Assembly: GCA_965372795.1 (NCBI GenBank) | Contig: CBDVDR010000002.1 | Span: 32,001 to 96,000 of the forward strand | Direction of reading: 5' to 3' | From: an uncultured bacterium | GTDB taxonomy: Bacteria > Zixibacteria > MSB-5A5 > GN15 > FEB-12 | Length of the DNA: 64,000 nt | Part shown: in pieces, positions 1-64,000 of the stretch | Layout: every line of letters starts with the position of its first letter | How positions within the stretch are numbered: position 1 is the stretch's first letter | Translations under genes and position numbers: made by a program | The notes under the pieces: generated by a model | Seen by the model: only the letters and a program-made list of their open reading frames with translations | The model's database searches: none | Told to the model about the DNA's origin: nothing

Positions 1-1000
1 TTCCGGTATAAGACCAGGTCATCTCAGCATCGGAGTTGTCAACATCAGAGACATAGTCATCTAATGTAATTGTTGTAAATGAAGAACCTTCAGGCACTGA
101 TTGGTTAGGTATATTAGTTACAATCGGCGGATCGTTTTGAGCTGTAACAGTAAAAGTTGCTGGATCTTCATCCCAGAGTGATCCCGGATCGGTGGCACGA
201 AAAGTAATCGTTTCGTTTCCATTCCAATCTGTATCAGGTATTGTAATTGTTGCCACTCTACCGGTTATGTCTACTGTCAGCTCAGTGTTACCACTGTAAC
301 TCCAGGTCATATCAGCATCAATGTTGTCAACATCTGAAACATAGTCATCCAAATTTATGGTAGTAAATGATGACCCCTCAGGAACAGACTGGTTGGGAAT
401 ATTAGTAACTATCGGTGGATCATTTTGAATTGTTACAGTAAATGTTGCCGGGTCTTCATCCCAAAGCGAGCCGGGGTCGGTTGCCCGGAAAGTAATTACT
501 TCTACGCCACTCCATTCAATATCAGGAATAGTAATAGTGGCAACCCGACTGGTTATATCAACCGTTAGTTCAGTGTTTCCGGTATAAGACCAGGTCATCT
601 CAGCATCGGAGTTGTCAACATCTGATACATAGTCATCTAATGTTATCGTAGTAAATGTCTGACCTTCCAAAATTGTCTGATTCGGAATATTAGTTACAAC
701 CGGCGGATCGTTTTCTGCAGTAACAGTAAAGGTTGCTGCATCTTCATCCCATAGTGAACCCGGGTCAGTGGCACGAAAAGTAATAGTTTCGTTTCCATTC
801 CAATCTGTATCCGGTATTGTAATTGTTGCCACTCTGCTGGTAATATCAACGGTAAGTTCAGTATTGCCCGTATAAGTCCAGTTCATCTCAGCATCAGTAT
901 GGTTTGGATCAGAAACATAGTTATCTAAATTTATGGTCGTGAAACTTGAACCTTCAGCAATTGACTGGTTCGGAATATCAGTAACAACGGGTGGATCATT
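1..1000 (-). repeat. Intragenic tandem repeat, 288-bp period, about 3.5 copies visible
   Basis: NDPP-coding motif recurs at about 1000, 712, 424 and 136, with near-identical DNA between copies. Confidence 0.9.
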
Positions 1001-1600
1001 GGCGACAACCGGCTGTGCATCAAGAACAACATTATCCCAGTTTATTTGGATTTGTGCAGAGTTATTATTTCCTGTTTGTACATTAGCATAAAGACGAATT
1101 TCATATATTCCGTTTTCATCAAAAAAACTGCTTACATCAAGTAGACTAACTGTACCTGTTATTGGAACAGCAGGTGCTGATGGAGTAGAAGTCTCTGACC
1201 AAATTGTTACTTCTGCACTACTTGGTTTGACAATTCGTACTTCTATGTCAGTTGCATCTTGTGCAATACTTGCGAATGATATTTTTTGCCACCATAAAGA
1301 TAAGAAGACATCATCGGTACTATTTATTACTGTAGTAATACTTTGAGCATCATACCATTCAAATGGAGTTTTCTTCCCTGTTCCTGATAAATCTTTCAAA
1401 CTAGGAGACGGGTTGCCATAGGATCCATCAGAACTCATTACTGTTGAACCTGTAATATCTGTATGAACCCAATCTGTGGTGCCACTGTTAAAATCACCGT
1501 TGGAAATTACATCTGCTGCATTAACAGTTGTAACTCCAACTAAAACAGAAACTAAGAACAGTGCTAATAGTACTTTAATATTTTTAAACGACTTCATCAT
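1..1600 (-). CDS. Large secreted surface protein with tandem 96-aa cadherin/Ig-like (tandem-95-type) repeats; truncated by window start
   Basis: Not in the ORF track; hand-translated from ATG-ATG at 1600/1597. Signal peptide MMKSFKNIKVLLALFLVSVLVGVTTVNA, an N-terminal beta-rich domain, then repeats NDPPVVTNIPNQ...TINLDDYVSDVDN...ITFRATDPGSLWDED...FTVT. The frame stays open to base 1. Confidence 0.9.
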   Translation of the reverse strand, partial: MMKSFKNIKVLLALFLVSVLVGVTTVNAADVISNGDFNSGTTDWVHTDITGSTVMSSDGSYGNPSPSLKDLSGTGKKTPFEWYDAQSITTVINSTDDVFLSLWWQKISFASIAQDATDIEVRIVKPSSAEVTIWSETSTPSAPAVPITGTVSLLDVSSFFDENGIYEIRLYANVQTGNNNSAQIQINWDNVVLDAQPVVANDPPVVTDIPNQSIAEGSSFTTINLDNYVSDPNHTDAEMNWTYTGNTELTVDITSRVATITIPDTDWNGNETITFRATDPGSLWDEDAATFTVTAENDPPVVTNIPNQTILEGQTFTTITLDDYVSDVDNSDAEMTWSYTGNTELTVDITSRVATITIPDIEWSGVEVITFRATDPGSLWDEDPATFTVTIQNDPPIVTNIPNQSVPEGSSFTTINLDDYVSDVDNIDADMTWSYSGNTELTVDITGRVATITIPDTDWNGNETITFRATDPGSLWDEDPATFTVTAQNDPPIVTNIPNQSVPEGSSFTTITLDDYVSDVDNSDAEMTWSYTG

Positions 1601-1618
1601 ATCCTTATGATACCCTAT

Positions 1619-2317
1619 TTAGTCAGTTGTTCCGGAATTAGAATCTTTATTATGTACCCCATGGCAACTGGTGCATCGAACTTCATCACCAGCCCCTAAA
1701 ATAAAATCATTAGTTGTATTACCATCTGAAGGCTGCGGATTACCATCAACATCCAAAGGCGGATTATGATATGTCTCTGTTGCCGGAAGAGCTTGACCAA
1801 TTGGATGAGATAAATCTGAGCCTGTATAAGTTTTAACCGAGGACATATTACGAGGAGCGTGGCAATCAAGGCAAAGCTGATCGGCAGAGTTATCCATTCG
1901 TAAAAAAGGAGGATTCGAATTATCATGGGGATTATGGCAGGTGCCACAGGTAACTCGTCCTTCAACAGTTAAATGAGCAAGCAAAGTCGTACTGGTCGGG
2001 GTAGTAGCACCCAAAGTTGCATTGGCGGTGTCAACATCCCAGGCATGAGAAGTTCCGGATACTCCCGGTTGAGCTTTCAAAGATGATGACAAATATTTTG
2101 ACATCCCGGACCAGCCACCCGGAGTATGACAGGATATACAAAGGGTTGAGACCAGCGAGTCAGTGGAATTTATTAAAATATCACCCAAAGTAGAATGAGT
2201 AATATGACATTGATCACAGTTGATGCTGTTTGTTGTACCATGGGGGTCATCTAAGGCATTTGCCCGGACAACCAACAAAAGCAATAAAACTATGAGTATC
2301 CTTGATACTTTCATCAT
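1619..2317 (-). CDS. Secreted pentaheme cytochrome c (doubled-CXXCH type)
   Basis: Signal peptide; 5 CXXCH (CDQCH, CISCH, CGTCH, CLDCH, CTSCH). Confidence 0.9.
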   Translation of the reverse strand: MMKVSRILIVLLLLLVVRANALDDPHGTTNSINCDQCHITHSTLGDILINSTDSLVSTLCISCHTPGGWSGMSKYLSSSLKAQPGVSGTSHAWDVDTANATLGATTPTSTTLLAHLTVEGRVTCGTCHNPHDNSNPPFLRMDNSADQLCLDCHAPRNMSSVKTYTGSDLSHPIGQALPATETYHNPPLDVDGNPQPSDGNTTNDFILGAGDEVRCTSCHGVHNKDSNSGTTD

Positions 2318-2325
2318 AAAACCTA

Positions 2326-3861
2326 CTATTTAATTAAAACCATTTTCTTGGACTGAACAAATTCTTCGGTTGATATCCGGTAAAAATAGATACCGGTTGC
2401 TACCGAGGCACCACTTTTATTGGTTCCGTCCCAGTTTATAAAATGATTACCCGCCGGCAATACTTTATCATTCAAATCAATTATCTTTTGACCTAATAAA
2501 TTGAATACTTCAAGCTTAACCTGTTGTTGATCAGGAATTGAAAACGAAATCGTTGTTGTAGGATTAAAAGGATTAGGGTAATTCTGGTCAAGTCTGAATT
2601 CATAGGGGAGGGTAGTCGTTTTGAAATTTCTCATCGCCGACCATTGTCCGGTTGAATCTTTAAACCTAAGTCTGGTACGCCATTCATAATAAGAATCATT
2701 ATCGAGGGTATCGTTAATTAACCACTCAGAAGTAAAAGTAAGATCAGTTGTTATCGTGTCAAATACAACCTCAGGCTTTACAGCTGATACTTCTAAAACA
2801 GCATCATCGCTTTCTGTAGTCTCCTGAAAAAATAATTGGAAATCAAAACCTAAAACAGGTTCTGTGTCTGCTGTTGTTTCAGTAGATGCCACTAATTTAA
2901 CATCAGTGACTCCAATTGTATCAGATGGATTTGGGTATACTTGGATTGCCATTATCGAATTTGTGCTTGTTACAAAATCTGTAAGATAAAAGGCTTTTAT
3001 ATTGGCACCCTCGGTTGAGACTACGTAAAGCAAACCGTTTTCATCAATTGCCAGACCGGATGGAATATTAAAATTAATCCGACTGCCATCTATTAAATCA
3101 ATGTTTCCCATAAAATTGCCATTTGGATCATATACCACAATCTTATTCTGGTATCGGTCTGCTACAAAAACCGCGCCGGCAGGACTAAATAAAATATCTC
3201 CACCACGGGTGATCTGTCCTTCAGATGCTCCGAATGAACCGAAACTCTTCTGGAATTCACTTTTTGAATTTATTATCCAGACCTTTGATGTTATCTGGTC
3301 GAATATGTAGAAATTATTAGTCGCAGGATCAATTGTAAAACTTGAAGCAAAATTCGGTGGCTCGTTTTTCATGTCTAAAAGCTGGATCGTACCTTGAAAC
3401 TCGCCGGATAAACTGAACTTTACAATTTTGTTAGTTCCAGCATCTAAGATATATAGATGATCATCACTTTTAACAATATCAACCGGATTTTTAAAAGTAT
3501 AACTATTAAAAAAGAAATCGTATTCTTCAATCTGGGTGAAATCTATCGCAGTAATCTGTCGTTTCTCTCTATCACAATACAAATATAAAAGATTGGTAAC
3601 TTCTGTGAGTGAATTCGCTTCACCGGTGAAATTTACCTGTCGTTCAATCACACCGTTTGTGGAGAAAATTTTAATCTGTCTTGAAAATGGCTCAAGGACT
3701 GTTATCTTGTCATTGGAAACTGTAATAGATGATGGCGCAAACAGGGAATTGTCTATTGTCCCGGCAAGCTTGACATCAAAAGCAATTGTCCCAAGTCCTG
3801 TAATAGCAACGAGTATTAGTGCTTTAAATAGGATGTTAATATTGATTTTCATATTACTCAA
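2326..3861 (-). CDS. NHL-repeat beta-propeller protein with C-terminal FlgD-Ig/T9SS-type-A-like sorting domain
   Basis: Signal peptide; NHL motifs (FGSFGASEGQ, VFVADRYQNKIVVYD, PSGLAIDENG); C-terminus LDQNYPNPFNPTTTISF...WDGTN...GIYFYRI...KKMVLIK. Confidence 0.85.
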   Translation of the reverse strand: MSNMKININILFKALILVAITGLGTIAFDVKLAGTIDNSLFAPSSITVSNDKITVLEPFSRQIKIFSTNGVIERQVNFTGEANSLTEVTNLLYLYCDREKRQITAIDFTQIEEYDFFFNSYTFKNPVDIVKSDDHLYILDAGTNKIVKFSLSGEFQGTIQLLDMKNEPPNFASSFTIDPATNNFYIFDQITSKVWIINSKSEFQKSFGSFGASEGQITRGGDILFSPAGAVFVADRYQNKIVVYDPNGNFMGNIDLIDGSRINFNIPSGLAIDENGLLYVVSTEGANIKAFYLTDFVTSTNSIMAIQVYPNPSDTIGVTDVKLVASTETTADTEPVLGFDFQLFFQETTESDDAVLEVSAVKPEVVFDTITTDLTFTSEWLINDTLDNDSYYEWRTRLRFKDSTGQWSAMRNFKTTTLPYEFRLDQNYPNPFNPTTTISFSIPDQQQVKLEVFNLLGQKIIDLNDKVLPAGNHFINWDGTNKSGASVATGIYFYRISTEEFVQSKKMVLIK

Positions 3862-4006
3862 AGTTATAATAACTCCACAAATATCAAAGTGCTTTTTGAT
3901 TAAAAACTACAAAGAATAAGCTATTTCTAATCAAAAAGAGACTATACATTTTCAACTTAATCCTCTTTGCCTAACAAAAATACCGTACTTCTCAACCCCT
4001 TTAACT

Positions 4007-4043
4007 TTGTGAAAAAGATAACAAGGTGGACATGAAAAGTCAA
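4007..4043 (-). promoter_or_regulatory. Sigma70-like promoter (TTGACT-N17-TATCTT) overlapped by an 18-bp Rex/CRP-like palindrome
   Basis: TTGTGAAAAAGATAACAA at 4007-4024; -35 at 4043-4038 and -10 at 4020-4015 on the minus strand, upstream of 2326..3861. Confidence 0.6.
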
Positions 4044-4381
4044 GTATATTCTAATACATGAAATATCATTATATGAGAGATATCGGCATTATAGAGGTTT
4101 GAATTACATCCAAATTTAAATATATATTTTTTTAAGAAAAAGCCTTATAACATCCTGAAATTACTTTTAACTTTAAAAAAATATTTTATAAATTAATAAA
4201 ATATGCTAAATTTACGTGTAAAACTGATTTAGAAATATAAATTGATCCCGAATTGTCATCTTTTAATTGACGATAGATGAACCTATTGCAATATAACAAG
4301 TTACTGCAAGGAAGTAATTGCGATATTTGTTTAATTATGTATACTATGAGTAAATGGGAAATATAGGTTGGTTAAGTTTTA

Positions 4382-5404
4382 GTGAAATATTTTTTAATAC
4401 TGATATTGGTTATTTTATCAACTGCGGTTGTATCAGCTCAGACAGACTCCGCATTAGTCAGGATTCGAACCGATACCGATAGTACTAAAATCCAGATAAA
4501 TAATCAAGATGTCTTAGAAGATTCTTATGGAAACACTCTTGTTAAGAATTCCTGGTTTATTCTAAATTTACCGATTGAGACTTATAATTTAAAAATTACA
4601 TCATTAAACTATAACCCAATAGACTCAACCATTACTCTTATAAAGGGAGAGATCTATACTTTTGACATTAAGTTTAAAGAAATAATATATGAAGATACTA
4701 CGGACTATTATGAAAGTTTAACTGAGGACTTTGAAGTTGTTAAATTAGTTGTTCAATCAGAACCGGATAGCTGTTCATTTGTCATTGAACAAAACACAAT
4801 TGAAAAATCAACACCTTTTGAATTATTTTTTAGACCGGGTGAATATTCTTTTCTTGCAACTAAAGAAGGCTATGAACCTTTAAAATCTACGATAAAAATT
4901 GAACAAAAGATTCCCCTGCTTGCCAATTTCATTCTCCGGGATTTTAAACCTGAAGAAATTATGCCTGAATCGTTAGGTCTTAACTACATGTCTCAGCTGC
5001 CATTACTTAATGCTAAATCAGCCGATAATATTAAAGTTAAATATAACTCCTTAGCTGAATCCTTTGCCATTTTCCCGATGGCGCAGGGGATACTGGCAAG
5101 AATTGTCGTAGATAAATCTCAATATCGAATAGCTGAAACATTGATTATTTCCGGTGTGGGGCTAACTTTGGGCTCTTATTTTCTGGGTAAGTTTTTATAT
5201 AAAAAGAAAAAACAATATATTATTGATGAAAATATACGCAGAGAATCAGATAACGCTATGGCGGACGAAAATAATAGGCAAGTTGACATGCAAGTAAATG
5301 ATGAAAATATTGCCCGTTTAAAAGCTTGGCAGAGAAAGAACCGGAATAAGGGCCAAGTAGTAATTGAAACCGACTATTCTGAACCAGCCTTAGGAATTCA
5401 ATAG
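4382..5404 (+). CDS. Secreted/membrane PEGA-domain protein
   Basis: Signal peptide; PEGA-like segment LVVQSEPDSC...STPFELFFRPGEYSFLATKEGYEP; C-terminal hydrophobic helices. Confidence 0.65.
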   Translation: MKYFLILILVILSTAVVSAQTDSALVRIRTDTDSTKIQINNQDVLEDSYGNTLVKNSWFILNLPIETYNLKITSLNYNPIDSTITLIKGEIYTFDIKFKEIIYEDTTDYYESLTEDFEVVKLVVQSEPDSCSFVIEQNTIEKSTPFELFFRPGEYSFLATKEGYEPLKSTIKIEQKIPLLANFILRDFKPEEIMPESLGLNYMSQLPLLNAKSADNIKVKYNSLAESFAIFPMAQGILARIVVDKSQYRIAETLIISGVGLTLGSYFLGKFLYKKKKQYIIDENIRRESDNAMADENNRQVDMQVNDENIARLKAWQRKNRNKGQVVIETDYSEPALGIQ

Positions 5405-5652
5405 TAAAATTTATCTGATTATCTCTTTGATTAATTTCATTGTAAAGCTTCTCTTGAATTTCAAATAAATACTAAAACGGTGTTATTTCCTGACTGGGTA
5501 AAGGCTGTTTATCTGTTGGATTTTTATACATATAGTCTTATATCCTTTATTAATATATCAAATTATCTCAACTAATATTACAAATACCCGAAAAAATCAT
5601 TAGTTAATGAATTTATTAAATGAATTGATAATCAATCAACAAAGGAGTTACG

Positions 5653-6219
5653 ATGCGTAAACCATTATCATCAACAATCTTAGTAGTAATTATGGTTCTG
5701 TTGGCCGCGGGTACTATCTGGTCTGCAGCAGATTTAAATACTGAATATTTGATGAAGGTCGGTGATTATTTTGAAGTAAGCTATGATGATGTCGATGCTA
5801 TTGCCTCGGGCAATATTGCCATTGAAGAAGTTCCAACGGTATTTTTTATGGCTCAACTTTCCGATAAATCACCAGAATATGTTCTTAATGCCTATGAAAT
5901 TAGTAATAGCTGGGCTTCATATATGACTTTTCATAGAATTCATCCATCTGAAGTAATGGTTAAAATTTACAATTTTAACACTCCTGAGTGTAAGGCTGTT
6001 AAAAGCAAAATTAAAAATAGACCTCTTAAATCAGTCAAATTTGATAACCAGGATATAAATCTTATGGTTAATTGTAGAATGATTGCTGAAACAAAGAATA
6101 TTGAATATTCAGAAGTTATAAATAAGAGAAATAATATTCAAGGAAATACAACTTCATTTGTAGAAATTAATCATATGTCTATTGATCAAAGTGAACTTGC
6201 AACATCAGATTCAAAATAA
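5653..6219 (+). CDS. Secreted hypothetical protein
   Basis: AAGGAG RBS, signal peptide, followed by a terminator. Confidence 0.75.
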   Translation: MRKPLSSTILVVIMVLLAAGTIWSAADLNTEYLMKVGDYFEVSYDDVDAIASGNIAIEEVPTVFFMAQLSDKSPEYVLNAYEISNSWASYMTFHRIHPSEVMVKIYNFNTPECKAVKSKIKNRPLKSVKFDNQDINLMVNCRMIAETKNIEYSEVINKRNNIQGNTTSFVEINHMSIDQSELATSDSK

Positions 6220-6235
6220 GAAATCTACATATTTC

Positions 6236-6267
6236 AAAAAGCCATCTCAAACAGGTGGCTTTTTTTT
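6236..6267 (+). terminator. Intrinsic terminator
   Basis: AAAAAGCCATCT-caaac-AGGTGGCTTTTTTTT hairpin with T-tract. Confidence 0.75.
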
Positions 6268-6543
6268 ATAACTAAAATAACCTCTTTTTTAACCCCCCAA
6301 AAAAATACCCTTATAAACCAAGTCTTTATGTAATAAGTATAGGATACATCCTACACTCCTTGGATTATATCTATTCGGCAAAATCAGATTGAAAATTGGG
6401 TATATGTTGTGGCACAATGAATTACACAAATCGCAGCAATGGCACATCCTTTGCTTTTTTGAATACTGAAACATAAAATATTTCGGATTAAATTGTAGAA
6501 TTTATGCGAAATCAACGTAGAATAGATAGCTTGTGAGGGCTGC

Positions 6544-7137
6544 ATGAAAACTTTTGTGAAAATATTGGTGCCGTTAGTTGTATTATCGTTGTTGATCTTA
6601 CATACAATAGCTATTAGTTCAATTGGAATAAAGAGTATTCCTATGAATTCCAATGATGTCATTATTGACTGTGAAAACTGCCATAATGAGATAATAACTT
6701 CAGTAAATTCTCATTTTATTGAATCATCAAATGATTGTCAATTCTGCCATATAGTTAATACTAACACAACCGATCATCAGATTTTATCAATCACGGATAA
6801 TGACGTTTGCGTTGCCTGTCATGTTGAGCAGAGTGAAATGAATTCAAGTGATGTGCACAGTTCTGTGTATTGTATGGATTGTCATGATCCTCATGGATCT
6901 AATGAAGATTATATGTTCACAAAAAATGTTGTTCAACTTTGTAGTGAGAATTGCCATACTAAAGAAGAACAAGGAAACTCACATGCCGTTGGCGGTGATC
7001 TTATTGATGAAAGAACCGGACAACAATTAACTTGTATCTCAACTTGTCATAATCTACATAGTCCTAAAGAAGATAAATTACTTCAATACACGGTAACAAA
7101 TGTTTGTTACGAATGTCATCAGGAAATGTATGAATAG
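6544..7137 (+). CDS. Multiheme cytochrome c (5 CXXCH + 2 CX3CH)
   Basis: CENCH, CQFCH, CVACH, CMDCH, CYECH plus CSENCH and CISTCH; N-terminal signal/anchor. Confidence 0.9.
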   Translation: MKTFVKILVPLVVLSLLILHTIAISSIGIKSIPMNSNDVIIDCENCHNEIITSVNSHFIESSNDCQFCHIVNTNTTDHQILSITDNDVCVACHVEQSEMNSSDVHSSVYCMDCHDPHGSNEDYMFTKNVVQLCSENCHTKEEQGNSHAVGGDLIDERTGQQLTCISTCHNLHSPKEDKLLQYTVTNVCYECHQEMYE

Positions 7138-7161
7138 TAGAGTTGATTATTAAAATCAGTA

Positions 7162-7212
7162 AAAAAGCAGTGCTATTGTTTTAGATTAGTAAACAATAGT
7201 ACTGCTTTTTTT
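7162..7212. terminator. Bidirectional intrinsic terminator
   Basis: AAAAAAGCAGTGCTATTGTTT...AAACAATAGTACTGCTTTTTTT between convergent cytochrome genes. Confidence 0.8.
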
Positions 7213-7254
7213 ATTTTAAGAATTTATATAAATTATAAACTGTCAAATAGTAAA

Positions 7255-8319
7255 CTATTTTACGTATTTCCCCGGGCTATGTGAATAATTATGACAGGTT
7301 AAATAACATTCACCCGCATTTGTACCGGTTGAGTTAAATTGAATTTTACGAGTGACATCATCCAAAGAAACAGCTTCGGGATTAAAATTTATTAAATACT
7401 TATTTTTCTCAGAACTATGAGAAGCATGACAGGTAAAGCAAGAGGTTCCTTTGCGGTTTTTTATCGGATCACCTACTATATGTTCTTTATGGAGCGGAAA
7501 ACTTGCATTTGAAAGGATACTTGTTCTGCTGTGACAGGAATAACAAAACTCATAAGCATAATTATTTTCGTTGTTATATACGTCCGTATCATAGTTTCCG
7601 GTTAGTAAATGCTTATGTTTGGAACCATGAGGTCCTTTGGGACCATCTTTATCATCATTACTGTGGCAATCGGAGCATTTCATGCTATTGTCAAAGTCTA
7701 AAGATAACTTAAGACTGGCTGATTTATTGTTTGAAATAGCTGTTGTAACCGGATGCTGAGACTGGTTTCTTAACGCAAAAACTTGTGAATAGTTTTTTGA
7801 TCTGCTCTTGATATTAACACTTGTGCCGTGGCATTTTAAACAAACCTCAAATTCCTTTGATGATTTTGTAATATATTGATTGGACAAGCTATAACCTTGA
7901 ACATCATAAGTTTTCTCACCAGTTGTAATTCGTTGATGAGGATTATGACAATCAACACATTCGGCATGATTAATCATTGATGAAGAAAGCCCTGGTAATC
8001 TTTCAGAAGATGAATGGCCGGAACCTCTTTTAACCGGATGGCGATAAAGTTTATTGAATTCCTTTTCCAAATCTGCAAGATCAGCTTGTTGAGCCAATTT
8101 CCCCGATGATTTCATTGAGGCGCGTTTACTGTCTGAACCATGACATTGGTAGCAAGCTTTCTCTTCCGGATGAGTTAACATCGGCTCACCCTTTAACCCA
8201 TGACCAACATGACAGGAACCGCACTCTTCGGGAAGGAGGTAATTGTCAACATGTGCCAATAAACTGCCTATTGATAAAAAGGCGAGGGTGAAAGTTAATA
8301 TGTATATTATTTTTTTCAT
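7255..8319 (-). CDS. Multiheme cytochrome c (7 CXXCH + 1 CX3CH)
   Basis: Signal peptide; CGSCH, CYQCH, CVDCH, CLKCH, CSDCH, CYSCH, CFTCH, CYLTCH; GPKGPHGS motif. Confidence 0.9.
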   Translation of the reverse strand: MKKIIYILTFTLAFLSIGSLLAHVDNYLLPEECGSCHVGHGLKGEPMLTHPEEKACYQCHGSDSKRASMKSSGKLAQQADLADLEKEFNKLYRHPVKRGSGHSSSERLPGLSSSMINHAECVDCHNPHQRITTGEKTYDVQGYSLSNQYITKSSKEFEVCLKCHGTSVNIKSRSKNYSQVFALRNQSQHPVTTAISNNKSASLKLSLDFDNSMKCSDCHSNDDKDGPKGPHGSKHKHLLTGNYDTDVYNNENNYAYEFCYSCHSRTSILSNASFPLHKEHIVGDPIKNRKGTSCFTCHASHSSEKNKYLINFNPEAVSLDDVTRKIQFNSTGTNAGECYLTCHNYSHSPGKYVK

Positions 8320-8327
8320 CTCTTTTC

Positions 8328-8990
8328 CTAAAACTTATGGCATGTTTTACAGACTTCACTGAATGTTGCTTTTCGCCAAAAAGGATATTTTGCTGATTTG
8401 GAATCATCATGAGGGTCGTGGCAGGAGGTGCACTGGACATAACCGTTATAGTCAACCCCAACTGATTTATTACCACTCGGTAATGGCCACTTAAGATGAC
8501 TGCTCGATAAAGCAACCTTCTGATCAAACTTAACTGACACTGGATGAGTCCCGGTCAGATCAGTTCCGATATGACCTTTACTTGTTACAGGGATTTCACC
8601 TGAGGAACCGACGTTATTCATAGGTATTGAAGTTGCTCGGTTGTGGATTGCACCAACAGCAATAGTGCCATCATGACAGGAAAGACACAATTTTGTTGAA
8701 CCATTCGGCTGTTCGGCTCTGCTTTTCATGGTTGATCGTTTATAGGTTTGGAATTTCCCCGTAGTTGTTGTTTTGTGATTCCAGAGAGGACCTTCTGTAG
8801 ATGCGTTATGACTGCTGTGGCAGAAAATACAAATACGAGTCTCGGTTGGTGACTTTATATCACCTTTGCCGGAGACTGATAAATTGTGTCGACTATCTTT
8901 AATTGCACCACTACCTTCAGAACTATTAGATGTCTCTGACACCAATAGGAATGAAAAAAGAAGGAGTAATATAACTAACTTAATCCTCAT
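8328..8990 (-). CDS. OmcE-like tetraheme cytochrome c
   Basis: IKDSRHNLS...ICIFCHSSHNA...PLWNH...LCLSCHDGT...GTDLTGTHPV...VQCTSCHDPHD...PF...CKTCH follows the Geobacter OmcE motif order as I recall it. Confidence 0.8.
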   Translation of the reverse strand: MRIKLVILLLLFSFLLVSETSNSSEGSGAIKDSRHNLSVSGKGDIKSPTETRICIFCHSSHNASTEGPLWNHKTTTTGKFQTYKRSTMKSRAEQPNGSTKLCLSCHDGTIAVGAIHNRATSIPMNNVGSSGEIPVTSKGHIGTDLTGTHPVSVKFDQKVALSSSHLKWPLPSGNKSVGVDYNGYVQCTSCHDPHDDSKSAKYPFWRKATFSEVCKTCHKF

Positions 8991-9999
8991 TGGGACCTCC
9001 TAAAAAATGAAGGATTTGGATTCGGTCATTATATGTATCAGCAATATATACTGTATCATTATTTATTGCAAGACCAGATGGGGAATAAAACTGTCCGGCT
9101 TCATTTCCAACTGAACCGACAACAAGTAAAAAGCGACCGGTAGAATCAAATATTTGCATATTGTCAAATAGATTGTCTACTACATAGATATTACCTTCGC
9201 TATCAGTAGCAACACCTTTGACCCGTGCAAAAGTTCCGGGACCATCACCTTCTTCACCAAATGCTGAAATAAAATTTCCGTCTGAATCAAATCTCTTAAT
9301 TTTATAATTTAATGCATCGTTTACTAATATATTATTGTCCCGAGCAGTAGCAACATAAGTAGGGAAGTGGAATCGGTCTTCAATTGCTAAATCGTTTGAC
9401 ACCACCCGTATCAATTTACCATCAAAATCATAAATTTTTAAATCATGATCGCCCGTATCAATTATATAAATAAGTTTCTTATCTGAATTGGCTGATATCC
9501 CGGTAGGTCTTGATAACCCTTCTGTTATAAACGGTTTGACTTTGCCATTCTCAAATTTATAAACTGCTTTATTCTCACTGTCTGTTATAAATATAACATC
9601 GTCATTACCTTGACATAAACAGACCGGAAAACTAAAAGGACTATTCTTGTCATAATATTTCTTGTAACTGTTATCAGATAATTTAATTTCAATCAAATAA
9701 GGAATTCCCTGACAGGTAAGATACATCTTGTCCTTGACTACAATTACATCATACGGCAAACTAATTATATCTTTTTCGCTGCGACCACTAAGAAAGCTTT
9801 TAACTTTTGAAAAAAAACCGCTTCCTACTCGAAGGTCTTTACAAGCAATCTCTCCGACATATTCTATACGAGGCTCATCAGGATGAGGTGGCCAATACAA
9901 CTTCTGTGCAATTACACTCACTGATAGCATTATTATAACAAAAAGAGTCATTGTAAATCGTATGTTAATTAACTTATTCATATGTTTATTATATACCAA
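8980..9999 (-). CDS. NHL-repeat 6-bladed beta-propeller protein
   Basis: Signal peptide; WPPHPDEPRIEYV N-motif; FGEEGDGPGTF, GNEAGQFYSPSGLAI, VYIADTYNDRIQI. Confidence 0.85.
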   Translation of the reverse strand: MVYNKHMNKLINIRFTMTLFVIIMLSVSVIAQKLYWPPHPDEPRIEYVGEIACKDLRVGSGFFSKVKSFLSGRSEKDIISLPYDVIVVKDKMYLTCQGIPYLIEIKLSDNSYKKYYDKNSPFSFPVCLCQGNDDVIFITDSENKAVYKFENGKVKPFITEGLSRPTGISANSDKKLIYIIDTGDHDLKIYDFDGKLIRVVSNDLAIEDRFHFPTYVATARDNNILVNDALNYKIKRFDSDGNFISAFGEEGDGPGTFARVKGVATDSEGNIYVVDNLFDNMQIFDSTGRFLLVVGSVGNEAGQFYSPSGLAINNDTVYIADTYNDRIQILHFLGGPNED

Positions 10000-12130
10000 A
10001 TTTCCTTGTTATACTTATAGATAATTCATAAAACTTATAAGTGTCAAGAATGAGTTCATCTGTTGAAAAAATATGAGATATTGTTAAATCAATTTGGTTA
10101 TATCTATAAGAAATCTCTGATTCTGTTTTAAAAGAAGCTTGTCTCGGCATTCCTTCCAAATCTCTATACTGTTTAATTATTTCTGTTGAGAATGGAAATT
10201 TTATATAAGGAATATAAGTGTCCAGCTTAAAAAGAATACCTGTCGTTTTACTCCCTTTGGCATTTGCCAAAGAGAAATTAGTCGAAAATTCAACGTCTTT
10301 AAATTGACTTGAATTATAATTTATAGATATTGTATTTGAATATTCAGTCGGTGTAACTTTTGTTACTAGTACAGATTGTTGAGTAATAGTATCTCGTTCT
10401 TCCGTATCAAAATCACCTGTGAATCTCCAGGTATGTGAAGTAGATAAAGAAATAGTGTGTTTTTCCGAAAGATCTTTTCGGAAAAGAAAATCCCATAATA
10501 CTTGTGAGCTGGTTTTTGTACTATTATTTTCAGTAGTTTTTGTAAATACATGACCTAATTTTGTGGATACTTCACCCAGTAACCGATTATCTGTTTGGCT
10601 GATCTCAAAAGATGAGTTCATCGTTAATCCTTCAGATTCACTTTTGAGAGTGTCGCCAATCTTTTCTCTGGAATCTATTTTTATAGAACTCATCGGAACG
10701 AATTTTAATCTCCCAGACGATAATTCCATTCGATTTCTTAATTCATAACTTTTATTTGTCGCTTCATCTCTACCAAACCCTGTTTTGTTCTGTTGAGATA
10801 ATTCGCCATTAAAAGATATATGGTGTTTATATCTTTCTGAAGGTAATGCAAGTTTCGCAATATATTTTGTGTTGTCAGTTTCAATTTTAATTCCATCAGT
10901 AGTTTCTAATACATCCAGTTTATAATCATGGCTGACACTTCCGATAAGACCTTTTCTTTGAATGAAATTTAGGGTTGTTAGGTTTTTCGAATTATCGGTT
11001 ATTAGTTTATCAATACCTCCGGTAATACTTTCTCTTGCAGTTTTTTCTGAGTTAATCACTATATCAAATTTCCTGGAAATTTGATATAATAGTGAATTTT
11101 TAAAACCATCTGATAATTCTTTTAAATGGGTGCTTGCACTGAAAAGGTCGATGTGGGAAAAATTTGTTTTAATTTTTAATTTTTTAGTTAAATAACTAAA
11201 ATCAATCATAGCTTCAGTATTATCATTGATAATATCATTTTTAACAGGGAACTTCTCAACATCAATATTTATTACATAATTTTTCTCATGATTCAAATTG
11301 ACACTTATTGAACTCTGCATATAGTTATGTAATGGAATCACATCAATAAAATGACTGCCTGAATCAAAAGTAATCGTAAAGGTAAACTCAGGTGGGATTA
11401 TCTCATTGAATGTACCCGAAATTATTCTTACTGAATCATCTTTTATTTTATTGTTAAATATTACCGATACAGTATTGGTAAAAATATCACCTGGAAGCTC
11501 TAATGATGATATAATTATTTTTCGATCTTCATCAAAATCATAATCATATGAATTATCGGTCTTTTGGTTATTGAATGAGGCATCAAGCGTTGCTCCACTG
11601 AATAATTTACTCGAAAAATACGTACCGTACTTCTCTTCATTGATTCTTCTCTTTTGTAAAATTGCAAGACCGGGGGTGAGAAGCTCAGTCGAAGATCGCT
11701 CTGATTCATTAAACTTTAGAGAGACATCTTTCATTTTGATATAGAAAAAACTCAATGGATATGATCGTTTTGGGAAAAAGATGATATTACCGCTAAAATT
11801 ATTTAATTCAGGCGATGAATATGAACCCAATTGTAAAGTGTTGGTTTTCATTGAAGTAAAAAAACCTTTTAACATTGCCGAAAGAAAATAATTGGCAAAA
11901 TTCTCTGTCTTTATACTCCCGCCATTAGCAAAACTTACATAATGGTTTGAAATAAATCTGGTCGCATTATTGGGAGAGTAGCTGTTGGCATTGGACTCAC
12001 TGGATGAATTAATTGCATGAAGATCAACACCGAGCGATCCCTTTATTCGATATTGGGCTGATATGTTTGCACTTAAAAGCAATAGAACAAATGAAATTGT
12101 CCAAAAATATGTTGAATTATTTACTCTCAA
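9989..12130 (-). CDS. Putative outer-membrane beta-barrel (porin of a porin-cytochrome conduit)
   Basis: Signal peptide; Ser/Thr/aromatic alternating beta-strand pattern; no Cys; C-terminal strand YELSISITRKFGI; embedded among cytochromes. Confidence 0.55.
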   Translation of the reverse strand: MRVNNSTYFWTISFVLLLLSANISAQYRIKGSLGVDLHAINSSSESNANSYSPNNATRFISNHYVSFANGGSIKTENFANYFLSAMLKGFFTSMKTNTLQLGSYSSPELNNFSGNIIFFPKRSYPLSFFYIKMKDVSLKFNESERSSTELLTPGLAILQKRRINEEKYGTYFSSKLFSGATLDASFNNQKTDNSYDYDFDEDRKIIISSLELPGDIFTNTVSVIFNNKIKDDSVRIISGTFNEIIPPEFTFTITFDSGSHFIDVIPLHNYMQSSISVNLNHEKNYVINIDVEKFPVKNDIINDNTEAMIDFSYLTKKLKIKTNFSHIDLFSASTHLKELSDGFKNSLLYQISRKFDIVINSEKTARESITGGIDKLITDNSKNLTTLNFIQRKGLIGSVSHDYKLDVLETTDGIKIETDNTKYIAKLALPSERYKHHISFNGELSQQNKTGFGRDEATNKSYELRNRMELSSGRLKFVPMSSIKIDSREKIGDTLKSESEGLTMNSSFEISQTDNRLLGEVSTKLGHVFTKTTENNSTKTSSQVLWDFLFRKDLSEKHTISLSTSHTWRFTGDFDTEERDTITQQSVLVTKVTPTEYSNTISINYNSSQFKDVEFSTNFSLANAKGSKTTGILFKLDTYIPYIKFPFSTEIIKQYRDLEGMPRQASFKTESEISYRYNQIDLTISHIFSTDELILDTYKFYELSISITRKFGI

Positions 12131-12139
12131 AAGAACTCT

Positions 12140-12808
12140 TTATTTGGTGTGACACCGTCCGCATAAAGCAGAGTTAGCATTTGATTCAATTAAAAAAGCC
12201 CCATAAGTATTATCATGAGGATCATGACAAGAATTACACTCAACATAAATACCCTCTGATAGAAGTTTATCAGGGTATAAAGCTGGATCTCCGGTTTTGG
12301 CGACGAAATCATCATCTTTAGTATGATCATAGATTATTCCAACAGGGTGGTCATCTTGTAAATTCGTTCCAACATAAGAATCCGAAGCTGCTGTCAACTT
12401 GCCGGCACCATCAAGGGCTGAGCCACCGGGAGTTCCATAAGAACCCGCACCTTGAGGTCCGGGTACATTATTTAGTGAATTAATCGCAATTGTTCCATCA
12501 TGACAAGTCAAACAAACCAAAGAACCGTTATTTGGCTGCAAGGTTTGAGACATGTCTATCGAAGGAGAATCATACATATCATAAGTTTGACCAGAATTTG
12601 TATGATTCCACAATGGGGCAGGGTCTGTCACATCGGCATTATGAGCAGTATGACAGAAGGAGCAAACCCGTCGAGTACCATAGAAAAATGCGTTTGGACT
12701 ATAAGTTGCAGATGTGAAATTATGCTTGGTCTCTCTGACACCAGCCATTGAAATTCCACTGCCAATAACTATACTTGCTATTATTAGTAAGATTATAAGT
12801 TTTTTCAT
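12140..12808 (-). CDS. OmcE-like tetraheme cytochrome c
   Basis: VRETKHNF...VCSFCHTAHNA...PLWNH...SLVCLTCHDGT...GTNLQDDHPVG...VECNSCHDPHDN...FL...SALCGRCHTK. Confidence 0.85.
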   Translation of the reverse strand: MKKLIILLIIASIVIGSGISMAGVRETKHNFTSATYSPNAFFYGTRRVCSFCHTAHNADVTDPAPLWNHTNSGQTYDMYDSPSIDMSQTLQPNNGSLVCLTCHDGTIAINSLNNVPGPQGAGSYGTPGGSALDGAGKLTAASDSYVGTNLQDDHPVGIIYDHTKDDDFVAKTGDPALYPDKLLSEGIYVECNSCHDPHDNTYGAFLIESNANSALCGRCHTK

Positions 12809-12818
12809 AATATATTCC

Positions 12819-13895
12819 TTAATTGACTAATCCTTCTTGTCCCAGATATTGAAATACTTGAACTCTTCTATTTATTGAGTCACCAATATATATATAATTC
12901 TCATCATCAATTGAAATACCGGCAGGAAGCCTGAATTCACCAGGACGCATACCTGCTTGACCAAATTTTAACAATACTCTCCCGATGTTATCGAATATTA
13001 TGACTTTATTTCTAACAGCATCTGTAATGTAAATATTATTATCAGAATCTATAGAGATATCTCTTGGACGTACCATTGGTCCGGGAGAAGTCTCTGTGGA
13101 TCCAAAATTAAATAAAAAATTACCGTCTATATCAAACACTTGAACTGAAAAATGAAAAGAATCAACGACATATACTGAATCACCCTTATTAATTGCTACC
13201 GTCAATGGAAAATGAAATTCTCCAAGTTCATCACCACGATGCCCAAACTCTTTTATAAATTTGCCATCTTTAGTAAAGATTTTTACTTTATGATCCTGTG
13301 AATCTACAATAAACATTTTGTCTTCATTCTTAGTAAATGTAATTCCTACCGGTCCTTTAAAATCTTCTGCCGAGCCGATAAAATGAGAAAATTTGTAATC
13401 AGGTGTGAAAACTACTACTCTTTTTAATTTTGTGTCACTCACATAAATTAGCCCATTTCTGTCCAATTTTACATAAACTGGTTCGGCAAGATACCCTTGG
13501 CTTCCTAAAGAATTGAAAAACTTAGAGGTCCCTTTTTCAAAATCCAGGACTAAAATACCCTTTGTAGCTGTATCGGCAATAAATAACTTAGATTTACCAT
13601 CGTAGGTGACACCGTAAGGCTTTTGTATCAAATGAGTTGTACCTCTTCCTAAAAAGAAGTCTCGAACTTTTCCGAAAAATGACCTTTTCATATTTTCACT
13701 GCCATAAATCGTTTTGACATATTTGATCTTGGGAGTTAATGGAGCTTTTGGCCAGTAGATTTCTTCCACAGGTCGGGGAGGTTTACTACAACTGCACAAC
13801 AATAAAATCATCAATGATATTACTATATAAATAATTCTCATAGATTTCATATATCTCATATATCTCATAATAAATCCATATGACAACCTAAACAA
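12819..13895 (-). CDS. NHL-repeat lipoprotein
   Basis: Lipobox-like LLLCSC; WPKAPLTPKIKYV; multiple NHL repeats. The true start is probably at 13868 or later. Confidence 0.85.
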   Translation of the reverse strand: MFRLSYGFIMRYMRYMKSMRIIYIVISLMILLLCSCSKPPRPVEEIYWPKAPLTPKIKYVKTIYGSENMKRSFFGKVRDFFLGRGTTHLIQKPYGVTYDGKSKLFIADTATKGILVLDFEKGTSKFFNSLGSQGYLAEPVYVKLDRNGLIYVSDTKLKRVVVFTPDYKFSHFIGSAEDFKGPVGITFTKNEDKMFIVDSQDHKVKIFTKDGKFIKEFGHRGDELGEFHFPLTVAINKGDSVYVVDSFHFSVQVFDIDGNFLFNFGSTETSPGPMVRPRDISIDSDNNIYITDAVRNKVIIFDNIGRVLLKFGQAGMRPGEFRLPAGISIDDENYIYIGDSINRRVQVFQYLGQEGLVN

Positions 13896-14971
13896 ATTAA
13901 ATTATTGTCAGATTTAAGCATAAAAGGTTGTTTTGATGAATGTGGATTATGACAGGTCAGGCATTCTAATTTGCCCTCTTGGGATAATTGTAAATTACTT
14001 GATAATTCCTTTTTTGGGGCTACGTTAAACGGGTGAGAATGATCTTTTAAATCACCTTCAACTTTATGGCAGGATAAACAAATTATTTCAGAATCTGCTT
14101 TTAAAATCCATTCATTATTTGTTGAATGAGGATCATGACAGCCACCACAATTGCCTTCAATAAAAGGCTTATGAACTACTGTGGCGTTTACTTGTTTTTC
14201 AACATCTTCATGACACTCAAAACATAACATGTCTTCAGGAAGATTGAGGATATGTTCATTTTCCGATCCATGATGCGAATGGCAAATTAGACAACTGCCA
14301 CCAGCTATGGGACCATGAACATATTCCTTGTCAAATGATTTTATCTTATCTTCATGACACTTGAAACAGGGGTTCTTTGATTGAGTTTGCTCATCAACTA
14401 CTGCTTTCAAATTTGAACTAAGTTCATGACACAAAAAACACGTTTTATCATCTGCTTTTGTATGTTTGTCAAAATTATCTTTTAATGATATATGACAACT
14501 TGTACATGTTTTGGAATCATCAACTTTGTTCAAATTAGCGAAATCAATCTCATGGCATGCCAGACAACTTTGATCTACTTCCTGACTATGGAATGAATAA
14601 TTTGGATATAACCTTTTGTATTTACGCTCTATCAAAGGAGCATACATTACTTCAACAATTGAATATTTTGTTTCTGAGGAAGATTTCCCGCTGTAAGCTG
14701 GAATCAATTTTATTTCGTGTAATCCATATCCAAAATTAATCTGCTTATGAAAAAAACTGTCTTTTACTAATATGTTATCGTAAAGTTTCCCATTTAAAAA
14801 TATGTCAACAATTTGGGCATCGGTCTTTCCAACGATTATTATCTTATTCTGATTAATACTGATACGATTATTCGGTGCCAGAATCTCCAGAAGTTCAGAA
14901 GCCTCGGCAAAATTTAATAGATTAAAACTAATGATGATTGTTAGTAGTATATGTTTCAATTCAATTCTCAT
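13865..14971 (-). CDS. Decaheme cytochrome c with N-terminal Ig-like domain
   Basis: Signal peptide; 10 CXXCH in the C-terminal two-thirds; HGP/HKP and CHDPH doubled-CXXCH motifs. Confidence 0.9.
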   Translation of the reverse strand: MRIELKHILLTIIISFNLLNFAEASELLEILAPNNRISINQNKIIIVGKTDAQIVDIFLNGKLYDNILVKDSFFHKQINFGYGLHEIKLIPAYSGKSSSETKYSIVEVMYAPLIERKYKRLYPNYSFHSQEVDQSCLACHEIDFANLNKVDDSKTCTSCHISLKDNFDKHTKADDKTCFLCHELSSNLKAVVDEQTQSKNPCFKCHEDKIKSFDKEYVHGPIAGGSCLICHSHHGSENEHILNLPEDMLCFECHEDVEKQVNATVVHKPFIEGNCGGCHDPHSTNNEWILKADSEIICLSCHKVEGDLKDHSHPFNVAPKKELSSNLQLSQEGKLECLTCHNPHSSKQPFMLKSDNNLICLGCHMDLL

Positions 14972-14989
14972 TGTTTTAACTCTCTAATT

Positions 14990-15026
14990 AAAAAGGCAGA
15001 GCCGGGATTTTTACCCGACTCTGCCC
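14990..15026 (-). terminator. Intrinsic terminator/attenuator after the decaheme gene 15058..16278
   Basis: Minus strand GGCAGAGTCGGG-taaaaat-CCCGGCTCTGCC followed by TTTTT. Confidence 0.7.
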
Positions 15027-15057
15027 GAAATACATATTTAAACTATTTTAATATAGT

Positions 15058-16278
15058 TTAGTTAGCAGTATGACAACCACTACAAACGGCATCATTTGTA
15101 TTGTCAGCTCTCAAGAAAGGACGGACTGATCCGCCAAGTCTATGAACAGAGTGACATGTTTCACAAACGATGAAAGCATTGGTAGTTGCATAGTCTTTTG
15201 TTGCATCATAAGTTGCATCATTGATAGCACTTGCTACTGGATATGTAGCACCCAGAGTAGTTGGCATAGTGACATTAGCACTTGCATTCACCTGATCAAC
15301 TGGGTGAGAGTTACCACCAACTTCAGGAGCTGTTGTTGCAGCTGCTGTGTGACAAGTCTGACAGCCATCTGATTCTTCGTTAGCATAAACTTGCAAGAAG
15401 TTTACCGAAGGACCGGCAGCGGCATTAAAGCCTGTTGTATGGACAAAGTGACAGTCATTACAACCAGTCATAGCATCACCATGAGAACCTGTTCCACCAG
15501 TCATGTGTCTACCCGGTGCTGCACCAGCTTGGTTCAAGAAAGTACCATCTGGATAAGATGACGCACTTATACCTGTTGTATAAGTAGTTTGGGATTCATG
15601 ACAATCAACACAAGCACCACCCCAGGCATTTGCTGCATTATTCTGAACTGGAAGTAACCATTTACCGTCAGTTCCTTCAACACCACCGGTTTGTGCTACA
15701 ATAGTACCGGTACCGTGAACTACAGCGATTGAGTGACAATCACCACAGCCGATGTTTGCAGTTTGTGGATGGTTTTCAGCCTGAAGATAGTTGTTAGTAA
15801 GACTAACACCAGGGAAAGTACCATCATGACAATCAGCACATTCACCGGTACTTGCACCAAGAGTGGTCAAGAACTTACCATCAGTGTTATTGTTCTGAGA
15901 ATGAACATCATGACAAGATGCGTCATCTCCGGAACATGTTGCAAATGAAGTAGTATTTGCATGCAACTGGTTAGCACCTGTAAATGGCAATGAACCTGTT
16001 GTTACTTGGGCTACAATAGTACCATCATGACAGGATTGACACAGACCGGCAACGCCACCGGCTCCACCAACACTCATTGACCAAAGTTTGTCAGCGCCAG
16101 AAGTCGCTTTATGTGGAACATGGCAGGATGTACACAGATCAAGTGTACCAACAAAACTACCTGGCATTGTCATGCCAGTTCCGGCCAAGTCATGGGCGCC
16201 GCCATCAACGGCAGCATTTACACCTAAAGGCAGTGCTAACAAAGCAACACCGATAGCGATTGTAAATAGTTTTTTCAT
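15058..16278 (-). CDS. Secreted multiheme cytochrome c (9 CXXCH + CX6CH) with OmcE-like termini
   Basis: GGAGG RBS, signal peptide, Gly/Thr/Ala-rich; GGAHDL...LCTSCHVPH...LW...LCQSCHDGT and IVCETCHSVH...PFLR...VCSGCH; CSGDDASCH. Confidence 0.9.
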   Translation of the reverse strand: MKKLFTIAIGVALLALPLGVNAAVDGGAHDLAGTGMTMPGSFVGTLDLCTSCHVPHKATSGADKLWSMSVGGAGGVAGLCQSCHDGTIVAQVTTGSLPFTGANQLHANTTSFATCSGDDASCHDVHSQNNNTDGKFLTTLGASTGECADCHDGTFPGVSLTNNYLQAENHPQTANIGCGDCHSIAVVHGTGTIVAQTGGVEGTDGKWLLPVQNNAANAWGGACVDCHESQTTYTTGISASSYPDGTFLNQAGAAPGRHMTGGTGSHGDAMTGCNDCHFVHTTGFNAAAGPSVNFLQVYANEESDGCQTCHTAAATTAPEVGGNSHPVDQVNASANVTMPTTLGATYPVASAINDATYDATKDYATTNAFIVCETCHSVHRLGGSVRPFLRADNTNDAVCSGCHTAN

Positions 16279-16351
16279 ACCTTCATACCTCCGAAAGACG
16301 AAAAGTTAAAAATTAAGTGATTAGTTGTTATATATAATAAGTTCATTATAT

Positions 16352-17908
16352 CTATTCCGATTTAGTAATTACATATTTAAAGCCCATTACTTTATTACTT
16401 CTTTCACTCGTGACATAAATGATATTGTCTTTAACAATAATGCCTCGAGGTCCTGCAAGCTGCTGGCTCTCATCAGTAAAACTCTTAGTTGAGATAGCTA
16501 TCTTTGGTTCACCTTCCAGGTTGAAGGCTTGAATTGTTCCAGCCATAGCGTCAGTACACCAGTACAAACCGTCTGAAAAATTTACTCCGACCGCACGACC
16601 AAAGGTACCTACTGATGTGCCCATTCCGCCAAAATGTAATTGTTCTTCACCTTCAAAATTTGAAATAATAATTTGACCCATGATAGGATTTGTATGAACA
16701 AAAGTTTTATCATCAATTATCTGGACTCCATTTGGATAATGAGCAAGGAATGTTTCACCCATTTTATATTCTTTTTGAATTTGACCTTCAGAATCAATAA
16801 TTAGAATTCGATGGTTGCCAACATCTGAACATAAGATCCTTCCATCATCAAATACATCAATGCCGTTTGCTCTTAGCCCTTCCTTTTCACCTTCTGGTAC
16901 TTTGATCCTTTTAATGAATTTTCCTTCAGATGAGAATATTTGTATGTCTCTTGTAGAAACATCACTCACATAAACCTGATCTTTACTGTCTATTCCTATT
17001 GCAAATGGAATTAAAAATGCTCCGTTTGGTGGATCTTCTCGATCATCAGATTCCATTCCTGATCCAAAGACAAACTTTACTTGACCGGCATTATCAGTGC
17101 AAACGATTCTATGGTTCCCTTGATCAACAATATAAAAATCACCTTTAGAATTTACGGCAATCCCGGTAGGATTCATTAATGGCTTACCTTTTGCCTCAGT
17201 TACTTCAAAAACCAACTCAAGTTTTATTGAATCAAGATGAATCGTTGATTCTGCAGCTTCAAGTGCCACCCGTTCTTCTTCTGTAAGACCGAATTTTATT
17301 ACGGTCTCTTCTGAAGGATCACTTTCCTCAAATTCTTCATTTAAAGCACTTATGATATAATAATAGGATGTGCCACTAACAAGATTGTCAGCATCGGTAT
17401 AAGATACTCTCGAAACATTGCCGATTAATTCAAACCCTGAACCAGATGTTGTAGAACGACTAATATTATAAGCAATAGCTCCTTTTACTTTATCCCATAA
17501 AATCATTATTGCTGTTTCTCGATCATTTATTCTGGCACCTACTCCTTTAGGAGCAGAAAAAGCATCAATCTCTGCCGGCATTTTTACATCTTTTGTGTTT
17601 CCGGCTAATTCATTGCCATCAACAACCGCAGCAATTTTATAAGTAAAAACTACACCGGCTTGAAGCTTAGTATCAAAATAATTTGTTTTATCAGTAGTGC
17701 CTAATTTTGCAAATTCACTGTCAGCAGTTTTACGATATACAATGTACTCAGAAGCGTCAGCTACTTTCATCCATTTTAGTCCTACTTTTCCTTTGACAAA
17801 AAATGCTCCTATCAGCTTAGGACCTTCCTGGGCCTGAACTGATGAAAATGCAAATGCAGCTATGAAAATTAGAACTACTACTCTCAAAATAGGGGAGAGT
17901 CTCGTCAT
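16352..17908 (-). CDS. Secreted fibronectin-III + NHL-repeat protein
   Basis: Start moved to MTRLSP at 17908 (AGGAA RBS, signal peptide follows). Two FN3-like domains (LWDKVKGAIAYNISRS...YYYIISALN) followed by NHL repeats. Confidence 0.8.
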   Translation of the reverse strand: MTRLSPILRVVVLIFIAAFAFSSVQAQEGPKLIGAFFVKGKVGLKWMKVADASEYIVYRKTADSEFAKLGTTDKTNYFDTKLQAGVVFTYKIAAVVDGNELAGNTKDVKMPAEIDAFSAPKGVGARINDRETAIMILWDKVKGAIAYNISRSTTSGSGFELIGNVSRVSYTDADNLVSGTSYYYIISALNEEFEESDPSEETVIKFGLTEEERVALEAAESTIHLDSIKLELVFEVTEAKGKPLMNPTGIAVNSKGDFYIVDQGNHRIVCTDNAGQVKFVFGSGMESDDREDPPNGAFLIPFAIGIDSKDQVYVSDVSTRDIQIFSSEGKFIKRIKVPEGEKEGLRANGIDVFDDGRILCSDVGNHRILIIDSEGQIQKEYKMGETFLAHYPNGVQIIDDKTFVHTNPIMGQIIISNFEGEEQLHFGGMGTSVGTFGRAVGVNFSDGLYWCTDAMAGTIQAFNLEGEPKIAISTKSFTDESQQLAGPRGIIVKDNIIYVTSERSNKVMGFKYVITKSE

Positions 17909-17981
17909 GTTAAAATTCCTTTTTTTTGTAGTTTCATCTCGATCCTCAGTCATTTGAGAATCAAAAGTATTACTCCCGGTT

Positions 17982-17999
17982 TTGTTATAAAATTCACAA
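17982..17999. promoter_or_regulatory. Rex/CRP-like operator
   Basis: TTGTTATAAAATTCACAA, an 18-bp near-palindrome. Confidence 0.55.
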
Positions 18000-18123
18000 A
18001 GTGAAGTTCTCTTAATGTTTTTTAATTTAACGCGGTTCATTTCATTAAGCTTTACTTTTTGTTATTTCCATCGATCTAAATTGAAGAGTAAGAAGAGTAT
18101 CTATTAATAAAAGGAAGGCTGGC

Positions 18124-18141
18124 TTGTTATTGAATTCACAA
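18124..18141. promoter_or_regulatory. Rex/CRP-like operator
   Basis: TTGTTATTGAATTCACAA, an 18-bp near-palindrome. Confidence 0.55.
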
Positions 18142-18231
18142 GTCGAGCTGTTTAAAAATCCTTTTTTTCTTTCTATTCTTAACATCATCAACTGTCTTTT
18201 CTTTTCTTGCGATGACGAAACCATGACAATA

Positions 18232-18267
18232 TTGTGATAAATATAACAATATCGAGGGTTTTGTCAA
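18232..18267 (-). promoter_or_regulatory. Sigma70-like promoter (TTGACA-N16-TATATT) overlapped by a Rex/CRP-like palindrome
   Basis: TTGTGATAAATATAACAA at 18232-18249; -35 at 18267-18262. Confidence 0.65.
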
Positions 18268-18502
18268 TAGAGAAAATGGAATAAATTTAGTATATTTTAA
18301 TACTTATTTCTGGCAATTATATACAAAAATAAAGCAATAATCAATCCGATTATATGATAATTTAAATCCTCCTTATCTCCTTGTTATCAAAGAGTTAATG
18401 TCATTATCGGTCAACTCTTATCATTTATTGATAATAAAAAATAGGAATTGTTACTTTTTGTGCACTTTTTGGGAATTATTTCTGCTATTTGGGGAAATAG
18501 GA

Positions 18503-19771
18503 CTATTTAAGTAAAAATTCAGAATTGCTAACATGTGCAAAATGACAATCAATACATTTTGACTTTTCCAATTTTTCGGCTGGATGAGCTTCTGATGGCT
18601 CAATATCATGGCAATTCATACAAAGTTCACTATCTTGAAGCTCTTCTTTGGTCATTTCACCATCGTGACAGGACTCACAATCACCCTCTTCAAATGGCGG
18701 GTGATAATTGGTCTTGATTATAGCTGAATTCTCAGAACCATGAGGATCATGGCAATTTGAGCATTTTGAAGGAGTCAATGAAGCATGCTTCTCAAGAAAA
18801 TCATCATCTTCAATATCATGGCAACCCGTGCATAAATCTTCCTCAGGGTCGATTAAAACACCTGCATGAGGGTCATGACAGGCGGTACAATCATCATCTA
18901 ATACAGCAGCATGGGCAAATTCAAGTTCGAGTTTTTCTTCAATCTCGGAATGACATCCAAAACATAAATCCAGTTGAGTATCTTCTACTAAATGATTTCC
19001 ACCCTTTTTATAGTGAGGAGTATGGCAAACAAGACAGTCCTCATCTTCAAGAATTGTATGGACTTTTTCTGACTCCATTTTTTCTTTTATATCAGTATGA
19101 CAACTAAGGCAAAGATCAGTTGGTTCATCTTTTAAAATTGAACCATAATCGGAAGTATGCCCGGTGTGGCATTGTTCACAAGAATTCAAATCTTTTCCGG
19201 AGTGCATTTCGTTTGGTTGGAAATCAATGAAATCGGCATGACAATCAAGACAAATATACCCCGTAGGTAATAGTAACATCCCCGGGAATAATGACCCATG
19301 AGGGTTATGACAAGTCAGACAATTCTTTTTTGCGTATGGTTCATGAATATTTTTATCATCAGGGTCGGGCTCATCATGACATTCAAAACATAACTCAGGA
19401 ACTTTTTCCTTCAGAAAAAATTTATTCTTGGATGAATGAGGACTATGACAATTTGAACAGCCAATCTCATCCAAGATTGGATAGTGAATCTGATCTTCTT
19501 CTAACTCTATGATAGTTTCATGACAATTTGAGCAAAAATCTTTTGATTCACCTATAAATTCTATCTTATTTCGAAATTCATGAAATTGATGGCAGGCATA
19601 ACAATCATTATCTTTAAATGGCTTATGATTAATCTTGCCCTTTAATCTCTTGGCAATATTTTTATGACAATCAGTACAATTTTTCTCTTTATAACTTGTA
19701 ATAGCGGTAACCGGCAGCAAAGCAGCAACAACTATGTAAATCAAAAAGTATTTCAAAAAAATTCGTAACAT
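18503..19771 (-). CDS. 17-heme periplasmic cytochrome c (doubled-CXXCH repeats)
   Basis: Signal peptide; 17 CXXCH counted; acidic composition. Confidence 0.92.
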   Translation of the reverse strand: MLRIFLKYFLIYIVVAALLPVTAITSYKEKNCTDCHKNIAKRLKGKINHKPFKDNDCYACHQFHEFRNKIEFIGESKDFCSNCHETIIELEEDQIHYPILDEIGCSNCHSPHSSKNKFFLKEKVPELCFECHDEPDPDDKNIHEPYAKKNCLTCHNPHGSLFPGMLLLPTGYICLDCHADFIDFQPNEMHSGKDLNSCEQCHTGHTSDYGSILKDEPTDLCLSCHTDIKEKMESEKVHTILEDEDCLVCHTPHYKKGGNHLVEDTQLDLCFGCHSEIEEKLELEFAHAAVLDDDCTACHDPHAGVLIDPEEDLCTGCHDIEDDDFLEKHASLTPSKCSNCHDPHGSENSAIIKTNYHPPFEEGDCESCHDGEMTKEELQDSELCMNCHDIEPSEAHPAEKLEKSKCIDCHFAHVSNSEFLLK

Positions 19772-19791
19772 TTGTGCTCTATTTTTTAATC

Positions 19792-20643
19792 CTAGTCTAT
19801 CTTATATATATTTTCGTCAATTTCTTGATTTATTTTAACAGACTTAATTGTATATTCTGACATTTTTAATCCCATTGATACATTCATCTTTGAAGAAGGC
19901 AATATATAACCATCATATTCCTGAAATGCAGAAAAGTAATTAATGAAAACTGTCCTGTATTCATCTTGAATTATCATTCCTTCAATTTTTTTTATATAAT
20001 TATCTTCCGGATCAATACCGAGAACCATTATCAATGAATCTTCTTTTTTTAAATAAATATAATTAAGAGAGTCATCCAATCTTGTTCCAAATTTGATTTC
20101 AGGAAATGTTTTATAATTTGCACCTGCTGGCATTGATAAGACAAGATAGCTGTACAATTCAGCTTTATATCCACCGGTTTCAAGTTGAGCAGAATTATTA
20201 TTTACAGTTTTAAATGCCTTCTCGCTATTTAAAGTGTAAGACACCGTTAGAGTGTCATTAATTGTCCTGATCTTCTTATATTTTAAATCACTATCATATA
20301 ATAGATTTACTATGCCGGTGTTATCATTTAATAACGAGGCCGAGATAAATTCAATATCCATATTTTTTAATTTGTTCAAGTGCTCTAAACCGCCATACTT
20401 ATTTATACAATTATCAAATACTTGATTCCCTTCAGGAGAATCTTTCAAATTAGTTGCTTCATCCCAAAGCGAATCATAATTTAATTTCTCAATCACTTCA
20501 CCTGTATACCAATGACCATGATCTACTACTTTTTGTTCTTTTCCTTTGCTGGCAGCATCGTCATAAGCTAAACCTGAGCAAAACCCCAATAACGAAATTG
20601 CTATTGTAACAGTTATGATTTTTAACAAGATATTTTTTGTCAT
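19792..20643 (-). CDS. Exported hypothetical protein, possibly LolA-like fold
   Basis: Signal peptide; YGGLEHLNKLK and FSAFQEYDGYILP...VKINQEIDENIY resemble LolA-like sorting proteins (weak). Confidence 0.5.
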   Translation of the reverse strand: MTKNILLKIITVTIAISLLGFCSGLAYDDAASKGKEQKVVDHGHWYTGEVIEKLNYDSLWDEATNLKDSPEGNQVFDNCINKYGGLEHLNKLKNMDIEFISASLLNDNTGIVNLLYDSDLKYKKIRTINDTLTVSYTLNSEKAFKTVNNNSAQLETGGYKAELYSYLVLSMPAGANYKTFPEIKFGTRLDDSLNYIYLKKEDSLIMVLGIDPEDNYIKKIEGMIIQDEYRTVFINYFSAFQEYDGYILPSSKMNVSMGLKMSEYTIKSVKINQEIDENIYKID

Positions 20644-20724
20644 TTCTATTCCTTTTTAATCTTATACAATTTTTTCGATGGGAAAGATATATAAATTCGT
20701 TGGCATGTCCATACATTAATTCAA

Positions 20725-21843
20725 TTAAGGGTATAAAATTTCAAGAGCTGTTTTAAATGAATTGGCTGCACTGGAAGTGTCAGCAGACTTAAGATATGTT
20801 TTACCAATGTAGAAATGAATTAATGGATCTTTCAAATTCAACTCTAAAGCTTTATTTAAAGAATCCAAAGCTTCCTGATATTTGTTTTGTTCTGCAAGGC
20901 ATAAACCTAAATCCAAAAAGGCAGGGGTAAAGGCATAATCCAATTCAAGCGCTTTACCAAGCTTCACCAACGATTCCTCGACCTGATTATCCCTTAAAAG
21001 TGCCTGTCCGTAACCGGCCCAGGCTGCTACAAAGGTAGTGTCAAGTTCTGTTGCTTTTTTAAATGCTTCAATAGCTAATGGAACTTTGTCAAGACTTAGG
21101 TAAATTTCACCTCTTAAACTATATGGAACTGCAAAATTTGTATCGGCTTCTATAGAAAGCTCAAGATTTGATAAGGCTCGTTCGTAGCTTCTTTTGCGAT
21201 TGAGGTTGACGGCCAGACCATAATATCTCAAGGAGCGTTTTTTAGGACTGTATCCTTTTTTGACAACTGTTGTCACACTGGCTGATTTTAATCCAAGAAG
21301 GACCTCTATTGAATCAATGATTAAATCTTTAGTTGTTAGCGAATATCCGGCTGGTCCATACCGCAGGATTCCGCTTGAATCAAGAATTGCCGTCGAAGGG
21401 ACCGCAATAACACCAAATTCATAAAATATATCCAAACCATCATCAATTATAACCGGAAAGGGGAGGTCTTTGGCTGCAATCAAATCTAAGACTAATTGTC
21501 GTTGTTTACCGACCAATTCCTCGCTATCTACATTAATAGCAACTATCTTGACCGGCTTTTCTCCTAAATCATTATAAATTTCTTTTAAGGCATCTAATTC
21601 TTCCAGTGACCTTTTTGACCAGGAGGACCAGAATACTACGATTAGAAGATTATTATCTGCGGTATAAGCAGAAGTAGATATCTTTTCGCCTGTTTTAATA
21701 TCCAAACCGGTAACAGTTGGTGCTTTCATACCCTCATTTAGATACTTAAAAGCCGCGGTTGCCGATGGTACTAACAAAATCCCCGGTAAAACCAGAAGTA
21801 ATGTGACAAATACTTTTTTAAAGGTACTAAAATTCCAGATCAT
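20725..21843 (-). CDS. TlpA/ResA-like thioredoxin-fold + TPR protein lacking CXXC
   Basis: GMKAPTV...VVFWSSWSKRSLEEL...IVAINVD...FGVIAVPSTAILDSSG; C-terminal TPR repeats. Confidence 0.8.
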   Translation of the reverse strand: MIWNFSTFKKVFVTLLLVLPGILLVPSATAAFKYLNEGMKAPTVTGLDIKTGEKISTSAYTADNNLLIVVFWSSWSKRSLEELDALKEIYNDLGEKPVKIVAINVDSEELVGKQRQLVLDLIAAKDLPFPVIIDDGLDIFYEFGVIAVPSTAILDSSGILRYGPAGYSLTTKDLIIDSIEVLLGLKSASVTTVVKKGYSPKKRSLRYYGLAVNLNRKRSYERALSNLELSIEADTNFAVPYSLRGEIYLSLDKVPLAIEAFKKATELDTTFVAAWAGYGQALLRDNQVEESLVKLGKALELDYAFTPAFLDLGLCLAEQNKYQEALDSLNKALELNLKDPLIHFYIGKTYLKSADTSSAANSFKTALEILYP

Positions 21844-22376
21844 TTTTTCCCTTTCAAAAGTGTAAATTGGAGAACTTTCTGGAAAATTTCCACAGCCTGG
21901 GCTGTATCATTCTGTTCAAGCAGAGTTACACCTTTTAAATATAATGCCTCTCCTTGGCGGGGCTTAATAGCCAGAATATTATCTATTAATTCTGAGGCTC
22001 CGGTAACATTATTTTGGGCTAAATAAATTCTTGCCAGTGATATCTTCAATTTTGAAGATAGAGGCGCTTTTGAGATCCCATCTGTTAAGATTAATGTTGC
22101 TTGAGTTGTATCTCCGGATTGAACCAGAATTGAGGCTTTATAATAATGAGCATCAGGGTTTTTGGCATCAATGGCTAAAACAGAATCAAGCAGAGGAAGA
22201 GCCTCGGAAGCCTTATTATCATTAATAAGAGCTTTGGACTCTTTTAAAAAATGACGACTTAGTTTTACCCGTTTACGTTTTTCCTGAGCTGAGTCCGATA
22301 TTGTTTGTGAATAAGCATTGATCGGAACTCCGGCAATTATTAAAATACTCAACCAGACTAATAACGCTTTTTTCAT
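21840..22376 (-). CDS. Exported TPR-repeat protein
   Basis: Signal peptide; TPR helices (AHYYKA, ALYLKG...AVEIFQKVL). Confidence 0.8.
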   Translation of the reverse strand: MKKALLVWLSILIIAGVPINAYSQTISDSAQEKRKRVKLSRHFLKESKALINDNKASEALPLLDSVLAIDAKNPDAHYYKASILVQSGDTTQATLILTDGISKAPLSSKLKISLARIYLAQNNVTGASELIDNILAIKPRQGEALYLKGVTLLEQNDTAQAVEIFQKVLQFTLLKGKK

Positions 22377-23671
22377 TTCCTATGATATTCCTTTGGCGAA
22401 TGACAGCCTACTACACATTTACCGCCATCTGAAAATTTAGTAAATGTGACCGGGAGCTCCCAGTTCATTTTCCCAAATGGCACAGATTTACGAATATGCT
22501 TTTCCTGGCTCGAAGCGTGAACCTGATGACAGGCTTTACAACTTCTACCCTTAACTTCCTTATTGACATGTAGGAAATGCAAATTTATTTCTCCATCCCT
22601 AAAGTCCGTTAATGTAGTAGTTTTTTGGTCAAGTGCAATATCTTTATTGTGACATTCAAAACAACTGGCATAATTACTGGTTGAATATGAATTATAAAAC
22701 TCTTCTGGGAAATATTTTCTCAATATACGATGATTTTGACTTCCATGTGGATCATGACAGGCATTACAGTCACCATCTTTTATCGGACCATGTTTATGCG
22801 TTTGCTCTGAAACATATTCACCTAATTCGCTGTGACAAGTAAAACAAAGCTCTACTTGAGGTTTGTGGAACATACGGGGGTTATCTGAAGCATGAACATT
22901 ATGACATTGACTGCATTTTCCTTCAGATACCGGAGGATGTGGAAATTCTGCAGTAAGACTTGAAGCTAAATCTGTATGACAATCAAGACAAAGATCAGGT
23001 TCACTGGCTGGTAATAAGAATTTGTTTGTATTCGAATGGGGATTATGACAATTAGTGCAATCTTCTTCTACAGGCTTATGAATATGTCGTTTATCGGGGA
23101 TGTCTGCTTGTTCTTTGTGACAAATATAACAAATTTGCTCAGGCGGTTCTATCAACTGATTGACATTGGCGGAAGAATGAGGGTTATGGCAAACATTACA
23201 ATCACCAACTCCGACAGGACCATGGACAAATTCCATCGTGAAATCATCCTGTTTGTGACATTGGTAACACAGTTCTGAGGCATTTCCCTTTAATGAAAAT
23301 CGATTGTCAGATTGATGTGGATCATGACAGCCGACACAGTCACCATCTGCAACTGGAGTATGTAAGTGATCCTCAAGCATCATTTCACGATTATCCTCAT
23401 GACAATTGAAGCAAAGTTCTTCTCTTTCAGCTGTCAAGGTGAATTTATGTTTTTTACCTTCTACCGGGGCATGACAAATATTACAAATACCAGCTCCAAC
23501 CGGACCATGTACAAAGGCTTTGGTGCCCATATCCTCATGGCATTTAGACTTTACGCACCCTGCATCTGATTGTGCAAATGAGCAAAGCGGTATTAAGAAA
23601 AATAAGGTCAGGGTTGCAATTAATAATTTCACTTTATGCCTCCAATAAAAACTATGTATAATCTTATTCAA
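22373..23671 (-). CDS. Multiheme cytochrome c (13 CXXCH + CX4CH + CX3CH)
   Basis: Signal peptide; repeated HGPV...CxxCHxPH units; CVKSKCH and CVVGCH variants. Confidence 0.92.
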   Translation of the reverse strand: MNKIIHSFYWRHKVKLLIATLTLFFLIPLCSFAQSDAGCVKSKCHEDMGTKAFVHGPVGAGICNICHAPVEGKKHKFTLTAEREELCFNCHEDNREMMLEDHLHTPVADGDCVGCHDPHQSDNRFSLKGNASELCYQCHKQDDFTMEFVHGPVGVGDCNVCHNPHSSANVNQLIEPPEQICYICHKEQADIPDKRHIHKPVEEDCTNCHNPHSNTNKFLLPASEPDLCLDCHTDLASSLTAEFPHPPVSEGKCSQCHNVHASDNPRMFHKPQVELCFTCHSELGEYVSEQTHKHGPIKDGDCNACHDPHGSQNHRILRKYFPEEFYNSYSTSNYASCFECHNKDIALDQKTTTLTDFRDGEINLHFLHVNKEVKGRSCKACHQVHASSQEKHIRKSVPFGKMNWELPVTFTKFSDGGKCVVGCHSPKEYHRK

Positions 23672-23698
23672 TAGTCAAAAATAGGATACTCTATGACT

Positions 23699-23734
23699 AT
23701 GTGAAAATAATAACAAATGCCTCGACTTTGTCAA
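23699..23734 (-). promoter_or_regulatory. Sigma70-like promoter (TTGACA-N16-TATTAT) overlapped by a Rex/CRP-like palindrome
   Basis: ATGTGAAAATAATAACAA at 23699-23716; -35 at 23734-23729. Confidence 0.65.
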
Positions 23735-23824
23735 GGTATTGTTCATCTGAATATCTATTTTATTAGATCGGGGGATTCTCCCAAATCTTGACTTTTTCTT
23801 ATAAGATATTGTAGTAGAGGACTA

Positions 23825-23856
23825 TATGAGTTTCGTTTTGTGAAACGAAACTCATA
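23825..23856. repeat. Perfect 14-bp inverted repeat
   Basis: TATGAGTTTCGTTT-tgtg-AAACGAAACTCATA in the divergent intergenic region. Confidence 0.8.
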
Positions 23857-24102
23857 ATTTAGTCTAAATTAAATTCCATCATTATATCAATTCCTGATGG
23901 TCTCAGCATCATTAATACTTTTATACCTATGTTTTAATATCAACTGTGGATTTACTCATATAGCTGTGATAAATTTTATAACCCGTTTATGGAACATTCT
24001 ATTTATAAATCCGTTTGAAAAGGTTGAATAATAAACACATTCAACTATATTAGTTTCTTGAAATTATTGATTTTTATATAAATTAGACTAGGGAAGACAC
24101 AA

Positions 24103-24642
24103 ATGGAAAACCTTTTTAAACAACTTCTTATAGATATTGGCGAAGATACTAACCGCGAGGGTTTACTGAAAACCCCGATGAGGGCTGCTAAAGCATATAA
24201 ATTCTTGACCAAAGGGTACTCAGAAGATCTCGACAAAATTATTAACAACGCTATTTTCGAAACTGATACCAGCGAAATGGTTCTCGTGAAAAATATCGAA
24301 CTCTATTCAATGTGCGAACATCATCTGCTGCCGTTTATTGGAAAATGCCATGTCGCTTATATCCCCAATGGAAAAGTAATAGGACTTTCTAAAATTGCCA
24401 GAATTGTTGATGTCTTTGCCCGTCGCTTACAAATTCAGGAAAATCTTACCCGGCAAATAGCTGATACGGTTCAAAAATATACCGATGCGGTCGGCGTGGC
24501 GGTTGTTATTGAAGCCCAGCATTTATGTATGATGATGCGCGGTGTTGAAAAACAAAATTCAGTTATGATAACCTCGTGTGTCCTGGGTGAACTCCACGAT
24601 GACCCGTCAACCCGGGCAGAGTTTTTCAGTCTAATTAAATAA
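24103..24642 (+). CDS. folE: GTP cyclohydrolase I
   Basis: [43 protein letters not shown]. Confidence 0.97.
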
Positions 24643-24652
24643 GGGGAGACAA

Positions 24653-25864
24653 ATGCTCCTTACGGTCAGCAAGAGGTTCGAATTTTCATCCTCGCACCGT
24701 TACTTTATCAAATCACTGTCTGAGCCGGAAAATTATAAGCTCTTTGGTGATAAATCAAAAGGCAATTACGGCCATGGTCATAACTATGTCGTTTATTTCC
24801 AGTTTACCGGAGCAATAGATCATAAAACCGGCATGGTTATAAATGTTGCCGATATAAAAAATGCTGTCCTGCCCCTGCTTGAAAAAAAGTACGATCATAA
24901 ATTTCTAAACCTCGATACCAAACCGTTTGACAAAATTCTACCAACTCCCGAAAATCTTTCAATAGCATTGTTCAATGATGTCGCTGACCTTTTTAAAAAC
25001 TCAAATATCAAATTACATGCCTGCCGACTTGATGAAACCGGACAATGCTCTACCAAAACTTTTTCAGCCGGACAAATTGAGCGAACTCTAAAGCTCGATT
25101 TCTCCGCCGCCCGTAGAACCTGCTCGCCCCATCTTACCGACAAAGAAAACGAACAGCTCTTCGGCGTCGCATCGTCACCCACCGGGCATGGCCATCACTA
25201 TCAAACCTATATAACCCTCACGGATAAATTTGATGAACAAAAAGGGATGGTTGTCCCCGATGTCGAATCAGAACCGGTACTGCAACGGCTGTTTGATGAG
25301 CTTGACCATCGCAATCTTAATCTTGAAGTCAAGGCGTTGTCGGCTCTTCCGGTAACAACCGAAATTATCTCAAGATATATTTTTGATCGCTTAAAAAAAG
25401 AACTGCCGGTTACAAAAATAAGACTGCTTGAAAACGAAAACTTTTTCGTTGAATATGATAATAATAACAATTTCCGGATGGGCGTTAAACAATCCTTTTA
25501 TTCAGCTCACCGACTCAACAGCAGCGAACTTTCTGAAAATGAAAATCTTTCGCTCTACGGCAAATGCAATAACTTGCATGGTCATGGTCACCAGTATTTT
25601 GTCGAATGTGTTGTCGATGGCAACATCGATGAACGCACCGGCACTATCGGTGATCTGGTTGGACTAAATAACAAACTGAAGCTTGTCCTTGATGACTGGA
25701 ACTATCGCCACCTCGATCTGGAAACCGATGATTTTAAAAATCTTCCAACAACCGGTGAAAATATCGTATCAGTCTTATGGGAGAAACTCGAAAAATCTAT
25801 AAATAATTTATACCAGATCAAACTATGGGAAACCCCCAATAATTGCTTTACTCTAAAAAAGTAA
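24653..25864 (+). CDS. 6-pyruvoyl-tetrahydropterin synthase family protein with three tandem T-fold domains
   Basis: Three units: FSSSHR..GHGHNY..DHKFLN..PTPEN; FSAARR..GHGHHY..DHRNLN..VTTE; FYSAHR..CNNLHGHGHQY..YRHLD..TTGEN..WETPNN. Confidence 0.88.
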   Translation: MLLTVSKRFEFSSSHRYFIKSLSEPENYKLFGDKSKGNYGHGHNYVVYFQFTGAIDHKTGMVINVADIKNAVLPLLEKKYDHKFLNLDTKPFDKILPTPENLSIALFNDVADLFKNSNIKLHACRLDETGQCSTKTFSAGQIERTLKLDFSAARRTCSPHLTDKENEQLFGVASSPTGHGHHYQTYITLTDKFDEQKGMVVPDVESEPVLQRLFDELDHRNLNLEVKALSALPVTTEIISRYIFDRLKKELPVTKIRLLENENFFVEYDNNNNFRMGVKQSFYSAHRLNSSELSENENLSLYGKCNNLHGHGHQYFVECVVDGNIDERTGTIGDLVGLNNKLKLVLDDWNYRHLDLETDDFKNLPTTGENIVSVLWEKLEKSINNLYQIKLWETPNNCFTLKK

Positions 25865-25877
25865 CACCGGAGGAATT

Positions 25878-26570
25878 TTGAAAAACTGTTTTATAACCGG
25901 AGCCAGCCGGGGAGTAGGCCGCGCAGCAGCCCTGGAACTTTCTAAAAATTATGATCATATCTATATCCTCGGAAGAGACCGCTCCGCTTTAGAAAACACA
26001 GCAAAATTAATTAAAAATAATAACAGTACACCACACATCATTGAAGGTGATTTTTCAACTGTCGACGGTATAAAATCTGTGATAGATAAGATTAAAGACA
26101 TTTCATTTCATGCCATTATTAATAACGCCGGCATTGCAGAAATTAGCAGTCTGAAAAATATGACCATTGAGTTCTGGAACAAAACCTTCAACGTCAATGT
26201 CACCGCGCCGTTTTTGATCTCTCAAGCCCTCTTTGAAAATATGCCCGAAGGCAGTTCTATCGTCAACATCCTTTCAGTCGCATCAAAAAAAGGCTTCCCC
26301 GAATGGAGCAGTTATTGCATGAGTAAATATGCCCTGGATGGTTTTTCTCTCGCTATCCGGGAAGAGCTAAGAGAACGAAAGATCAGGGTGGTTAATATTT
26401 ATCCCGGCGCCATTGATACCGATATCTGGAATTCTTTACCCGGTGAATGGCCCCTTGATAAGATGATGAAACCCGACCAAATTGCCAAAGCCATCAGCTT
26501 TGCTCTTGATCGTCCGGACAATGTGCTGATTGAGGATATTACTATTACTAATTCATCCGGGAATTTTTAA
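25878..26570 (+). CDS. Short-chain dehydrogenase, sepiapterin-reductase-like
   Basis: TGASRGVG, NNAG, YCMSK, PGAIDTDIW, MMKPDQIA and terminal SGNF resemble the Chlorobium-type sepiapterin reductase as I recall it; operonic with folE and PTPS. Confidence 0.75.
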   Translation: MKNCFITGASRGVGRAAALELSKNYDHIYILGRDRSALENTAKLIKNNNSTPHIIEGDFSTVDGIKSVIDKIKDISFHAIINNAGIAEISSLKNMTIEFWNKTFNVNVTAPFLISQALFENMPEGSSIVNILSVASKKGFPEWSSYCMSKYALDGFSLAIREELRERKIRVVNIYPGAIDTDIWNSLPGEWPLDKMMKPDQIAKAISFALDRPDNVLIEDITITNSSGNF

Positions 26571-28366
26571 TCGAGAAGTGACAACCCGTCATAAATCAAT
26601 TTGGAATACTTGTCGTTGGTTTTTGCCATCTCAAATAAATAACTGTTAATCTCAAGCGTTAAGGGATGCTTGGCTTCCTTTGATATTAATAGCTCAAGCA
26701 TCTCAAGCGGCAACAGCCATTCATCCGGATACTGGTTTTTAAGTTCATCCCAAATCTCAGGAATCAATTTACAGTCGACTTTGTTATTACGACATTCTCT
26801 GACCAGATTATATAGAGCATGAAGCCGTCTTTCTTTATCACAATAATCTGATTTGATTGTCCGTTCCATGGGTACCAGATCATCCTGATCGTAAGCATCT
26901 TTATCCGCCGCCCCGCAAAATACAGACATGATATTCTCTCCGACCGCCATATCAAATTTGCCCCATTGCGGATCAAATAAAATCTTCTCTCCATATTTAA
27001 CCGTGCAATTTTCAAAAGTCATCAAAACGATATTTTCATTTATACAGGCAATGTCAAGAAGCATCCCCGTTAAAATTATACCATTCTCAAAATTTAATTC
27101 GGTTTGATTTCCAACCGTTATATTATTTTTGTAAAGTTCTTCATTGGTCATCGCTTCAATCGGTTTGTCAATTCCGACAAGTTTCCCAATCGGCGAGCCG
27201 AACCCGTCTTTATGATAATCTTTTCCATGACCCTCAATTTGCTTATTGTTATAAGCCAGTGCGGTCGGAGCCTCAGAATTAATATAGATCGGTTGATTAT
27301 CACCATCACAAAGCACCGTCTTGATCCAACCCGAAACTTGAAGACCGGAACTGTAAACTATGGTTGAAATATTTTTACATTCTATCGCTTTATTGATTCC
27401 CTCAAGACCTCCGGTTTGAAAAGCCATGCCCGAGGCAAACTGATTTAGGACCTCAGTCAAATTATCAAAATCAGGAGTCACAAAAAGCTGGGGTTGTTTG
27501 TTGGTGATATCAAATGCATAATCAGCAGTGTCCAGATTATATTCAATCTTCTTAACGCCATTTTCAAGGCAGCTCGATGATTCACCAATAGAAGAAAGCA
27601 GTCCGGCGCCGTATATTTTTGGATTATTAATATCTCCGATTAAACCATATTCGACCGTCCACCAATGTAGGCGACTCAACAGAGCCATCTCCGAAGGTTC
27701 GCCAAGATTATCCTGCTTCATCTCAACATCTTTTTCAGCTTTCAAAATTTCCCGACGGTCATAGCCGGGCATCTCTTTAATTATCGAAAGATGTCGGATC
27801 GCTTCGTACAATTCAAAATCTTTTTTTGATGACATCGCTTTTGAACCTATTTCACCAATCCGGTGAAGGTAATCGGCATACTTGGGGTCAGCGATGATCG
27901 GTGCATGACCGGCGGCTTCATGAACGATATCAGGGGCCGGAGTATATTCTATGTTTTCTAACTGCCGGATGTCGGCGGCTATCACCAAAACATTATAAGC
28001 CTGAAACTCCATAAATGCTGCCGGCGGGATAAACCCGTCAACCGTAACAGCTGCCCATCCCATTTTACCAAGGGCTTCATTCATCTGCTCAATACTGGGA
28101 ATATGATCGATACTAATCCCGGTCTTTATCAATCCTTCAACATAGGATTCATGAGCATGGTCTTTTAGATAGCTGTAGTTCTGACGCATGATATAACGCC
28201 AGACAGCATGATTGATCGGCGTATACTCATTATATTTTTGATCAATGATGAACTTTTTTAGATGGTTCGGAAGTCGTTTCAAATTGGCGTTGTCAAGATA
28301 GCTTGACTTGGTCGATGAACCGATTGCTGTTATCTCTTTTTCCGGAGAGGAATCCTGTTTCCCCAT
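26567..28366 (-). CDS. phhA: Pterin-dependent aromatic amino acid (phenylalanine) hydroxylase, long form
   Basis: YTPAPDIVHEAAGHAP iron motif, WWTVEYGL, YGAGLLSSIGE; about 280-aa C-terminal extension. Confidence 0.9.
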   Translation of the reverse strand: MGKQDSSPEKEITAIGSSTKSSYLDNANLKRLPNHLKKFIIDQKYNEYTPINHAVWRYIMRQNYSYLKDHAHESYVEGLIKTGISIDHIPSIEQMNEALGKMGWAAVTVDGFIPPAAFMEFQAYNVLVIAADIRQLENIEYTPAPDIVHEAAGHAPIIADPKYADYLHRIGEIGSKAMSSKKDFELYEAIRHLSIIKEMPGYDRREILKAEKDVEMKQDNLGEPSEMALLSRLHWWTVEYGLIGDINNPKIYGAGLLSSIGESSSCLENGVKKIEYNLDTADYAFDITNKQPQLFVTPDFDNLTEVLNQFASGMAFQTGGLEGINKAIECKNISTIVYSSGLQVSGWIKTVLCDGDNQPIYINSEAPTALAYNNKQIEGHGKDYHKDGFGSPIGKLVGIDKPIEAMTNEELYKNNITVGNQTELNFENGIILTGMLLDIACINENIVLMTFENCTVKYGEKILFDPQWGKFDMAVGENIMSVFCGAADKDAYDQDDLVPMERTIKSDYCDKERRLHALYNLVRECRNNKVDCKLIPEIWDELKNQYPDEWLLPLEMLELLISKEAKHPLTLEINSYLFEMAKTNDKYSKLIYDGLSLLD

Positions 28367-28470
28367 AACTCTTCAACTCCTAATTGTAGAATAAGTAACG
28401 TGTGTCAATCTGATCTATTATACAAGTAATTAAAATCCAGCTCCATTGGCAACAAATATTTATAAAATAA

Positions 28471-30426
28471 TTATTTCTCGATAATATTATGAAGGTATTT
28501 AAATGCCTCAAACTGTTTAAGTGACTCGGGGTTAGCCAGGGCATCAAAATTCGTTATCGGTCGGTTGTGAATCAGATTGGTAACGGCTATCTCAACTTTT
28601 TTCCCGTTCAACGTTCTCGGAATATCATTCACCTCAAATATTTTTGAGGGGACATGACGGGGCGAGGTCTTATCTCTGATCGAATTTTTAATCTTATCGA
28701 TCAGTTCATCATCAAGTTTTAACCCTTCGGATAATACCACAAATAGCACAATCTCAGTGTCACTGCCAACCTTAACCCCGATCACGATACTTTCAACAAT
28801 CTCATCCATCGCCTCAACCGGTCCATAAATCTCCGCGGTCCCGATCCTGACTCCGCCCGGATTAAGGGTCGCATCCGAACGACCATAAACAACAACCGTT
28901 CCCTCGGTCGTAATCTTGATATAATCACCGTGATGCCAAATATCTTTATAGCGATTAAAATATGCCTTAAAATATAACTCATCATTTTTATCATTCCAGA
29001 AACAGACCGGCATCGAGGGGAAGGGCTTGGTGCACACCAGTTCGCCGACCTCATTTAAAATAGATTCACCCGACTGATCAAAGGTCTCAACCGCCATCCC
29101 CAAACCGCGGCATTGTATCTGTTCTGAATAGACCGGCAGATTTGGATTACCCAGCATGAAACATGAGATGATATCCGTCCCGCCGGAGATTGATGACAAC
29201 TGCACTTCCGCTTTAACCTTGTCATACACCCACCGATAATTTTCATCCGCCAGCGGCGCACCCGTTGAGAGTATTGTTTTTAATTTAGAAAGAGAGTATT
29301 CCGTTTTTGGTATCAACCTTCTAACCTGACAGGTTGATAAAAATTTTGGTGAGGTCCCAAAAACCGTTACCCCAACCTTTTCAGCCGCTTCCCATAATAC
29401 ATTCAAATTAGGAAATGAGGGCGACCCGTCATACAAAAAGATGGTCGCTCCCTGTGATAGCGAACCAACCAGCCAGTTCCACATCATCCACCCGGTCGTT
29501 GTGTAATAAAAAACAACATCATCCCGACTAATATTTGTATGCAGTTTATGTTCTTTATAATGTTGTATAAATGTCCCGCCGGCTGAATGAACAATACACT
29601 TTGGCGCTCCGGTTGTCCCCGATGAATACATTATATAAAGCGGATGATCAAACGGGAGCTGTTCAAATTCTATCTGATCTTTTTTCTCAGACAACAGCTC
29701 TTCCCAGATCATTATTTTGGTTATCACCGTCAATTCGATTTTATCCGATGATGTTACAATGACCACCTGTTCTATCGAGGGGATCTGCTCAACCAGCTGA
29801 ATTATTTTATCATTTAAATCATATTTTTTATCATTGTAAAAATAGCTGTCGGTTGTAACTAAAATCTTCGGTTGGATCTGACCAAAGCGATCCATCACAC
29901 TCTTAAAACCAAAATCCGGCGAGCACGAAGAATAAAGCGCCCCGATAGCTCCGGCGGCAAGCATCGTTATCACAGCTTCCGGAACATTCGGCAGTAATAC
30001 TGCTATCCGGTCATTACTTGATAATCCCAGCTTTCTTAATCCGGCTGTACATGAGGCAACGCTTTGATATAATTCAGCATAAGTATAAGTGATCGGTTCC
30101 CGTTTTTCACGCCAGTGAATAATCGCCCTTTTATCATCGCGATACTTTAATAAATTTTCACTGTAATTTAGCTTCGCACCCTCAAACCATTTGGATTTAA
30201 ACATCCCGTCACCGGAAAGAACTGACTCATATTTTTGTGAATGAATTATCTCCGAATGATCCCAAACCGTTTCCCAAAACTGTTCAACATTGTCAACCGA
30301 CCAATGATAGAGTTCATCATATGAGACAAATCGATGCCCGAATTTCGTATTCACAAAATTCATGAACTCGGTCATGTTCGAGCTTCTTATTTGATCTGCC
30401 GTAGGTGTCCAGAAAGGTTTTTCCAT
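28471..30426 (-). CDS. Acetoacetate--CoA ligase
   Basis: YIMYSSGTTGAPKCIVH, WMMWNW, SISGGTDI, GRSDATLNPGGVRIG. Confidence 0.92.
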   Translation of the reverse strand: MEKPFWTPTADQIRSSNMTEFMNFVNTKFGHRFVSYDELYHWSVDNVEQFWETVWDHSEIIHSQKYESVLSGDGMFKSKWFEGAKLNYSENLLKYRDDKRAIIHWREKREPITYTYAELYQSVASCTAGLRKLGLSSNDRIAVLLPNVPEAVITMLAAGAIGALYSSCSPDFGFKSVMDRFGQIQPKILVTTDSYFYNDKKYDLNDKIIQLVEQIPSIEQVVIVTSSDKIELTVITKIMIWEELLSEKKDQIEFEQLPFDHPLYIMYSSGTTGAPKCIVHSAGGTFIQHYKEHKLHTNISRDDVVFYYTTTGWMMWNWLVGSLSQGATIFLYDGSPSFPNLNVLWEAAEKVGVTVFGTSPKFLSTCQVRRLIPKTEYSLSKLKTILSTGAPLADENYRWVYDKVKAEVQLSSISGGTDIISCFMLGNPNLPVYSEQIQCRGLGMAVETFDQSGESILNEVGELVCTKPFPSMPVCFWNDKNDELYFKAYFNRYKDIWHHGDYIKITTEGTVVVYGRSDATLNPGGVRIGTAEIYGPVEAMDEIVESIVIGVKVGSDTEIVLFVVLSEGLKLDDELIDKIKNSIRDKTSPRHVPSKIFEVNDIPRTLNGKKVEIAVTNLIHNRPITNFDALANPESLKQFEAFKYLHNIIEK

Positions 30427-30450
30427 AACAGACTCTGCTAACTATCGGGA

Positions 30451-31422
30451 TTAAATCTTTTTATCAAAATAGAATGGAATCGACATCAACGCCAGCCACG
30501 CAAATTGCACATCATTTTGAGCAAGAGCAAGCTTTGCGGCTTTATAAATAGTATGATTCATTTTGCTTTGATTAGCTTGATGCAAAATGAATGAAGCTTT
30601 AAATATATCTTCGTAATTATCAGAACTTAGCTTTTGTTGCAATTCTTCACTATTAAGCTCACCGGTTAACTTATTTATAAATTGTAAAACCTGATCTTCA
30701 TCAGGGATTGATTCTGAATTTCCAAGTTGTCCGAGATTATTGGCTGAAAGAATTGTTGAGCATTTAATAAAATCAGGAATATTATCATACCCGATTCCCG
30801 TTCTACCTATCGGTTTTTCAATCTCAAAAATCGCTGTCCCGTTTGCCCGCGTATAATAATTCTCAGAATTTCTCCCCACCAAATTAATCAAATCCGGTTT
30901 AATCACCCCGTTTTCCATAACCGTCTCGCTGACATGAAACTTTACCACTTCACAAATCGCAAGATTCCCCGAACCGTTGTTCTCTCCAAGATTTTTCATC
31001 TCATGCAAGATACATTCCATCTGAAAAGGTGATTCCTTGACCCGAAACGGTTTTACTTTATCAGAAGGGATAGGCGTTAAACCGCTCTTTATGAATTCAT
31101 CAATCTCGGTTCCATATTCGGTCGAGGCTAATGAAACCTGTTGCACCATCTCATAAGTCACCGCTTGGATAACACACTCTTTGGTCGCAACCAAATTTTG
31201 ATAGGTATCTTTTAAACTTCCGTTTCGAATCCTTCGGGATGCTGAAAATGCCACCATCGGCGGGTTCGCCCCAAACCCGTTAAAAAATGAAAAAGGGGAG
31301 AGATTCCTGACCCCATCCTTTGAAATTGTCGAGACCAAAGCAATCGGACGGGGTGCTATCCCGCCAAGTAAAAGCTTTTGAACTTCAACTGTCGAAAGAT
31401 CTTTTGGATCATACTGTTTCAT
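30451..31422 (-). CDS. Flavin reductase (DIM6/NTAB) family protein
   Basis: APRPIALVST...NLSPFSFFN...KDTYQN...PFRVKESPFQMEC. Confidence 0.88.
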   Translation of the reverse strand: MKQYDPKDLSTVEVQKLLLGGIAPRPIALVSTISKDGVRNLSPFSFFNGFGANPPMVAFSASRRIRNGSLKDTYQNLVATKECVIQAVTYEMVQQVSLASTEYGTEIDEFIKSGLTPIPSDKVKPFRVKESPFQMECILHEMKNLGENNGSGNLAICEVVKFHVSETVMENGVIKPDLINLVGRNSENYYTRANGTAIFEIEKPIGRTGIGYDNIPDFIKCSTILSANNLGQLGNSESIPDEDQVLQFINKLTGELNSEELQQKLSSDNYEDIFKASFILHQANQSKMNHTIYKAAKLALAQNDVQFAWLALMSIPFYFDKKI

Positions 31423-31426
31423 CTAC

Positions 31427-32461
31427 TTATGCCGGCTCAACTATTTTCTTTTTCTCAAGAATCGACCAGTCGGTTTCGGCAATTTTAAAAACATTCGTCA
31501 ATTTCCCCAATCCCTTTATTTCAAGCTCCATCTTATCACCGGGTTTCAGCCAGATAGGAGAATATGATTCATCTTTGGCTTTTGCATCAATTGTACGACT
31601 CCCGTTCAACTCCAGATAACATCCGGTCCCCACCGTACCCGAACCGATAACATCGCCGGGAAATAATTCAACGCCGTATGAACATCGTTCAATGATTTCG
31701 GCAAAAGTCCAGTTCATATCTTTCAAATTGCCGTCTGAAATCAAATACCCGTTATGAGAAGCCGTCATCCTCAGATCATACTTGTTCCCAAATTCGGTTT
31801 CGATCTTAAAAGGTTCAAGTTCATCCGGGGTAACCAGCCATGGTCCAATCGCAGTCGCAAAATCTTTTCCCTTTGCCGGACCCAAATTCAAACGCATCTC
31901 TTCCATCTGAAGCGTCCGCGCCGAAATATCATTCATTATCAAATATCCCGCGATATATGAATCGGCATCCTTTGATGGAATATTCTTCCCGTGTTTGCCA
32001 ATCACTACCGCCGCTTCAAGTTCAAAATCAAGTTTATCAAAATGATCTTTTTCAAAAATAAGTTCGCCTTCGCCAACAGTCGCATTATGATTGGTGAAAT
32101 AAAATACCGGATACTGATCAAACTCAGGAATCATATCAACCCCCCGATTCCTTCGGGCGGTAGCCACATGCTGACGGAACGCATAAGCATCCCGACACGA
32201 GGTCGGATGAGGTACCGGTGCCAGCATCTTCGAAATCTGTCCGCTCTCAACCCTCGTTACCGTATCAGCCGATAATATTTTATCCTGAACCTGGGCTGCC
32301 AGTGCCATCAATTCTTCGCCGCCCGCAAGCAGACATTTCATAGTCGAAGGGAATGAAATTGAAAATGATTCGGCGCTGTCTTTTAAATCATATATCTTAT
32401 CATTTATAAATAAGCCTAATCGTTCTTCGTGATTATTGTTCTGGTAAGAGAGAAACTTCAT
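31427..32461 (-). CDS. Fumarylacetoacetate hydrolase family protein
   Basis: RDAYAFRQH, DFELE, MNDISAR, KGKDF, GDVIGSGTVGTG. The likely start is MKFLSY at 32461. Confidence 0.9.
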   Translation of the reverse strand: MKFLSYQNNNHEERLGLFINDKIYDLKDSAESFSISFPSTMKCLLAGGEELMALAAQVQDKILSADTVTRVESGQISKMLAPVPHPTSCRDAYAFRQHVATARRNRGVDMIPEFDQYPVFYFTNHNATVGEGELIFEKDHFDKLDFELEAAVVIGKHGKNIPSKDADSYIAGYLIMNDISARTLQMEEMRLNLGPAKGKDFATAIGPWLVTPDELEPFKIETEFGNKYDLRMTASHNGYLISDGNLKDMNWTFAEIIERCSYGVELFPGDVIGSGTVGTGCYLELNGSRTIDAKAKDESYSPIWLKPGDKMELEIKGLGKLTNVFKIAETDWSILEKKKIVEPA

Positions 32462-33596
32462 TATTAGTATCCTTTTTTTCATCAGAAGCATGCCTTTTAT
32501 TTAAAAGCAGCTTGTAAACTTCTTCAATTATTGTAATGGCAAACTCGGTCTCATCAATCGTCCCCGAATTTATCCGCACTCCATTCGGAATCCCGAACGA
32601 ATTAACATGTCTCAAAATCAAACCGCGATTCAAACACTCGGTATAAAAATCTCCGGCAAACGCTTCATCAGGGAAAATCATCATAAAGAAATTCCCCCAG
32701 CTCGGAGCGTATCTAATCCCAATCTTTTTAAAGCAATCTTCAAACATCTTTAGCGATTTCTTATTGGTTGCAATAGTTAGCTTTAGAAACTCATCATCAG
32801 ACAAAGCCGCTATCGCCGCCTGTTGCGCCGGAAGATTCGGCTCAAAGGGGAGACGTAATTTATAAAGATGATCAATCAAATATTTTGGTCCAAAAGCAAA
32901 CCCGATTCGAATCCCGCCCAGACCGTAAATTTTTGAAAACGTCCGCAAAACAACCATATTGTCAAATTCATAAGTCGCCCCGTCCGGATATTCCGGGTCA
33001 ACATCAGCATAAGAGTAATAGGCTTCATCAAGGATGACTAAAATATTATTTGGAATCGAAGCCATAAAAGCTTCAAACTCTTTTCTTTTAAAAATTGTCC
33101 CGGTCGGATTATTCGGGTTTGCCAGATAAATAAATCTGGTCTTGGATGTAATAGCATTTTTGATTCCATCAAGATCATAACAGAAATCTTTCAACGGCAC
33201 CAACTTTAAACTTCTTCCAAGCTTGTTGGCATTCACAAAAATCCCGATAAAGGTTCCCTCCGAGGTTACAATCTCATCACCTTCATTTGAAAAGGCTGCG
33301 ATTACATCGGCAAGGAGCGAATCGGTTCCGTGCCCCGCAATAACACTCGTTTTACGAAGCTTATATTTCTTAGCAATAGCGCTGACCAGATCATATGAAA
33401 CCGGATCAACATAACGGTGAACCTGATCCATACATTTTTTCCCCGCCTCAATTGCCTTAGGCGAGGGACCCAATGGATTTTCATTGGAGGCTAATTTTAC
33501 GATTTTGGTTAATTTCTTCTCACGGGCTAATTCTTCAATCGGTTTACCTGATTTATAAGGTTTGAGCATGCGGATGTGTTTTGGTACGTTTATCAT
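32433..33596 (-). CDS. HisC-family PLP aminotransferase, likely aromatic aminotransferase by context
   Basis: KLASNENPLG, NPNNPTG, DEAY, RTFSKIYGLGGIRIG. The start at 33596 gives an ATGA overlap with hmgA. Confidence 0.85.
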   Translation of the reverse strand: MINVPKHIRMLKPYKSGKPIEELAREKKLTKIVKLASNENPLGPSPKAIEAGKKCMDQVHRYVDPVSYDLVSAIAKKYKLRKTSVIAGHGTDSLLADVIAAFSNEGDEIVTSEGTFIGIFVNANKLGRSLKLVPLKDFCYDLDGIKNAITSKTRFIYLANPNNPTGTIFKRKEFEAFMASIPNNILVILDEAYYSYADVDPEYPDGATYEFDNMVVLRTFSKIYGLGGIRIGFAFGPKYLIDHLYKLRLPFEPNLPAQQAAIAALSDDEFLKLTIATNKKSLKMFEDCFKKIGIRYAPSWGNFFMMIFPDEAFAGDFYTECLNRGLILRHVNSFGIPNGVRINSGTIDETEFAITIIEEVYKLLLNKRHASDEKKDTNNEVSLLPEQ

Positions 33597-34756
33597 TTTT
33601 CCAACCATGATTTTGAGTAATTTTCATCAATTGTCTTTTTGACATTCATAGTCGGAAGGAGAGGTGCAAAGGTATCGACCATCACAGCCCACTCATTGGT
33701 CTCTTTGGCGCCAACCGAATCTTCCGTCCTGCCCGGTTGCGGACCATGAGGCATTCCCGATGGATGTAAAGTTATCGAGCCTTCCTGTACCCCTTTCCGA
33801 GACATGAAGTCACCCTCTACATAATAGAGAACTTCATCGCTGTCAATATTGGAATGGAAATAAGGTGCCGGAATTGCATCAGGATGGAAATCAAATGGTC
33901 TTGGCACAAAATTACAAATCACAAAATGCTCGGTGACCCAGGCAAGGTGCACCGGCGGCGGTAAATGGATTCTGGCGACTTTGGCATGGTAATTCTTGAT
34001 ATTAAATGCATAAGGATACAAATACCCGTCCCAGCCAATAACATCAAACGGATGATGAGGGGAGATATGCTCAAAAAAACGGTCGCCCGCTTTCACAATT
34101 ATCTCAAAATCACCCTTTTCATCAATCGGCTCAAAATATTCAGGCAGTTTAAAATCACGCTCCGAATAAGGCGCGTGTTCTTCCATCTGACCATAATTAT
34201 TATGGAAATGATTAGGTATCTCAAACGGCGTTGATGATTCCACAATCAACAGTTTATTATTTTTATAATTATCAAACTTCATCTGATAAGTTGTTGTGCG
34301 GGGCACTATTATCTGGTCACCTTCGACGAATTTTAGTTTCCCGTACTCGGAAATAAATTCTCCTGAACCATGATGAATAAAAATATACTCACTCGCATAA
34401 GCATTACGGTAAAACCTCTCCGTAGCTTCGGTCACTTTAGCCGTCAGCATCGTACAATGACTATTGGTCAAATACCTTTCCCGCGATGAAATAAAATCAC
34501 CCTGCTGATCAAGCTTTTCTGTAAAACAATGATAATAATTTACTTCCGCTTCTGACCAGCTATCATCTTTCCCTAAGGCTAATTCCTTGACACTTTTCAA
34601 TGCCGTCGGCAGATAAATATGATACTTAGTCGAATAAATCCCCGAGAAACCCTTGCTCGAAACTAACTCTTCCCGATAAAGTGACTTCCCGTCATCCTTA
34701 TAAAAGGTCGTATGTTTTACTTTGGGAATCTTTCCCAATTTATGATAAAATGGCAT
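33593..34756 (-). CDS. hmgA: Homogentisate 1,2-dioxygenase
   Basis: HHPFDVIGWDG, IHLPPPVH, PYFHSNIDSDEVLYY, TLHPSGMPHGP. Confidence 0.93.
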   Translation of the reverse strand: MPFYHKLGKIPKVKHTTFYKDDGKSLYREELVSSKGFSGIYSTKYHIYLPTALKSVKELALGKDDSWSEAEVNYYHCFTEKLDQQGDFISSRERYLTNSHCTMLTAKVTEATERFYRNAYASEYIFIHHGSGEFISEYGKLKFVEGDQIIVPRTTTYQMKFDNYKNNKLLIVESSTPFEIPNHFHNNYGQMEEHAPYSERDFKLPEYFEPIDEKGDFEIIVKAGDRFFEHISPHHPFDVIGWDGYLYPYAFNIKNYHAKVARIHLPPPVHLAWVTEHFVICNFVPRPFDFHPDAIPAPYFHSNIDSDEVLYYVEGDFMSRKGVQEGSITLHPSGMPHGPQPGRTEDSVGAKETNEWAVMVDTFAPLLPTMNVKKTIDENYSKSWLEK

Positions 34757-34777
34757 TATTAAATCCTTTTAAATGTT

Positions 34778-35917
34778 TTAACAGGGGGGAAGAACGTCTT
34801 CCGGTTTCAAACCCAAATTACCGCGAAGTTTTTGATCTAACTCGATAGATTCAAACAGAGACTGGAAATTCCCTTTCCCAAATCCCATCGAATTTCCTTT
34901 ACGTGAAATAAATTCAAAAAAGAATGTCGGTCGGTCCCCAATCGGTTTGGTGAACAACTGCAACAGATACCCATCCGATTCCTTATCACATAAAATCCCT
35001 AACTTCTGAAGGTCATCGATGCTTTCTTCAATATTCAAATCCTCACGCGCCCGAAGCATATCAAAATAAGTGTCCGGGATATGTAAAAACTCAACTCCGT
35101 TTTTGCGAAGAGCGCTGATTGTCTTGACAATATCATGAGTCCACACCGCCACATGCTGAATCCCCGAACCATAATACTGCTCAATATATTCTTCGATTTG
35201 TGATTTTTTGATCCCCGAATATGGCTCATTAATAGGGTTCTTAATCTTAAAATCTTTAGTCCGAACCACTTTGGAAAGCAACGCCGAGTATTTGGTCCCG
35301 ATATCCCCGGGTCCAAAATCCACAAAGGTCTCAAAATTCATCGTCTTATTAAAATAATCCGCCCACATATTCATCTCGTTCTCACGAACATTCCCAACAA
35401 TATGATCAATCCCCATAATACCCGTATCTTCCGATTTAATCTCAATCTTCTGAATCGGTTCACAATATTGAGGTTTAAAAATATAATCATAGTTATCATA
35501 GTTGATATAAACTATCTCAGAATCATCATAAATCCGAATCGCCGCTTCCATCACATAACCATGAGTATCCTCGATCTTCTCAGGACGTTTCACCATGATT
35601 GCCCCGTGCGAAGTCGCATAATTAAACGCCTGTTCAACATCATCAACCTCAATCGCCCATCGTTTCACCCCATCGCCATGACGGGTAACAAAATTTGAAA
35701 CCTCATAATTATCCGGCTGAACCGCCGAAGTTATAACAAACTTCAGATTGTTTTTGGTCAAATAATAAGAAATCCGGTCGCGTACTCCGGTTTCAGGACC
35801 CATATATCCGGTTATCTCAAGCCCCAACGCTTTGGCAAACCAGTAGGCGGTCATCTTTGCCGAACCGACATAAAACTCGATATAATCGTATTTTCTGATA
35901 TTTAATTGGTCAGACAT
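34778..35917 (-). CDS. hppD: 4-hydroxyphenylpyruvate dioxygenase
   Basis: HGDGV, DHIVGN, PINEP, SQIEEY, GIQHVA, LLQLFTKP..RPTFFFE, GFGKGNF. Confidence 0.96.
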   Translation of the reverse strand: MSDQLNIRKYDYIEFYVGSAKMTAYWFAKALGLEITGYMGPETGVRDRISYYLTKNNLKFVITSAVQPDNYEVSNFVTRHGDGVKRWAIEVDDVEQAFNYATSHGAIMVKRPEKIEDTHGYVMEAAIRIYDDSEIVYINYDNYDYIFKPQYCEPIQKIEIKSEDTGIMGIDHIVGNVRENEMNMWADYFNKTMNFETFVDFGPGDIGTKYSALLSKVVRTKDFKIKNPINEPYSGIKKSQIEEYIEQYYGSGIQHVAVWTHDIVKTISALRKNGVEFLHIPDTYFDMLRAREDLNIEESIDDLQKLGILCDKESDGYLLQLFTKPIGDRPTFFFEFISRKGNSMGFGKGNFQSLFESIELDQKLRGNLGLKPEDVLPPC

Positions 35918-36150
35918 AACTCCCTCTATGTTTTAATTCTCTAATTATACTTTAAATCTAGAATTTAATTTTAAAGTATATAATTTTCTCTGATTGATAT
36001 AACAGCCTTTGACTGTTTTAGTTCAAAAATGTATCAGAAAAGTATAAAAAAGAGCCCCTCAAAGCAACGAAAACAGTAATAATAGAGCTATAAGCTCTAC
36101 GAAACTTATCTTCTATGAAACCTGCCATTTATTATTCAATTGTCTCTTGA

Positions 36151-36224
36151 GTAGGTCAGGAGCCCTGCGCTCCTGACATCTTGATTCCATTTTTTAACTG
36201 GGTAGCCCACCCCTTGGGGTGGGT
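36151..36224. repeat. Two GTAG-initiated REP-like hairpins
   Basis: GTAG-GTCAGGAGC-cctgc-GCTCCTGAC (36151-36177) and GTA-GCCCACCCC-tt-GGGGTGGGT (36202-36224). Confidence 0.55.
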
Positions 36225-36369
36225 TTCTATTCAAGCTCAAAACCCAAATATCCAAATTTCGCCAGAGAAAAACACACACAAAGTATGCGTAAGTATACGA
36301 AGTGCGTGTGCAAAATCCACATCAAATCATTGGTCATTCAAAACTCAACCCCTATTTAAAAAGGCTATC

Positions 36370-37629
36370 ATGAAAATCTTCAACCGAAAAAACAAACCAC
36401 AAAAAAACTCAATCTTAACTGACAAAAATGCCCGAATCGACCCGGTCACAACCAAAACTTTCAAACCCTTTAAAAAGTTTGAAAAATCAATCAAATTCGA
36501 ACCAAAAGATATCCATTCCGGTCGTTACAAAGTCCAACTCTACCGCTTCTTATCCGACAATATCCCCGTCGTCAACGCCTGTGTCTGGACCTGGGTTCGC
36601 CTCGCCGCCGCCAAAGGTAAATTTACAATTTCCAATAATCATAAATCATCCGACAACGTCCTTGCTTGCCTTGACGATCTCTCAAAAAACATCTATTCCA
36701 ATATCTCCGGCAACCGCACCGGACTCGTCTCGTTCTTAGTTGACCTGTTTGAATATCTTTTCCGCGATGGTTTCTTCGGCGGCATCCTGACCGTCAACCC
36801 GGACTACTCCGGCGTCGACCAGTTCATTCTCCTTGACCCTGCTAAAATTTCCCTTAATCAGGACGCTACTCCTAATAATTTACTATTAGAGAATAATGGT
36901 AAATATGTTACCCTGAACCGTCCCGATTTCTACTATATCCCTCTTAGCAACAGCCGTATCTATCCGCTCGGCCGATCAATCCTGCAAGCCATTCCGTTCA
37001 TCAGCTATATCGAGCAACAGCTTGTCGATGACATGCGCCGATCAAGTCACAACAGCGGTTTTCACAAACTCCATGTCAAAATAACTCCGCCCGAAAGATT
37101 CGCCGGTGAATCCGAAACCGGTTATGTCAACCGCATCAACAACTATTTCGATTCAACCGTCAGCATGATCAAAAGCTGCGAGGTTGACGAAAACCCCGTC
37201 ACCTGGGACAACGTCTTAATCGAATCCATCGGACCCGACAACGCCCGTTCGGTTTCCAACAGCTGGTTCATGAACCACCGTGCTATGGTCGAGGAAATCT
37301 GTGCCGGAACCAATCTCGCCCCGTTTCTGCTCGGCTATTCCTATGGCGCCACCACTACCTGGTCCGGTTTCAAATTCGACATGGTCATGCGTCAGATCAA
37401 ATCCATCCAGCATGAAATCGCCCACTTCCTCGAATGGATCGGCAATATCCATCTGGCTCTCTCAGGTTTTGATTCAAAATGTAAATTCGAATTCGACAAC
37501 ACCTTTCCATATCAGGCCAACGAAATTGCCACCGTCAAAACCTCCCAGCTTGATAACCTGCTCAAACTATATGACAAAGGCTTACTGGAAAAAGATGTCA
37601 TCTCTCAAAAAGCACAGGAGTTGATATAA
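36370..37629 (+). CDS. Phage-type portal protein
   Basis: Likely start ATG 36370 (419 aa). YRFLSDNIPVVNACV, YPLGRSILQAIPF and EEICAGTNLAPFLLGYSYGATTTW are portal-like; lies directly before TerL. Confidence 0.7.
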   Translation: MKIFNRKNKPQKNSILTDKNARIDPVTTKTFKPFKKFEKSIKFEPKDIHSGRYKVQLYRFLSDNIPVVNACVWTWVRLAAAKGKFTISNNHKSSDNVLACLDDLSKNIYSNISGNRTGLVSFLVDLFEYLFRDGFFGGILTVNPDYSGVDQFILLDPAKISLNQDATPNNLLLENNGKYVTLNRPDFYYIPLSNSRIYPLGRSILQAIPFISYIEQQLVDDMRRSSHNSGFHKLHVKITPPERFAGESETGYVNRINNYFDSTVSMIKSCEVDENPVTWDNVLIESIGPDNARSVSNSWFMNHRAMVEEICAGTNLAPFLLGYSYGATTTWSGFKFDMVMRQIKSIQHEIAHFLEWIGNIHLALSGFDSKCKFEFDNTFPYQANEIATVKTSQLDNLLKLYDKGLLEKDVISQKAQELI

Positions 37630-38972
37630 ATAATTTAATAAATACTGTCAATTGGCACCGTTGTCTGACCGAGCCGGATTACTTTGCGAAGGAAATCCTG
37701 AATGTAACCCTGCATCCCGGGCAAAAAAAATGGCTCGAAAACTCTAACGAAAGAGAAAACCTGCTCGTCACCGGTAACCGTTGGGGCAAATCATTTGTCT
37801 GTGCCATAAAAATAATTCATCATGCCCTGTTCCGTCCGCGTAAACTGAAATATGATTACTCCGGCAGATACAAAATTGTAACCGCCTCCATCACGCAGGA
37901 TCAGGCAAATATTATTTTTACCCAGATCATTCGCTTTCTCAACAGTTCCGATTTCCTCGGATCATTGGTTGAATCGCACACTAAAACCCCGTTCCCGCGA
38001 CTGCAATTTTCAAACGGTTCCACAATTGAAGCCCGCTCAACCCAGAACAGGGGAGAGTACCTGCTCGGCAACGACTATGACCTGTTCATCTTTGATGAAG
38101 TCGCCTTTGAAGCCGACCCCGAATATGTCGTTGAAGAAATCATCCAGATGCGTCTCGCTGACCGGGAGGGCAAACTTGATCTGGTCAGCACTCCCAACGG
38201 CAAAAACTGGTTCTACAAAAAAGCTCAGGATATTCTGTCAAAAAAATTCCCCGGCTATTACCAATCCGGCGACAGCCGCGAAAATAAATATATCTCACAG
38301 GAATTCCTTAACGACCGGGTCCTTCATTTTTCCGAAAAAAGAATCCAGCAAAACATCATGGGACAATTTGTCGATACCGGCGGTGAAATCATCAAAGGTT
38401 CCCATATCGACCGGGCGCTTGAGGGGTTCGCCGATTTTAAAAATCAGCTGAATCAGATCGACCCTTTCCATATCCCATACTACCTGTCCGGCTGGGACCT
38501 CGCCCGCAAAAAAACCGCCACCGTCGGAGTTACCGTCCAGATAATCGGCGACAAAATTTATGTCGTCGATCTCGAACGCTTCAAAATGTTTGACTGGAAT
38601 GTTGTCACCGAAAAAATCCGTATCCGCCAGAGAAAATACCCCGGCCGATTGATTATTGATGCTACCGGCTTAGGCGATGTTGTCGTCGAACAATTAAGCG
38701 ACTTCAACCCCGAGCCCGTTATCTTTACACCCTCAACCAAAGCTGAAATGCTCACCAATGTTGAACTGCTCCATGCTCAAAACCGGATCTTCTACAAAAG
38801 ATGGGAGCTTCCCGACGGGGCGGGTAAAATATGGTCGCTTGAGGATGAACTTAGGCAGGCGCGGTGGGATTCTAATAATCAGTTTGATTCGTTAATGGCG
38901 TTGGCTTTGGCAGTATGGTGCCTTAGAAAAAGAGACCGAATCTCTCCGGCACCAAAATTTGGAACAATATAA
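37626..38972 (+). CDS. Phage terminase large subunit with apparent non-canonical ATA start
   Basis: The frame of ORF 37965 is open upstream to 37575 and encodes LHPGQKKW and Walker A TGNRWGKS (37770-37793). Walker B FIFDEVA, STPNG, and nuclease motifs GWDLA, IDATG and FDSLMALALA follow. 448 aa from ATA 37626. Confidence 0.88.
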   Translation: MNNLINTVNWHRCLTEPDYFAKEILNVTLHPGQKKWLENSNERENLLVTGNRWGKSFVCAIKIIHHALFRPRKLKYDYSGRYKIVTASITQDQANIIFTQIIRFLNSSDFLGSLVESHTKTPFPRLQFSNGSTIEARSTQNRGEYLLGNDYDLFIFDEVAFEADPEYVVEEIIQMRLADREGKLDLVSTPNGKNWFYKKAQDILSKKFPGYYQSGDSRENKYISQEFLNDRVLHFSEKRIQQNIMGQFVDTGGEIIKGSHIDRALEGFADFKNQLNQIDPFHIPYYLSGWDLARKKTATVGVTVQIIGDKIYVVDLERFKMFDWNVVTEKIRIRQRKYPGRLIIDATGLGDVVVEQLSDFNPEPVIFTPSTKAEMLTNVELLHAQNRIFYKRWELPDGAGKIWSLEDELRQARWDSNNQFDSLMALALAVWCLRKRDRISPAPKFGTI

Positions 38973-38978
38973 TTTATA

Positions 38979-39317
38979 TCAGGATTTTGTCTTTGTATTA
39001 GAACGAGCCATATACATAGCACTCAATCCGGCGGCCATTATAATTAATGTCCCCGGTTCCGGCACAGGTGAGGTCGGATCAGGATCTGTAGGCGGTGTCT
39101 CAGGAATTATAAGCTCATCGGTTCCTTGAGAAGTAAGCAGGTCTGATTGAGTTGTACCCTGAGTTGCGCTTTTCTGAGTTGTCTGGCTGGGGCTCTTTGA
39201 TGGTGGAATATTAACACCTTCGACCTCATCAAAAGTGATAGTCATGGCTAACACAAAAACCAGTATGGCTACAAACCATTTAAGGGGCTGAGTTGCATTT
39301 CTTTTATAAACTGTCAT
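38979..39317 (-). CDS. Small PEP-CTERM sorting-domain protein
   Basis: Signal peptide, S/T/P/Q-rich linker, VPEPGTLIIMAAGLSAMYMARSNTKTKS; likely start 39317. Confidence 0.85.
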   Translation of the reverse strand: MTVYKRNATQPLKWFVAILVFVLAMTITFDEVEGVNIPPSKSPSQTTQKSATQGTTQSDLLTSQGTDELIIPETPPTDPDPTSPVPEPGTLIIMAAGLSAMYMARSNTKTKS

Positions 39318-39555
39318 TTTCTTAATCCTTATTTTATTGTCTTCAAGCCATATTAAAGCAAAGTCTGTGCCTCTTGAGTTTATATTTATATAACTCATAT
39401 AAGAGTTTATGCCTCAACAACATAAATTCAACTAAAAAATATAAAATTATCTATGCTGCAAAACATATAGGTAATCCATTGCGCAAAAAAAACGTAACAA
39501 TAATGGTCTTTTATAAACCGTCCCTAATTAATAAAAACACTAACCGGGAGAATAT

Positions 39556-40962
39556 ATGACTGAAATATTAGGCAAAATTACTGCCCAATTAGCCGATTCA
39601 ACCGATTCTATGAAAACCATTGAACTGGTTGACCTCATAAATAACAATATAAATCCACCCCAAAAAGTTACTCCTGATGATATCCATATCAGAGCCATGT
39701 ATATTGCCTCTGACCAAATCAACAGTTTTGGAGGAAGGTTCCCTGTTGAAGAACTTACTAACTTGTCCGGATTACTGATTGACTCACCCGTTTTAGTAGG
39801 ACATCGTAAAGATAAATTACCGATTGGGCGTAATTTCCATGCCATCACCGAAGTCAAAAACAATAAAAACTGGGTCAAATCATATTTCTACTGGCTCAAA
39901 TCTGCCGATCAGTCAGAAAACCTGAAACAAAACATAGATGGGGGTATTTATAAAGAATGCTCAATCGGCTTTACTTTCCATTTTGCCGAATGTTCCGTCT
40001 GTGGAAAAGATATCAGAACCTGCTCCCATGAACCGCTCCAAAAGATTTCTAACCGGTCGGTCTATTTTAATTACCGCAAAATCGGAAAAGTCTTGGAAAC
40101 TTCCTTAGTCTATCGCGGGGCGGTACCAAACACTTCCGTCACCAAAGATTTACAGATTGATTATGATAAAACCCTCCGGTTAATCAACCCCGACAATTTT
40201 AAAGATTCCCGGTATCTGATAACCCCGCTGTACGATGGCATCATCCTGTCGGTCTCCAATGAAAATTCAAAACTGATCTTCAAAAACCTCGATGGAACCA
40301 GGCTTATCTCATCCCGTTTAAGTCTGCTCGAAAATCTGAACCTCCCGAATCTGAAAAATAAATTCGGGCTTCTGGTCGGTTATCGGGGGAAAGAAAGATG
40401 CTCCGCCCACCAGCTTGAACGATACTTGAAAAAAATATCCTCTCCCGTGACCCATCTCGAATTTAAAATTATTCCCCACGAAGTTGAAAGCACGCCAGAA
40501 ATTTCCCATGAATCTCTAAAAGATAAAATTAAACCGATCAAACATCACTGGGCAAAAAAAGATGAAATCCTCATAACCTGTAAAAAAATATCAACCAAAG
40601 CAGGCGTTAAAATATGGAACGAATCCCGATTACTGCCTGACTTTACCGGACACACCTTTAAACCTGATAAAGTAAATCAAAATCAAAAAGTAAACTGCTC
40701 CTACGACCCGACGAGTACAAAATTAAAAATCAATCACAACGGCACACCGCATTGTTTCCATATAAATAAATTAAACCTGAAAAGTTTATTGAATGGAATA
40801 AAATTTATTGCTACCCCGAGTTCCGAATTGGTAGAAACGATGCCTCACGAATTAAATCTTGAAGGACATCTCAACGGCAAATTTCTACTCCGTCCGATAC
40901 GAATAAAACAAAAACAACTGTTTCTGTTTTACAAAGCCGTCGCTTCTATTCCCCAAGGCTAA
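39556..40962 (+). CDS. HK97-type prohead protease with a long C-terminal extension
   Basis: PVLVGH, NIDGGIYKECSIGF, CSVCG..CSH insert and LETSLVYRGA in the N-terminal ~200 aa. Confidence 0.7.
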   Translation: MTEILGKITAQLADSTDSMKTIELVDLINNNINPPQKVTPDDIHIRAMYIASDQINSFGGRFPVEELTNLSGLLIDSPVLVGHRKDKLPIGRNFHAITEVKNNKNWVKSYFYWLKSADQSENLKQNIDGGIYKECSIGFTFHFAECSVCGKDIRTCSHEPLQKISNRSVYFNYRKIGKVLETSLVYRGAVPNTSVTKDLQIDYDKTLRLINPDNFKDSRYLITPLYDGIILSVSNENSKLIFKNLDGTRLISSRLSLLENLNLPNLKNKFGLLVGYRGKERCSAHQLERYLKKISSPVTHLEFKIIPHEVESTPEISHESLKDKIKPIKHHWAKKDEILITCKKISTKAGVKIWNESRLLPDFTGHTFKPDKVNQNQKVNCSYDPTSTKLKINHNGTPHCFHINKLNLKSLLNGIKFIATPSSELVETMPHELNLEGHLNGKFLLRPIRIKQKQLFLFYKAVASIPQG

Positions 40963-41689
40963 GGGTGTCGATCAAACTAAGAGTCCGCTTAAGCGGACCA
41001 CCCGATATATTTTGCTGAACCAAGCCGAGATGAGGTGCATAATATTCACGGATTTTTATTACCGGAGTTCCGCTGTAATCATTTTCAAAAAGATCAACAT
41101 CAAAGCGATAGGTGTCGAACTCTCCGGCGGGAACCTGAAGCCGCTCTATCCCGATAAACCGCTTTTGGAAATGGAAACCAAAATATGAATTATAAAAAAT
41201 TCTGGTGCTGTCGCCGGCGGCGGGAGGGTAGTAGCCCGTCCAGGTTGTGTCTTCAACTATAAATCTTGGAATAATCATAGGGGGAACTGAAAAATATACT
41301 AATGAATCAAGATCATTATTCTTCGTCCAATAGCCATTCTGAAGGATCGAAAATTCACTCACCTTATAATTACTCATCGGCGTACCGTTTTTTTTGATTA
41401 TCCAATCGGTGTTGGAACCGCTGAAACCAATATTGAGAAAGGAAGTTATAACATTTACATCATAAACATCATCAAGGGTCGTCACCGTATCAATCTGCAT
41501 ATAACTGAAAGTCCTGCTGTTGGCTAAACCTAACAAACTCAACCCATCAGGATATTCCGACTCAATCGGATCATCATCCAGGTTAGTGTCGGTAATTAGA
41601 ACATTATCTTCACTGCAGCCCCAGATTATAAGGAACGCTAAGATACAAACTATAAAAGCTGAATATTTCCTAAACATAAAATCCTCCAT
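40946..41689 (-). CDS. Lipoprotein
   Basis: Lipobox LIIWGC; ERLQVPAGEFDTY and YYAPHLGLV motifs typical of small beta-rich lipoproteins. Confidence 0.75.
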   Translation of the reverse strand: MEDFMFRKYSAFIVCILAFLIIWGCSEDNVLITDTNLDDDPIESEYPDGLSLLGLANSRTFSYMQIDTVTTLDDVYDVNVITSFLNIGFSGSNTDWIIKKNGTPMSNYKVSEFSILQNGYWTKNNDLDSLVYFSVPPMIIPRFIVEDTTWTGYYPPAAGDSTRIFYNSYFGFHFQKRFIGIERLQVPAGEFDTYRFDVDLFENDYSGTPVIKIREYYAPHLGLVQQNISGGPLKRTLSLIDTLSLGE

Positions 41690-41749
41690 TAGTATTCTAA
41701 TACTAAAAAGAATTTTTCTATAAAACAGTCAACAAAAAAGAGAATTACA

Positions 41750-42058
41750 ATGATGAAAAAGATTTTTGAGATCATCAAACAATGTAACCCGATTATAAAT
41801 ATCGCAACTATCACTTTTGGCGTCATCGCCGCCTATTTCATGACTATCCAATCCTTAAAACTGGAACTGGCAGAGAAAGCCGAAGAAAGAGTCGTCGAAA
41901 CCCTCGACAAAAAACTTAGTAATTTAGAGGTGATCCTAAAAGAAGGGGTAATTAGTAAAGAGGTCTTTTTAAAATTCTCAAACGATATGAACAATAGATT
42001 ATCAAGAATTGAATTTTATCTAACCGATAAACCGGGAGTAAAAATTGAGCAAAAATGA
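41750..42058 (+). CDS. Small single-TM coiled-coil protein (holin-like size)
   Basis: One hydrophobic helix IINIATITFGVIAAYFMTI followed by a coiled coil. Confidence 0.55.
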   Translation: MMKKIFEIIKQCNPIINIATITFGVIAAYFMTIQSLKLELAEKAEERVVETLDKKLSNLEVILKEGVISKEVFLKFSNDMNNRLSRIEFYLTDKPGVKIEQK

Positions 42059-42452
42059 ATCGAACTATCAAAAGCTTATTGAAAACACTATCGCCGAATT
42101 AACCGCCGAAAACTTCGCTGAAATTGATTTTGATAAACTAATCAAGCTCCTCGCCAATCTGAAATCAAAAATCAATTCCGCCATAATCCTTGAAGAAAAC
42201 CATAAAATCCTGCAAACCGATTATATCGCCCGCATCTCCGGTATGCTAAAAGCGATTGCCGTTGTTAATCACAGCCGGGAAAAAAATGAAAACATTCTAA
42301 AACTTATAGAATCCCTGTCCGGCTTGGATGCTCTCTCGTTAACCGGATGCTACCGGAAAGTTTCAGCAAAATTTCGTGAGGCTTTCCCTACAAGTTTCGG
42401 ACTTGTTGATCATATTTATAAACCGAAACTGAATTTTAATCAATACAAATAA
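42045..42452 (+). CDS. Helical hypothetical protein, possibly capsid scaffold-derived
   Basis: GGGAG RBS plus TTG; alpha-helical; lies just before the decoration and capsid genes. Confidence 0.5.
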   Translation: MSKNESNYQKLIENTIAELTAENFAEIDFDKLIKLLANLKSKINSAIILEENHKILQTDYIARISGMLKAIAVVNHSREKNENILKLIESLSGLDALSLTGCYRKVSAKFREAFPTSFGLVDHIYKPKLNFNQYK

Positions 42453-42526
42453 AGAGGGATCATTATCCCGATCATGAGGGAAAATTCATTCCCGATCTGT
42501 CTTAACTAAAAAACAAAAGGAATTAT

Positions 42527-42946
42527 ATGACTGTTCGTGATCATAATCTCGAAACTGTAGCGCCCGTTCTTGCCACCTTTAAAATCTCCCAGACTGCAAA
42601 TGTCGATGATTTAAAAGATACCAATCTGGGCGAACCGGTTGAATTAACAGCCGGAAATACTGTCGGACCAATCTCTGCCGGAAATCAACTGCTCGGTAAA
42701 TTGATTAGTCTCACCCTGAATGATAACGATGATGGCGACCGGCTCGCTACCGTCCAAATCGGCGGCGTCTGCCGTCTGGCTGTCTCATCCACCTATCCTG
42801 TTGTCGGCAACAAAGTAGTCGGCGGAACCGCAGGAACTGTTAAACAATCGCCAACCGTCGCCTCAGACCCCGCCGGTGGAAATATCGCGCGCGGGATTGT
42901 CGTTGATGTCAACGGTACTGCTGATTGCTTAATCTACTTGAATTAG
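42527..42946 (+). CDS. Putative head decoration/cement protein
   Basis: 139 aa, Gly/Val/Thr-rich beta protein (ATVQIGGV, VGGTAGTVK) immediately before the capsid gene. Confidence 0.55.
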   Translation: MTVRDHNLETVAPVLATFKISQTANVDDLKDTNLGEPVELTAGNTVGPISAGNQLLGKLISLTLNDNDDGDRLATVQIGGVCRLAVSSTYPVVGNKVVGGTAGTVKQSPTVASDPAGGNIARGIVVDVNGTADCLIYLN

Positions 42947-42958
42947 AAAGGAAAAATA

Positions 42959-44062
42959 ATGGACTTTAATCAATTTCTGGATCTTCCGGCTCTGTCAGCC
43001 ATGAACAACAGCTCCGATCAAAATCTCCCAATTTCAAACCTCGATTTTGAACGAGCCGCCGCCATCGAATTAAACCGTCAATCCTATCAGGAAGCTGACA
43101 CCCGCGGGATGACACTCTCGGAACTGCTCGAAACCGATGAATACGACCCGTCCCTACCCGGAAGCTCCCTTGATGCTTTCGAACGCCAGCTTGCCCTCTC
43201 CGGCATAAAAATCAACGGGAAATCTCCGACTACGGTCGAACAGTTCTTCCAGCAGGCTCCGGCTCTGCTCCCTGAATTTATGCTTCGTGAAATAAAAAAG
43301 GGGATGGCGATGCGTCCCGAATTAAACCGCTTGGTTGCCAACTCAACCACTATCGCGACCAACAAATACACGCCCTTTTTTATCGACACCTCCGATAATT
43401 CCAAATTTTCACTAAGACCGGTCGGCGATGGTGCCGAAATACCGCAACTGATCGTCACCGAACAAAACCATTCGGTCAACGTCGTTGACTACGGCTTGGC
43501 TTTGAAAGCCAGCTACAAATCCCTCCGCTACCGCACGACCTCACAATTCAGAGTCCTGCTCTGGTACATCGGTTTTAAAATTCAAACCGATAAAATCGGG
43601 ATGCTTGTCAGCACCCTCATCAATGGCGACGGCAACAGCAACTCCGCCGCGATTGTCAATACTTCCGCTTCCGGCACCCTCGACTATGATGATCTCGTCA
43701 GTTTGTGGGCGCAATTCTCACCTTTCGAAATGAACACCCTTATCTGCCATATCGACCAGATGAAAACCATTTTGAAACTGAACGAATTCAAAGACCCGCT
43801 CGCCGGATTCCGTTTCCAAAAAAGCGGCGAACTGTTTAATCCGCTCGGTGCCTTATTGGTGCGCTCTGATGAAGTTCCCTCAGACAGTGTTATCGGCCTC
43901 GATAACCGCTTTGCTATTGAGGAGGTCATCACCCAGCCACTAATGGTCGAATATGACAAAATTATCGAACAACGCTTTGAAGAAGCGGTCATCACAGAAT
44001 CGGTTACCTATGCCAAAGTTATTAAAGAAGCTTCGGTTATGCTCGATTCGGTCTGGACTTAA
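42959..44062 (+). CDS. HK97-fold major capsid protein
   Basis: DAFERQL, VGDGAEIPQ, YGLALKASY, LINGDGNSNSA, LMVEYDKIIEQRFEEAVIT; 367 aa; synteny with portal, TerL and protease. Confidence 0.8.
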   Translation: MDFNQFLDLPALSAMNNSSDQNLPISNLDFERAAAIELNRQSYQEADTRGMTLSELLETDEYDPSLPGSSLDAFERQLALSGIKINGKSPTTVEQFFQQAPALLPEFMLREIKKGMAMRPELNRLVANSTTIATNKYTPFFIDTSDNSKFSLRPVGDGAEIPQLIVTEQNHSVNVVDYGLALKASYKSLRYRTTSQFRVLLWYIGFKIQTDKIGMLVSTLINGDGNSNSAAIVNTSASGTLDYDDLVSLWAQFSPFEMNTLICHIDQMKTILKLNEFKDPLAGFRFQKSGELFNPLGALLVRSDEVPSDSVIGLDNRFAIEEVITQPLMVEYDKIIEQRFEEAVITESVTYAKVIKEASVMLDSVWT

Positions 44063-44070
44063 ATAAATAT

Positions 44071-44309
44071 GGGCTCGGTTTATCTGAAACTCAGACTAAT
44101 GACAAAACACTATTTCGTCATCTCAAACGAGAATTTCGTCGTCTCATACGGAGTATCTCGTCATCTCGAGCGGAGTATTTCGCCATCTCAAGCGGAGTAT
44201 TTCGCCATCTCGAGCGGAGTATCTCGTCATCTCGAGCGGAGTCGAGAGATGAATTTTATGAATAATGATTTTGTCAACAATCTCAAACTCGGTTTACCGA
44301 GCCCTTTTT
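44071..44309. mobile_element. MITE-like insertion with internal 22-bp tandem repeats inside a terminator hairpin
   Basis: Imperfect TIRs AGACTAATGACAAAACACTATT (from 44093) and AATAATGATTTTGTCAACAATCT (to 44283); six ~22-bp units at 44112-44242; outer GGGCTCGGT...ACCGAGCCC-TTTTT. Confidence 0.5.
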
Positions 44310-44322
44310 AAAAAGGCTTAAT

Positions 44323-45732
44323 ATGAAGAAAAAAATAACTCAATCAACAGCAACCTTCACCCTTGGACTATCAAAAGGAAACAAACTTTTCAAAATCCCA
44401 TCGGGGGAGTATGCCGGTCGCATGATCATGATCTTAAAAAACAGTCCGGCAAACATCAAATTCTCTTACGCCGACTCACCCGGTAACATCTGGTCGACTC
44501 TGACAACCATCACTACCGACTCATCCGACACCGACTTTGATGCGGCGATGGATGAAAACGGTCATATCCACGTCGTTTACTCCGACTCCAACAATTTTCT
44601 TATCTACCGCAAACTAACCTTTACCGCCGGAAACTGGACGGTGGGCAATGCCGGCACGGTTTACAGCACCGATCCTTCTTACTACCCGTCAATTGTCCTC
44701 GAACCAACGGGAAAACTTTGGATCGGATGGACCAAGCTCGTCGATGGCTCACGCTACCTTTGCGTTAAATCCTCAACCGACTCCGGAACAACCTGGGGCA
44801 GCGGACCATCAGATGATGGCGAACTGCTTACCGGACCATTACCCGCTGTCTACCCAAAACTTATTATTGGCGCCGGAAATCTCCATGCCATTTACGCTGA
44901 CGGCACCTCTGAACTGGCGGTCAAATCATACCCGATTGAGGGGGGAAGCTGGTCGGCAAAAGTTTTAATCGCCTCCGGATCAGAATTGGACAACAACTTT
45001 GACGCCGCCCTCTCTACCGATGGGATGCTTGGCGTTGTCTTTGATGATAATGAACTCAAATACCGCGAGTTCGACGGCTCCAACTGGAGTGCCATCACAA
45101 ATCTTGACTCAAACGAAGGCTTCATGCCCCAGCTCATCTTTATCAACAACGTGCCATACGTTATCTACACATCCTATCTTTCCGACAGCGAGTACATTTT
45201 AAAATATGTCAGCCGGAAAAGCGGAAGTTTCTCCCTGCCTGCTCTCTTTGATCCTTCGGCAAAAACTTTCGACTCCGTCCAGCTTTACAACTCTGTCTCA
45301 GCAACCTATGAAAACCTGACCTCCGAATCGGAAAATTCAACCACCGCCGATATTTATCATTCATCCTCAAACGGACTGCTTAAAAATATCGGTGATGCTC
45401 TATACCTGGGGATGAATCTCAAATTCCGCTACCTCTATTTTAACCTGTTTACAGCCGGAACCGGCGGAGCCGTCATCTTCAGCTACTGGGATGGTTCCAA
45501 CTGGAAATCGTTCACCCCCGAAGACGGCAATTATAATTTAGATGCTTCTGAAAAGAAACTGATTCTTTTTGATGACCAACAAACCATCCCGCAGGACTGG
45601 CAAAAATCATCTATAAATAATTCCGATAACTTCTGGATCAAAATAGAAACGGTTACCGCCTACGCAACTGCTCCGGTCGGAAATAAAATTTCTGCCGTTT
45701 CTGACATTCATGCTTTTTCGGTGAGGAGGTAA
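44323..45732 (+). CDS. BNR/sialidase-like beta-propeller protein, putative virion-associated
   Basis: SSTDSGTTW Asp-box; GHIHVVY; repeated xDGSNW motifs; no signal peptide. Confidence 0.55.
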   Translation: MKKKITQSTATFTLGLSKGNKLFKIPSGEYAGRMIMILKNSPANIKFSYADSPGNIWSTLTTITTDSSDTDFDAAMDENGHIHVVYSDSNNFLIYRKLTFTAGNWTVGNAGTVYSTDPSYYPSIVLEPTGKLWIGWTKLVDGSRYLCVKSSTDSGTTWGSGPSDDGELLTGPLPAVYPKLIIGAGNLHAIYADGTSELAVKSYPIEGGSWSAKVLIASGSELDNNFDAALSTDGMLGVVFDDNELKYREFDGSNWSAITNLDSNEGFMPQLIFINNVPYVIYTSYLSDSEYILKYVSRKSGSFSLPALFDPSAKTFDSVQLYNSVSATYENLTSESENSTTADIYHSSSNGLLKNIGDALYLGMNLKFRYLYFNLFTAGTGGAVIFSYWDGSNWKSFTPEDGNYNLDASEKKLILFDDQQTIPQDWQKSSINNSDNFWIKIETVTAYATAPVGNKISAVSDIHAFSVRR

Positions 45733-45735
45733 TTA

Positions 45736-46548
45736 TTGTCCTATACCAACAAAGAAATTGTTAAAAGTTTTCTGGTGGAATCGCTTCCGTTATTTGCCCG
45801 GGTTGTCAACCAACCGGTTACTTTAATTGATGATGATTACGTCAGCTTCTTTAACCGATCAATTGAAAGCTCATCGGTCATTGTTAAAAACTTAAAAAGC
45901 AATGTCTACACCCGATCTTCTTTGACCCTTAATGCCAGCACCGTAAACTTTTCATCAATACAAGTCGTCCCCGAATCAGTCGTTGTTTCAAACAACAGCT
46001 CGCTCGGAATAATTTATATCGAAAATTCTGATTTCATCATTGATTATCAAAACGGAAATTTAACCATTAAATCTAATAGCCGTCTCCAATTAAACCAGCC
46101 CGTTACAATTTGGTACCAGACCTTTCATATTTATACCAACACCTCCGATTACCAGATTGATTCCGTCAATGGGAAAATTAAAAAAGTCCCTTCCGGTTCA
46201 ATCGCCGCCGGTGAAACCGTCTATCTCGATTATACTCCCTTAAGTGCTACCTACAACGAGGAACTAATCGAAAACTCAGTCTTCACCGCCAACGGTTTGA
46301 TCGAAAAGGAAGTGGACCCCGAAGCTTCTTTCGGAGCCGACCTGACTCTTCAAACAGCGGCAACTTTCAAAGCTCTCGAAATTATCTGTCATGCCTCCGT
46401 TTTAAGAGAACTATCCTCAAATTCATTCGCCGATAAAAAATCATCCGACTGGATAAAACTGGGGGAGATCTATCGCCAGAAATCGGAAGAACTGATCAAA
46501 AAATTCCGCCCGCCTTTCAGTCCGGCTAAATCACCGACCCATAGTTGA
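45736..46548 (+). CDS. Putative head-completion/adaptor protein with inserted beta-sandwich repeats
   Basis: GAGGAGG RBS. MSYTN N-terminus and helical C-terminus resemble head-tail connectors; two internal DY/DF-xID-xxNG repeats. Confidence 0.45.
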   Translation: MSYTNKEIVKSFLVESLPLFARVVNQPVTLIDDDYVSFFNRSIESSSVIVKNLKSNVYTRSSLTLNASTVNFSSIQVVPESVVVSNNSSLGIIYIENSDFIIDYQNGNLTIKSNSRLQLNQPVTIWYQTFHIYTNTSDYQIDSVNGKIKKVPSGSIAAGETVYLDYTPLSATYNEELIENSVFTANGLIEKEVDPEASFGADLTLQTAATFKALEIICHASVLRELSSNSFADKKSSDWIKLGEIYRQKSEELIKKFRPPFSPAKSPTHS

Positions 46549-46558
46549 GGAGTAAATT

Positions 46559-46933
46559 ATGAACAATGCCCTAAACGCTGTTAAATCAAAAAGAATATGG
46601 TTCATCCCCGATTTCTCAACCTGGGGAGTATCTCAGGAAGCCGAAATAGATTTTGCTCTGGTCGAGGGAGTCGACTCCGAACAAAATCTTTTCTACGGCA
46701 ATCAACCGATTGGCGCCTCGCTGCAAAAGGTAAATTTCTCAGACCTCGTCGATCACAGGGGAAACCCACTGCCGGCTGAAATAGATTCACCCAAAGTCAT
46801 CCCCCGGTCAAAAACTTCCGAACCGATTTTTATTGTCGGCAAAGAATCCTCAAACGATTTCAATATTGCCCGAAGTCATGAATCTTCAGGACCCGTTCCC
46901 GGGGATCTGATGATTATCGAAATGGGCAGTTAA
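46559..46933 (+). CDS. Hypothetical protein of the phage-like operon
   Basis: GAGGAG RBS; co-directional and tightly packed. Confidence 0.7.
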   Translation: MNNALNAVKSKRIWFIPDFSTWGVSQEAEIDFALVEGVDSEQNLFYGNQPIGASLQKVNFSDLVDHRGNPLPAEIDSPKVIPRSKTSEPIFIVGKESSNDFNIARSHESSGPVPGDLMIIEMGS

Positions 46934-47311
46934 ATGACTAAAAAGAAAAAACGAAAAAGGAAAGAGAAAAAGAAAAAAGCCCAACAGGAAAAAACAGAAA
47001 AACAAAAAGAACAAAAATCTAAAACCTTAGCTAACTACATCGAAGTTGTTGATGAACTGATATTCGAATATTACGAAGGACTTATTAAAAGCATTAGAGA
47101 ACTTGAAATTTATAAGTTAGGAGAATTTGTTAAAATGGTTGAATTAAAAAGAAAAATCAGCCCCGCCGATGCCGACCAGAAAAAGTTCTGGAATAAAATC
47201 CAAATCGTCCGTCAAAAAGCTCTGAAAGAAAAAGATGAACAGCGTCCAGCTGATAAAGATGCTTCCAATTCCATCGTCACAAAAAATACAAACGAAGCCA
47301 ACCCCCAATGA
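46934..47311 (+). CDS. Lys-rich basic small protein, possibly nucleic-acid binding
   Basis: MTKKKKRKRKEKKKK N-terminus followed by a helical core. Confidence 0.6.
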   Translation: MTKKKKRKRKEKKKKAQQEKTEKQKEQKSKTLANYIEVVDELIFEYYEGLIKSIRELEIYKLGEFVKMVELKRKISPADADQKKFWNKIQIVRQKALKEKDEQRPADKDASNSIVTKNTNEANPQ

Positions 47312-48069
47312 TCAAACTGATCAAATTCATTATCCTCGCTTTAATATTATTGGCTTCCAATTCTTCGGCATCGGTTGACACCCTTTCTGATACTACCGAA
47401 ATCTATGATGGAATAATCTACTCCTATGCCAATTGCAACTCGGATGTCAATAATGAAAATTGCCGGCGTTATAACGGCGGCAAGGTTGTCAACCTCTCGA
47501 TTGGGTTGAAAGATATTGATGATGAAACCAGAGCCTTATTCATGATCCCGGGCTGGGATGGCACCCTGCCTGACTCGGCAAAGTTTGAAATCTTCTGCTA
47601 TTTGGAAACTGATGCTGTCGACCGTAAATTTTTCATTTACCCGCTCACAAAACAAATTTATGAAGGCACCGAAAATGGCTACAATATTGGGGGATACCCC
47701 GAACCCGACAGCGGTGCAACCTGGTCTCATGCCTGGCTGGATGTTGGCGATAATGATTCCTTAAACTGGACGACCTCCGGCGGTGACTATCTAACTGCTG
47801 TTGCCTGCACTGCCTTAGTCACCCATGAAAACGATTATTTTTCATTTCATAACTTTGAACGAATACTGAACTATTGGGACACCTCGGGCAATAATTACGG
47901 CTTTATAATGATCAATCAAAATTCATTCCCCAACCTCACTTCATCAAAAATTATTCGTTCAAGCGAGGGACCAACCGCAACCGTTCCCAATCTGCTGCTT
48001 TTTTATGCAGATTCGGTTAACTATAATTACAGGAGGAGACAAATTGTCAATCATCTGCTTAATAAATAA
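47308..48069 (+). CDS. Secreted DNRLRE-like beta-sandwich protein
   Basis: Signal peptide; RRYNGG...TRALF...GATW...WTTSGGDY...NYGFIM...SSEG..VPNL. Confidence 0.6.
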   Translation: MIKLIKFIILALILLASNSSASVDTLSDTTEIYDGIIYSYANCNSDVNNENCRRYNGGKVVNLSIGLKDIDDETRALFMIPGWDGTLPDSAKFEIFCYLETDAVDRKFFIYPLTKQIYEGTENGYNIGGYPEPDSGATWSHAWLDVGDNDSLNWTTSGGDYLTAVACTALVTHENDYFSFHNFERILNYWDTSGNNYGFIMINQNSFPNLTSSKIIRSSEGPTATVPNLLLFYADSVNYNYRRRQIVNHLLNK

Positions 48070-48073
48070 GATC

Positions 48074-49225
48074 ATGAAAAATTTAATTATTATTATTTTT
48101 ATCTTTATCCATTGTTCGGTTAGTGCTGCAATCGTCCGCAATAACACCGGCACCGTCACCTCGCATGACTCCTTGTCATTTCTATTTTATGCTGTCGATT
48201 CGCTCGGCAATCCCACCACCGCCGACTCATTATTTATCGTATCAACAAATCCCGGTGGAACGATTGCCTATAAAGATTCGATGGCAATCTCAAACAGCCG
48301 GATCAGATCTACCACCATCAGATCAAAACAATTCTATTCCTTTTCTGATCAGGTTTCAAATCTGGATGGTTCCGGTAATCAGGGCGTCTATTCATTAACT
48401 CTGCTGGCATACCAAAGCAGCCAAAGTTTACTGACCCCAAATAATTTTACTTTCCAGATTATTTCATCTGAGTTCTCCCGTCAAATTGCCTCAATCAATG
48501 ATTCGGTCAACATCAAAGGCGGCATCATAGATTCAACCATGATTGCCGCCTCAGTCTGGAATGCTCCCCAATCCAATCATACTATAAACTCAACCTTTGG
48601 AAAATATCTGGACTCTGAGATTTCAGGGCTGACCTCCGGTTCGGGAGCCTTCTCCGTCAAACTGGTTACCATTGATTCTTCCACAAACCAGATGATCCCC
48701 GGAACCAATCTTACCATTCGAAACTTGATGCAAAATTCTCTGATTGCTATTGGAAATACTAATTCCAACGGAGAGGCATCTTTTAACTTAGATGCTGACA
48801 GTTTTACCGTCATACCAATTTTACATGGATATATCTTTGAACCTTTTGATACTTTGGTGATAACCGGATCAACAACGGATACTTTGTTGGCTCATAAATT
48901 TAATCCCGGAACTCCGGCCTCACCCGCTTTGTGCCGGATGTATGGCTGGGTTTTTAATATCGATGGCACCGTTGCCAACAGCACCGTAATTACCGCCTCG
49001 ATTCCTGCTGTAAATGTTACTTACTTAAATTCTGTAATCTCAACCCAGGAAATCACAACTGTGACAGATTCAGCCGGATATTTTTATCTCGATCTGATCC
49101 CTTCGAATTTACTGACCCCGGTTGATTCAAAATATGAAATTACAGTCAGCCGTAAAAACGGATCGATCATGAGAACGAGAATACTGATCCCCGAATTAGG
49201 GAGTTGGATGTTTCAACCTCAATAA
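48074..49225 (+). CDS. Secreted multi-domain beta-rich protein with carboxypeptidase-regulatory-like domains
   Basis: Likely start ATG 48074 with signal peptide; IAASVWNAPQSNHTINSTFGKYLD; TNSNGEASFNL; TDSAGYFYLDL. Confidence 0.6.
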   Translation: MKNLIIIIFIFIHCSVSAAIVRNNTGTVTSHDSLSFLFYAVDSLGNPTTADSLFIVSTNPGGTIAYKDSMAISNSRIRSTTIRSKQFYSFSDQVSNLDGSGNQGVYSLTLLAYQSSQSLLTPNNFTFQIISSEFSRQIASINDSVNIKGGIIDSTMIAASVWNAPQSNHTINSTFGKYLDSEISGLTSGSGAFSVKLVTIDSSTNQMIPGTNLTIRNLMQNSLIAIGNTNSNGEASFNLDADSFTVIPILHGYIFEPFDTLVITGSTTDTLLAHKFNPGTPASPALCRMYGWVFNIDGTVANSTVITASIPAVNVTYLNSVISTQEITTVTDSAGYFYLDLIPSNLLTPVDSKYEITVSRKNGSIMRTRILIPELGSWMFQPQ

Positions 49226-49262
49226 AAAAGCATCATATCTGATTTTTTGGGTTGAACCTTTG

Positions 49263-49595
49263 AATGTTCTGTAGGTTTTGTTTCTTGGGTGGCACCCTCA
49301 AACTTGTTTGGGGGTGTTGATACTGATTTAAATTCTGTTGATATTGTCTCATCAATGTTCTGTTGGGTCTTGATTTACCAAAGGTAAATTGTGACCCGAC
49401 AGCAACCCCCCGCCCCTGCTAAATTCTGTTAAAATTGATTCTTGAATGTTCTGTTAGCCCTGTCTCATCTATGTTCTGTTGGGTCTTGATTTACCAAAGG
49501 TAAATTGTGACCCGACAGCCAAACCCCCACCCGACTAAATTCTTATATGTTCTGTTGGGTCTTGATTTACCAAAGGTAAATTGTGACCCGACAGC
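49263..49595. repeat. Cluster of palindromic REP-like repeats including three identical 49-bp copies
   Basis: ATGTTCTGTTGGGTCTTGATTTACCAAAGGTAAATTGTGACCCGACAGC at 49355, 49471 and 49547; another hairpin GTGGCACCCTCAAAC-tt-GTTTGGGGGTGT at 49289-49317. Confidence 0.8.
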
Positions 49596-49616
49596 AAAAC
49601 CCCGCCTCGCTAACTC

Positions 49617-51734
49617 CTAATAAACCGGATCACTAACGTGTCCAAATAGGAAATTCACATAATAAATCAAATCTGCAATATTAATATTATCATCCCCGTT
49701 AGCATCAGCTCGGAAAGCTCCGCCTATGGGTGGCACATCATGAGACACTATATAAGCCTGAAGCATTATGAAATCATTGATATTCGCAATACCATCATCA
49801 TCATAATCACCCGGCTGAAATGTCTCAAAACATTCGTATTTTAATAAGACTGAAGAATACTCCGAGTTATTTCCTTTGATACCTTTGGCAGTGAAGAAAT
49901 AAGGTGTCCCTTCAACCAGATCAATCGGTGTCCAGTTAAACGCCCAGCCTATAGAACCATCTTCATCAGATCCTAACAGATTTCGGGTTACAGCCCAGTT
50001 ATCAGAGTCGATTGTAAACATACGATCAATCTTTTGCCAGATACCATTATGTAAAACCTCACTGATACCAAAACTAACTCTGATAGGCAGATCAACTATC
50101 GAACCGGATATCGGATCAGAAACAGAAATAGTATAAGACCCTTGATTATCAATCCATCCTGTAAAGCCATCTAAGGCAAACCAAATCCCGGGTTCTCCGC
50201 CCAATCCGATCATGACTGCTTTTTGATTATTCTCAAGTTCATTTCTGATCTCAAAATAATTTGGATTCCTGGCATAATTTACCTTGGGATGCGCGATTCC
50301 TATACTGGCGAAATAATTTATCATCCCCATAAACATATCTTCATCATACGTCCCCGAATTCAAACGGGTAAGAAATCGTCCGGCAAGATGCTCAACCAAT
50401 TCATCAAGGGTTACCTGAACATCATTTATTTTCATCATGTCAGTAAATCCGCGATCAGCCCACATCTGAATTGCAAGGGCGGCTGCTATTGGAGCATTAT
50501 AAAATACTCCTGATTCACCGCCGAATTGTGACTGGTCAAGAGTGTCCAAACCAACCGAATAATTAACTTCTGTGGGTTGTAAATAAATTTCAACTAAATC
50601 CATATTTTCAGGACTGTTATTCATTAGAAGTTCTATGTTTTCGCAGAAATCAAAACCATTTAATGGTGAAGTTATGTTAGGAGTTGGAATCGTGGGAAAC
50701 AAAAAGACGTTGGTAATTGAATCTATCGAAACTCTTTTCAAGGTATCTGTCGCTACAGCTCTAAAATCGTAAAGGGTCGAGGTAAGTAATGATGGGTCCC
50801 AAACAACCGAAAACCCGTCGCCATTACCATTGTCATTAACTCCATCTCGAAGTGGGGTATAGCCGTCAAAATCACTGTCAATTTCTATAAAATCATTTTG
50901 ACCGGCAAGAGAATATTGAAATGAAACATTTTCTATAATATTAGAACCGGATAGTTCCTGTGCCCAGAATGTCATCGGACCAAAAATTGCACCGAGCGGT
51001 TGTTGAATTACAAATTTTATCATAGGCGGTGGTTCATAATCACAATTGCCGCCTCCCGGAAATCCTCCGGCAAACATTATTGTACGACCCAAAAAACCAC
51101 GCGTTGCAAGATCAACCATCCCGGTATCTACATCCCACCAGTTATAAGAAACACAAAATTCAAGATCATCAACTTTATCGGTTATTAAATCAGGTCCGGC
51201 TTCCACCGTTGCGACATCATGAAGATAGACGCCTGCAAAAAACGGTTCATTAACTACGATTGGAGAATCTAATTCAATTACTATATCCCATAATCCACTG
51301 TCACTTACCGTTACTTCAAAAGCAGAAGTAATACTGATTGTTTGTCCAACCTGGGTACAACCCGGATCAGAATAATTCACAGAAGCAATCTCAGCTGTAA
51401 AGGTATCAACCGTTGCCGCTTTATATAGTAAATAGAAATGTACCTCAGTTATAGTATATGGATAAGCCGCGTCACAGGACCGACAGGGATCAAGATAAAC
51501 GTGATACCATTCCACGCCGGTAACCCAGTTGCCATAACCAAATATTTCACCGGTATCGCCAACATCATGCCTGACACTACAGGTGTCAGCCAGAAGGAAA
51601 TTCGGTGGGATTTTCAATTTGTTGACCTGAGCGGGTGAGACCTTATAAGGTTCAATAAATTCAGGTTTTTCGGCATTACTTAATTGAATTGCAAATACTA
51701 TTATGAGAAATATAAATAAAGCTGTTTTTTTCAA
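49617..51734 (-). CDS. Secreted multidomain protein with C39-peptidase-like (likely inactive) and C-terminal dockerin-like domains
   Basis: Signal peptide; Ig-like domains; YNAPIAAALAIQMW; C-terminal PGDYDDDGIANINDF...ADANGDDNINIADLIYYVNFLF. Confidence 0.7.
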   Translation of the reverse strand: MKKTALFIFLIIVFAIQLSNAEKPEFIEPYKVSPAQVNKLKIPPNFLLADTCSVRHDVGDTGEIFGYGNWVTGVEWYHVYLDPCRSCDAAYPYTITEVHFYLLYKAATVDTFTAEIASVNYSDPGCTQVGQTISITSAFEVTVSDSGLWDIVIELDSPIVVNEPFFAGVYLHDVATVEAGPDLITDKVDDLEFCVSYNWWDVDTGMVDLATRGFLGRTIMFAGGFPGGGNCDYEPPPMIKFVIQQPLGAIFGPMTFWAQELSGSNIIENVSFQYSLAGQNDFIEIDSDFDGYTPLRDGVNDNGNGDGFSVVWDPSLLTSTLYDFRAVATDTLKRVSIDSITNVFLFPTIPTPNITSPLNGFDFCENIELLMNNSPENMDLVEIYLQPTEVNYSVGLDTLDQSQFGGESGVFYNAPIAAALAIQMWADRGFTDMMKINDVQVTLDELVEHLAGRFLTRLNSGTYDEDMFMGMINYFASIGIAHPKVNYARNPNYFEIRNELENNQKAVMIGLGGEPGIWFALDGFTGWIDNQGSYTISVSDPISGSIVDLPIRVSFGISEVLHNGIWQKIDRMFTIDSDNWAVTRNLLGSDEDGSIGWAFNWTPIDLVEGTPYFFTAKGIKGNNSEYSSVLLKYECFETFQPGDYDDDGIANINDFIMLQAYIVSHDVPPIGGAFRADANGDDNINIADLIYYVNFLFGHVSDPVY

Positions 51735-51906
51735 AATTATAATCTCCTAAGATATTTATAAATAACTCTGTACTGTTGATTATCGTGCATTTTTAACTAT
51801 ACTTGACGGTGAAGTTAAAAAAAAATAACTCAGAAAATTTATATCTGAATTGTGCAGAAAATGAACACTGAATAATGAGTCCAAAATTTGATAAAAGTTA
51901 ATAAAA

Positions 51907-52755
51907 TTGGATAAAAAACCTCCCTGGCTTAAAGTTAATCCTTTTACCGGTAAGGGATATGATCAGGTCAATTCCCTTTTAAAGAAGTACGGACTCAATA
52001 CCGTTTGTCATGAAGCTAATTGCCCGAATCGAGGAGAATGCTTCAACCGCGGCACAGCAACCTTTCTGATCCTGGGACCGGTTTGCTCAAGAAATTGCAG
52101 ATTTTGCAATGTTAACAGCGGTAAACCGGAAAACGTCAAACTCGATGAACCGGAAATGGTCGCCAAAGCTTCAAAAGAATTAAAGCTGAAACATATCGTG
52201 GTAACTTCTGTTACCCGTGATGATCTTCCCGATGGCGGCGCAAATCAGTTTGCCCTGACCATAAATCATCTTAAAAAATATCTGCCCGAAAGTTCAATCG
52301 AAGTCCTGACCCCGGATTTCAAACATTGTCCCAAAGCGGTCGATCTTATCATTAAAGCCCAACCGCATATTTTCAATCATAATATAGAAACAGTCAAAAG
52401 TCTGTATCCCAAAGTCAGACCGGCTGCTGAATATAAAACTTCTTTGAATCTTTTGAAATATGTTAAAGACAATTCCGACATCATAACCAAATCAGGAATC
52501 ATGGTCGGACTCGGTGAATCGTTTGACCAGCTGAAAATTACTTTTGATGACCTTGCCTCTCACGGTGTTTCGGTGCTGACCATCGGACAATATTTAGCCC
52601 CTTCAAAAGAACATCTGAAAATTGAAAGATTTGTGACACCCGATGAATTTGACACCCTAAAAGAGTCAGCGGAAGCATCCGGTATAAAAAAAGTACAATC
52701 CTCGCCCTTGGTTCGTTCATCTTATAAAGCCGATATGGTTGTTAACCCATACTGA
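51907..52755 (+). CDS. lipA: Lipoyl synthase
   Basis: CHEANCPNRGEC, CSRNCRFC, RDDLPDGGA, TKSGIMVGLGE, VRSSY. Confidence 0.97.
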   Translation: MDKKPPWLKVNPFTGKGYDQVNSLLKKYGLNTVCHEANCPNRGECFNRGTATFLILGPVCSRNCRFCNVNSGKPENVKLDEPEMVAKASKELKLKHIVVTSVTRDDLPDGGANQFALTINHLKKYLPESSIEVLTPDFKHCPKAVDLIIKAQPHIFNHNIETVKSLYPKVRPAAEYKTSLNLLKYVKDNSDIITKSGIMVGLGESFDQLKITFDDLASHGVSVLTIGQYLAPSKEHLKIERFVTPDEFDTLKESAEASGIKKVQSSPLVRSSYKADMVVNPY

Positions 52756-52868
52756 CAACCTTACGTAGCTCAATAATTAAACAATAATCATTCGTACGGT
52801 ATTTTTAATAAACTCTTATCCGATAAGATTCCTGTAACGAACAATAAATCTGTTAATCAGGAGTCGTC

Positions 52869-54383
52869 TTGAAAAATAAATCTGACATAGAAATTCTGGT
52901 TGTAGATGATGAAAAATATATTTGCGGGATCATAGAGGAATCTCTGGACCCTGATTATAAAAACATTACTACCATGACTTCACCGGAAAAAGCGTTAGAG
53001 CATATCAAGAACAATCGGGTTGATCTGGTTTTAACCGATTTAGTGATGGGTGAAAAATCAGGAGTCAATGTTCTGGATACAACCTTTGAATATCATAAAG
53101 ATGCGGTCGTTATTTTAATGACGGCTCATCCAACCGTCCAGACGGCTATTACTGTTCTGAGAAAAGGTGCCTATGATTTTCTGGTCAAACCTTTCCGCCT
53201 TGAAACTTTAAAATCAACCATTAAACGCGGTCTTGAACATCAGCGTATTATTCGCGAAAATTTAAGTCTACAGGGACAGGTTGATTTCCTGAAATTAACT
53301 CAGGCTAACACTCACGGTGTTGATATTGAATCACACCTGACTATGGTAGCTAATTTCTGCCGGAAAGAATTTAATGCTGTTGGGGTTTCGCTGATTCATG
53401 TGAATCATGAAGATAACTCAATCCTGCGCTCTATTGTTGATTGTGACAGTAATTCAAAATCTATCGAACTGACCGATGAATCGCTGGTCAAACAATTTTA
53501 TTTCACCAAATCTTCAAAACCGATTATTCATGAATCAATTCTTGGCGATGAAAAAAGCCAGAATAAAAGAATCTTTATTTCAAAACCGATTTTTGAACGA
53601 AGAAAACTTCACGGTGTCCTTAATGTTTTAATTGAAGCAAGATTCGCAAAAGTAAATCCCGGACAGATTGACCTGCTCTCAATTATTACCAGTTCCGCCG
53701 CCTCGGCTTTAGCAACCAATAAATTATATGATGACTTGGAAACATCATACCTCCAGGCTATCAAAGGTCTCGCCAAAGCTATTGAGGCAAGAGATGAATA
53801 TACCGCCGGCCATACTGATCGCGTAACTAAGATTGCCGAAGCTATTGCCAATTATCTCGGGTGGAATGATACTGAAATCAGGGGTCTCATCATGGGTTGT
53901 ACAATTCATGATATTGGAAAACTCGGCGTACCCGATTCTATTCTTTCAAAACCGGGTAAATTAACCGATGAAGAAGCAAAAATTATGCAGACCCATCCCG
54001 AAGTTGGTTTGAAAATTATTCAGGATATTGATCTGTTGAAACCGGCGATTCCCTATGTCTCATGTCACCATGAGTGGTATAACGGCAATGGCTACCCCAA
54101 TGGATTTAAGGGGGAAGAGATACCGATAGAGGGCCGACTGCTGACTATCGCTGATACCTTTGATGCTATTATTTCAGATCGTCCCTATCGTAAAGGGAAC
54201 AGTGAGGAAGTTGCCGTAAATGAACTTGTTAAATATTCCGGGATCCAATTCGACCCGTCGCTGGTTGGCAGCTTTTTAGATATGTTAAGATCGGATTTAA
54301 TAAATTTAAAAGAATACTATAATCGGGATTTTGATTTCAGCTTTCTCGATCAGGTCATTGTTACTGAAAAGGTATCGGTGTAA
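52869..54383 (+). CDS. Response regulator with REC, GAF-like and HD-GYP domains (c-di-GMP phosphodiesterase)
   Basis: ILVVDDE/LTD/KPF receiver; YTAGHTDRV, HDIGK, HHEWYNGNGYP, ADTFDA..RPYR. Confidence 0.92.
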   Translation: MKNKSDIEILVVDDEKYICGIIEESLDPDYKNITTMTSPEKALEHIKNNRVDLVLTDLVMGEKSGVNVLDTTFEYHKDAVVILMTAHPTVQTAITVLRKGAYDFLVKPFRLETLKSTIKRGLEHQRIIRENLSLQGQVDFLKLTQANTHGVDIESHLTMVANFCRKEFNAVGVSLIHVNHEDNSILRSIVDCDSNSKSIELTDESLVKQFYFTKSSKPIIHESILGDEKSQNKRIFISKPIFERRKLHGVLNVLIEARFAKVNPGQIDLLSIITSSAASALATNKLYDDLETSYLQAIKGLAKAIEARDEYTAGHTDRVTKIAEAIANYLGWNDTEIRGLIMGCTIHDIGKLGVPDSILSKPGKLTDEEAKIMQTHPEVGLKIIQDIDLLKPAIPYVSCHHEWYNGNGYPNGFKGEEIPIEGRLLTIADTFDAIISDRPYRKGNSEEVAVNELVKYSGIQFDPSLVGSFLDMLRSDLINLKEYYNRDFDFSFLDQVIVTEKVSV

Positions 54384-55461
54384 AAGATAAAAAGAATATT
54401 AATGCCGATACCAGAGCCAATATTTTTGCTTCTCTGGGAATAACAATTCGATCATCCAAAGTAGGGGGATGGTTGACGCCGAAAACAAATCCGAAAACGG
54501 CAAAGACCCACCAGACCGTAGATTGAAATCCAAGAATCACCAGTCCGACCATTGCAATTTTTCCGATATAATGCTGGCGCTGTTTTAAAACCCCATATAA
54601 AATATGTCCGCCGTCAAGCTGACCGATAGGCAGTAAATTTATCGCTGTAACCAGCATCCCTACCCATCCGGCAAAAGCCGCCTCCCCAAGTCGGTAAAAC
54701 ATTCCCTCCGGTGCGGTTCCCACAATGTTCAGCGTCAAAATTCTCATCAACAGTGATTCACCCTCCATCGAGAAAGCCATTTCTCCCGGAATAATTTGAT
54801 CGGCTGAAATTATTTCGGTCTGAGTCAACCCAAACATCAGCCAGAAAAAGGCAACCACCCATCCGGCGATCGGTCCCCAGGCACCAACCTCAATCAGATC
54901 GCGTCGATTCCAAAACGGAGATTTCGATTTTATTATCGCCCCGAACGTCCCGATAAAATTCGGTGCCGGAATAAAATAGGGCCACGAGGTTATAATATTG
55001 CGCCGTCGGCTCGCAACAAAATGTCCCATCTCGTGCACAAACAAAATAGAAATCAGAGCCAGTGTAAATATTATGCCATCACCTTTGGCAAGGTCGGAAA
55101 ATGTATTTTCAAGAACAATGTCAAATTCAGTAACGACCAGATTTTTGATCAGGACCGGAATAACATAAACGGTAAACAAAGTCACAAAGAATAAAATAAT
55201 ATTTAACGGAGGTATCTTTTTTTTCGTAATCGGGTCAATCGTCAGAAGAATGACTTCACTGCTGTCATCGAATTTGAATTGATAACCGGCGAGTTTCAAT
55301 CTCTCTTTGATATGTTTTAAGACTTTTGCTGGTTCATAAGGCGTGGTCAAGCTGAAAACAATATTTTGGTTTTGACGGTAAGTGGAGCTGATCTCAAAAA
55401 GGTCTTTGAGCAGATCGGTGATTGTCGCTATATCTTTATCAGTTGACATCATCATGACCAA
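54361..55461 (-). CDS. Site-2 protease family (M50) membrane metalloprotease
   Basis: HEMGH, GTFGA, GPIAG, NLLPIGQLDGGH; multiple TM helices. Confidence 0.92.
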   Translation of the reverse strand: MVMMMSTDKDIATITDLLKDLFEISSTYRQNQNIVFSLTTPYEPAKVLKHIKERLKLAGYQFKFDDSSEVILLTIDPITKKKIPPLNIILFFVTLFTVYVIPVLIKNLVVTEFDIVLENTFSDLAKGDGIIFTLALISILFVHEMGHFVASRRRNIITSWPYFIPAPNFIGTFGAIIKSKSPFWNRRDLIEVGAWGPIAGWVVAFFWLMFGLTQTEIISADQIIPGEMAFSMEGESLLMRILTLNIVGTAPEGMFYRLGEAAFAGWVGMLVTAINLLPIGQLDGGHILYGVLKQRQHYIGKIAMVGLVILGFQSTVWWVFAVFGFVFGVNHPPTLDDRIVIPREAKILALVSALIFFLSFTPIPFQ

Positions 55462-55502
55462 TTATACGTGATTGAAATTTAGATAGGTAATTAAAATATA
55501 AT

Positions 55503-55535
55503 AAAAAAAGCGGGGACAATTAAGTCCCCGCCTTT
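55503..55535 (-). terminator. Intrinsic terminator of the 1669-aa gene
   Basis: Minus strand GCGGGGAC-ttaatt-GTCCCCGC followed by TTTTTTT. Confidence 0.8.
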
Positions 55536-55562
55536 ATCTATGATAAAGTATCTAATCGAAGA

Positions 55563-58500
55563 TTAGAGTACCCAATCACCTGCAGGACATGCGCCACAGT
55601 TGAAGTAGTAGTCGATCAAGAAAGTTACATCGCCACCATCAACAGCGGAGTCATTATTAACATCACCAAGATGTTCAAAAGGTATCGGACCGTTTCCGCC
55701 AGCATTGACGTAAGCAGCCAGATAAATTATGTCACCAAGAGTAATGGAACCTGAGTTGTCGACATCACCACGTCCAAAACCAGCCCATTTGTTTACCATA
55801 TGAGCTAAAGGACCGATCTCTGCACCAACTAATGCATCAGCCATTCCAGCGATATGGAATGTTGCTACACCAACTGTATAAGTTTCGTTTGGAGCAAAGT
55901 CATGAGCATCAATAGAGATATGGATCTGTTGATCACCATCGCTCATTTGCTCAGTAGTTTGATCGCCAGGACCGAGATTACAGTAGCCATAGGCTGAATC
56001 CATGTATACCGGCCATTCCCAGAAACCACCATAACCTTGAAGACCAACGACGTTAATTAATGGAGTACCATCGCATTCGCCAAATGGAATCTTAATTGAT
56101 CCCCAGGCAGCGCTGTTTCCACCATCAAGTGCCCAACCAGCCGAGAATGATTGGTCGATACCAACGGTATCAGAACCAAGATCACAATCGAAGAAATGAG
56201 CTAAACGCCATCCAGGTACGGCATTGCCATTACGTTCGGTAATGTCCATGATTTCGAGAGTCATATTAGCTAACTCAGGAACATCAAGAACACCGATTGT
56301 ACGGGCGTTGACATAGAGACCCATGGTTGAGTCATTGTCAAACGGAGCACCGTAAGCTGTCCAATCCCAGGTTCCTGTGCCATCATCGAAATTCTGGACA
56401 GAATCAAGGTACGAACGACAAACGATATTACCGACCATAGGAGCATAACCGGAACCATCCCACATTGCGCCAACATCGACACCAGCCTGTAAGGCAGGAG
56501 TACATTCGTTGTCACAGTAGTTAGGATCTGGTTGCATTGATACGAGAGCATCATTAGTACCGGACCAGTCATTTGTATGGGTAGCAACTCTATGTTGGCT
56601 AACTCCGTACAAATATGAACCCTGGTAATAAGATCCTGCGTCGCCATCAATTTCAAAACCGTGCGGAACCCAGTCACCATCGCCTAAGCGACCTGTGTTA
56701 GTTGCCAGCTGGATGTTAGCTCCACCAACACCAAAGAGTAATCTTGTGGTATCGATTAAGCAGCCACCAGTAAGGGTAACTTCAACTTCAGGAAGCGCAG
56801 TAGGATCATTCAGGAAGAAATCAGGATCGTTAGTCTCAAATTCAATGAAGAATCTTTGAGGACCACGGAAGATTGCTGACTGAATAACATCAACAACGAG
56901 ATTTACATCTTCACCAGGAGCGACAAATTGTCCACTTACTGGAGATATAATACCGTTGATGAATGTTGGGAAAGCCGAAACGGCTGGATTAGTTTCAACG
57001 TTGTTTGCACGAACGTCGATTCCATCAGAAATTTCAACAGAAGCATAAGCTTTTACAAAGCCGATGTCTACCATGCTGTTGGCAATGGAAGAAACTCTGT
57101 TGAGGTCATCGTTTGAAATAGCGGAGAAACCAGGATTGGTATGACCGTTAGTTTCATCATTAACGATAACATCTATCATTTCAAGATCTGTACAACCGGT
57201 GTTAGTAAACAACGGTCCAAGATCTGCAATCAATGAAGGAAGAGCACCAAACTCAATTGGACCACCTGGACTATAGGTGTAGAATTCCATACGAGCGCGG
57301 TCTTCGCCTTTAGACATTGAAATTAAGTTGCCATAGAAAGTAGCGTACACTAATTGTGGAGCGCCAGTACCATCAGCAACGAGAGCACCCGTACCGCCTA
57401 AGCTGTTCGGGAATCCGCCATTGTCGATACGACGTCTGTAAACTGGTGTACCATCTTCAGCATTGTAGCAAATGAGGAAGCCGTCTTCATCAAATGTATA
57501 CAGAAGATCTGCGACGCCATCAGGTTCGCAAGAAAGAACCAGATCAGCACCGTAGATACGACCTCTGGTTGGTCCGCTCAAACCGAAATCAGCTGCGCCA
57601 CTGTGGCGATTGAAAGCGATTACGGAAGCACCACCGGCAACACCGTGAGTGATCCAACGTGAAGTAGTCGGAACATAACAACGGTTAATGTCAGCAGTTA
57701 CAGATTGAGTCAAAGGACGTGCAGACTGAGAAGCGGTTCCATCGATTAATTGACCATTAGAGGCATCAATGCGATAGAAAACACCATCAACTGGGTGTTC
57801 ACCGAAACATCTTGAGTTAGCATACAGGTTGCCCATATAATAAGCAGCTGCGCCTTCAAAACCTTCGTCTCCACCGTCATAGTCAACACCATAAATAGTA
57901 GTTGCTTGTAATCCGCCGGCTGCAGAAAGCTGCCAGTTGATTACACCAGTTGCGGCATCGATTGAATAGATGTCACCTTCAGCAGCGGCTGAATATGTAC
58001 CTACAAAGATCGATACGCCATCGGTAGAACCTGATTTATTACAGTTCTGTCCGAGGGCGACCGGGTTAACAGCCCAACCGGTAAATACTTCACCAGTTGT
58101 AGCTTCAAGAGCAACAACGTTTCCGGCTTCAGTAGTGTAATATAATACTTGTTCACCGGCAATATCCAGAATGATAGAAGGCATATAGCGAACTACACCG
58201 AATAATCCAGCAAATCCATGAGTATTAATATCACGTGTCCATACCATGGCACCAGTTGCAAGATCCCAACATGAGACAGCTTGCTGGTCACCACCGGATA
58301 CGAAGAATACTGGTCCTTCTGCAAGACCTATATCTGCAGCGGTTACCAATGTACGGATGCCTGCACCCATAATTGGAGGACCTGTAGAAATAGTATACAG
58401 AGGAGAACCGGATGCACGGTCAAAAACCATTATTTCAACTTCAAAAGCTTGAATAATGTAATCACCGTATACAGTTGGTCCAGTGAATGTAGCACCCTGT

Positions 58501-60572
58501 GCAGGATGTTCAAATGACCAATCATAAGTCATATCACACCAGGCATCGCTGATAGAAACATTGGAACGACCGGTACGAGCATAGTTGCCCATATAGGTAG
58601 ACCAATCATCATCAACGCCAGGTAAACAAGTAAATTCACTGAAAGGAATACAACACTGACGTGCAGTAATATCCAATGAAGGTGCGTCCCAGCCAAATGG
58701 GTTGACTAACCAACCGCCAAAGGCAGGAGCATGTGCATATACAGCATTACTTGAACCAAAATCAGTATCCATACCTAAGCGGATACCTTCATCTCTAATG
58801 GCAGCCAATGGCTCAACACCAATAAAGAAGTTGCCTGTAATAGGCAGATTTGGAACAGAAACAACAACCTGGAACCAACCATAAAAATCTGTTCCTGTAT
58901 AGCCTGCTGCAGCATAGTCAGCCGGTGTGAGGACGATTTGATGAAGTAGGGCTCCACCATCTGGATTTGTAGTAATATTCAGATTGGTGTTGTGTGTATA
59001 CATTAAAGGACGAACATCATCGAAATCAGGATGTCTGTAGAACCAGACACCGATTTCGGTCAAATTACAAGCTTCACCGGTACCGGCAGAAAATTCCTGA
59101 GCCCACTGAAGAATTGGGTTAGCATCAGGAATAGGATATACAGTACCAGCAGCGGTTGTATTGTTCTGGTTATTACATAATGCAAATTCATCTAAACATA
59201 GATTAGCATTAATTAAGAAGTTTTCACCATACCACCAGTCACCCATGTCATACCAATCAGAGCCGACCCAGCCTGGATCACCAGAACCGAATGAACGACC
59301 GAGATAGTTTTCACCATCATCAGCAAGCAAGTACTCAAAGTCTAAACCAAAGGCACCACTTGTTGAAAATGCGACATGGAAGTCATCTTCGAAAACCAGA
59401 CCAAAGCCTGAGAAATCAAAGTTGACCATTGAAGGGAAGAATGGATAGGTTCCACCGGCTACAGTAACTGTAGCAATCGGGGCACCTGGATAACCTGTGC
59501 CATCGTCTGCATAGACTGTGGCATAAAGATCATCATTACCGACCATACCAGGATCTTCGAACCAACCAGGTTCCAGGAATCCGGTAAAGTCATAAACAGC
59601 GATATCAACAGAAACTAAAGTTTCTGGACCACTTACGGAGAAACGCTGCGCATAGGCAGAGTCACCGTAGATGTAATGAGGAGCTGCACGCAGATAATAT
59701 GCCACACCATTGTGGTATTGCTGTGTGTAACAACTCGAAAATGGGATTTCAGTGCAACATTCTTCAGCATCGATCATCATTGAGTATTCTGCATCGTATG
59801 CTTCAAAAAATGTTTCCCATGTACCTAGATAACTTTCACCTGAACGACCTTCGCCAATATAATCATTGACACCGTCATCAGAGAACATTGAAAGTACGTC
59901 AGTACCTGCACCACTATTATCGATTATCGTCCACCCAATATGGTACTCTTCACCATCAGAAAACACTAAGCCGTCAGCTGTGAAGTCAGCTGTTACGGTG
60001 AACACAACGCCCTGGGCGGTGAGTTCTGCATCGATGGTTGCCCATGGAATAACCACGGAAGCAAGTTCTGTACCTGGATATCCAAAGCCATCAGTGTCCC
60101 AAACGATTACCCGCATGTCTGGATTACCGACGATTCCAGGATCTCCCCCGGATGTAACGCCGCCAAACATTGTCAGGTGAGCATATTCGAGAGCACAGTC
60201 TGAACCTTCATCAGAGGTAAAGCGAGTATTATAAAAATCATCGCCGTACCCATCTGGAATAAACCAAATGTAATAAGGTGCAGCAGGACCATAGTAGTTT
60301 TTTAAACCACAGCCGGTTGCTGAAGGGATTGAAGGCATGACTACGCCGTCGGCCAATTTGGCCACTTCACTGAAAGGCTTTTTGTTTGCAGAAACAGCCG
60401 ACTGAACACTACCATACGCATCAACTGAATTAGTTTTACGCGCATCAAGTTTCGCCGGTGCGGCTTTTACAGATTGGTCTACCATATTTGGCAGAAGGTC
60501 TGCAAAGGCGGTTCCGCTAAAAGCCAAAATTAGACTTAAAACAAATACTGCTGTTAACAGTCTTTTAAGCAT
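55563..60572 (-). CDS. Large secreted protein: three N-terminal beta-sandwich repeats, PQQ-like beta-propeller, Ig domain and C-terminal dockerin-like domain
   Basis: AAGGAGG RBS, signal peptide; DWSTYMGNYARTG, DLATGAMVW, DAATGVINW; GRGDVDNSGSITLGDIIYL...GDVNNDSAVDGGDVTFLIDYYF. Confidence 0.85.
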   Translation of the reverse strand: MLKRLLTAVFVLSLILAFSGTAFADLLPNMVDQSVKAAPAKLDARKTNSVDAYGSVQSAVSANKKPFSEVAKLADGVVMPSIPSATGCGLKNYYGPAAPYYIWFIPDGYGDDFYNTRFTSDEGSDCALEYAHLTMFGGVTSGGDPGIVGNPDMRVIVWDTDGFGYPGTELASVVIPWATIDAELTAQGVVFTVTADFTADGLVFSDGEEYHIGWTIIDNSGAGTDVLSMFSDDGVNDYIGEGRSGESYLGTWETFFEAYDAEYSMMIDAEECCTEIPFSSCYTQQYHNGVAYYLRAAPHYIYGDSAYAQRFSVSGPETLVSVDIAVYDFTGFLEPGWFEDPGMVGNDDLYATVYADDGTGYPGAPIATVTVAGGTYPFFPSMVNFDFSGFGLVFEDDFHVAFSTSGAFGLDFEYLLADDGENYLGRSFGSGDPGWVGSDWYDMGDWWYGENFLINANLCLDEFALCNNQNNTTAAGTVYPIPDANPILQWAQEFSAGTGEACNLTEIGVWFYRHPDFDDVRPLMYTHNTNLNITTNPDGGALLHQIVLTPADYAAAGYTGTDFYGWFQVVVSVPNLPITGNFFIGVEPLAAIRDEGIRLGMDTDFGSSNAVYAHAPAFGGWLVNPFGWDAPSLDITARQCCIPFSEFTCLPGVDDDWSTYMGNYARTGRSNVSISDAWCDMTYDWSFEHPAQGATFTGPTVYGDYIIQAFEVEIMVFDRASGSPLYTISTGPPIMGAGIRTLVTAADIGLAEGPVFFVSGGDQQAVSCWDLATGAMVWTRDINTHGFAGLFGVVRYMPSIILDIAGEQVLYYTTEAGNVVALEATTGEVFTGWAVNPVALGQNCNKSGSTDGVSIFVGTYSAAAEGDIYSIDAATGVINWQLSAAGGLQATTIYGVDYDGGDEGFEGAAAYYMGNLYANSRCFGEHPVDGVFYRIDASNGQLIDGTASQSARPLTQSVTADINRCYVPTTSRWITHGVAGGASVIAFNRHSGAADFGLSGPTRGRIYGADLVLSCEPDGVADLLYTFDEDGFLICYNAEDGTPVYRRRIDNGGFPNSLGGTGALVADGTGAPQLVYATFYGNLISMSKGEDRARMEFYTYSPGGPIEFGALPSLIADLGPLFTNTGCTDLEMIDVIVNDETNGHTNPGFSAISNDDLNRVSSIANSMVDIGFVKAYASVEISDGIDVRANNVETNPAVSAFPTFINGIISPVSGQFVAPGEDVNLVVDVIQSAIFRGPQRFFIEFETNDPDFFLNDPTALPEVEVTLTGGCLIDTTRLLFGVGGANIQLATNTGRLGDGDWVPHGFEIDGDAGSYYQGSYLYGVSQHRVATHTNDWSGTNDALVSMQPDPNYCDNECTPALQAGVDVGAMWDGSGYAPMVGNIVCRSYLDSVQNFDDGTGTWDWTAYGAPFDNDSTMGLYVNARTIGVLDVPELANMTLEIMDITERNGNAVPGWRLAHFFDCDLGSDTVGIDQSFSAGWALDGGNSAAWGSIKIPFGECDGTPLINVVGLQGYGGFWEWPVYMDSAYGYCNLGPGDQTTEQMSDGDQQIHISIDAHDFAPNETYTVGVATFHIAGMADALVGAEIGPLAHMVNKWAGFGRGDVDNSGSITLGDIIYLAAYVNAGGNGPIPFEHLGDVNNDSAVDGGDVTFLIDYYFNCGACPAGDWVL

Positions 60573-61084
60573 TTATTTCCTCCTTAAAATAAGGAACATA
60601 TGAACATCGTTTGACCTTCGTTTTGCAATATACCGGACACAAGGTCATGAGGCATACCGCAGATTTCACGGAGTGTCTAGGGAAATGTGAAATATAAACA
60701 ATTGTCGACGAATTCATTTTCTTCCTATCTTTGGAGATGGAGTTTATAAATTGCTGAAAAACCCCAGAATAGTTGTATCATTATTTAAACGAGCTTCTGA
60801 ACTCTAACACTTATCAGTTAAATTGACTTAGTTTCCTCCTGTTTTTAAACAGACATGAATAGATTGGAAAAAAGGAAGCTGCGGAATAATATAGAAGATT
60901 GGTTTCAAATTCAGTCCGAAATAAATCTCAGACCTACATTGAAGTTATAATTACCCGTCAATTAAGGCAGGTTGAATCTTTAACATTATTTAGCAAATAA
61001 AAAAGGTATTAGGACAAGGACAAGCATCTTGAGTCATATTGTGGCTCTCAGACTCGATTGACGCCTATCATGCGCTCTGAAACT

Positions 61085-61112
61085 AAAGTAACTAATAATG
61101 TCTATTTGTCAA
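61085..61112 (-). promoter_or_regulatory. Sigma70-like promoter TTGACA-N16-TACTTT
   Basis: Minus-strand match about 510 nt upstream of the 1669-aa gene start. Confidence 0.45.
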
Positions 61113-61267
61113 GAGGAAAATACAGGAAAAGGTGTATATAATGTATACAGTACTTTATGCATCCCTATTAATACCTCAGAGATGGATGCCGGTATCACAT
61201 ATTTTGGTTCTAAGTCAAAAGGATGCAATAATTTCTTGACGGAAGGACTAAATAATAATTCATTCTA

Positions 61268-63679
61268 TTGATGAGGCTTATATCATTAAAAATTTCAAAT
61301 TTCAGAGTTATCAAGGATGCCCACCTTGAATTCCCTGATAAAGTTATCGGGATTATCGGACCCAACGGCGCCGGAAAATCCTCTATAATAGAGGCGATAG
61401 CCTGGGCGTTATATGGCAATCAGGCCGCCAGATCCGGTAAAGATGAAATCAAATCAAACTTCGAAAGCAAATCTTCAATTTGTCAGGTGGACCTGACTTT
61501 TACTATTAATGAAGAGAAATTCCGGGTAATCAGACGGATTACCGGAAAAACCGACCGGGTCGAAGTTGAGCTGTACCGCGGGGATGCATCCGAATCGGTC
61601 GGCGTTAGCGAGACCAAAAATTATATCGGTGAATTGCTGGGGCTGGATTGGAGCGGGTTTAAGAGTTCATTTCTTGCCCGGCAACAGGAATTAAATGCTC
61701 TGTCAGATTTACAGCCTTCCAAAAGAAAAGATCATTTAGCCGGGATGCTTGGAATTGAGAAGCTTGATAAAGCTATGCAATATGCCAAACAGGACACAAA
61801 ACTGTATGCCAACCAAACAGAATTTCTTGAACGACAGCTTTTGTCAGCGAGCCAAATAGAAGCTTCTATAAAAGAACTGTCCCAAAGAATAGTTGAAGCC
61901 GCCCAAAATGAGGCAAAAGGGAAATCTAAATTTGAAGTGATTGAGAAAGTCTTTAAAGAGACCTCGGCGAATTTTGTAGAACAACAAGCCCGGAAAAACA
62001 AATGGGTGCATTTTACGGCGAATCTTGATTCATCCCAAAAATCAATCGAACTGTTCAAAAATAGGCAAATTACAAACCGGTCCGAATTTGATGAACTTCA
62101 AATACTCCAAAAAGAAAAAGAAGCAATATCTCATAAATTAAAAAATCATCAAAGTCTGATCGACGAATTTGAACAGCTCAAAGAGATTCGCAGTAAAGTT
62201 GAATATCTAAATCAGCTGAAAAATCAAAAGAAAACTCTGCTCCATGATATTGCTGAGCTTCAAAATAAAGATTCGAAAACAACAGACACTATATCATTAA
62301 AGCAAACCGAGTCGAAGAAAATTCCAGATGATATTGATTCTCAATTAAAAGAACATAAACATGAGCTTGAATTAACCCGTGAGAAATATTCTGAGTCCAA
62401 AGCTGATTTTGATTCATTCAACCGGGAATTAGCAAAACTTCAAAAACAACTGGGTTCTATTGGTGAACTTGGTTCCGAAACGATTTGTGACCGCTGTTTG
62501 AGACCGTTGGGAAACGATCTGCCTTCTATTAAGAAGCATCTGGAAACAGAATTAGAACTTATATTGAGTCAAAAGAGAGCAGCCGAAGCAAAGCTTGAGA
62601 AAAATAAAATTGCCGGAATCGCTTTAAAAGAGAAGTTGCTGGCTATTGAAAAAGATTTTGAATTGAAAAAAAGGCTGGCACATGAGCTGGAAGCGCTTGC
62701 CAAAGAAAAAGAAATATTTGAGCTGAATCTCAAAAACCTGAACCTCAGATTAAAAGAGATTGACGGTAAATTATCATCTGAGAAAGATGTTTCCTTTAAT
62801 GAAGCTGTTTTTGCGGAGCTGCAAACAAAAGTAGAACAAGCCCAAAAGAACCAGTTGCGGTTGAAACAGGTCGAGGGCTCATTAGAACGGCTGCCCAAGT
62901 TAACCGAAGAGATCAAAGAGACAGAGCTAAAAATTGCGGAATTTCAAAAACAAGTTGAAGCTGTACATAAACAAATTGATGATCTCGGTTTTTCAGAAAA
63001 AGGATTTACAGAACTTCACCAGTTATTTGAGGAAAAACAGGTTGAGTTTGAAAATTCGCGTGAAGAGTATCGCCAGTCCCAGAATGTGCATCTTTTGGTC
63101 AAGAAAGAACTTGAAGGCAAATTAGAGCAAAAAGAGACTTTGAAAAAATCCGAGGATGAACTTGAGGAAACCAGAACAGCCCGGTACCATACCGAAAAAC
63201 TGGCTTCGCTTTTTTCAGAGTATCGGTCTCATTTGATCTCACGAATTCGTCCGACTTTGTCGGATCTTTCGGGTCGCTTGATTGCTGAGATGACCGCCGG
63301 CAAATATAATATGGTTGAACTTGATGAGAAATATAATCTGCGGATTCTTGACTATGGCGATTATTTCGGGGTCGAAAGATTTTCCGGAGGTGAAAAGGAC
63401 TTAGCCAATTTATGTTTGCGACTTGCCATCTCGCTGTCTTTAACCGAAGCGGCCGGAATGGCGAGGTCGTTTATAATTCTTGATGAAGTTTTCGGTTCAC
63501 AGGACAGCAGCCGGCGGGAACTGATTGTTCAATCATTAGGGAATTTAAAAAACAGATTCCCCCAGATTCTGCTTATTTCTCATTTGGAAGATATTAAAGA
63601 TAAAGTGGAAATGTTAATCGAGGTGACTCCAACAGCAGCAGGCTATTCAGAGGTGAGGGTGAATGAAGAAATCACGTAA
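61268..63679 (+). CDS. sbcC: SbcC/Rad50-like SMC-family ATPase
   Basis: GPNGAGKSS, ARQQE Q-loop, coiled coils with central zinc-hook CDRC, FSGGEK, ILDEVFGSQD, ISH. Confidence 0.85.
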   Translation: MMRLISLKISNFRVIKDAHLEFPDKVIGIIGPNGAGKSSIIEAIAWALYGNQAARSGKDEIKSNFESKSSICQVDLTFTINEEKFRVIRRITGKTDRVEVELYRGDASESVGVSETKNYIGELLGLDWSGFKSSFLARQQELNALSDLQPSKRKDHLAGMLGIEKLDKAMQYAKQDTKLYANQTEFLERQLLSASQIEASIKELSQRIVEAAQNEAKGKSKFEVIEKVFKETSANFVEQQARKNKWVHFTANLDSSQKSIELFKNRQITNRSEFDELQILQKEKEAISHKLKNHQSLIDEFEQLKEIRSKVEYLNQLKNQKKTLLHDIAELQNKDSKTTDTISLKQTESKKIPDDIDSQLKEHKHELELTREKYSESKADFDSFNRELAKLQKQLGSIGELGSETICDRCLRPLGNDLPSIKKHLETELELILSQKRAAEAKLEKNKIAGIALKEKLLAIEKDFELKKRLAHELEALAKEKEIFELNLKNLNLRLKEIDGKLSSEKDVSFNEAVFAELQTKVEQAQKNQLRLKQVEGSLERLPKLTEEIKETELKIAEFQKQVEAVHKQIDDLGFSEKGFTELHQLFEEKQVEFENSREEYRQSQNVHLLVKKELEGKLEQKETLKKSEDELEETRTARYHTEKLASLFSEYRSHLISRIRPTLSDLSGRLIAEMTAGKYNMVELDEKYNLRILDYGDYFGVERFSGGEKDLANLCLRLAISLSLTEAAGMARSFIILDEVFGSQDSSRRELIVQSLGNLKNRFPQILLISHLEDIKDKVEMLIEVTPTAAGYSEVRVNEEIT

Positions 63680-64000
63680 TCGTTATAAATCAGCTTTCAA
63701 GGCGTTTGTTGTAATCGCTCTGATTGTAATATTATACCAGATCCGGTTTACCGATGAAGTCGAGATCGACAAATCTCCTTTGGACCGGTTTGTAATTGTC
63801 AGGGTTATTGATGGCGATACGATAGAATTAAAAGGCGGGGACAAGCTCAGGCTGTTGGCGGTTGATACTCCTGAAAAAGGTGAGCCGTATTATAAAGAAG
63901 CCAAGCAATTTCTTGAGGAACTGACGCTGGGTAAAGTTGCTGAGATAAAATATTCACTTCGCCGCCGGGATAAGTATGGACGATTGTTAGGGTACCTGTT
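63663..64000 (+). CDS. Thermonuclease (SNase-like) with N-terminal membrane anchor; truncated by window end
   Basis: Hand-translated: MKKSRNRYKSAFKAFVVIALIVILY...RVIDGDTIEL...RLLAVDTPE...DKYGRLLGYL. Confidence 0.9.
   Translation, partial: MKKSRNRYKSAFKAFVVIALIVILYQIRFTDEVEIDKSPLDRFVIVRVIDGDTIELKGGDKLRLLAVDTPEKGEPYYKEAKQFLEELTLGKVAEIKYSLRRRDKYGRLLGYL

Follow-up and report, generated by a model that had tools for sequence, protein, structure and literature searches.

Described Cytochrome Wires and Related Gene Clusters

Solved structures of cytochrome wires exist for only a few organisms. It has been stated in print that how such wires are exported, how they start and end, and how they are joined to the cell are unknown. 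In the Desulfuromonadia, the minimal OmcE cluster comprises two multiheme cytochromes, two β-propeller lipoproteins, OmcE and a large barrel (bioRxiv 10.1101/2025.10.22.684050, section 8), and filament subunits are represented by the structures from G. sulfurreducens (7TFS) and D. soudanensis (9YUQ). In the solved OmcE filaments, the ligand set of a subunit includes a histidine that is given to the neighboring subunit, and the authors of the mBio paper on this family use four further conserved heme-ligating histidines as the criterion for OmcE, together with a filter for nanowire candidates that asks for genes of a barrel and of a propeller lipoprotein in the neighborhood.

A second system, Uet (undecaheme electron transfer), has been described from Ca. 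Tenderia electrophaga and some Gallionella, where the uetA-J genes encode a tetraheme, a 28-strand barrel, two NHL proteins and an extracellular undecaheme, with a TPR protein nearby. [quoted passage not shown] NHL and multiheme genes also occur together in Desulfovibrio ferrophilus (DFE_448-451 and DFE_461-465) and in the occ cluster of Ca. Dechloromonas occultata, which encodes the 922-aa undecaheme OccP; in the accessible parts of these sources, the cytochromes are described as co-expressed with NHL propellers proposed to stabilize an outer-membrane complex, and OmcE-like subunits are not reported; the likeness to the present locus is one of description only. The OmcE and Uet clusters have been treated separately in the literature consulted: the Uet literature that was found does not mention OmcE, nor does the OmcE paper mention Uet.

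Organization and Distribution of the Locus

The stretch of DNA analyzed here (the window, 64,000 nucleotides) contains nine closely packed genes, designated A to I, all on the minus strand between positions 7255 and 18040, and the ORF map agrees in this with the preliminary description of the region. The intergenic gaps from C to I range from -31 to +10 nt, with 73 nt between A and B and 86 nt between B and C. Six genes of the region, namely C, D, E, F, G and the upstream gene U17 (18503..19771, minus strand), which encodes a cytochrome with 17 CxxCH motifs, match the gene set of the Desulfuromonadia OmcE cluster. Since this set equals the published minimal OmcE cluster and also resembles Uet, it does not represent a new kind of gene set. 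The same canonical set was found in three related loci of another phylum (L085, L086 and L088), where it adjoins ResB and CcsB. The cluster in the window differs from that of the Desulfuromonadia in its phylum, in the additional genes A, B, H and I, and in having neither ResB/CcsB nor glycosyltransferase genes at its flanks. The order also differs, as here the barrel precedes the second propeller gene (NHL-OmcE-barrel-NHL), whereas in the canonical L086 and L088 it follows it (NHL-OmcE-NHL-barrel).

The order B to I is repeated in five related loci (L001, L002, L003, L005 and L006), which rules out a chance pattern; a sixth close relative, L004, lies on a 2.5 kb contig carrying only C, D and E. 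Gene A (16352..17908), described beforehand as an FN3-NHL protein and confirmed as such by Pfam (fn3, 1.3e-5; NHL, 1.4e-14), is probably secreted and has homologs with 38-40% identity in four of the five loci (all except L003); both A and B are confined to loci of the Zixibacteria type. The open reading frame of A extends to 18040; position 17908, with which the region of the preliminary description ends, is an internal ATG of A preceding a signal peptide. The conserved unit exceeds 7255..17908. On the upstream side, homologs of U17 with 44-47% identity occupy the same position in L005 and L006, and the same two loci also carry upstream homologs of two further minus-strand genes (19792..21843), one encoding a 283-aa protein with no Pfam match and the other a thioredoxin-fold protein (AhpC-TSA/Redoxin plus TPR in Pfam) that has no CxxC motif. 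At the other end, a displaced tail of the cluster consists of an NHL propeller that bears a sorting domain for type IX secretion (2326..3861, minus strand; Pfam NHL and Por_Secre_tail) and of a pentaheme (1619..2317, minus strand; Pfam Paired_CXXCH). In the window, the two are separated from I by a plus-strand block (4382..7137), while their homologs (31-41% identity for the NHL protein and 71-77% for the pentaheme) directly follow I in all five related loci.

The closest syntenic relatives are MAGs labeled Candidatus Zixiibacteriota, which bears out the earlier assignment to a different phylum: of the five phyla named in print for OmcE clusters Zixibacteria is not one, no paper mentioning both "Zixibacteria" and "OmcE" was found in the literature searched, and the phylum is thus without an earlier published link to OmcE. 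OmcE-like genes were present in 20 of the 201 genomes sampled from the phylum, including that of the window, in keeping with an accessory island. According to their record titles, the 80 related loci collected come from Zixibacteria, Bacteroidota, Ignavibacteria, Planctomycetota, Acidobacteriota, Nitrospirota, Calditrichota and others, which carries the OmcE gene set well past the five phyla named so far.

The OmcE-Family Tetraheme and the NHL Propellers

The product of E (12140..12808) has 222 aa and four CxxCH motifs, and thus has the size and heme number of an OmcE-type subunit (about 200-230 aa, four motifs). Its similarity to both solved subunits is essentially full-length (phmmer; 1.7e-27 to 9yuq_N over residues 2-222 and 4.1e-21 to 7tfs_A over residues 8-222), and its H29, H56, H154 and H198 align with histidines in both structures; among 50 relatives, H29, H154 and H198 are invariant and H56 is present in 48. 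Being flanked by D and F, that is, by a propeller-lipoprotein gene and a barrel gene, E also passes the filter of the mBio authors for nanowire candidates. The product of H (8328..8990) likewise carries four CxxCH motifs, is 31% identical to E, matches 7tfs_A at 2e-23 and 9yuq_N at 7e-19 (phmmer), and has all eight ligand histidines present in 49-50 of 50 relatives. The alignments thus identify E and H, both called OmcE-like tetrahemes beforehand, as true full-length OmcE homologs with every one of the eight predicted axial-ligand histidines retained.

Each of the two lies next to an NHL gene. D (12819..13895) and G (8980..9999) match the NHL and six-bladed propeller families of Pfam (D, NHL 4.2e-21 and DUF5128 5.1e-17; G, NHL 2.4e-22), are 30% identical to each other, and are paralogous propellers, each adjoining one OmcE-like gene. 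The reading of D as an NHL lipoprotein is favored by a lipobox-like LLCSC, which is replaced by a canonical GC lipobox in three relatives (L003, L005 and L006); G, correctly foreseen as an NHL protein, has a Sec signal and no lipobox in the genome of the window. In the canonical clusters, too, the stand-alone OmcE-like gene has NHL genes on its flanks, and 61 of the 69 H-type genes in the related loci are immediately preceded by an NHL gene, a pattern that fits the role in assembly or anchoring proposed for these propellers in the preliminary description.

H and I as Halves of One Cytochrome

It has to be noted that H does not behave as a stand-alone tetraheme across its relatives. In 61 of the 69 related loci, a single open reading frame of about 550-640 aa (about 570), with 10-12 CxxCH motifs and 11-12 hemes, combines the H-type and I-type domains, and the two are split in only eight loci. 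The reading of H as a second stand-alone filament subunit is rejected on account of these 61 fusions. The product of I (7255..8319), which carries its own signal peptide, is colinear with the C-terminal stretch of the fusions; H and I are thus the head and tail of one cytochrome, which most other phyla encode as one polypeptide with 11-12 hemes. The earlier assignment of I as an octaheme holds as to its hemes (seven CxxCH motifs and one CX3CH, the histidine of which is present in 38 of 40 relatives), with H and I together being a split form of a single cytochrome. In its AlphaFold2 model (pLDDT 77.7), I is best matched by chain A of the Mtr complex, 6r2q_A (Z 7.6, rmsd 5.0, 179 aligned residues, 27% identity; next best Z 4.9), where the alignment tool itself cautions that best Z values of 7-8 are typical of unrelated models, and Foldseek returned no match for I at E ≤ 1e-3.

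In architecture only, E, F, D/G and H+I correspond to the tetraheme, barrel, NHL proteins and undecaheme of Uet, with H and I taking the place of the undecaheme as separate genes in the window, and both clusters have a TPR protein in the vicinity. No Pfam families corresponding to the peptidylprolyl isomerase UetB, the c7 trihemes UetD/E/G or the cupredoxin UetF were found among window ORFs of at least 150 aa. Two gammaproteobacterial loci (L054 and L063) carry a tetraheme, NHL, barrel, NHL and a fused 11-heme protein, and four others (L084, L087, L089 and L090) carry NHL-tetraheme-multiheme triads, the multiheme being 36-39% identical to I, that adjoin type II/IV secretion genes and not a barrel. 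The order of Gmet_0556-0558 is that of G-H-I, and we read these four triads as being of the omcP/omcO type, going by gene order and the literature rather than by comparison with the named sequences. In our reading of the gene orders, the NHL-OmcP-OmcO genes would join the OmcE and Uet clusters as versions of one modular system.

The Barrel and the Other Multiheme Cytochromes

The preliminary description of 9989..12130 (F) as a β-barrel is upheld by AlphaFold2, Foldseek and VIA-align. The model (pLDDT 88.6, pTM 0.70) is all-β, with about 29 long strands (28-30 allowing for uncertainty in the count) and a small β-insert at residues 206-288, and F contains no cysteine; Foldseek gave 233 matches at E ≤ 1e-3, all of them outer-membrane barrels among the matches listed. 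With VIA-align, the longest alignment was to MtrB (6r2q_B; Z 18.5, 443 residues, model residues 34-710; Foldseek TM 0.41/0.45), at about 6% identity and with more strands in F than the 26 cited for MtrB, and TonB-dependent transporters scored Z 18-19, so that F fits MtrB no better than it fits these transporters. On these structural grounds, F is an outer-membrane barrel of very large size. In sequence, its family is a narrow one: only 70 relatives were found at E ≤ 1e-3 among 1.84 billion representatives, the F-family HMM hit five of the 80 loci strongly and four weakly, and no tblastn match was obtained at E ≤ 1e-4 in L084-L090, F showing no detectable sequence relationship to the barrels of the canonical clusters. 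The barrels in other phyla are therefore to be taken as positional equivalents, with homology unproven.

Among the remaining cytochromes, C (13865..14971), in agreement with its earlier description as a decaheme, has ten CxxCH motifs following a non-heme N-terminal domain. C is MtrA/DmsE-like in that it matches 6r2q_A (E 1.4e-11) and the NCBIfam DmsE family TIGR03508 (1.2e-28), for the latter with 100.3 bits and thus below the family cut-off of 192.2. C is also 24-28% identical to the 8-heme gene of the canonical loci L085, L086 and L088, and U17 is 26-28% identical to the 9-heme gene of the same loci, which marks U17 as the counterpart of their second multiheme gene. As compared with MtrCAB of Shewanella (6R2Q), chain A is thus matched by C in sequence and by I in structure and chain B by F in structure, but there is no MtrC-type lipoprotein decaheme here. 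B (15058..16278), which has no sequence match in the PDB, had been described as an OmcE-like decaheme, and this holds with the qualification that nine of its motifs are CxxCH and the count of ten depends on a non-canonical site (C115..C122-H123, CX6CH, or CX5CH in relatives) kept in 6/6 family members. Its OmcE-like N-terminal part is indicated by the match of the B family to the E family with hhalign (probability 99.7%, E 3.2e-25), the 78 aligned columns taking in the signal peptide together with the first two heme motifs.

Models of Electron Transfer

Taken together, these comparisons make it probable that we are dealing with an accessory island for extracellular electron transfer, of the OmcE/Uet kind, with its nearest syntenic relatives in Zixibacteria MAGs. 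In the model that we favor, periplasmic electrons would exit via the multiheme cytochromes U17 and C, reaching into or through the barrel F, and would pass at the surface to H+I and from there to polymerized E, B being a putative further OmcE-related surface cytochrome and the NHL propellers presumably holding or guiding the OmcE-like subunits during export and assembly.

This model may be contrasted with a porin-cytochrome conduit lacking any filament, in which C or I would serve as the wire within the barrel, while E, H+I and B would remain monomeric surface or periplasmic proteins. Such an arrangement would accord with the published Uet model, where UetA and UetJ figure as extracellular cytochromes within a porin complex and polymers are no more than a possibility, and with the remark of the mBio authors that OmcE-like tetrahemes are widespread and not all of them need form wires. 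We nevertheless consider it unlikely, as E retains the full OmcE ligand set, including the histidine that in the solved filaments is donated to the neighbor, and as its neighboring genes are those of the two organisms with solved filaments. A further reading, that the barrel is an ordinary transporter and the NHL proteins are enzymes, could appeal to the presence of Sec-type signal peptides only (in B, C, E, H and I) and to the weak matches of the NHL folds to Pfam enzyme families such as SGL and Arylesterase. It is rendered highly improbable by the homology of E and H to proven extracellular filaments, by the finding that F has no Pfam family and, in its model, no TonB-transporter plug, and by the conservation of the order across many phyla, a heme-free ORF of at least 480 aa (the positional barrel gene) preceding the NHL gene of the H-type cytochrome in 39 of 69 loci.

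With either architecture, electrons could flow outward, to minerals or electrodes, or inward, in electron uptake. An inward apparatus would draw electrons from Fe(II), from minerals or from partner cells and deliver them to the oxidases of the cell, as proposed for Uet, linked to cathode and iron oxidation, in the Tenderiales and Gallionella; the genome encodes three COX1-family (heme-copper-oxidase) proteins above the cut-off and has a match to bd oxidase, and genes of O2-dependent aromatic catabolism adjoin the cluster. Inward flow seems to us somewhat unlikely, in that the RuBisCO large subunit was not found in the genome, which is 98.65% complete, and those OmcE and OmcP/OmcO relatives for which genetic data exist function in Fe(III) oxide reduction. 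It has to be added that, with its oxidase genes, the genome does not resemble that of a strict anaerobe, and that multiheme wires, being reversible, could carry electrons in either direction.

A Candidate Terminal Unit

Within the favored model, a more specific role may be considered for H+I, namely that of the terminal unit of an OmcE-type wire. The OmcE-like head would dock onto the end of an E polymer like one more subunit, and the MtrA-like multiheme tail would link this end with F and with the cytochromes of the periplasm, with B possibly forming a matching unit at the far end, or tip. If true, this would account for the initiation or capping of the filament and for its electrical connection to the cell; we regard it as quite unlikely in this specific form. 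A complex prediction of H with two copies of E, with hemes omitted, lent it weak support, scoring 0.57 as compared with 0.07 for the best control. H and I are absent from all three canonical clusters (L085, L086 and L088), and H+I is thus not universal in OmcE systems. In most lineages, the cluster encodes a protein in which an OmcE-like head is joined to a multiheme tail, which provides a testable candidate for an anchor or cap. The OmcE structure paper predicted a "ninth histidine" for such an anchor and found none in OmcE operons. A histidine just past the head (H23 of I, which in the split form lies at the very start of mature I) is present in 39 of 40 relatives and could be a candidate for it.

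Gene content of the cluster

Nine open reading frames run uninterrupted along the minus strand from 18040 down to 7255 and encode an FN3-NHL protein (A), an OmcE-related decaheme cytochrome (B), an MtrA/DmsE-like decaheme (C), an NHL lipoprotein (D), an OmcE homolog (E), a large barrel (F), a second NHL protein (G), a second OmcE-like tetraheme (H) and an octaheme (I). The genes from C to I overlap or are spaced by at most 10 nt, with wider gaps of 73 nt between A and B and 86 nt between B and C. Nine CxxCH motifs are found in B, ten in C, four in each of E and H and seven in I, which carries one CX3CH in addition; the tenth heme site of B is of a non-canonical form (C115..C122-H123) that is present in 6/6 family members, and the eighth site of I is conserved among its relatives. 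Pfam assigns fn3 and NHL domains to A and six-bladed NHL propellers to D and G, with no Pfam family matching F. On the strength of the reading frames, heme motifs and Pfam results, the gene list of the preliminary description is confirmed. Its interpretation as an extracellular electron transfer apparatus is supported. Among the cluster proteins, no NCBIfam model other than a generic doubled-CXXCH domain scored above its cut-off, and an Rfam search of the whole window returned no family.

E aligns over its full length with the OmcE subunits of D. soudanensis (9yuq, 1.7e-27) and G. sulfurreducens (7tfs, 4.1e-21), and H matches the same two at 7e-19 and 2e-23, respectively, the identity between E and H being 31%. 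The hallmark of OmcE in print, namely four CxxCH motifs together with four additional histidines (mBio, PMC13712944), is retained by both proteins, and in alignments of 50 sequences the four extra histidines are kept in 48-50 relatives of E and in 49-50 of H, which bears out their initial assignment as OmcE-like tetrahemes. They are the only OmcE-like genes in the window's genome (3.35 Mb, 98.65% complete).

The β-barrel proposed from the sequence of F likewise stood up to structural comparison. A search of 1.84 billion representative proteins found only 70 relatives of F at E≤1e-3, and a confident AlphaFold2 model built from 37 of them (pLDDT 88.6, pTM 0.70) is all-β, with seven long strands, a small β-insert at residues 206-288 and then about 22 further long strands. 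Foldseek gave 233 matches at E≤1e-3, those shown being outer-membrane barrels (ushers, TonB-dependent transporters and MtrB), of which MtrB had the best TM-score (0.41/0.45). VIA-align gave Z of 18-19 for many barrels, and the longest alignment was again with MtrB (443 residues across model residues 34-710), at a Z of 18.5 that many other barrels equal. Together, the model and both searches identify F as a barrel of the outer membrane, and a very large one. A profile of the F family matched five of 80 related loci strongly and four weakly; homology of the barrels across phyla was dropped as a proposition, as this profile misses the barrels of most other loci.

Relation to the published OmcE cluster

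The smallest OmcE clusters of the Desulfuromonadia are described as always comprising two multiheme cytochromes, two β-propeller lipoproteins, OmcE and a large barrel (Petersen et al., bioRxiv 10.1101/2025.10.22.684050; mBio PMC13712944). All six parts are present here in a slightly different order, as the 17-heme cytochrome U17 (18503..19771, minus strand, upstream of A), C, D, E, G and F. In a comparison set of seven loci from genomes of one other phylum, three (L085, L086 and L088) hold the published set, adjoining ResB and CcsB and ahead of glycosyltransferase-sized genes. These three encode a 9-heme protein 26-28% identical to U17, an 8-heme protein 24-28% identical to C, one or more NHL propellers, an OmcE-like protein and a heme-free frame of 746-807 aa; the OmcE-like gene is flanked by an NHL gene on each side in L086 and L088, and only one NHL gene was detected in L085. 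The cluster is a variant of the known OmcE type, from a phylum that has not so far been associated with OmcE: homologs have been reported from five phyla, i.e. Thermodesulfobacteriota, Pseudomonadota, Aquificota, Campylobacterota and Nitrospirota (Petersen et al., PMC13712944), and a literature search found no paper naming Zixibacteria and OmcE together. In the window's phylum, OmcE-like genes occur in 20/201 sampled genomes (11/72 within the same family), usually in pairs, E with H, separated by about 4 kb, and in a few cases fused; in the other phylum sampled, they occur in 32/301 genomes, 22 of which have a frame of at least 430 aa as counted from the listed frames.

Zixibacteria genomes with annotated mtrAB and multiheme genes have been described (PMC9769843). 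C itself falls below the cut-off of the NCBIfam DmsE family and matches chain A of 6r2q, a PDB entry titled "Structure of the Mtr complex", at E 1.4e-11; we take this chain to be MtrA.

H and I as one cytochrome, split or fused

Scanning a genome collection with E yielded 80 related loci holding 130 OmcE-like frames, and in 61 of these the OmcE-like domain forms the N-terminus of a larger protein (about 550-640 aa, 10-12 CxxCH motifs), the remainder of which matches I in a colinear alignment. Judged from these sequences, H and I are a single gene in two pieces. The split form recurs in five Zixibacteria-type and three Acidobacteriota loci (L001, L002, L003, L005, L006, L019, L021 and L047), as well as in four loci (L084, L087, L089 and L090) from the second phylum sampled. 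That H and I are instead a frameshifted pseudogene was ruled out by the start, the ribosome-binding-like AGGAAAAGAG and the signal peptide that I has of its own, and is also countered by the recurrence of the same split across other loci. As a comparative result, this OmcE-headed cytochrome, split or fused, should be useful beyond the present locus.

A quick maximum-likelihood tree built from 128 domains groups the split forms with one fused form in a supported set of 10 rows (SH-aLRT 98) within the fused half, and places E in a Zixibacteria-type clade of seven rows (99). Support is weak (74) for the deepest division, which separates H-type from stand-alone domains, and seven of the fused domains are placed on the stand-alone side. 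The N-terminal motif TKHNLSxSGPG is common to the H-type domains, the stand-alone ones mostly having KHD[LF]. Of the 69 H-type genes, 61 have an NHL gene as their immediate upstream neighbor, the rest comprising five at contig ends, two without NHL and one left out; ahead of that NHL gene, a heme-free frame of at least 480 aa is found in 39/69.

The order G-H-I is that of Gmet_0556-0557-0558 in G. metallireducens, a species that produces OmcE in bundles. There, the NHL protein Gmet_0556 is described as linked to Fe(III) oxide reduction. Its neighbors Gmet_0557 (OmcP) and Gmet_0558 (OmcO) are reported to be needed for that process (PMC9070056); OmcE and OmcP are reported to form a single homolog group (PMC11492766). 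A further described system, from Ca. Tenderia electrophaga, is the uet cluster, with a tetraheme UetA, a 28-strand barrel UetC, the NHL proteins UetH/UetI and an extracellular undecaheme UetJ, in which UetA and UetJ were proposed to perhaps interact or polymerize (10.1101/2022.05.06.490989), and which has also been reported from Gallionella genomes (PMC10734462). OmcE is not named in either of these two papers, nor are Uet, Tenderia or undecahemes in the mBio OmcE paper (PMC13712944).

In L084, L087, L089 and L090 (from genomes G306, G339, G209 and G253), the triad of NHL protein, H-like tetraheme and I-like multiheme adjoins a type II/IV secretion set, which by Pfam consists in L087 of T2SSF, a T2SSE ATPase with MshEN, PilM, PilN, PilO and a secretin with TPR and cohesin domains. 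This adjacency hints at an export route other than the barrel for these cytochromes.

I had a best match of E 0.2 among PDB sequences, and its AlphaFold2 model is fair (pLDDT 77.7), with no Foldseek match at E≤0.001. A full VIA-align search placed 6r2q chain A first (Z 7.6, rmsd 5.0, 179 aligned residues, 27% identity), a Z of 7-8 being one that can arise by chance, followed by OcwA (Z 4.9) and a Carboxydothermus undecaheme (Z 4.7).

Proposed working of the system

In the arrangement we propose, the periplasmic multihemes U17 and C would pass electrons to or through F, with H+I and E located outside the cell, where E may polymerize as OmcE does, and the NHL propellers, each encoded next to one of the OmcE-like genes, would aid export or assembly. 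Electrons may flow either outward or inward. The genome encodes three COX1-family proteins above cut-off and one bd oxidase match; the RuBisCO large subunit was not found in this 98.65% complete assembly.

The discussion of the mBio paper seeks a tip protein and an OmcE-like "anchor" bearing a ninth histidine, and states that OmcE operons encode neither (PMC13712944). Candidates for such in-cluster anchor or tip proteins are H+I, in which an OmcE-like head is joined to a wire-like tail, and B, which has an OmcE-like N-terminal part (hhalign 99.7%) and six further hemes and had no match among PDB sequences at E≤10. Histidine counting was not decisive for a spare ligand in H+I: besides its 8 motif histidines, I has 8 others kept in at least 39/40 relatives and 3 more in 33-36/40, and H23, just past the head domain, is kept in 39/40, counts that do not prove it spare. 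Complex prediction of two copies of E with H (H scored, no hemes) gave 0.57, 0.55 and 0.57, with 0.07 for the best of three controls, at least 55% of contacts in agreement and a pLDDT of at least 80 for H, which amounts to weak support. The mark applied is reached by 116/157 solved complexes and 2/215 mismatched pairs, and scores up to 0.60 are those of only 18 of the 157 and of both passing mismatches. The score may stem from similarity alone, since OmcE filament structures have been solved and E and H are paralogs. The absence of H/I from the same locus in the three canonical OmcE clusters (L085, L086 and L088) argues against a universal role of H+I in OmcE systems; one genome of that other phylum has both an OmcE cluster and an H/I module, about 2.5 Mb apart.

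Genomic neighborhood

In L001, L002, L003, L005 and L006, I is followed by homologs of an NHL propeller with a type IX secretion sorting domain (2326..3861 in the window, 31-41% identity) and of a pentaheme cytochrome (1619..2317). No protein of the island is better conserved than the latter, which shares 71-77% identity with its relatives, compared with 60-64% in the case of E and H; its N-terminus weakly resembles NrfH. In the window, a plus-strand block (4382..7137) breaks the conserved order, lying between I and the NHL gene with the sorting domain; it encodes a protein with a PEGA domain, a 188-aa protein without a family match and a cytochrome carrying five CxxCH and two CX3CH motifs.

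Upstream, the window, L005 and L006 have in common U17, a 283-aa protein and a thioredoxin-fold/TPR protein. The last (20725..21843, AhpC-TSA/Redoxin) resembles cytochrome-maturation helpers; no CxxC motif occurs anywhere in its sequence, and it may therefore be redox-inactive. After two TPR proteins, a further multiheme cytochrome (22373..23671; 13 CxxCH and two longer motifs) follows, so that the cytochrome-rich region spans at least 1619..23671.

Adjoining this island, the segment 24103..35917 encodes pterin synthesis (GTP cyclohydrolase I, 6-pyruvoyl-tetrahydropterin synthase and a short-chain reductase), a biopterin-dependent aromatic amino acid hydroxylase beside the pterin genes, and a homogentisate pathway with a glyoxalase-fold dioxygenase, an HgmA-like protein, fumarylacetoacetase and an aminotransferase, the hydroxylase and homogentisate steps being O2-dependent. 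Homogentisate-derived melanin can serve as an electron shuttle in other bacteria. Further along lies a prophage-like block on the plus strand (36181..49225), in which several frames of no known family accompany a terminase large-subunit N-terminal domain (37965..38972, plus strand) and a phage capsid family protein (42959..44062, plus strand).

Follow-up and report, generated by a model that had tools for sequence, protein, structure and literature searches.

The genome of a Zixibacteria MAG (98.65% complete; an uncultured phylum) contains, at positions 36370–49225 of the 64,000-nucleotide stretch analysed here (the window), a co-oriented set of phage-type head and packaging genes on the (+) strand, which encode a portal, a large terminase (TerL), a protease-like protein, a decoration-like protein, a major capsid protein (MCP), a beta-propeller, an adaptor and several small conserved proteins, and which end, on the same strand, with two genes for Sec-exported proteins. 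We consider that this phage-derived operon has probably been a host gene set since before the known Zixibacteria diversified, and that it specifies a vertically inherited, gene transfer agent (GTA)-like DNA-packaging particle, either without a tail or with a short neck; that such particles form, carry DNA and transfer it we infer from the genes. If this is correct, nearly every member of the Zixibacteria possesses an undescribed host-owned virus-like particle. A preliminary description of the window had proposed a domesticated, head-only phage module, and each of the genes it named was found in its place; its further claim that no such system had been described in this lineage agrees with our literature searches, which returned no description of one in Zixibacteria or a near relative.

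The left flank of the module is a tyrosine-catabolism operon with a glyoxalase-fold hppD-type gene, as had been described, and on the right is a gene for a 705-aa protein, for which the proposed dockerin assignment falls short, the Dockerin_1 match scoring 20.7 bits against a Pfam cut-off of 22.9. Scans of the module proteins against Pfam, PHROGs, NCBIfam and PADLOC gave no match to integrase, replication, tail tube, tape measure, sheath, baseplate or endolysin families, bearing out the absences (all but sheath) read earlier from the sequence, and neither a lysis gene nor a DNA-delivery device was identified in the module. There are no regulator genes in or beside it, neither a tRNA nor an Rfam match was found in the window, no att-like feature was seen, and the four integrase matches in the genome all lie on contigs other than the module's. 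By these scans the locus is like a GTA in grouping phage structural genes on the chromosome, with none for replication, integration or lysogeny.

The preliminary description had held that a patchy distribution among relatives, dN/dS near 1 or close similarity to complete active phages would indicate a decaying prophage. The distribution is not patchy: MCP was found in 38 of 41 relatives, in 135 of 151 genomes of the class (113/118 among the high-quality ones) and in 192 of the 201 genomes, each at least 90% complete, sampled from the phylum, nearly always as one match per genome. Its identity falls with taxonomic rank, from 82% in the same genus to 67–77% in the family, 61–71% in the order and 53–65% in other orders. 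The record titles of the relatives' loci say Zixibacteria, and several of these loci lie in closed chromosomes of 2.6–4.0 Mb. For synteny we used 32 loci, each 15 kb or longer, some of them truncated by contig ends. The order of the module genes is conserved over these loci, across orders, with open frames in nearly all of some 190 genomes. The comparison of relatives suggested earlier thus showed a kept gene order and, in many loci, kept host flanks too: the right flank is often retained as a dockerin-type gene (19 loci) followed by lipA and an HD-GYP-type HD-domain response regulator, and at 16 loci TPR and PEP-CTERM genes persist on the left.

Values of dN/dS, far from 1, were 0.03–0.22 for each module gene measured, in three close pairs. 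Between the window and its relatives the synonymous sites are saturated, and dN is lower for MCP, TerL and the decoration-like protein than for lipA. Divergence of the module follows that of the neighbouring lipA (Pearson r of 0.71 for MCP, 0.70 for the portal and 0.69 for the propeller; 13 loci, 78 pairs), with none of 2000 Mantel permutations reaching the observed r for any of the three. The response regulator, usable as a host marker at five loci only, gave r = 0.01 for MCP, a value reached by 944 of 2000 permutations and so not significant. The 192/201 distribution, the Mantel r of ~0.7 against lipA and the low dN/dS point to vertical inheritance under purifying selection, as looked for in a GTA. 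Nor was close similarity to complete active phages found, the best MCP identity being 37% in INPHARED (five records, 32–37%) and 38% in IMG/VR (12 loci, 31–38%). Each of the refutation tests set out in the preliminary description came out for domestication over a decaying prophage, and we regard domestication as supported.

The portal gene (36370–37629, 419 aa), reported earlier as open, is so, and matches phrog_3753 (E 1.3e-17) and phrog_30703 (E 5e-11); it has an ortholog at 25 of the 32 loci, with dN/dS of 0.045–0.085 in close pairs. It is followed by TerL (37626–38972), found in 26/32 loci, which covers positions 2–213 of the 215 of Terminase_6N (E 2.2e-13), as the sole match to that family in the genome, and matches phrog_2 (E 8e-22); its closest phage match is at 27% identity, in a Thermus phage. 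The earlier claim that TerL is intact stands for the ATPase and nuclease motifs, since the Walker A GNRWGKS, the FDE Walker B and, in the C-terminal half, the acidic residues vary little or not at all over 15 sequences. It does not stand for the start of the gene: the frame is open over 37575–38972, and its first ATG, GTG or TTG comes only at 37965, 3' of Walker A. Translation seems instead to start at an ATA codon (37626–37628) overlapping the portal stop TAA (37627–37629), an arrangement which appears to be new here; the same state, with no canonical start and ATA over the portal stop, is kept in 13 of 26 loci. From the TerL ATPase and nuclease motifs, conserved phylum-wide, we infer that the module may package DNA. 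No small terminase was recognised among the module proteins with Pfam, PHROGs or NCBIfam.

The next gene (39556–40962) encodes a 468-aa protease-like protein, putatively of head maturation, present in 31/32 loci. Its sole family match is phrog_16951 (E 8e-15), of unknown function, a family that is encoded behind the portal gene in L079, an Oscillospiraceae prophage; neither a Pfam match nor a PDB sequence match was found. The first ~200 residues are conserved, including a Cys/His cluster, and the C-terminal half is variable; H83, S136, C146, C149, C156 and H158 are invariant. His83 and Ser136 may resemble the motif of HK97-family prohead serine proteases. The prohead protease of the preliminary description is present as a gene, with its proteolytic role a putative one. 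Two small genes follow: a 102-aa protein (41750–42058) with one hydrophobic helix and then a coiled-coil-like tail, which has no family match, an ortholog in 31/32 loci and dN/dS of 0.09–0.13, and a 135-aa helical protein (42045–42452), also with no family match, found in 23/32 loci (dN/dS 0.22 in the sole close pair having it), which is by its position a candidate scaffold. The decoration-like virion protein (42527–42946, 139 aa) and the capsid protein (42959–44062, 367 aa) were both confirmed, the former by phrog_4588 (E 1e-7), a family that stands before MCP in prophage L079 too (E 7e-19), and the latter by phrog_3922 (E 1e-66) and PF25209 (27.1 bits; cut-off 27). The decoration-like protein occurs in 31/32 loci at 45–79% identity (dN/dS 0.03–0.09), and MCP in all 32, with dN/dS of 0.05–0.10.

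The 469-aa protein encoded at 44323–45732, present in all 32 loci, was modelled (AF2, pLDDT 90.7) as a beta-propeller with a C-terminal beta-sandwich. The propeller fold is that of a lectin or glycosidase and includes an Asp-box, and the protein has no signal peptide. The model aligned to PLL lectins with Z 27.4 (rmsd 2.4 over 285 residues; VIA) and to glycoside hydrolases and a polysaccharide lyase with Z 22–25 (VIA); Foldseek returned sialidases (4e-11) and a portal-tail chain of phage LME-1 (1e-10), and the PDB profile match was 4irt (E 2e-5). The modelled fold is thus of a glycan-binding or glycan-cutting type.

For the 270-aa protein at 45736–46548, likewise in 32/32 loci, the model (AF2, pLDDT 84) shows a helical core like that of gp6/gp13, into which a beta-sandwich is inserted. 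In a wide VIA search it aligned to T4 gp13 (Z 9.7), the Mu neck (9.2), SU10 (8.5) and HK97 gp6 (7.8). The adaptor Z-scores, 6.5–9.7, lie in what VIA treats as the middling range for helical folds; at least 20 of the 50 rows were phage neck, adaptor or connector chains, and the alignments to solved neck chains span model residues 1 to about 260. The Atlas leads, all below 0.9, were Phage_Gp19, a gp6-like connector and the SU10 adaptor. At the level of fold, the adaptor-like gene of the preliminary description is therefore predicted to encode a head-to-tail adaptor of the HK97 gp6/T4 gp13 type. Downstream is a conserved 124-aa protein (46559–46933; 32/32 loci, dN/dS 0.08–0.15), a neck candidate by position, whose family has 260 members; among the 120 listed none has a Pfam domain, and the organism-level names given are all Zixibacteria. 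The following 125-aa helical protein (46934–47311), with Lys/Arg-rich tails around a core conserved in a 17-sequence alignment, occurs in 21/32 loci and has no PDB or family match; it is a candidate DNA-binding protein or small terminase.

The signal peptides claimed for the last two genes are visible, as N-terminal signal-peptide-like segments judged by eye. The first of the two genes (47308–48069), whose start overlaps the stop of the preceding gene, encodes a fast-evolving 253-aa exported protein; its slot holds one ORF in all 19 loci examined, of 165–702 aa or more, nearly always with a signal-peptide-like N-terminus. Five of nine slot proteins tested matched the DNRLRE domain (three above cut-off) and four of 12 matched CBM96 at E <= 0.01 (two above Pfam's cut-off), with neither match in the copy in the window. 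The last ORF opens at 48005 and probably starts at the Met at 48074 (48074–49225); over 19 aligned sequences its product begins with a hydrophobic segment, varies in the middle and is conserved in its C-terminal half, ending in two CarboxypepD_reg-like beta-sandwich domains (PF13620, 28.1 bits and below cut-off in the window, 39.7 bits in locus L036), and it occurs in 29/32 loci with dN/dS of 0.07–0.09. The exported end genes are of fast-evolving, carbohydrate-binding types, a feature new here. Two host-type genes described as antisense within the module are also there, on the (−) strand. One (38979–39398) encodes a PEP-CTERM surface protein (PF07589, 22.4 bits against a cut-off of 20.7; TIGR02595 match) whose C-terminus visibly carries the PEP motif, a hydrophobic segment and a basic tail, and has a homolog in the same spot in 15/32 loci; the other (40946–41689) encodes a 247-aa lipoprotein, recognised by eye from its lipobox IWGC and with a weak DUF3108-like match, and has one in 9/32.

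Two reports describe tailed phages as having been domesticated several times, in separate lineages (PMC11841831, PMC9953437). RcGTA-type GTAs of the Alphaproteobacteria resemble the cassette in being phage-derived structural operons without replication or integration genes, inherited vertically over a large clade under purifying selection, and the one link found to RcGTA proteins is a middling structural match of the adaptor model to virion chain 6tba_2A (Z 7.4, VIA). Among the parts of RcGTA are a tail tube, tape measure, distal tail and fibres, whereas no tail family was found for the cassette. The cassette differs further in its capsid, which is of another family (phrog_3922/PF25209), in having the portal first and then TerL, and in its lectin-type propeller and two exported proteins. 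To our knowledge BaGTA, VSH-1, Dd1 and VTA are all tailed particles, and our literature searches found none of them reported from Zixibacteria or a near relative. Encapsulins are, like the cassette, built on a host-owned shell of HK97-type capsid protein, but as far as we know they lack a portal, terminase, protease and adaptor, for all of which (the protease as a protease-like protein) the cassette has genes; the conserved portal and TerL at the locus rule out an encapsulin nanocompartment.

A GTA-like particle could be produced as follows. The portal, the protease-like protein, the scaffold candidate and MCP would form a procapsid, decorated by the 139-aa protein; TerL, made in small amounts by re-initiation at the weak ATA (or CTG) codon over the portal stop, would fill the head with double-stranded DNA, and because no small terminase is recognisable the cassette's own DNA would probably not be singled out for packaging. 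The portal would be closed by the gp6/gp13-like adaptor, possibly together with the 124-aa protein, and the lectin-like propeller, as a neck spike or on the shell, may give the particle an affinity for glycans. The tailless or very short-necked particle would then carry cellular DNA out of the producer. The proteins of the two end genes, being Sec-exported, would have to act outside the cytoplasm, and might help in release across the envelope or extracellular polysaccharide or serve as surface partners of incoming particles. This reading is weakened by the failure to identify a lysis gene, a small terminase or a DNA-delivery device; we know of no way in which a head with an adaptor alone could inject DNA, and Sec signal peptides on two genes of the operon fit poorly with virion parts assembled in the cytoplasm. 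Also counting against it are the genomes without MCP described below, the non-significant correlation with the response regulator, the middling Z-scores of the adaptor and the small number of families in the tail search.

The capsid might instead have been repurposed for something other than gene transfer, such as phage interference by theft or cutting of DNA, export of matrix DNA, or an envelope-tied container for protein or nucleic acid. The operon ends in every case with exported proteins of carbohydrate-binding type, PEP-CTERM and lipoprotein genes lie inside or adjoin it, neither a delivery device nor a lysis gene was recognised, and the propeller has a glycan-binding or glycan-cutting fold. 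We nevertheless think such a role unlikely, because selection keeps the ATPase and nuclease motifs of TerL along with the portal and the adaptor, as expected of filled and sealed heads, and the module proteins matched no known defence family in the PADLOC scan beyond two chance-level matches.

The nearest phage capsids are those of contractile-tailed Oscillospiraceae prophages with sheath and baseplate. These prophages (loci L073–L090), together with unannotated gut phage contigs, hold the closest homologs of four module genes: MCP (34–37%), the portal and the phrog_4588 and phrog_16951 proteins. They also carry genes for sheath, baseplate hub and wedge, and endolysin, which the cassette does not, and their order is TerL, decoration, MCP, portal and protease, whereas the cassette has the portal first, then TerL; homologs of the propeller, the adaptor and the 124-aa protein were not found in them. 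Such relatives raise the prospect that a complete GTA or a defective phage is split in two, the module being its head half and the tail, lysis and regulator genes lying elsewhere in the genome, and some known GTAs do have parts at separate loci. The adaptor, which in tailed phages normally docks the tail, and the three conserved small proteins with no assigned fold would suit this arrangement. We hold it to be improbable, since HMMs of 10 neck and tail families of the nearest prophages found nothing among the ORFs of the genome except one lysin-domain match, nine of them having no match at all (ORFs of at least 50 aa, genome 98.65% complete), and neither Phage_sheath_1 nor PhageMin_Tail, nor any tape-measure family, was matched, although with only a handful of families searched a very different tail could be missed. 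The genome-wide search proposed earlier thus found, for the families tried, no tail genes of the nearest phage relatives.

Like the cassette, capsid-forming satellites (cf-PICIs) encode heads, packaging and connectors but no tails, so that the module might be such a satellite, or its heads might borrow the tails of a helper phage. cf-PICIs are mobile, with integrase and replication modules, and patchily distributed. The module has no integrase, replication or regulator genes in or beside it and no tRNA or att-like feature, and it is near-universal in a fixed chromosomal context, inherited vertically across the phylum; we therefore rejected a cf-PICI assignment and think a satellite of any kind very improbable.

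A decaying or cryptic prophage remnant without function is scarcely credible, in spite of partial deletions in a few genomes, a TerL without a canonical start codon in the window and a repeat insertion between MCP and the next gene, because dN/dS is low (0.03–0.22), frames are open and gene order is conserved as described above, and the start-less TerL is itself conserved; by the lack of replication, integration and lysis genes, together with that dN/dS and the 192/201 distribution, the module is not a functional prophage either. The insertion (44066–44309), in which six 22-nt tandem repeats (44111–44242) stand between short inverted repeats, is specific to this genome, being missing in 104 other loci save for one weak single match, and almost unique within the genome; the 80-aa ORF spanning it has no homolog in the 32 loci. 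As for the deletions, about 5% of good genomes are without MCP, and in three of these the portal and TerL frames are still open although no capsid gene is left. Such loss of the capsid half in a few lineages is an observation new here; the cassette is therefore dispensable, and portal and TerL are able to survive on their own for some time at least.

The preliminary description had claimed a head-only phage module set between host genes, and our analysis confirmed it: the named genes are all present, reading in one direction over 36370–49225, and no integrase, replication, repressor, tail tube, sheath, tape-measure, baseplate or endolysin family was matched by the module proteins. The row begins with the portal gene (36370–37629, + strand; phrog_3753, E = 1.3e-17) and the gene for the large terminase, TerL (open frame 37575–38972, + strand; Terminase_6N), and continues, always on the + strand, with genes for a 468-residue protein (phrog_16951), for proteins of 102, 135 and 139 residues (p102, p135 and p139, of which p139 matches phrog_4588, ‘virion structural protein’), for the major capsid protein, MCP (42959–44062; phrog_3922, E = 1e-66), and for proteins of 469, 270, 124, 125, 253 and approximately 384 residues. 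Within the row, the antisense strand carries two further genes, one for a PEP-CTERM protein (PF07589, above the cut-off) and one for a lipoprotein, in which a lipobox was seen. On the left, the portal gene is abutted by a tyrosine/homogentisate-breakdown operon on the − strand (28471–35917), whose genes encode acyl-CoA synthetase-like, flavin reductase, FAA hydrolase, aminotransferase, homogentisate-dioxygenase-like and hppD-type glyoxalase-fold proteins; the right neighbour is a dockerin-type gene, with a Dockerin_1 match of 20.7 bits that falls below the cut-off of 22.9. Neither a tRNA nor an Rfam family was found in the window, and PADLOC returned two matches for the module proteins, both at chance level.

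The cassette most likely represents a phage system for head building and packaging, domesticated and belonging to the phylum as a whole; it has descended vertically and is under selection. The genome to which the window belongs (G000; the window lies on contig 2) was assembled to 3.35 Mb with 98.65% completeness, and several of the MCP-bearing records of Candidatus Zixiibacteriota are closed chromosomes of 2.6–4.0 Mb. The MCP was found in 38 of the 41 nearest genomes, in 135 of the 151 genomes of a class sample (113 of the 118 of high quality) and in 192 of the 201 genomes of a phylum sample (≥ 90% complete), covering 102 of 107 genera, a distribution that is near-universal among relatives rather than patchy. 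The sampled phylum amounts to a single class, because every genome in the phylum sample was labelled ‘same class’ or closer. There was nearly always one MCP match per genome, the doubles being mostly pieces at contig ends, and identity dropped step by step as relatives became more distant, from 82% within the genus to 67–77% within the family, 61–71% within the order and 53–65% in other orders.

The same module was sought in related genomes using 32 loci from Zixibacteria, none shorter than 15 kb. The genes for the MCP and for the 469-, 270- and 124-residue proteins are present in all 32, those for the 468-, 102- and 139-residue proteins in 31 and the last gene in 29; TerL was found in 26 and the portal in 25, some loci stopping short of both. 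Gene order is identical throughout, except that in the most distant families (L060, L062, L066, L067, L069 and L070) the 124-residue gene lies 5′ of the 270-residue (adaptor) gene. These six loci also mostly have approximately 0.4–0.5 kb between portal and TerL and, in several, approximately 1.5–3.5 kb between TerL and the 468-residue gene. The host flanks, too, are often conserved. To the right come, in this order, the dockerin-type gene (19 loci), lipA and the gene for a response regulator whose HD domain is of the HD-GYP type; to the left, other loci have a TPR-protein gene (16 loci), accompanied in nine by a PEP-CTERM gene, a flank that the tyrosine operon has replaced in the window. A position between host genes that is fixed over such deep divergence argues for vertical descent and against repeated integration.

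Protein distances lead to the same picture, to be read as a trend rather than proof given that related genomes are not independent. In the 13 loci carrying lipA (78 pairs), distances for lipA correlated with those for the MCP (r = 0.71), portal (r = 0.70) and propeller, the 469-residue protein (r = 0.69), values reached by none of 2000 Mantel permutations, and with those for p139 (r = 0.51), a value reached by four of 2000. With the response regulator as host marker, for which five loci passed the length filter, no significant correlation was obtained.

Synonymous sites are saturated when the window is compared with the closest relatives available, so that dN/dS is not computable; dN against the window was 0.15–0.29 for the MCP, TerL and p139, below that of the adjacent housekeeping gene lipA (0.28–0.38). 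We therefore took dN/dS from the three closest pairs among the relatives (Nei–Gojobori; dS 0.4–1.3) and obtained 0.03–0.09 for p139, 0.05–0.10 for the MCP, 0.045–0.085 for the portal, 0.04–0.09 for TerL, 0.07–0.09 for the propeller, 0.08–0.09 for the 270-residue protein, 0.08–0.15 for p124, 0.07–0.09 for the exported end protein and 0.09–0.22 for the 468-, 102-, 135- and 125-residue proteins. All genes measured thus lie at 0.03–0.22, far from the value of 1 by which decay would have been recognized.

The MCP is absent from nine of the 198 high-quality genomes of the phylum sample, and five of these nine were inspected. Two (G116 and G044) have no TerL and no credible propeller match. In G024 (locus L091, on G024:C4) the portal, TerL and PEP-CTERM genes are retained, and a clean deletion inside the cassette has joined the front of the 468-residue gene to the rear part of the last one. 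G080 (L092, on G080:C12) and G139 (L093, on G139:C10) have an open portal and TerL, after which come housekeeping genes (gyrB and def/fmt in one genome, uvrD and fpg in the other). Neither MCP nor propeller was found anywhere in the genomes of G024, G080 and G139, in which the capsid half of the cassette is gone and the portal and TerL frames are open. The loss in G080 is recent, because its genus-mates have the MCP. The cassette is therefore dispensable, a property that it shares with gene transfer agents (GTAs).

TerL had been described beforehand as intact; its motifs are indeed conserved, but no ATG, GTG or TTG precedes the Walker A motif in the window, and the start had to be corrected. 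The full open frame matches Terminase_6N end to end, and in an alignment of 15 sequences from across the phylum plus the prophage relative, the Walker A (GNRWGKS), Walker B (FDE), STPNG, GWDLARK and IDATGLGD motifs and the C-terminal Asp of NNxCD were invariant or nearly so; the conserved acidic residues we take, from textbook knowledge of large terminases, to be the nuclease site. At the junction (37616–37629), the portal stop codon TAA (37627–37629) overlaps an ATA in the TerL frame (37626–37628), with AGGAG 5 nt upstream. The four bases of this overlap read ATAA or ATAG in 13 of 26 loci (L021, L027, L031, L033, L036, L037 and L057 among them), with a GGAG-like stretch just 5′ of it; eight of the 13 have no canonical start before Walker A, and three further loci have CTGA at the junction. 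This arrangement suggests that TerL is started by termination-coupled re-initiation on a weak near-cognate codon, which would keep the terminase low relative to the portal. The absence of a canonical start is no sign of decay, because the ATA overlap recurs across loci.

The first 200 residues of the 468-residue protein are strongly conserved, with His83, Ser136 and a Cys/His cluster invariant, and its tail is variable and missing in distant families. We describe it as protease-like from its motif and its position, the homologue in an Oscillospiraceae prophage (L079) also coming after the portal. No family supported a protease assignment, a PDB profile search gave nothing usable, and among the at least 120 matches listed for its N-domain none had a Pfam domain and all were unannotated. 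The same held for p124, where none of the at least 120 matches listed had a Pfam domain, all being unannotated and apparently from Zixibacteria; for both proteins the organisms, where named, were Zixibacteria (two were given as ‘bacterium’). The ESM Atlas gave no usable match for p124. PDB profile searches gave nothing usable for the 270-residue protein, p124 and p125, and no match for p139. The 125-residue protein is helical with Lys/Arg-rich tails, and in the 102-residue protein a single hydrophobic helix is followed by a tail resembling a coiled coil.

The model of the 469-residue protein (pLDDT 90.7) is a β-propeller with an Asp-box, followed by a β-sandwich. Its best alignments were to propeller lectins from bacteria (Z = 27.4, rmsd 2.4 over 285 residues), followed by those to a polysaccharide lyase (Z = 25.5) and to several glycoside hydrolases (Z = 22–24). 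Foldseek returned sialidases plus one chain of a phage portal–tail complex, and against viral models it returned many propeller proteins and no specific one. As it has no signal peptide, the propeller can join a particle in the cytoplasm. In the model of the 270-residue protein, an N-terminal helix and three C-terminal helices surround an inserted β-sandwich. The top matches in a fold search of 48,161 representative chains were phage neck adaptors, namely T4 gp13 (Z = 9.7) and those of Mu (9.2), phiCD508 (8.8), P74-26 (8.8), SU10 (8.5), HK97 (gp6, 7.8) and the RcGTA virion (7.4), and at least 20 of the best 50 belonged to this class. The Z-scores are middling, and this enrichment and the Atlas leads agree in pointing to a head-to-tail adaptor. 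Foldseek against the PDB gave weak matches to the inserted β-sandwich only, and a predicted complex of the putative adaptor with the propeller scored 0.00, below the mark, which weighs neither for nor against a contact between them.

The last two genes belong to the operon, because the 253-residue gene overlaps the stop codon of the preceding gene and the likely start of the last gene (48074) is 5 nt past the stop of the 253-residue gene. At least one ORF of 165–702 residues occupied the 253-residue slot in all 19 loci examined (two ORFs in one of them). The slot proteins are highly diverged, BLAST linking seven of 32 loci to the window copy, and nearly all have a basic–hydrophobic, signal-peptide-like N-terminus. 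A DNRLRE domain was matched by five of nine slot proteins tested (three above the cut-off) and CBM96 by four of 12 at E ≤ 0.01 (two above the Pfam cut-off); the window’s own slot protein matched neither. The last protein likewise opens with a signal-peptide-like segment; its middle varies, and its C-terminal half is conserved and contains CarboxypepD_reg-like domains. Because Sec-routed proteins cannot enter a cytoplasmic head, the two must work at the envelope or outside it, where our guess is that they serve release, extracellular-polysaccharide handling or docking.

No close similarity to complete active phages was seen in the collections searched, in which MCP identity did not exceed 38%. 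Among 50,697 phage records the MCP had five matches (32–37% identity), all unannotated gut contigs, and in IMG/VR there were 12 loci (31–38%); TerL had its best phage match, at 27%, in a Thermus phage. Outside Zixibacteria, with one genome per species, the nearest MCPs were those of 18 Oscillospiraceae/Clostridia loci (34–36%). These loci (L073–L090) are prophage-like elements with contractile-tail genes, and hold the nearest relatives of the Zixibacteria MCP, portal, decoration and phrog_16951 genes. One of them, L079, is a contractile-tailed prophage, in which TerL, phrog_4588, MCP, portal and phrog_16951 are followed by sheath, baseplate hub and wedge, and endolysin genes (8304–20833). The adaptor and p124 profiles showed no similarity to the two 115-residue proteins 3′ of its protease-like gene. 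L079 adjoins ABC transporter genes and a gene for a RecD-like helicase.

Functionally, the closest known systems are GTAs, from which the cassette differs in having no recognizable tail. We infer that particles are formed, carry DNA, are released and are taken up; a rival reading is that the capsid serves something other than gene transfer. A second rival holds that tail genes are hidden elsewhere in the genome. They were looked for among all G000 ORFs of at least 50 residues, with HMMs of ten neck and tail families built from 10–17 Oscillospiraceae/Clostridia loci, and none was found: nine HMMs had no match at E ≤ 1, and the sole match of the tenth was a lysin-type domain protein. Phage_sheath_1 and PhageMin_Tail likewise had no match in G000, and this TerL was its only Terminase_6N protein. 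A satellite that borrows tails is contradicted by the fixed context and by the lack of mobility genes in the module; the four integrase matches in G000 are all on other contigs. A decaying prophage is contradicted by every test made.

Within the favoured reading of a domesticated head and packaging system, one can picture an ancient, phylum-wide and truly tailless capsid machine working with the cell envelope, in which lectin-coated, sealed, DNA-filled heads have the fast-evolving Sec-exported operon proteins as surface partners for release or docking, and kin-limited DNA exchange is completed by the recipient’s uptake machinery; we consider this full scheme improbable. The GTAs known so far are all tailed and stem from a small number of lineages. 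A cassette kept throughout the history of the phylum would amount to a separate domestication of great age and different build, with heads that lack a recognizable tail, a lectin-type propeller and exported partner proteins. In full-text literature searches, whose range lay outside subscription journals and supplements, we found no description of a capsid, GTA, prophage or terminase cassette of Zixibacteria. The phylum is widespread in sediment and groundwater and uncultured, with no cultured member, and the cassette offers a concrete, testable route to gene exchange in it, and a test of whether sealed heads are by themselves of use to a cell. In almost all Zixibacteria genomes, virus-finding pipelines will come upon these capsid, portal and terminase genes, which should not be counted as prophages.

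Two features of the intergenic regions may be added. The portal gene is preceded by a 450-nt gap with two perfect short hairpins, GTCAGGAGC...GCTCCTGAC and CCCACCCC...GGGGTGGG (36150–36240), which have no Rfam match and are not conserved in nine aligned upstream regions; over the 323 nt aligned from these loci, nothing is conserved except a Shine–Dalgarno-like AAAGGAG. Between the MCP and propeller genes (44066–44309), six 22-nt tandem repeats are inserted, with a 14-nt inverted repeat on their flanks. An 80-residue ORF across the repeats is probably not a gene. The repeat unit is essentially unique within G000 and absent from other loci, and the corresponding gap in relatives is merely 40–50 nt or so.
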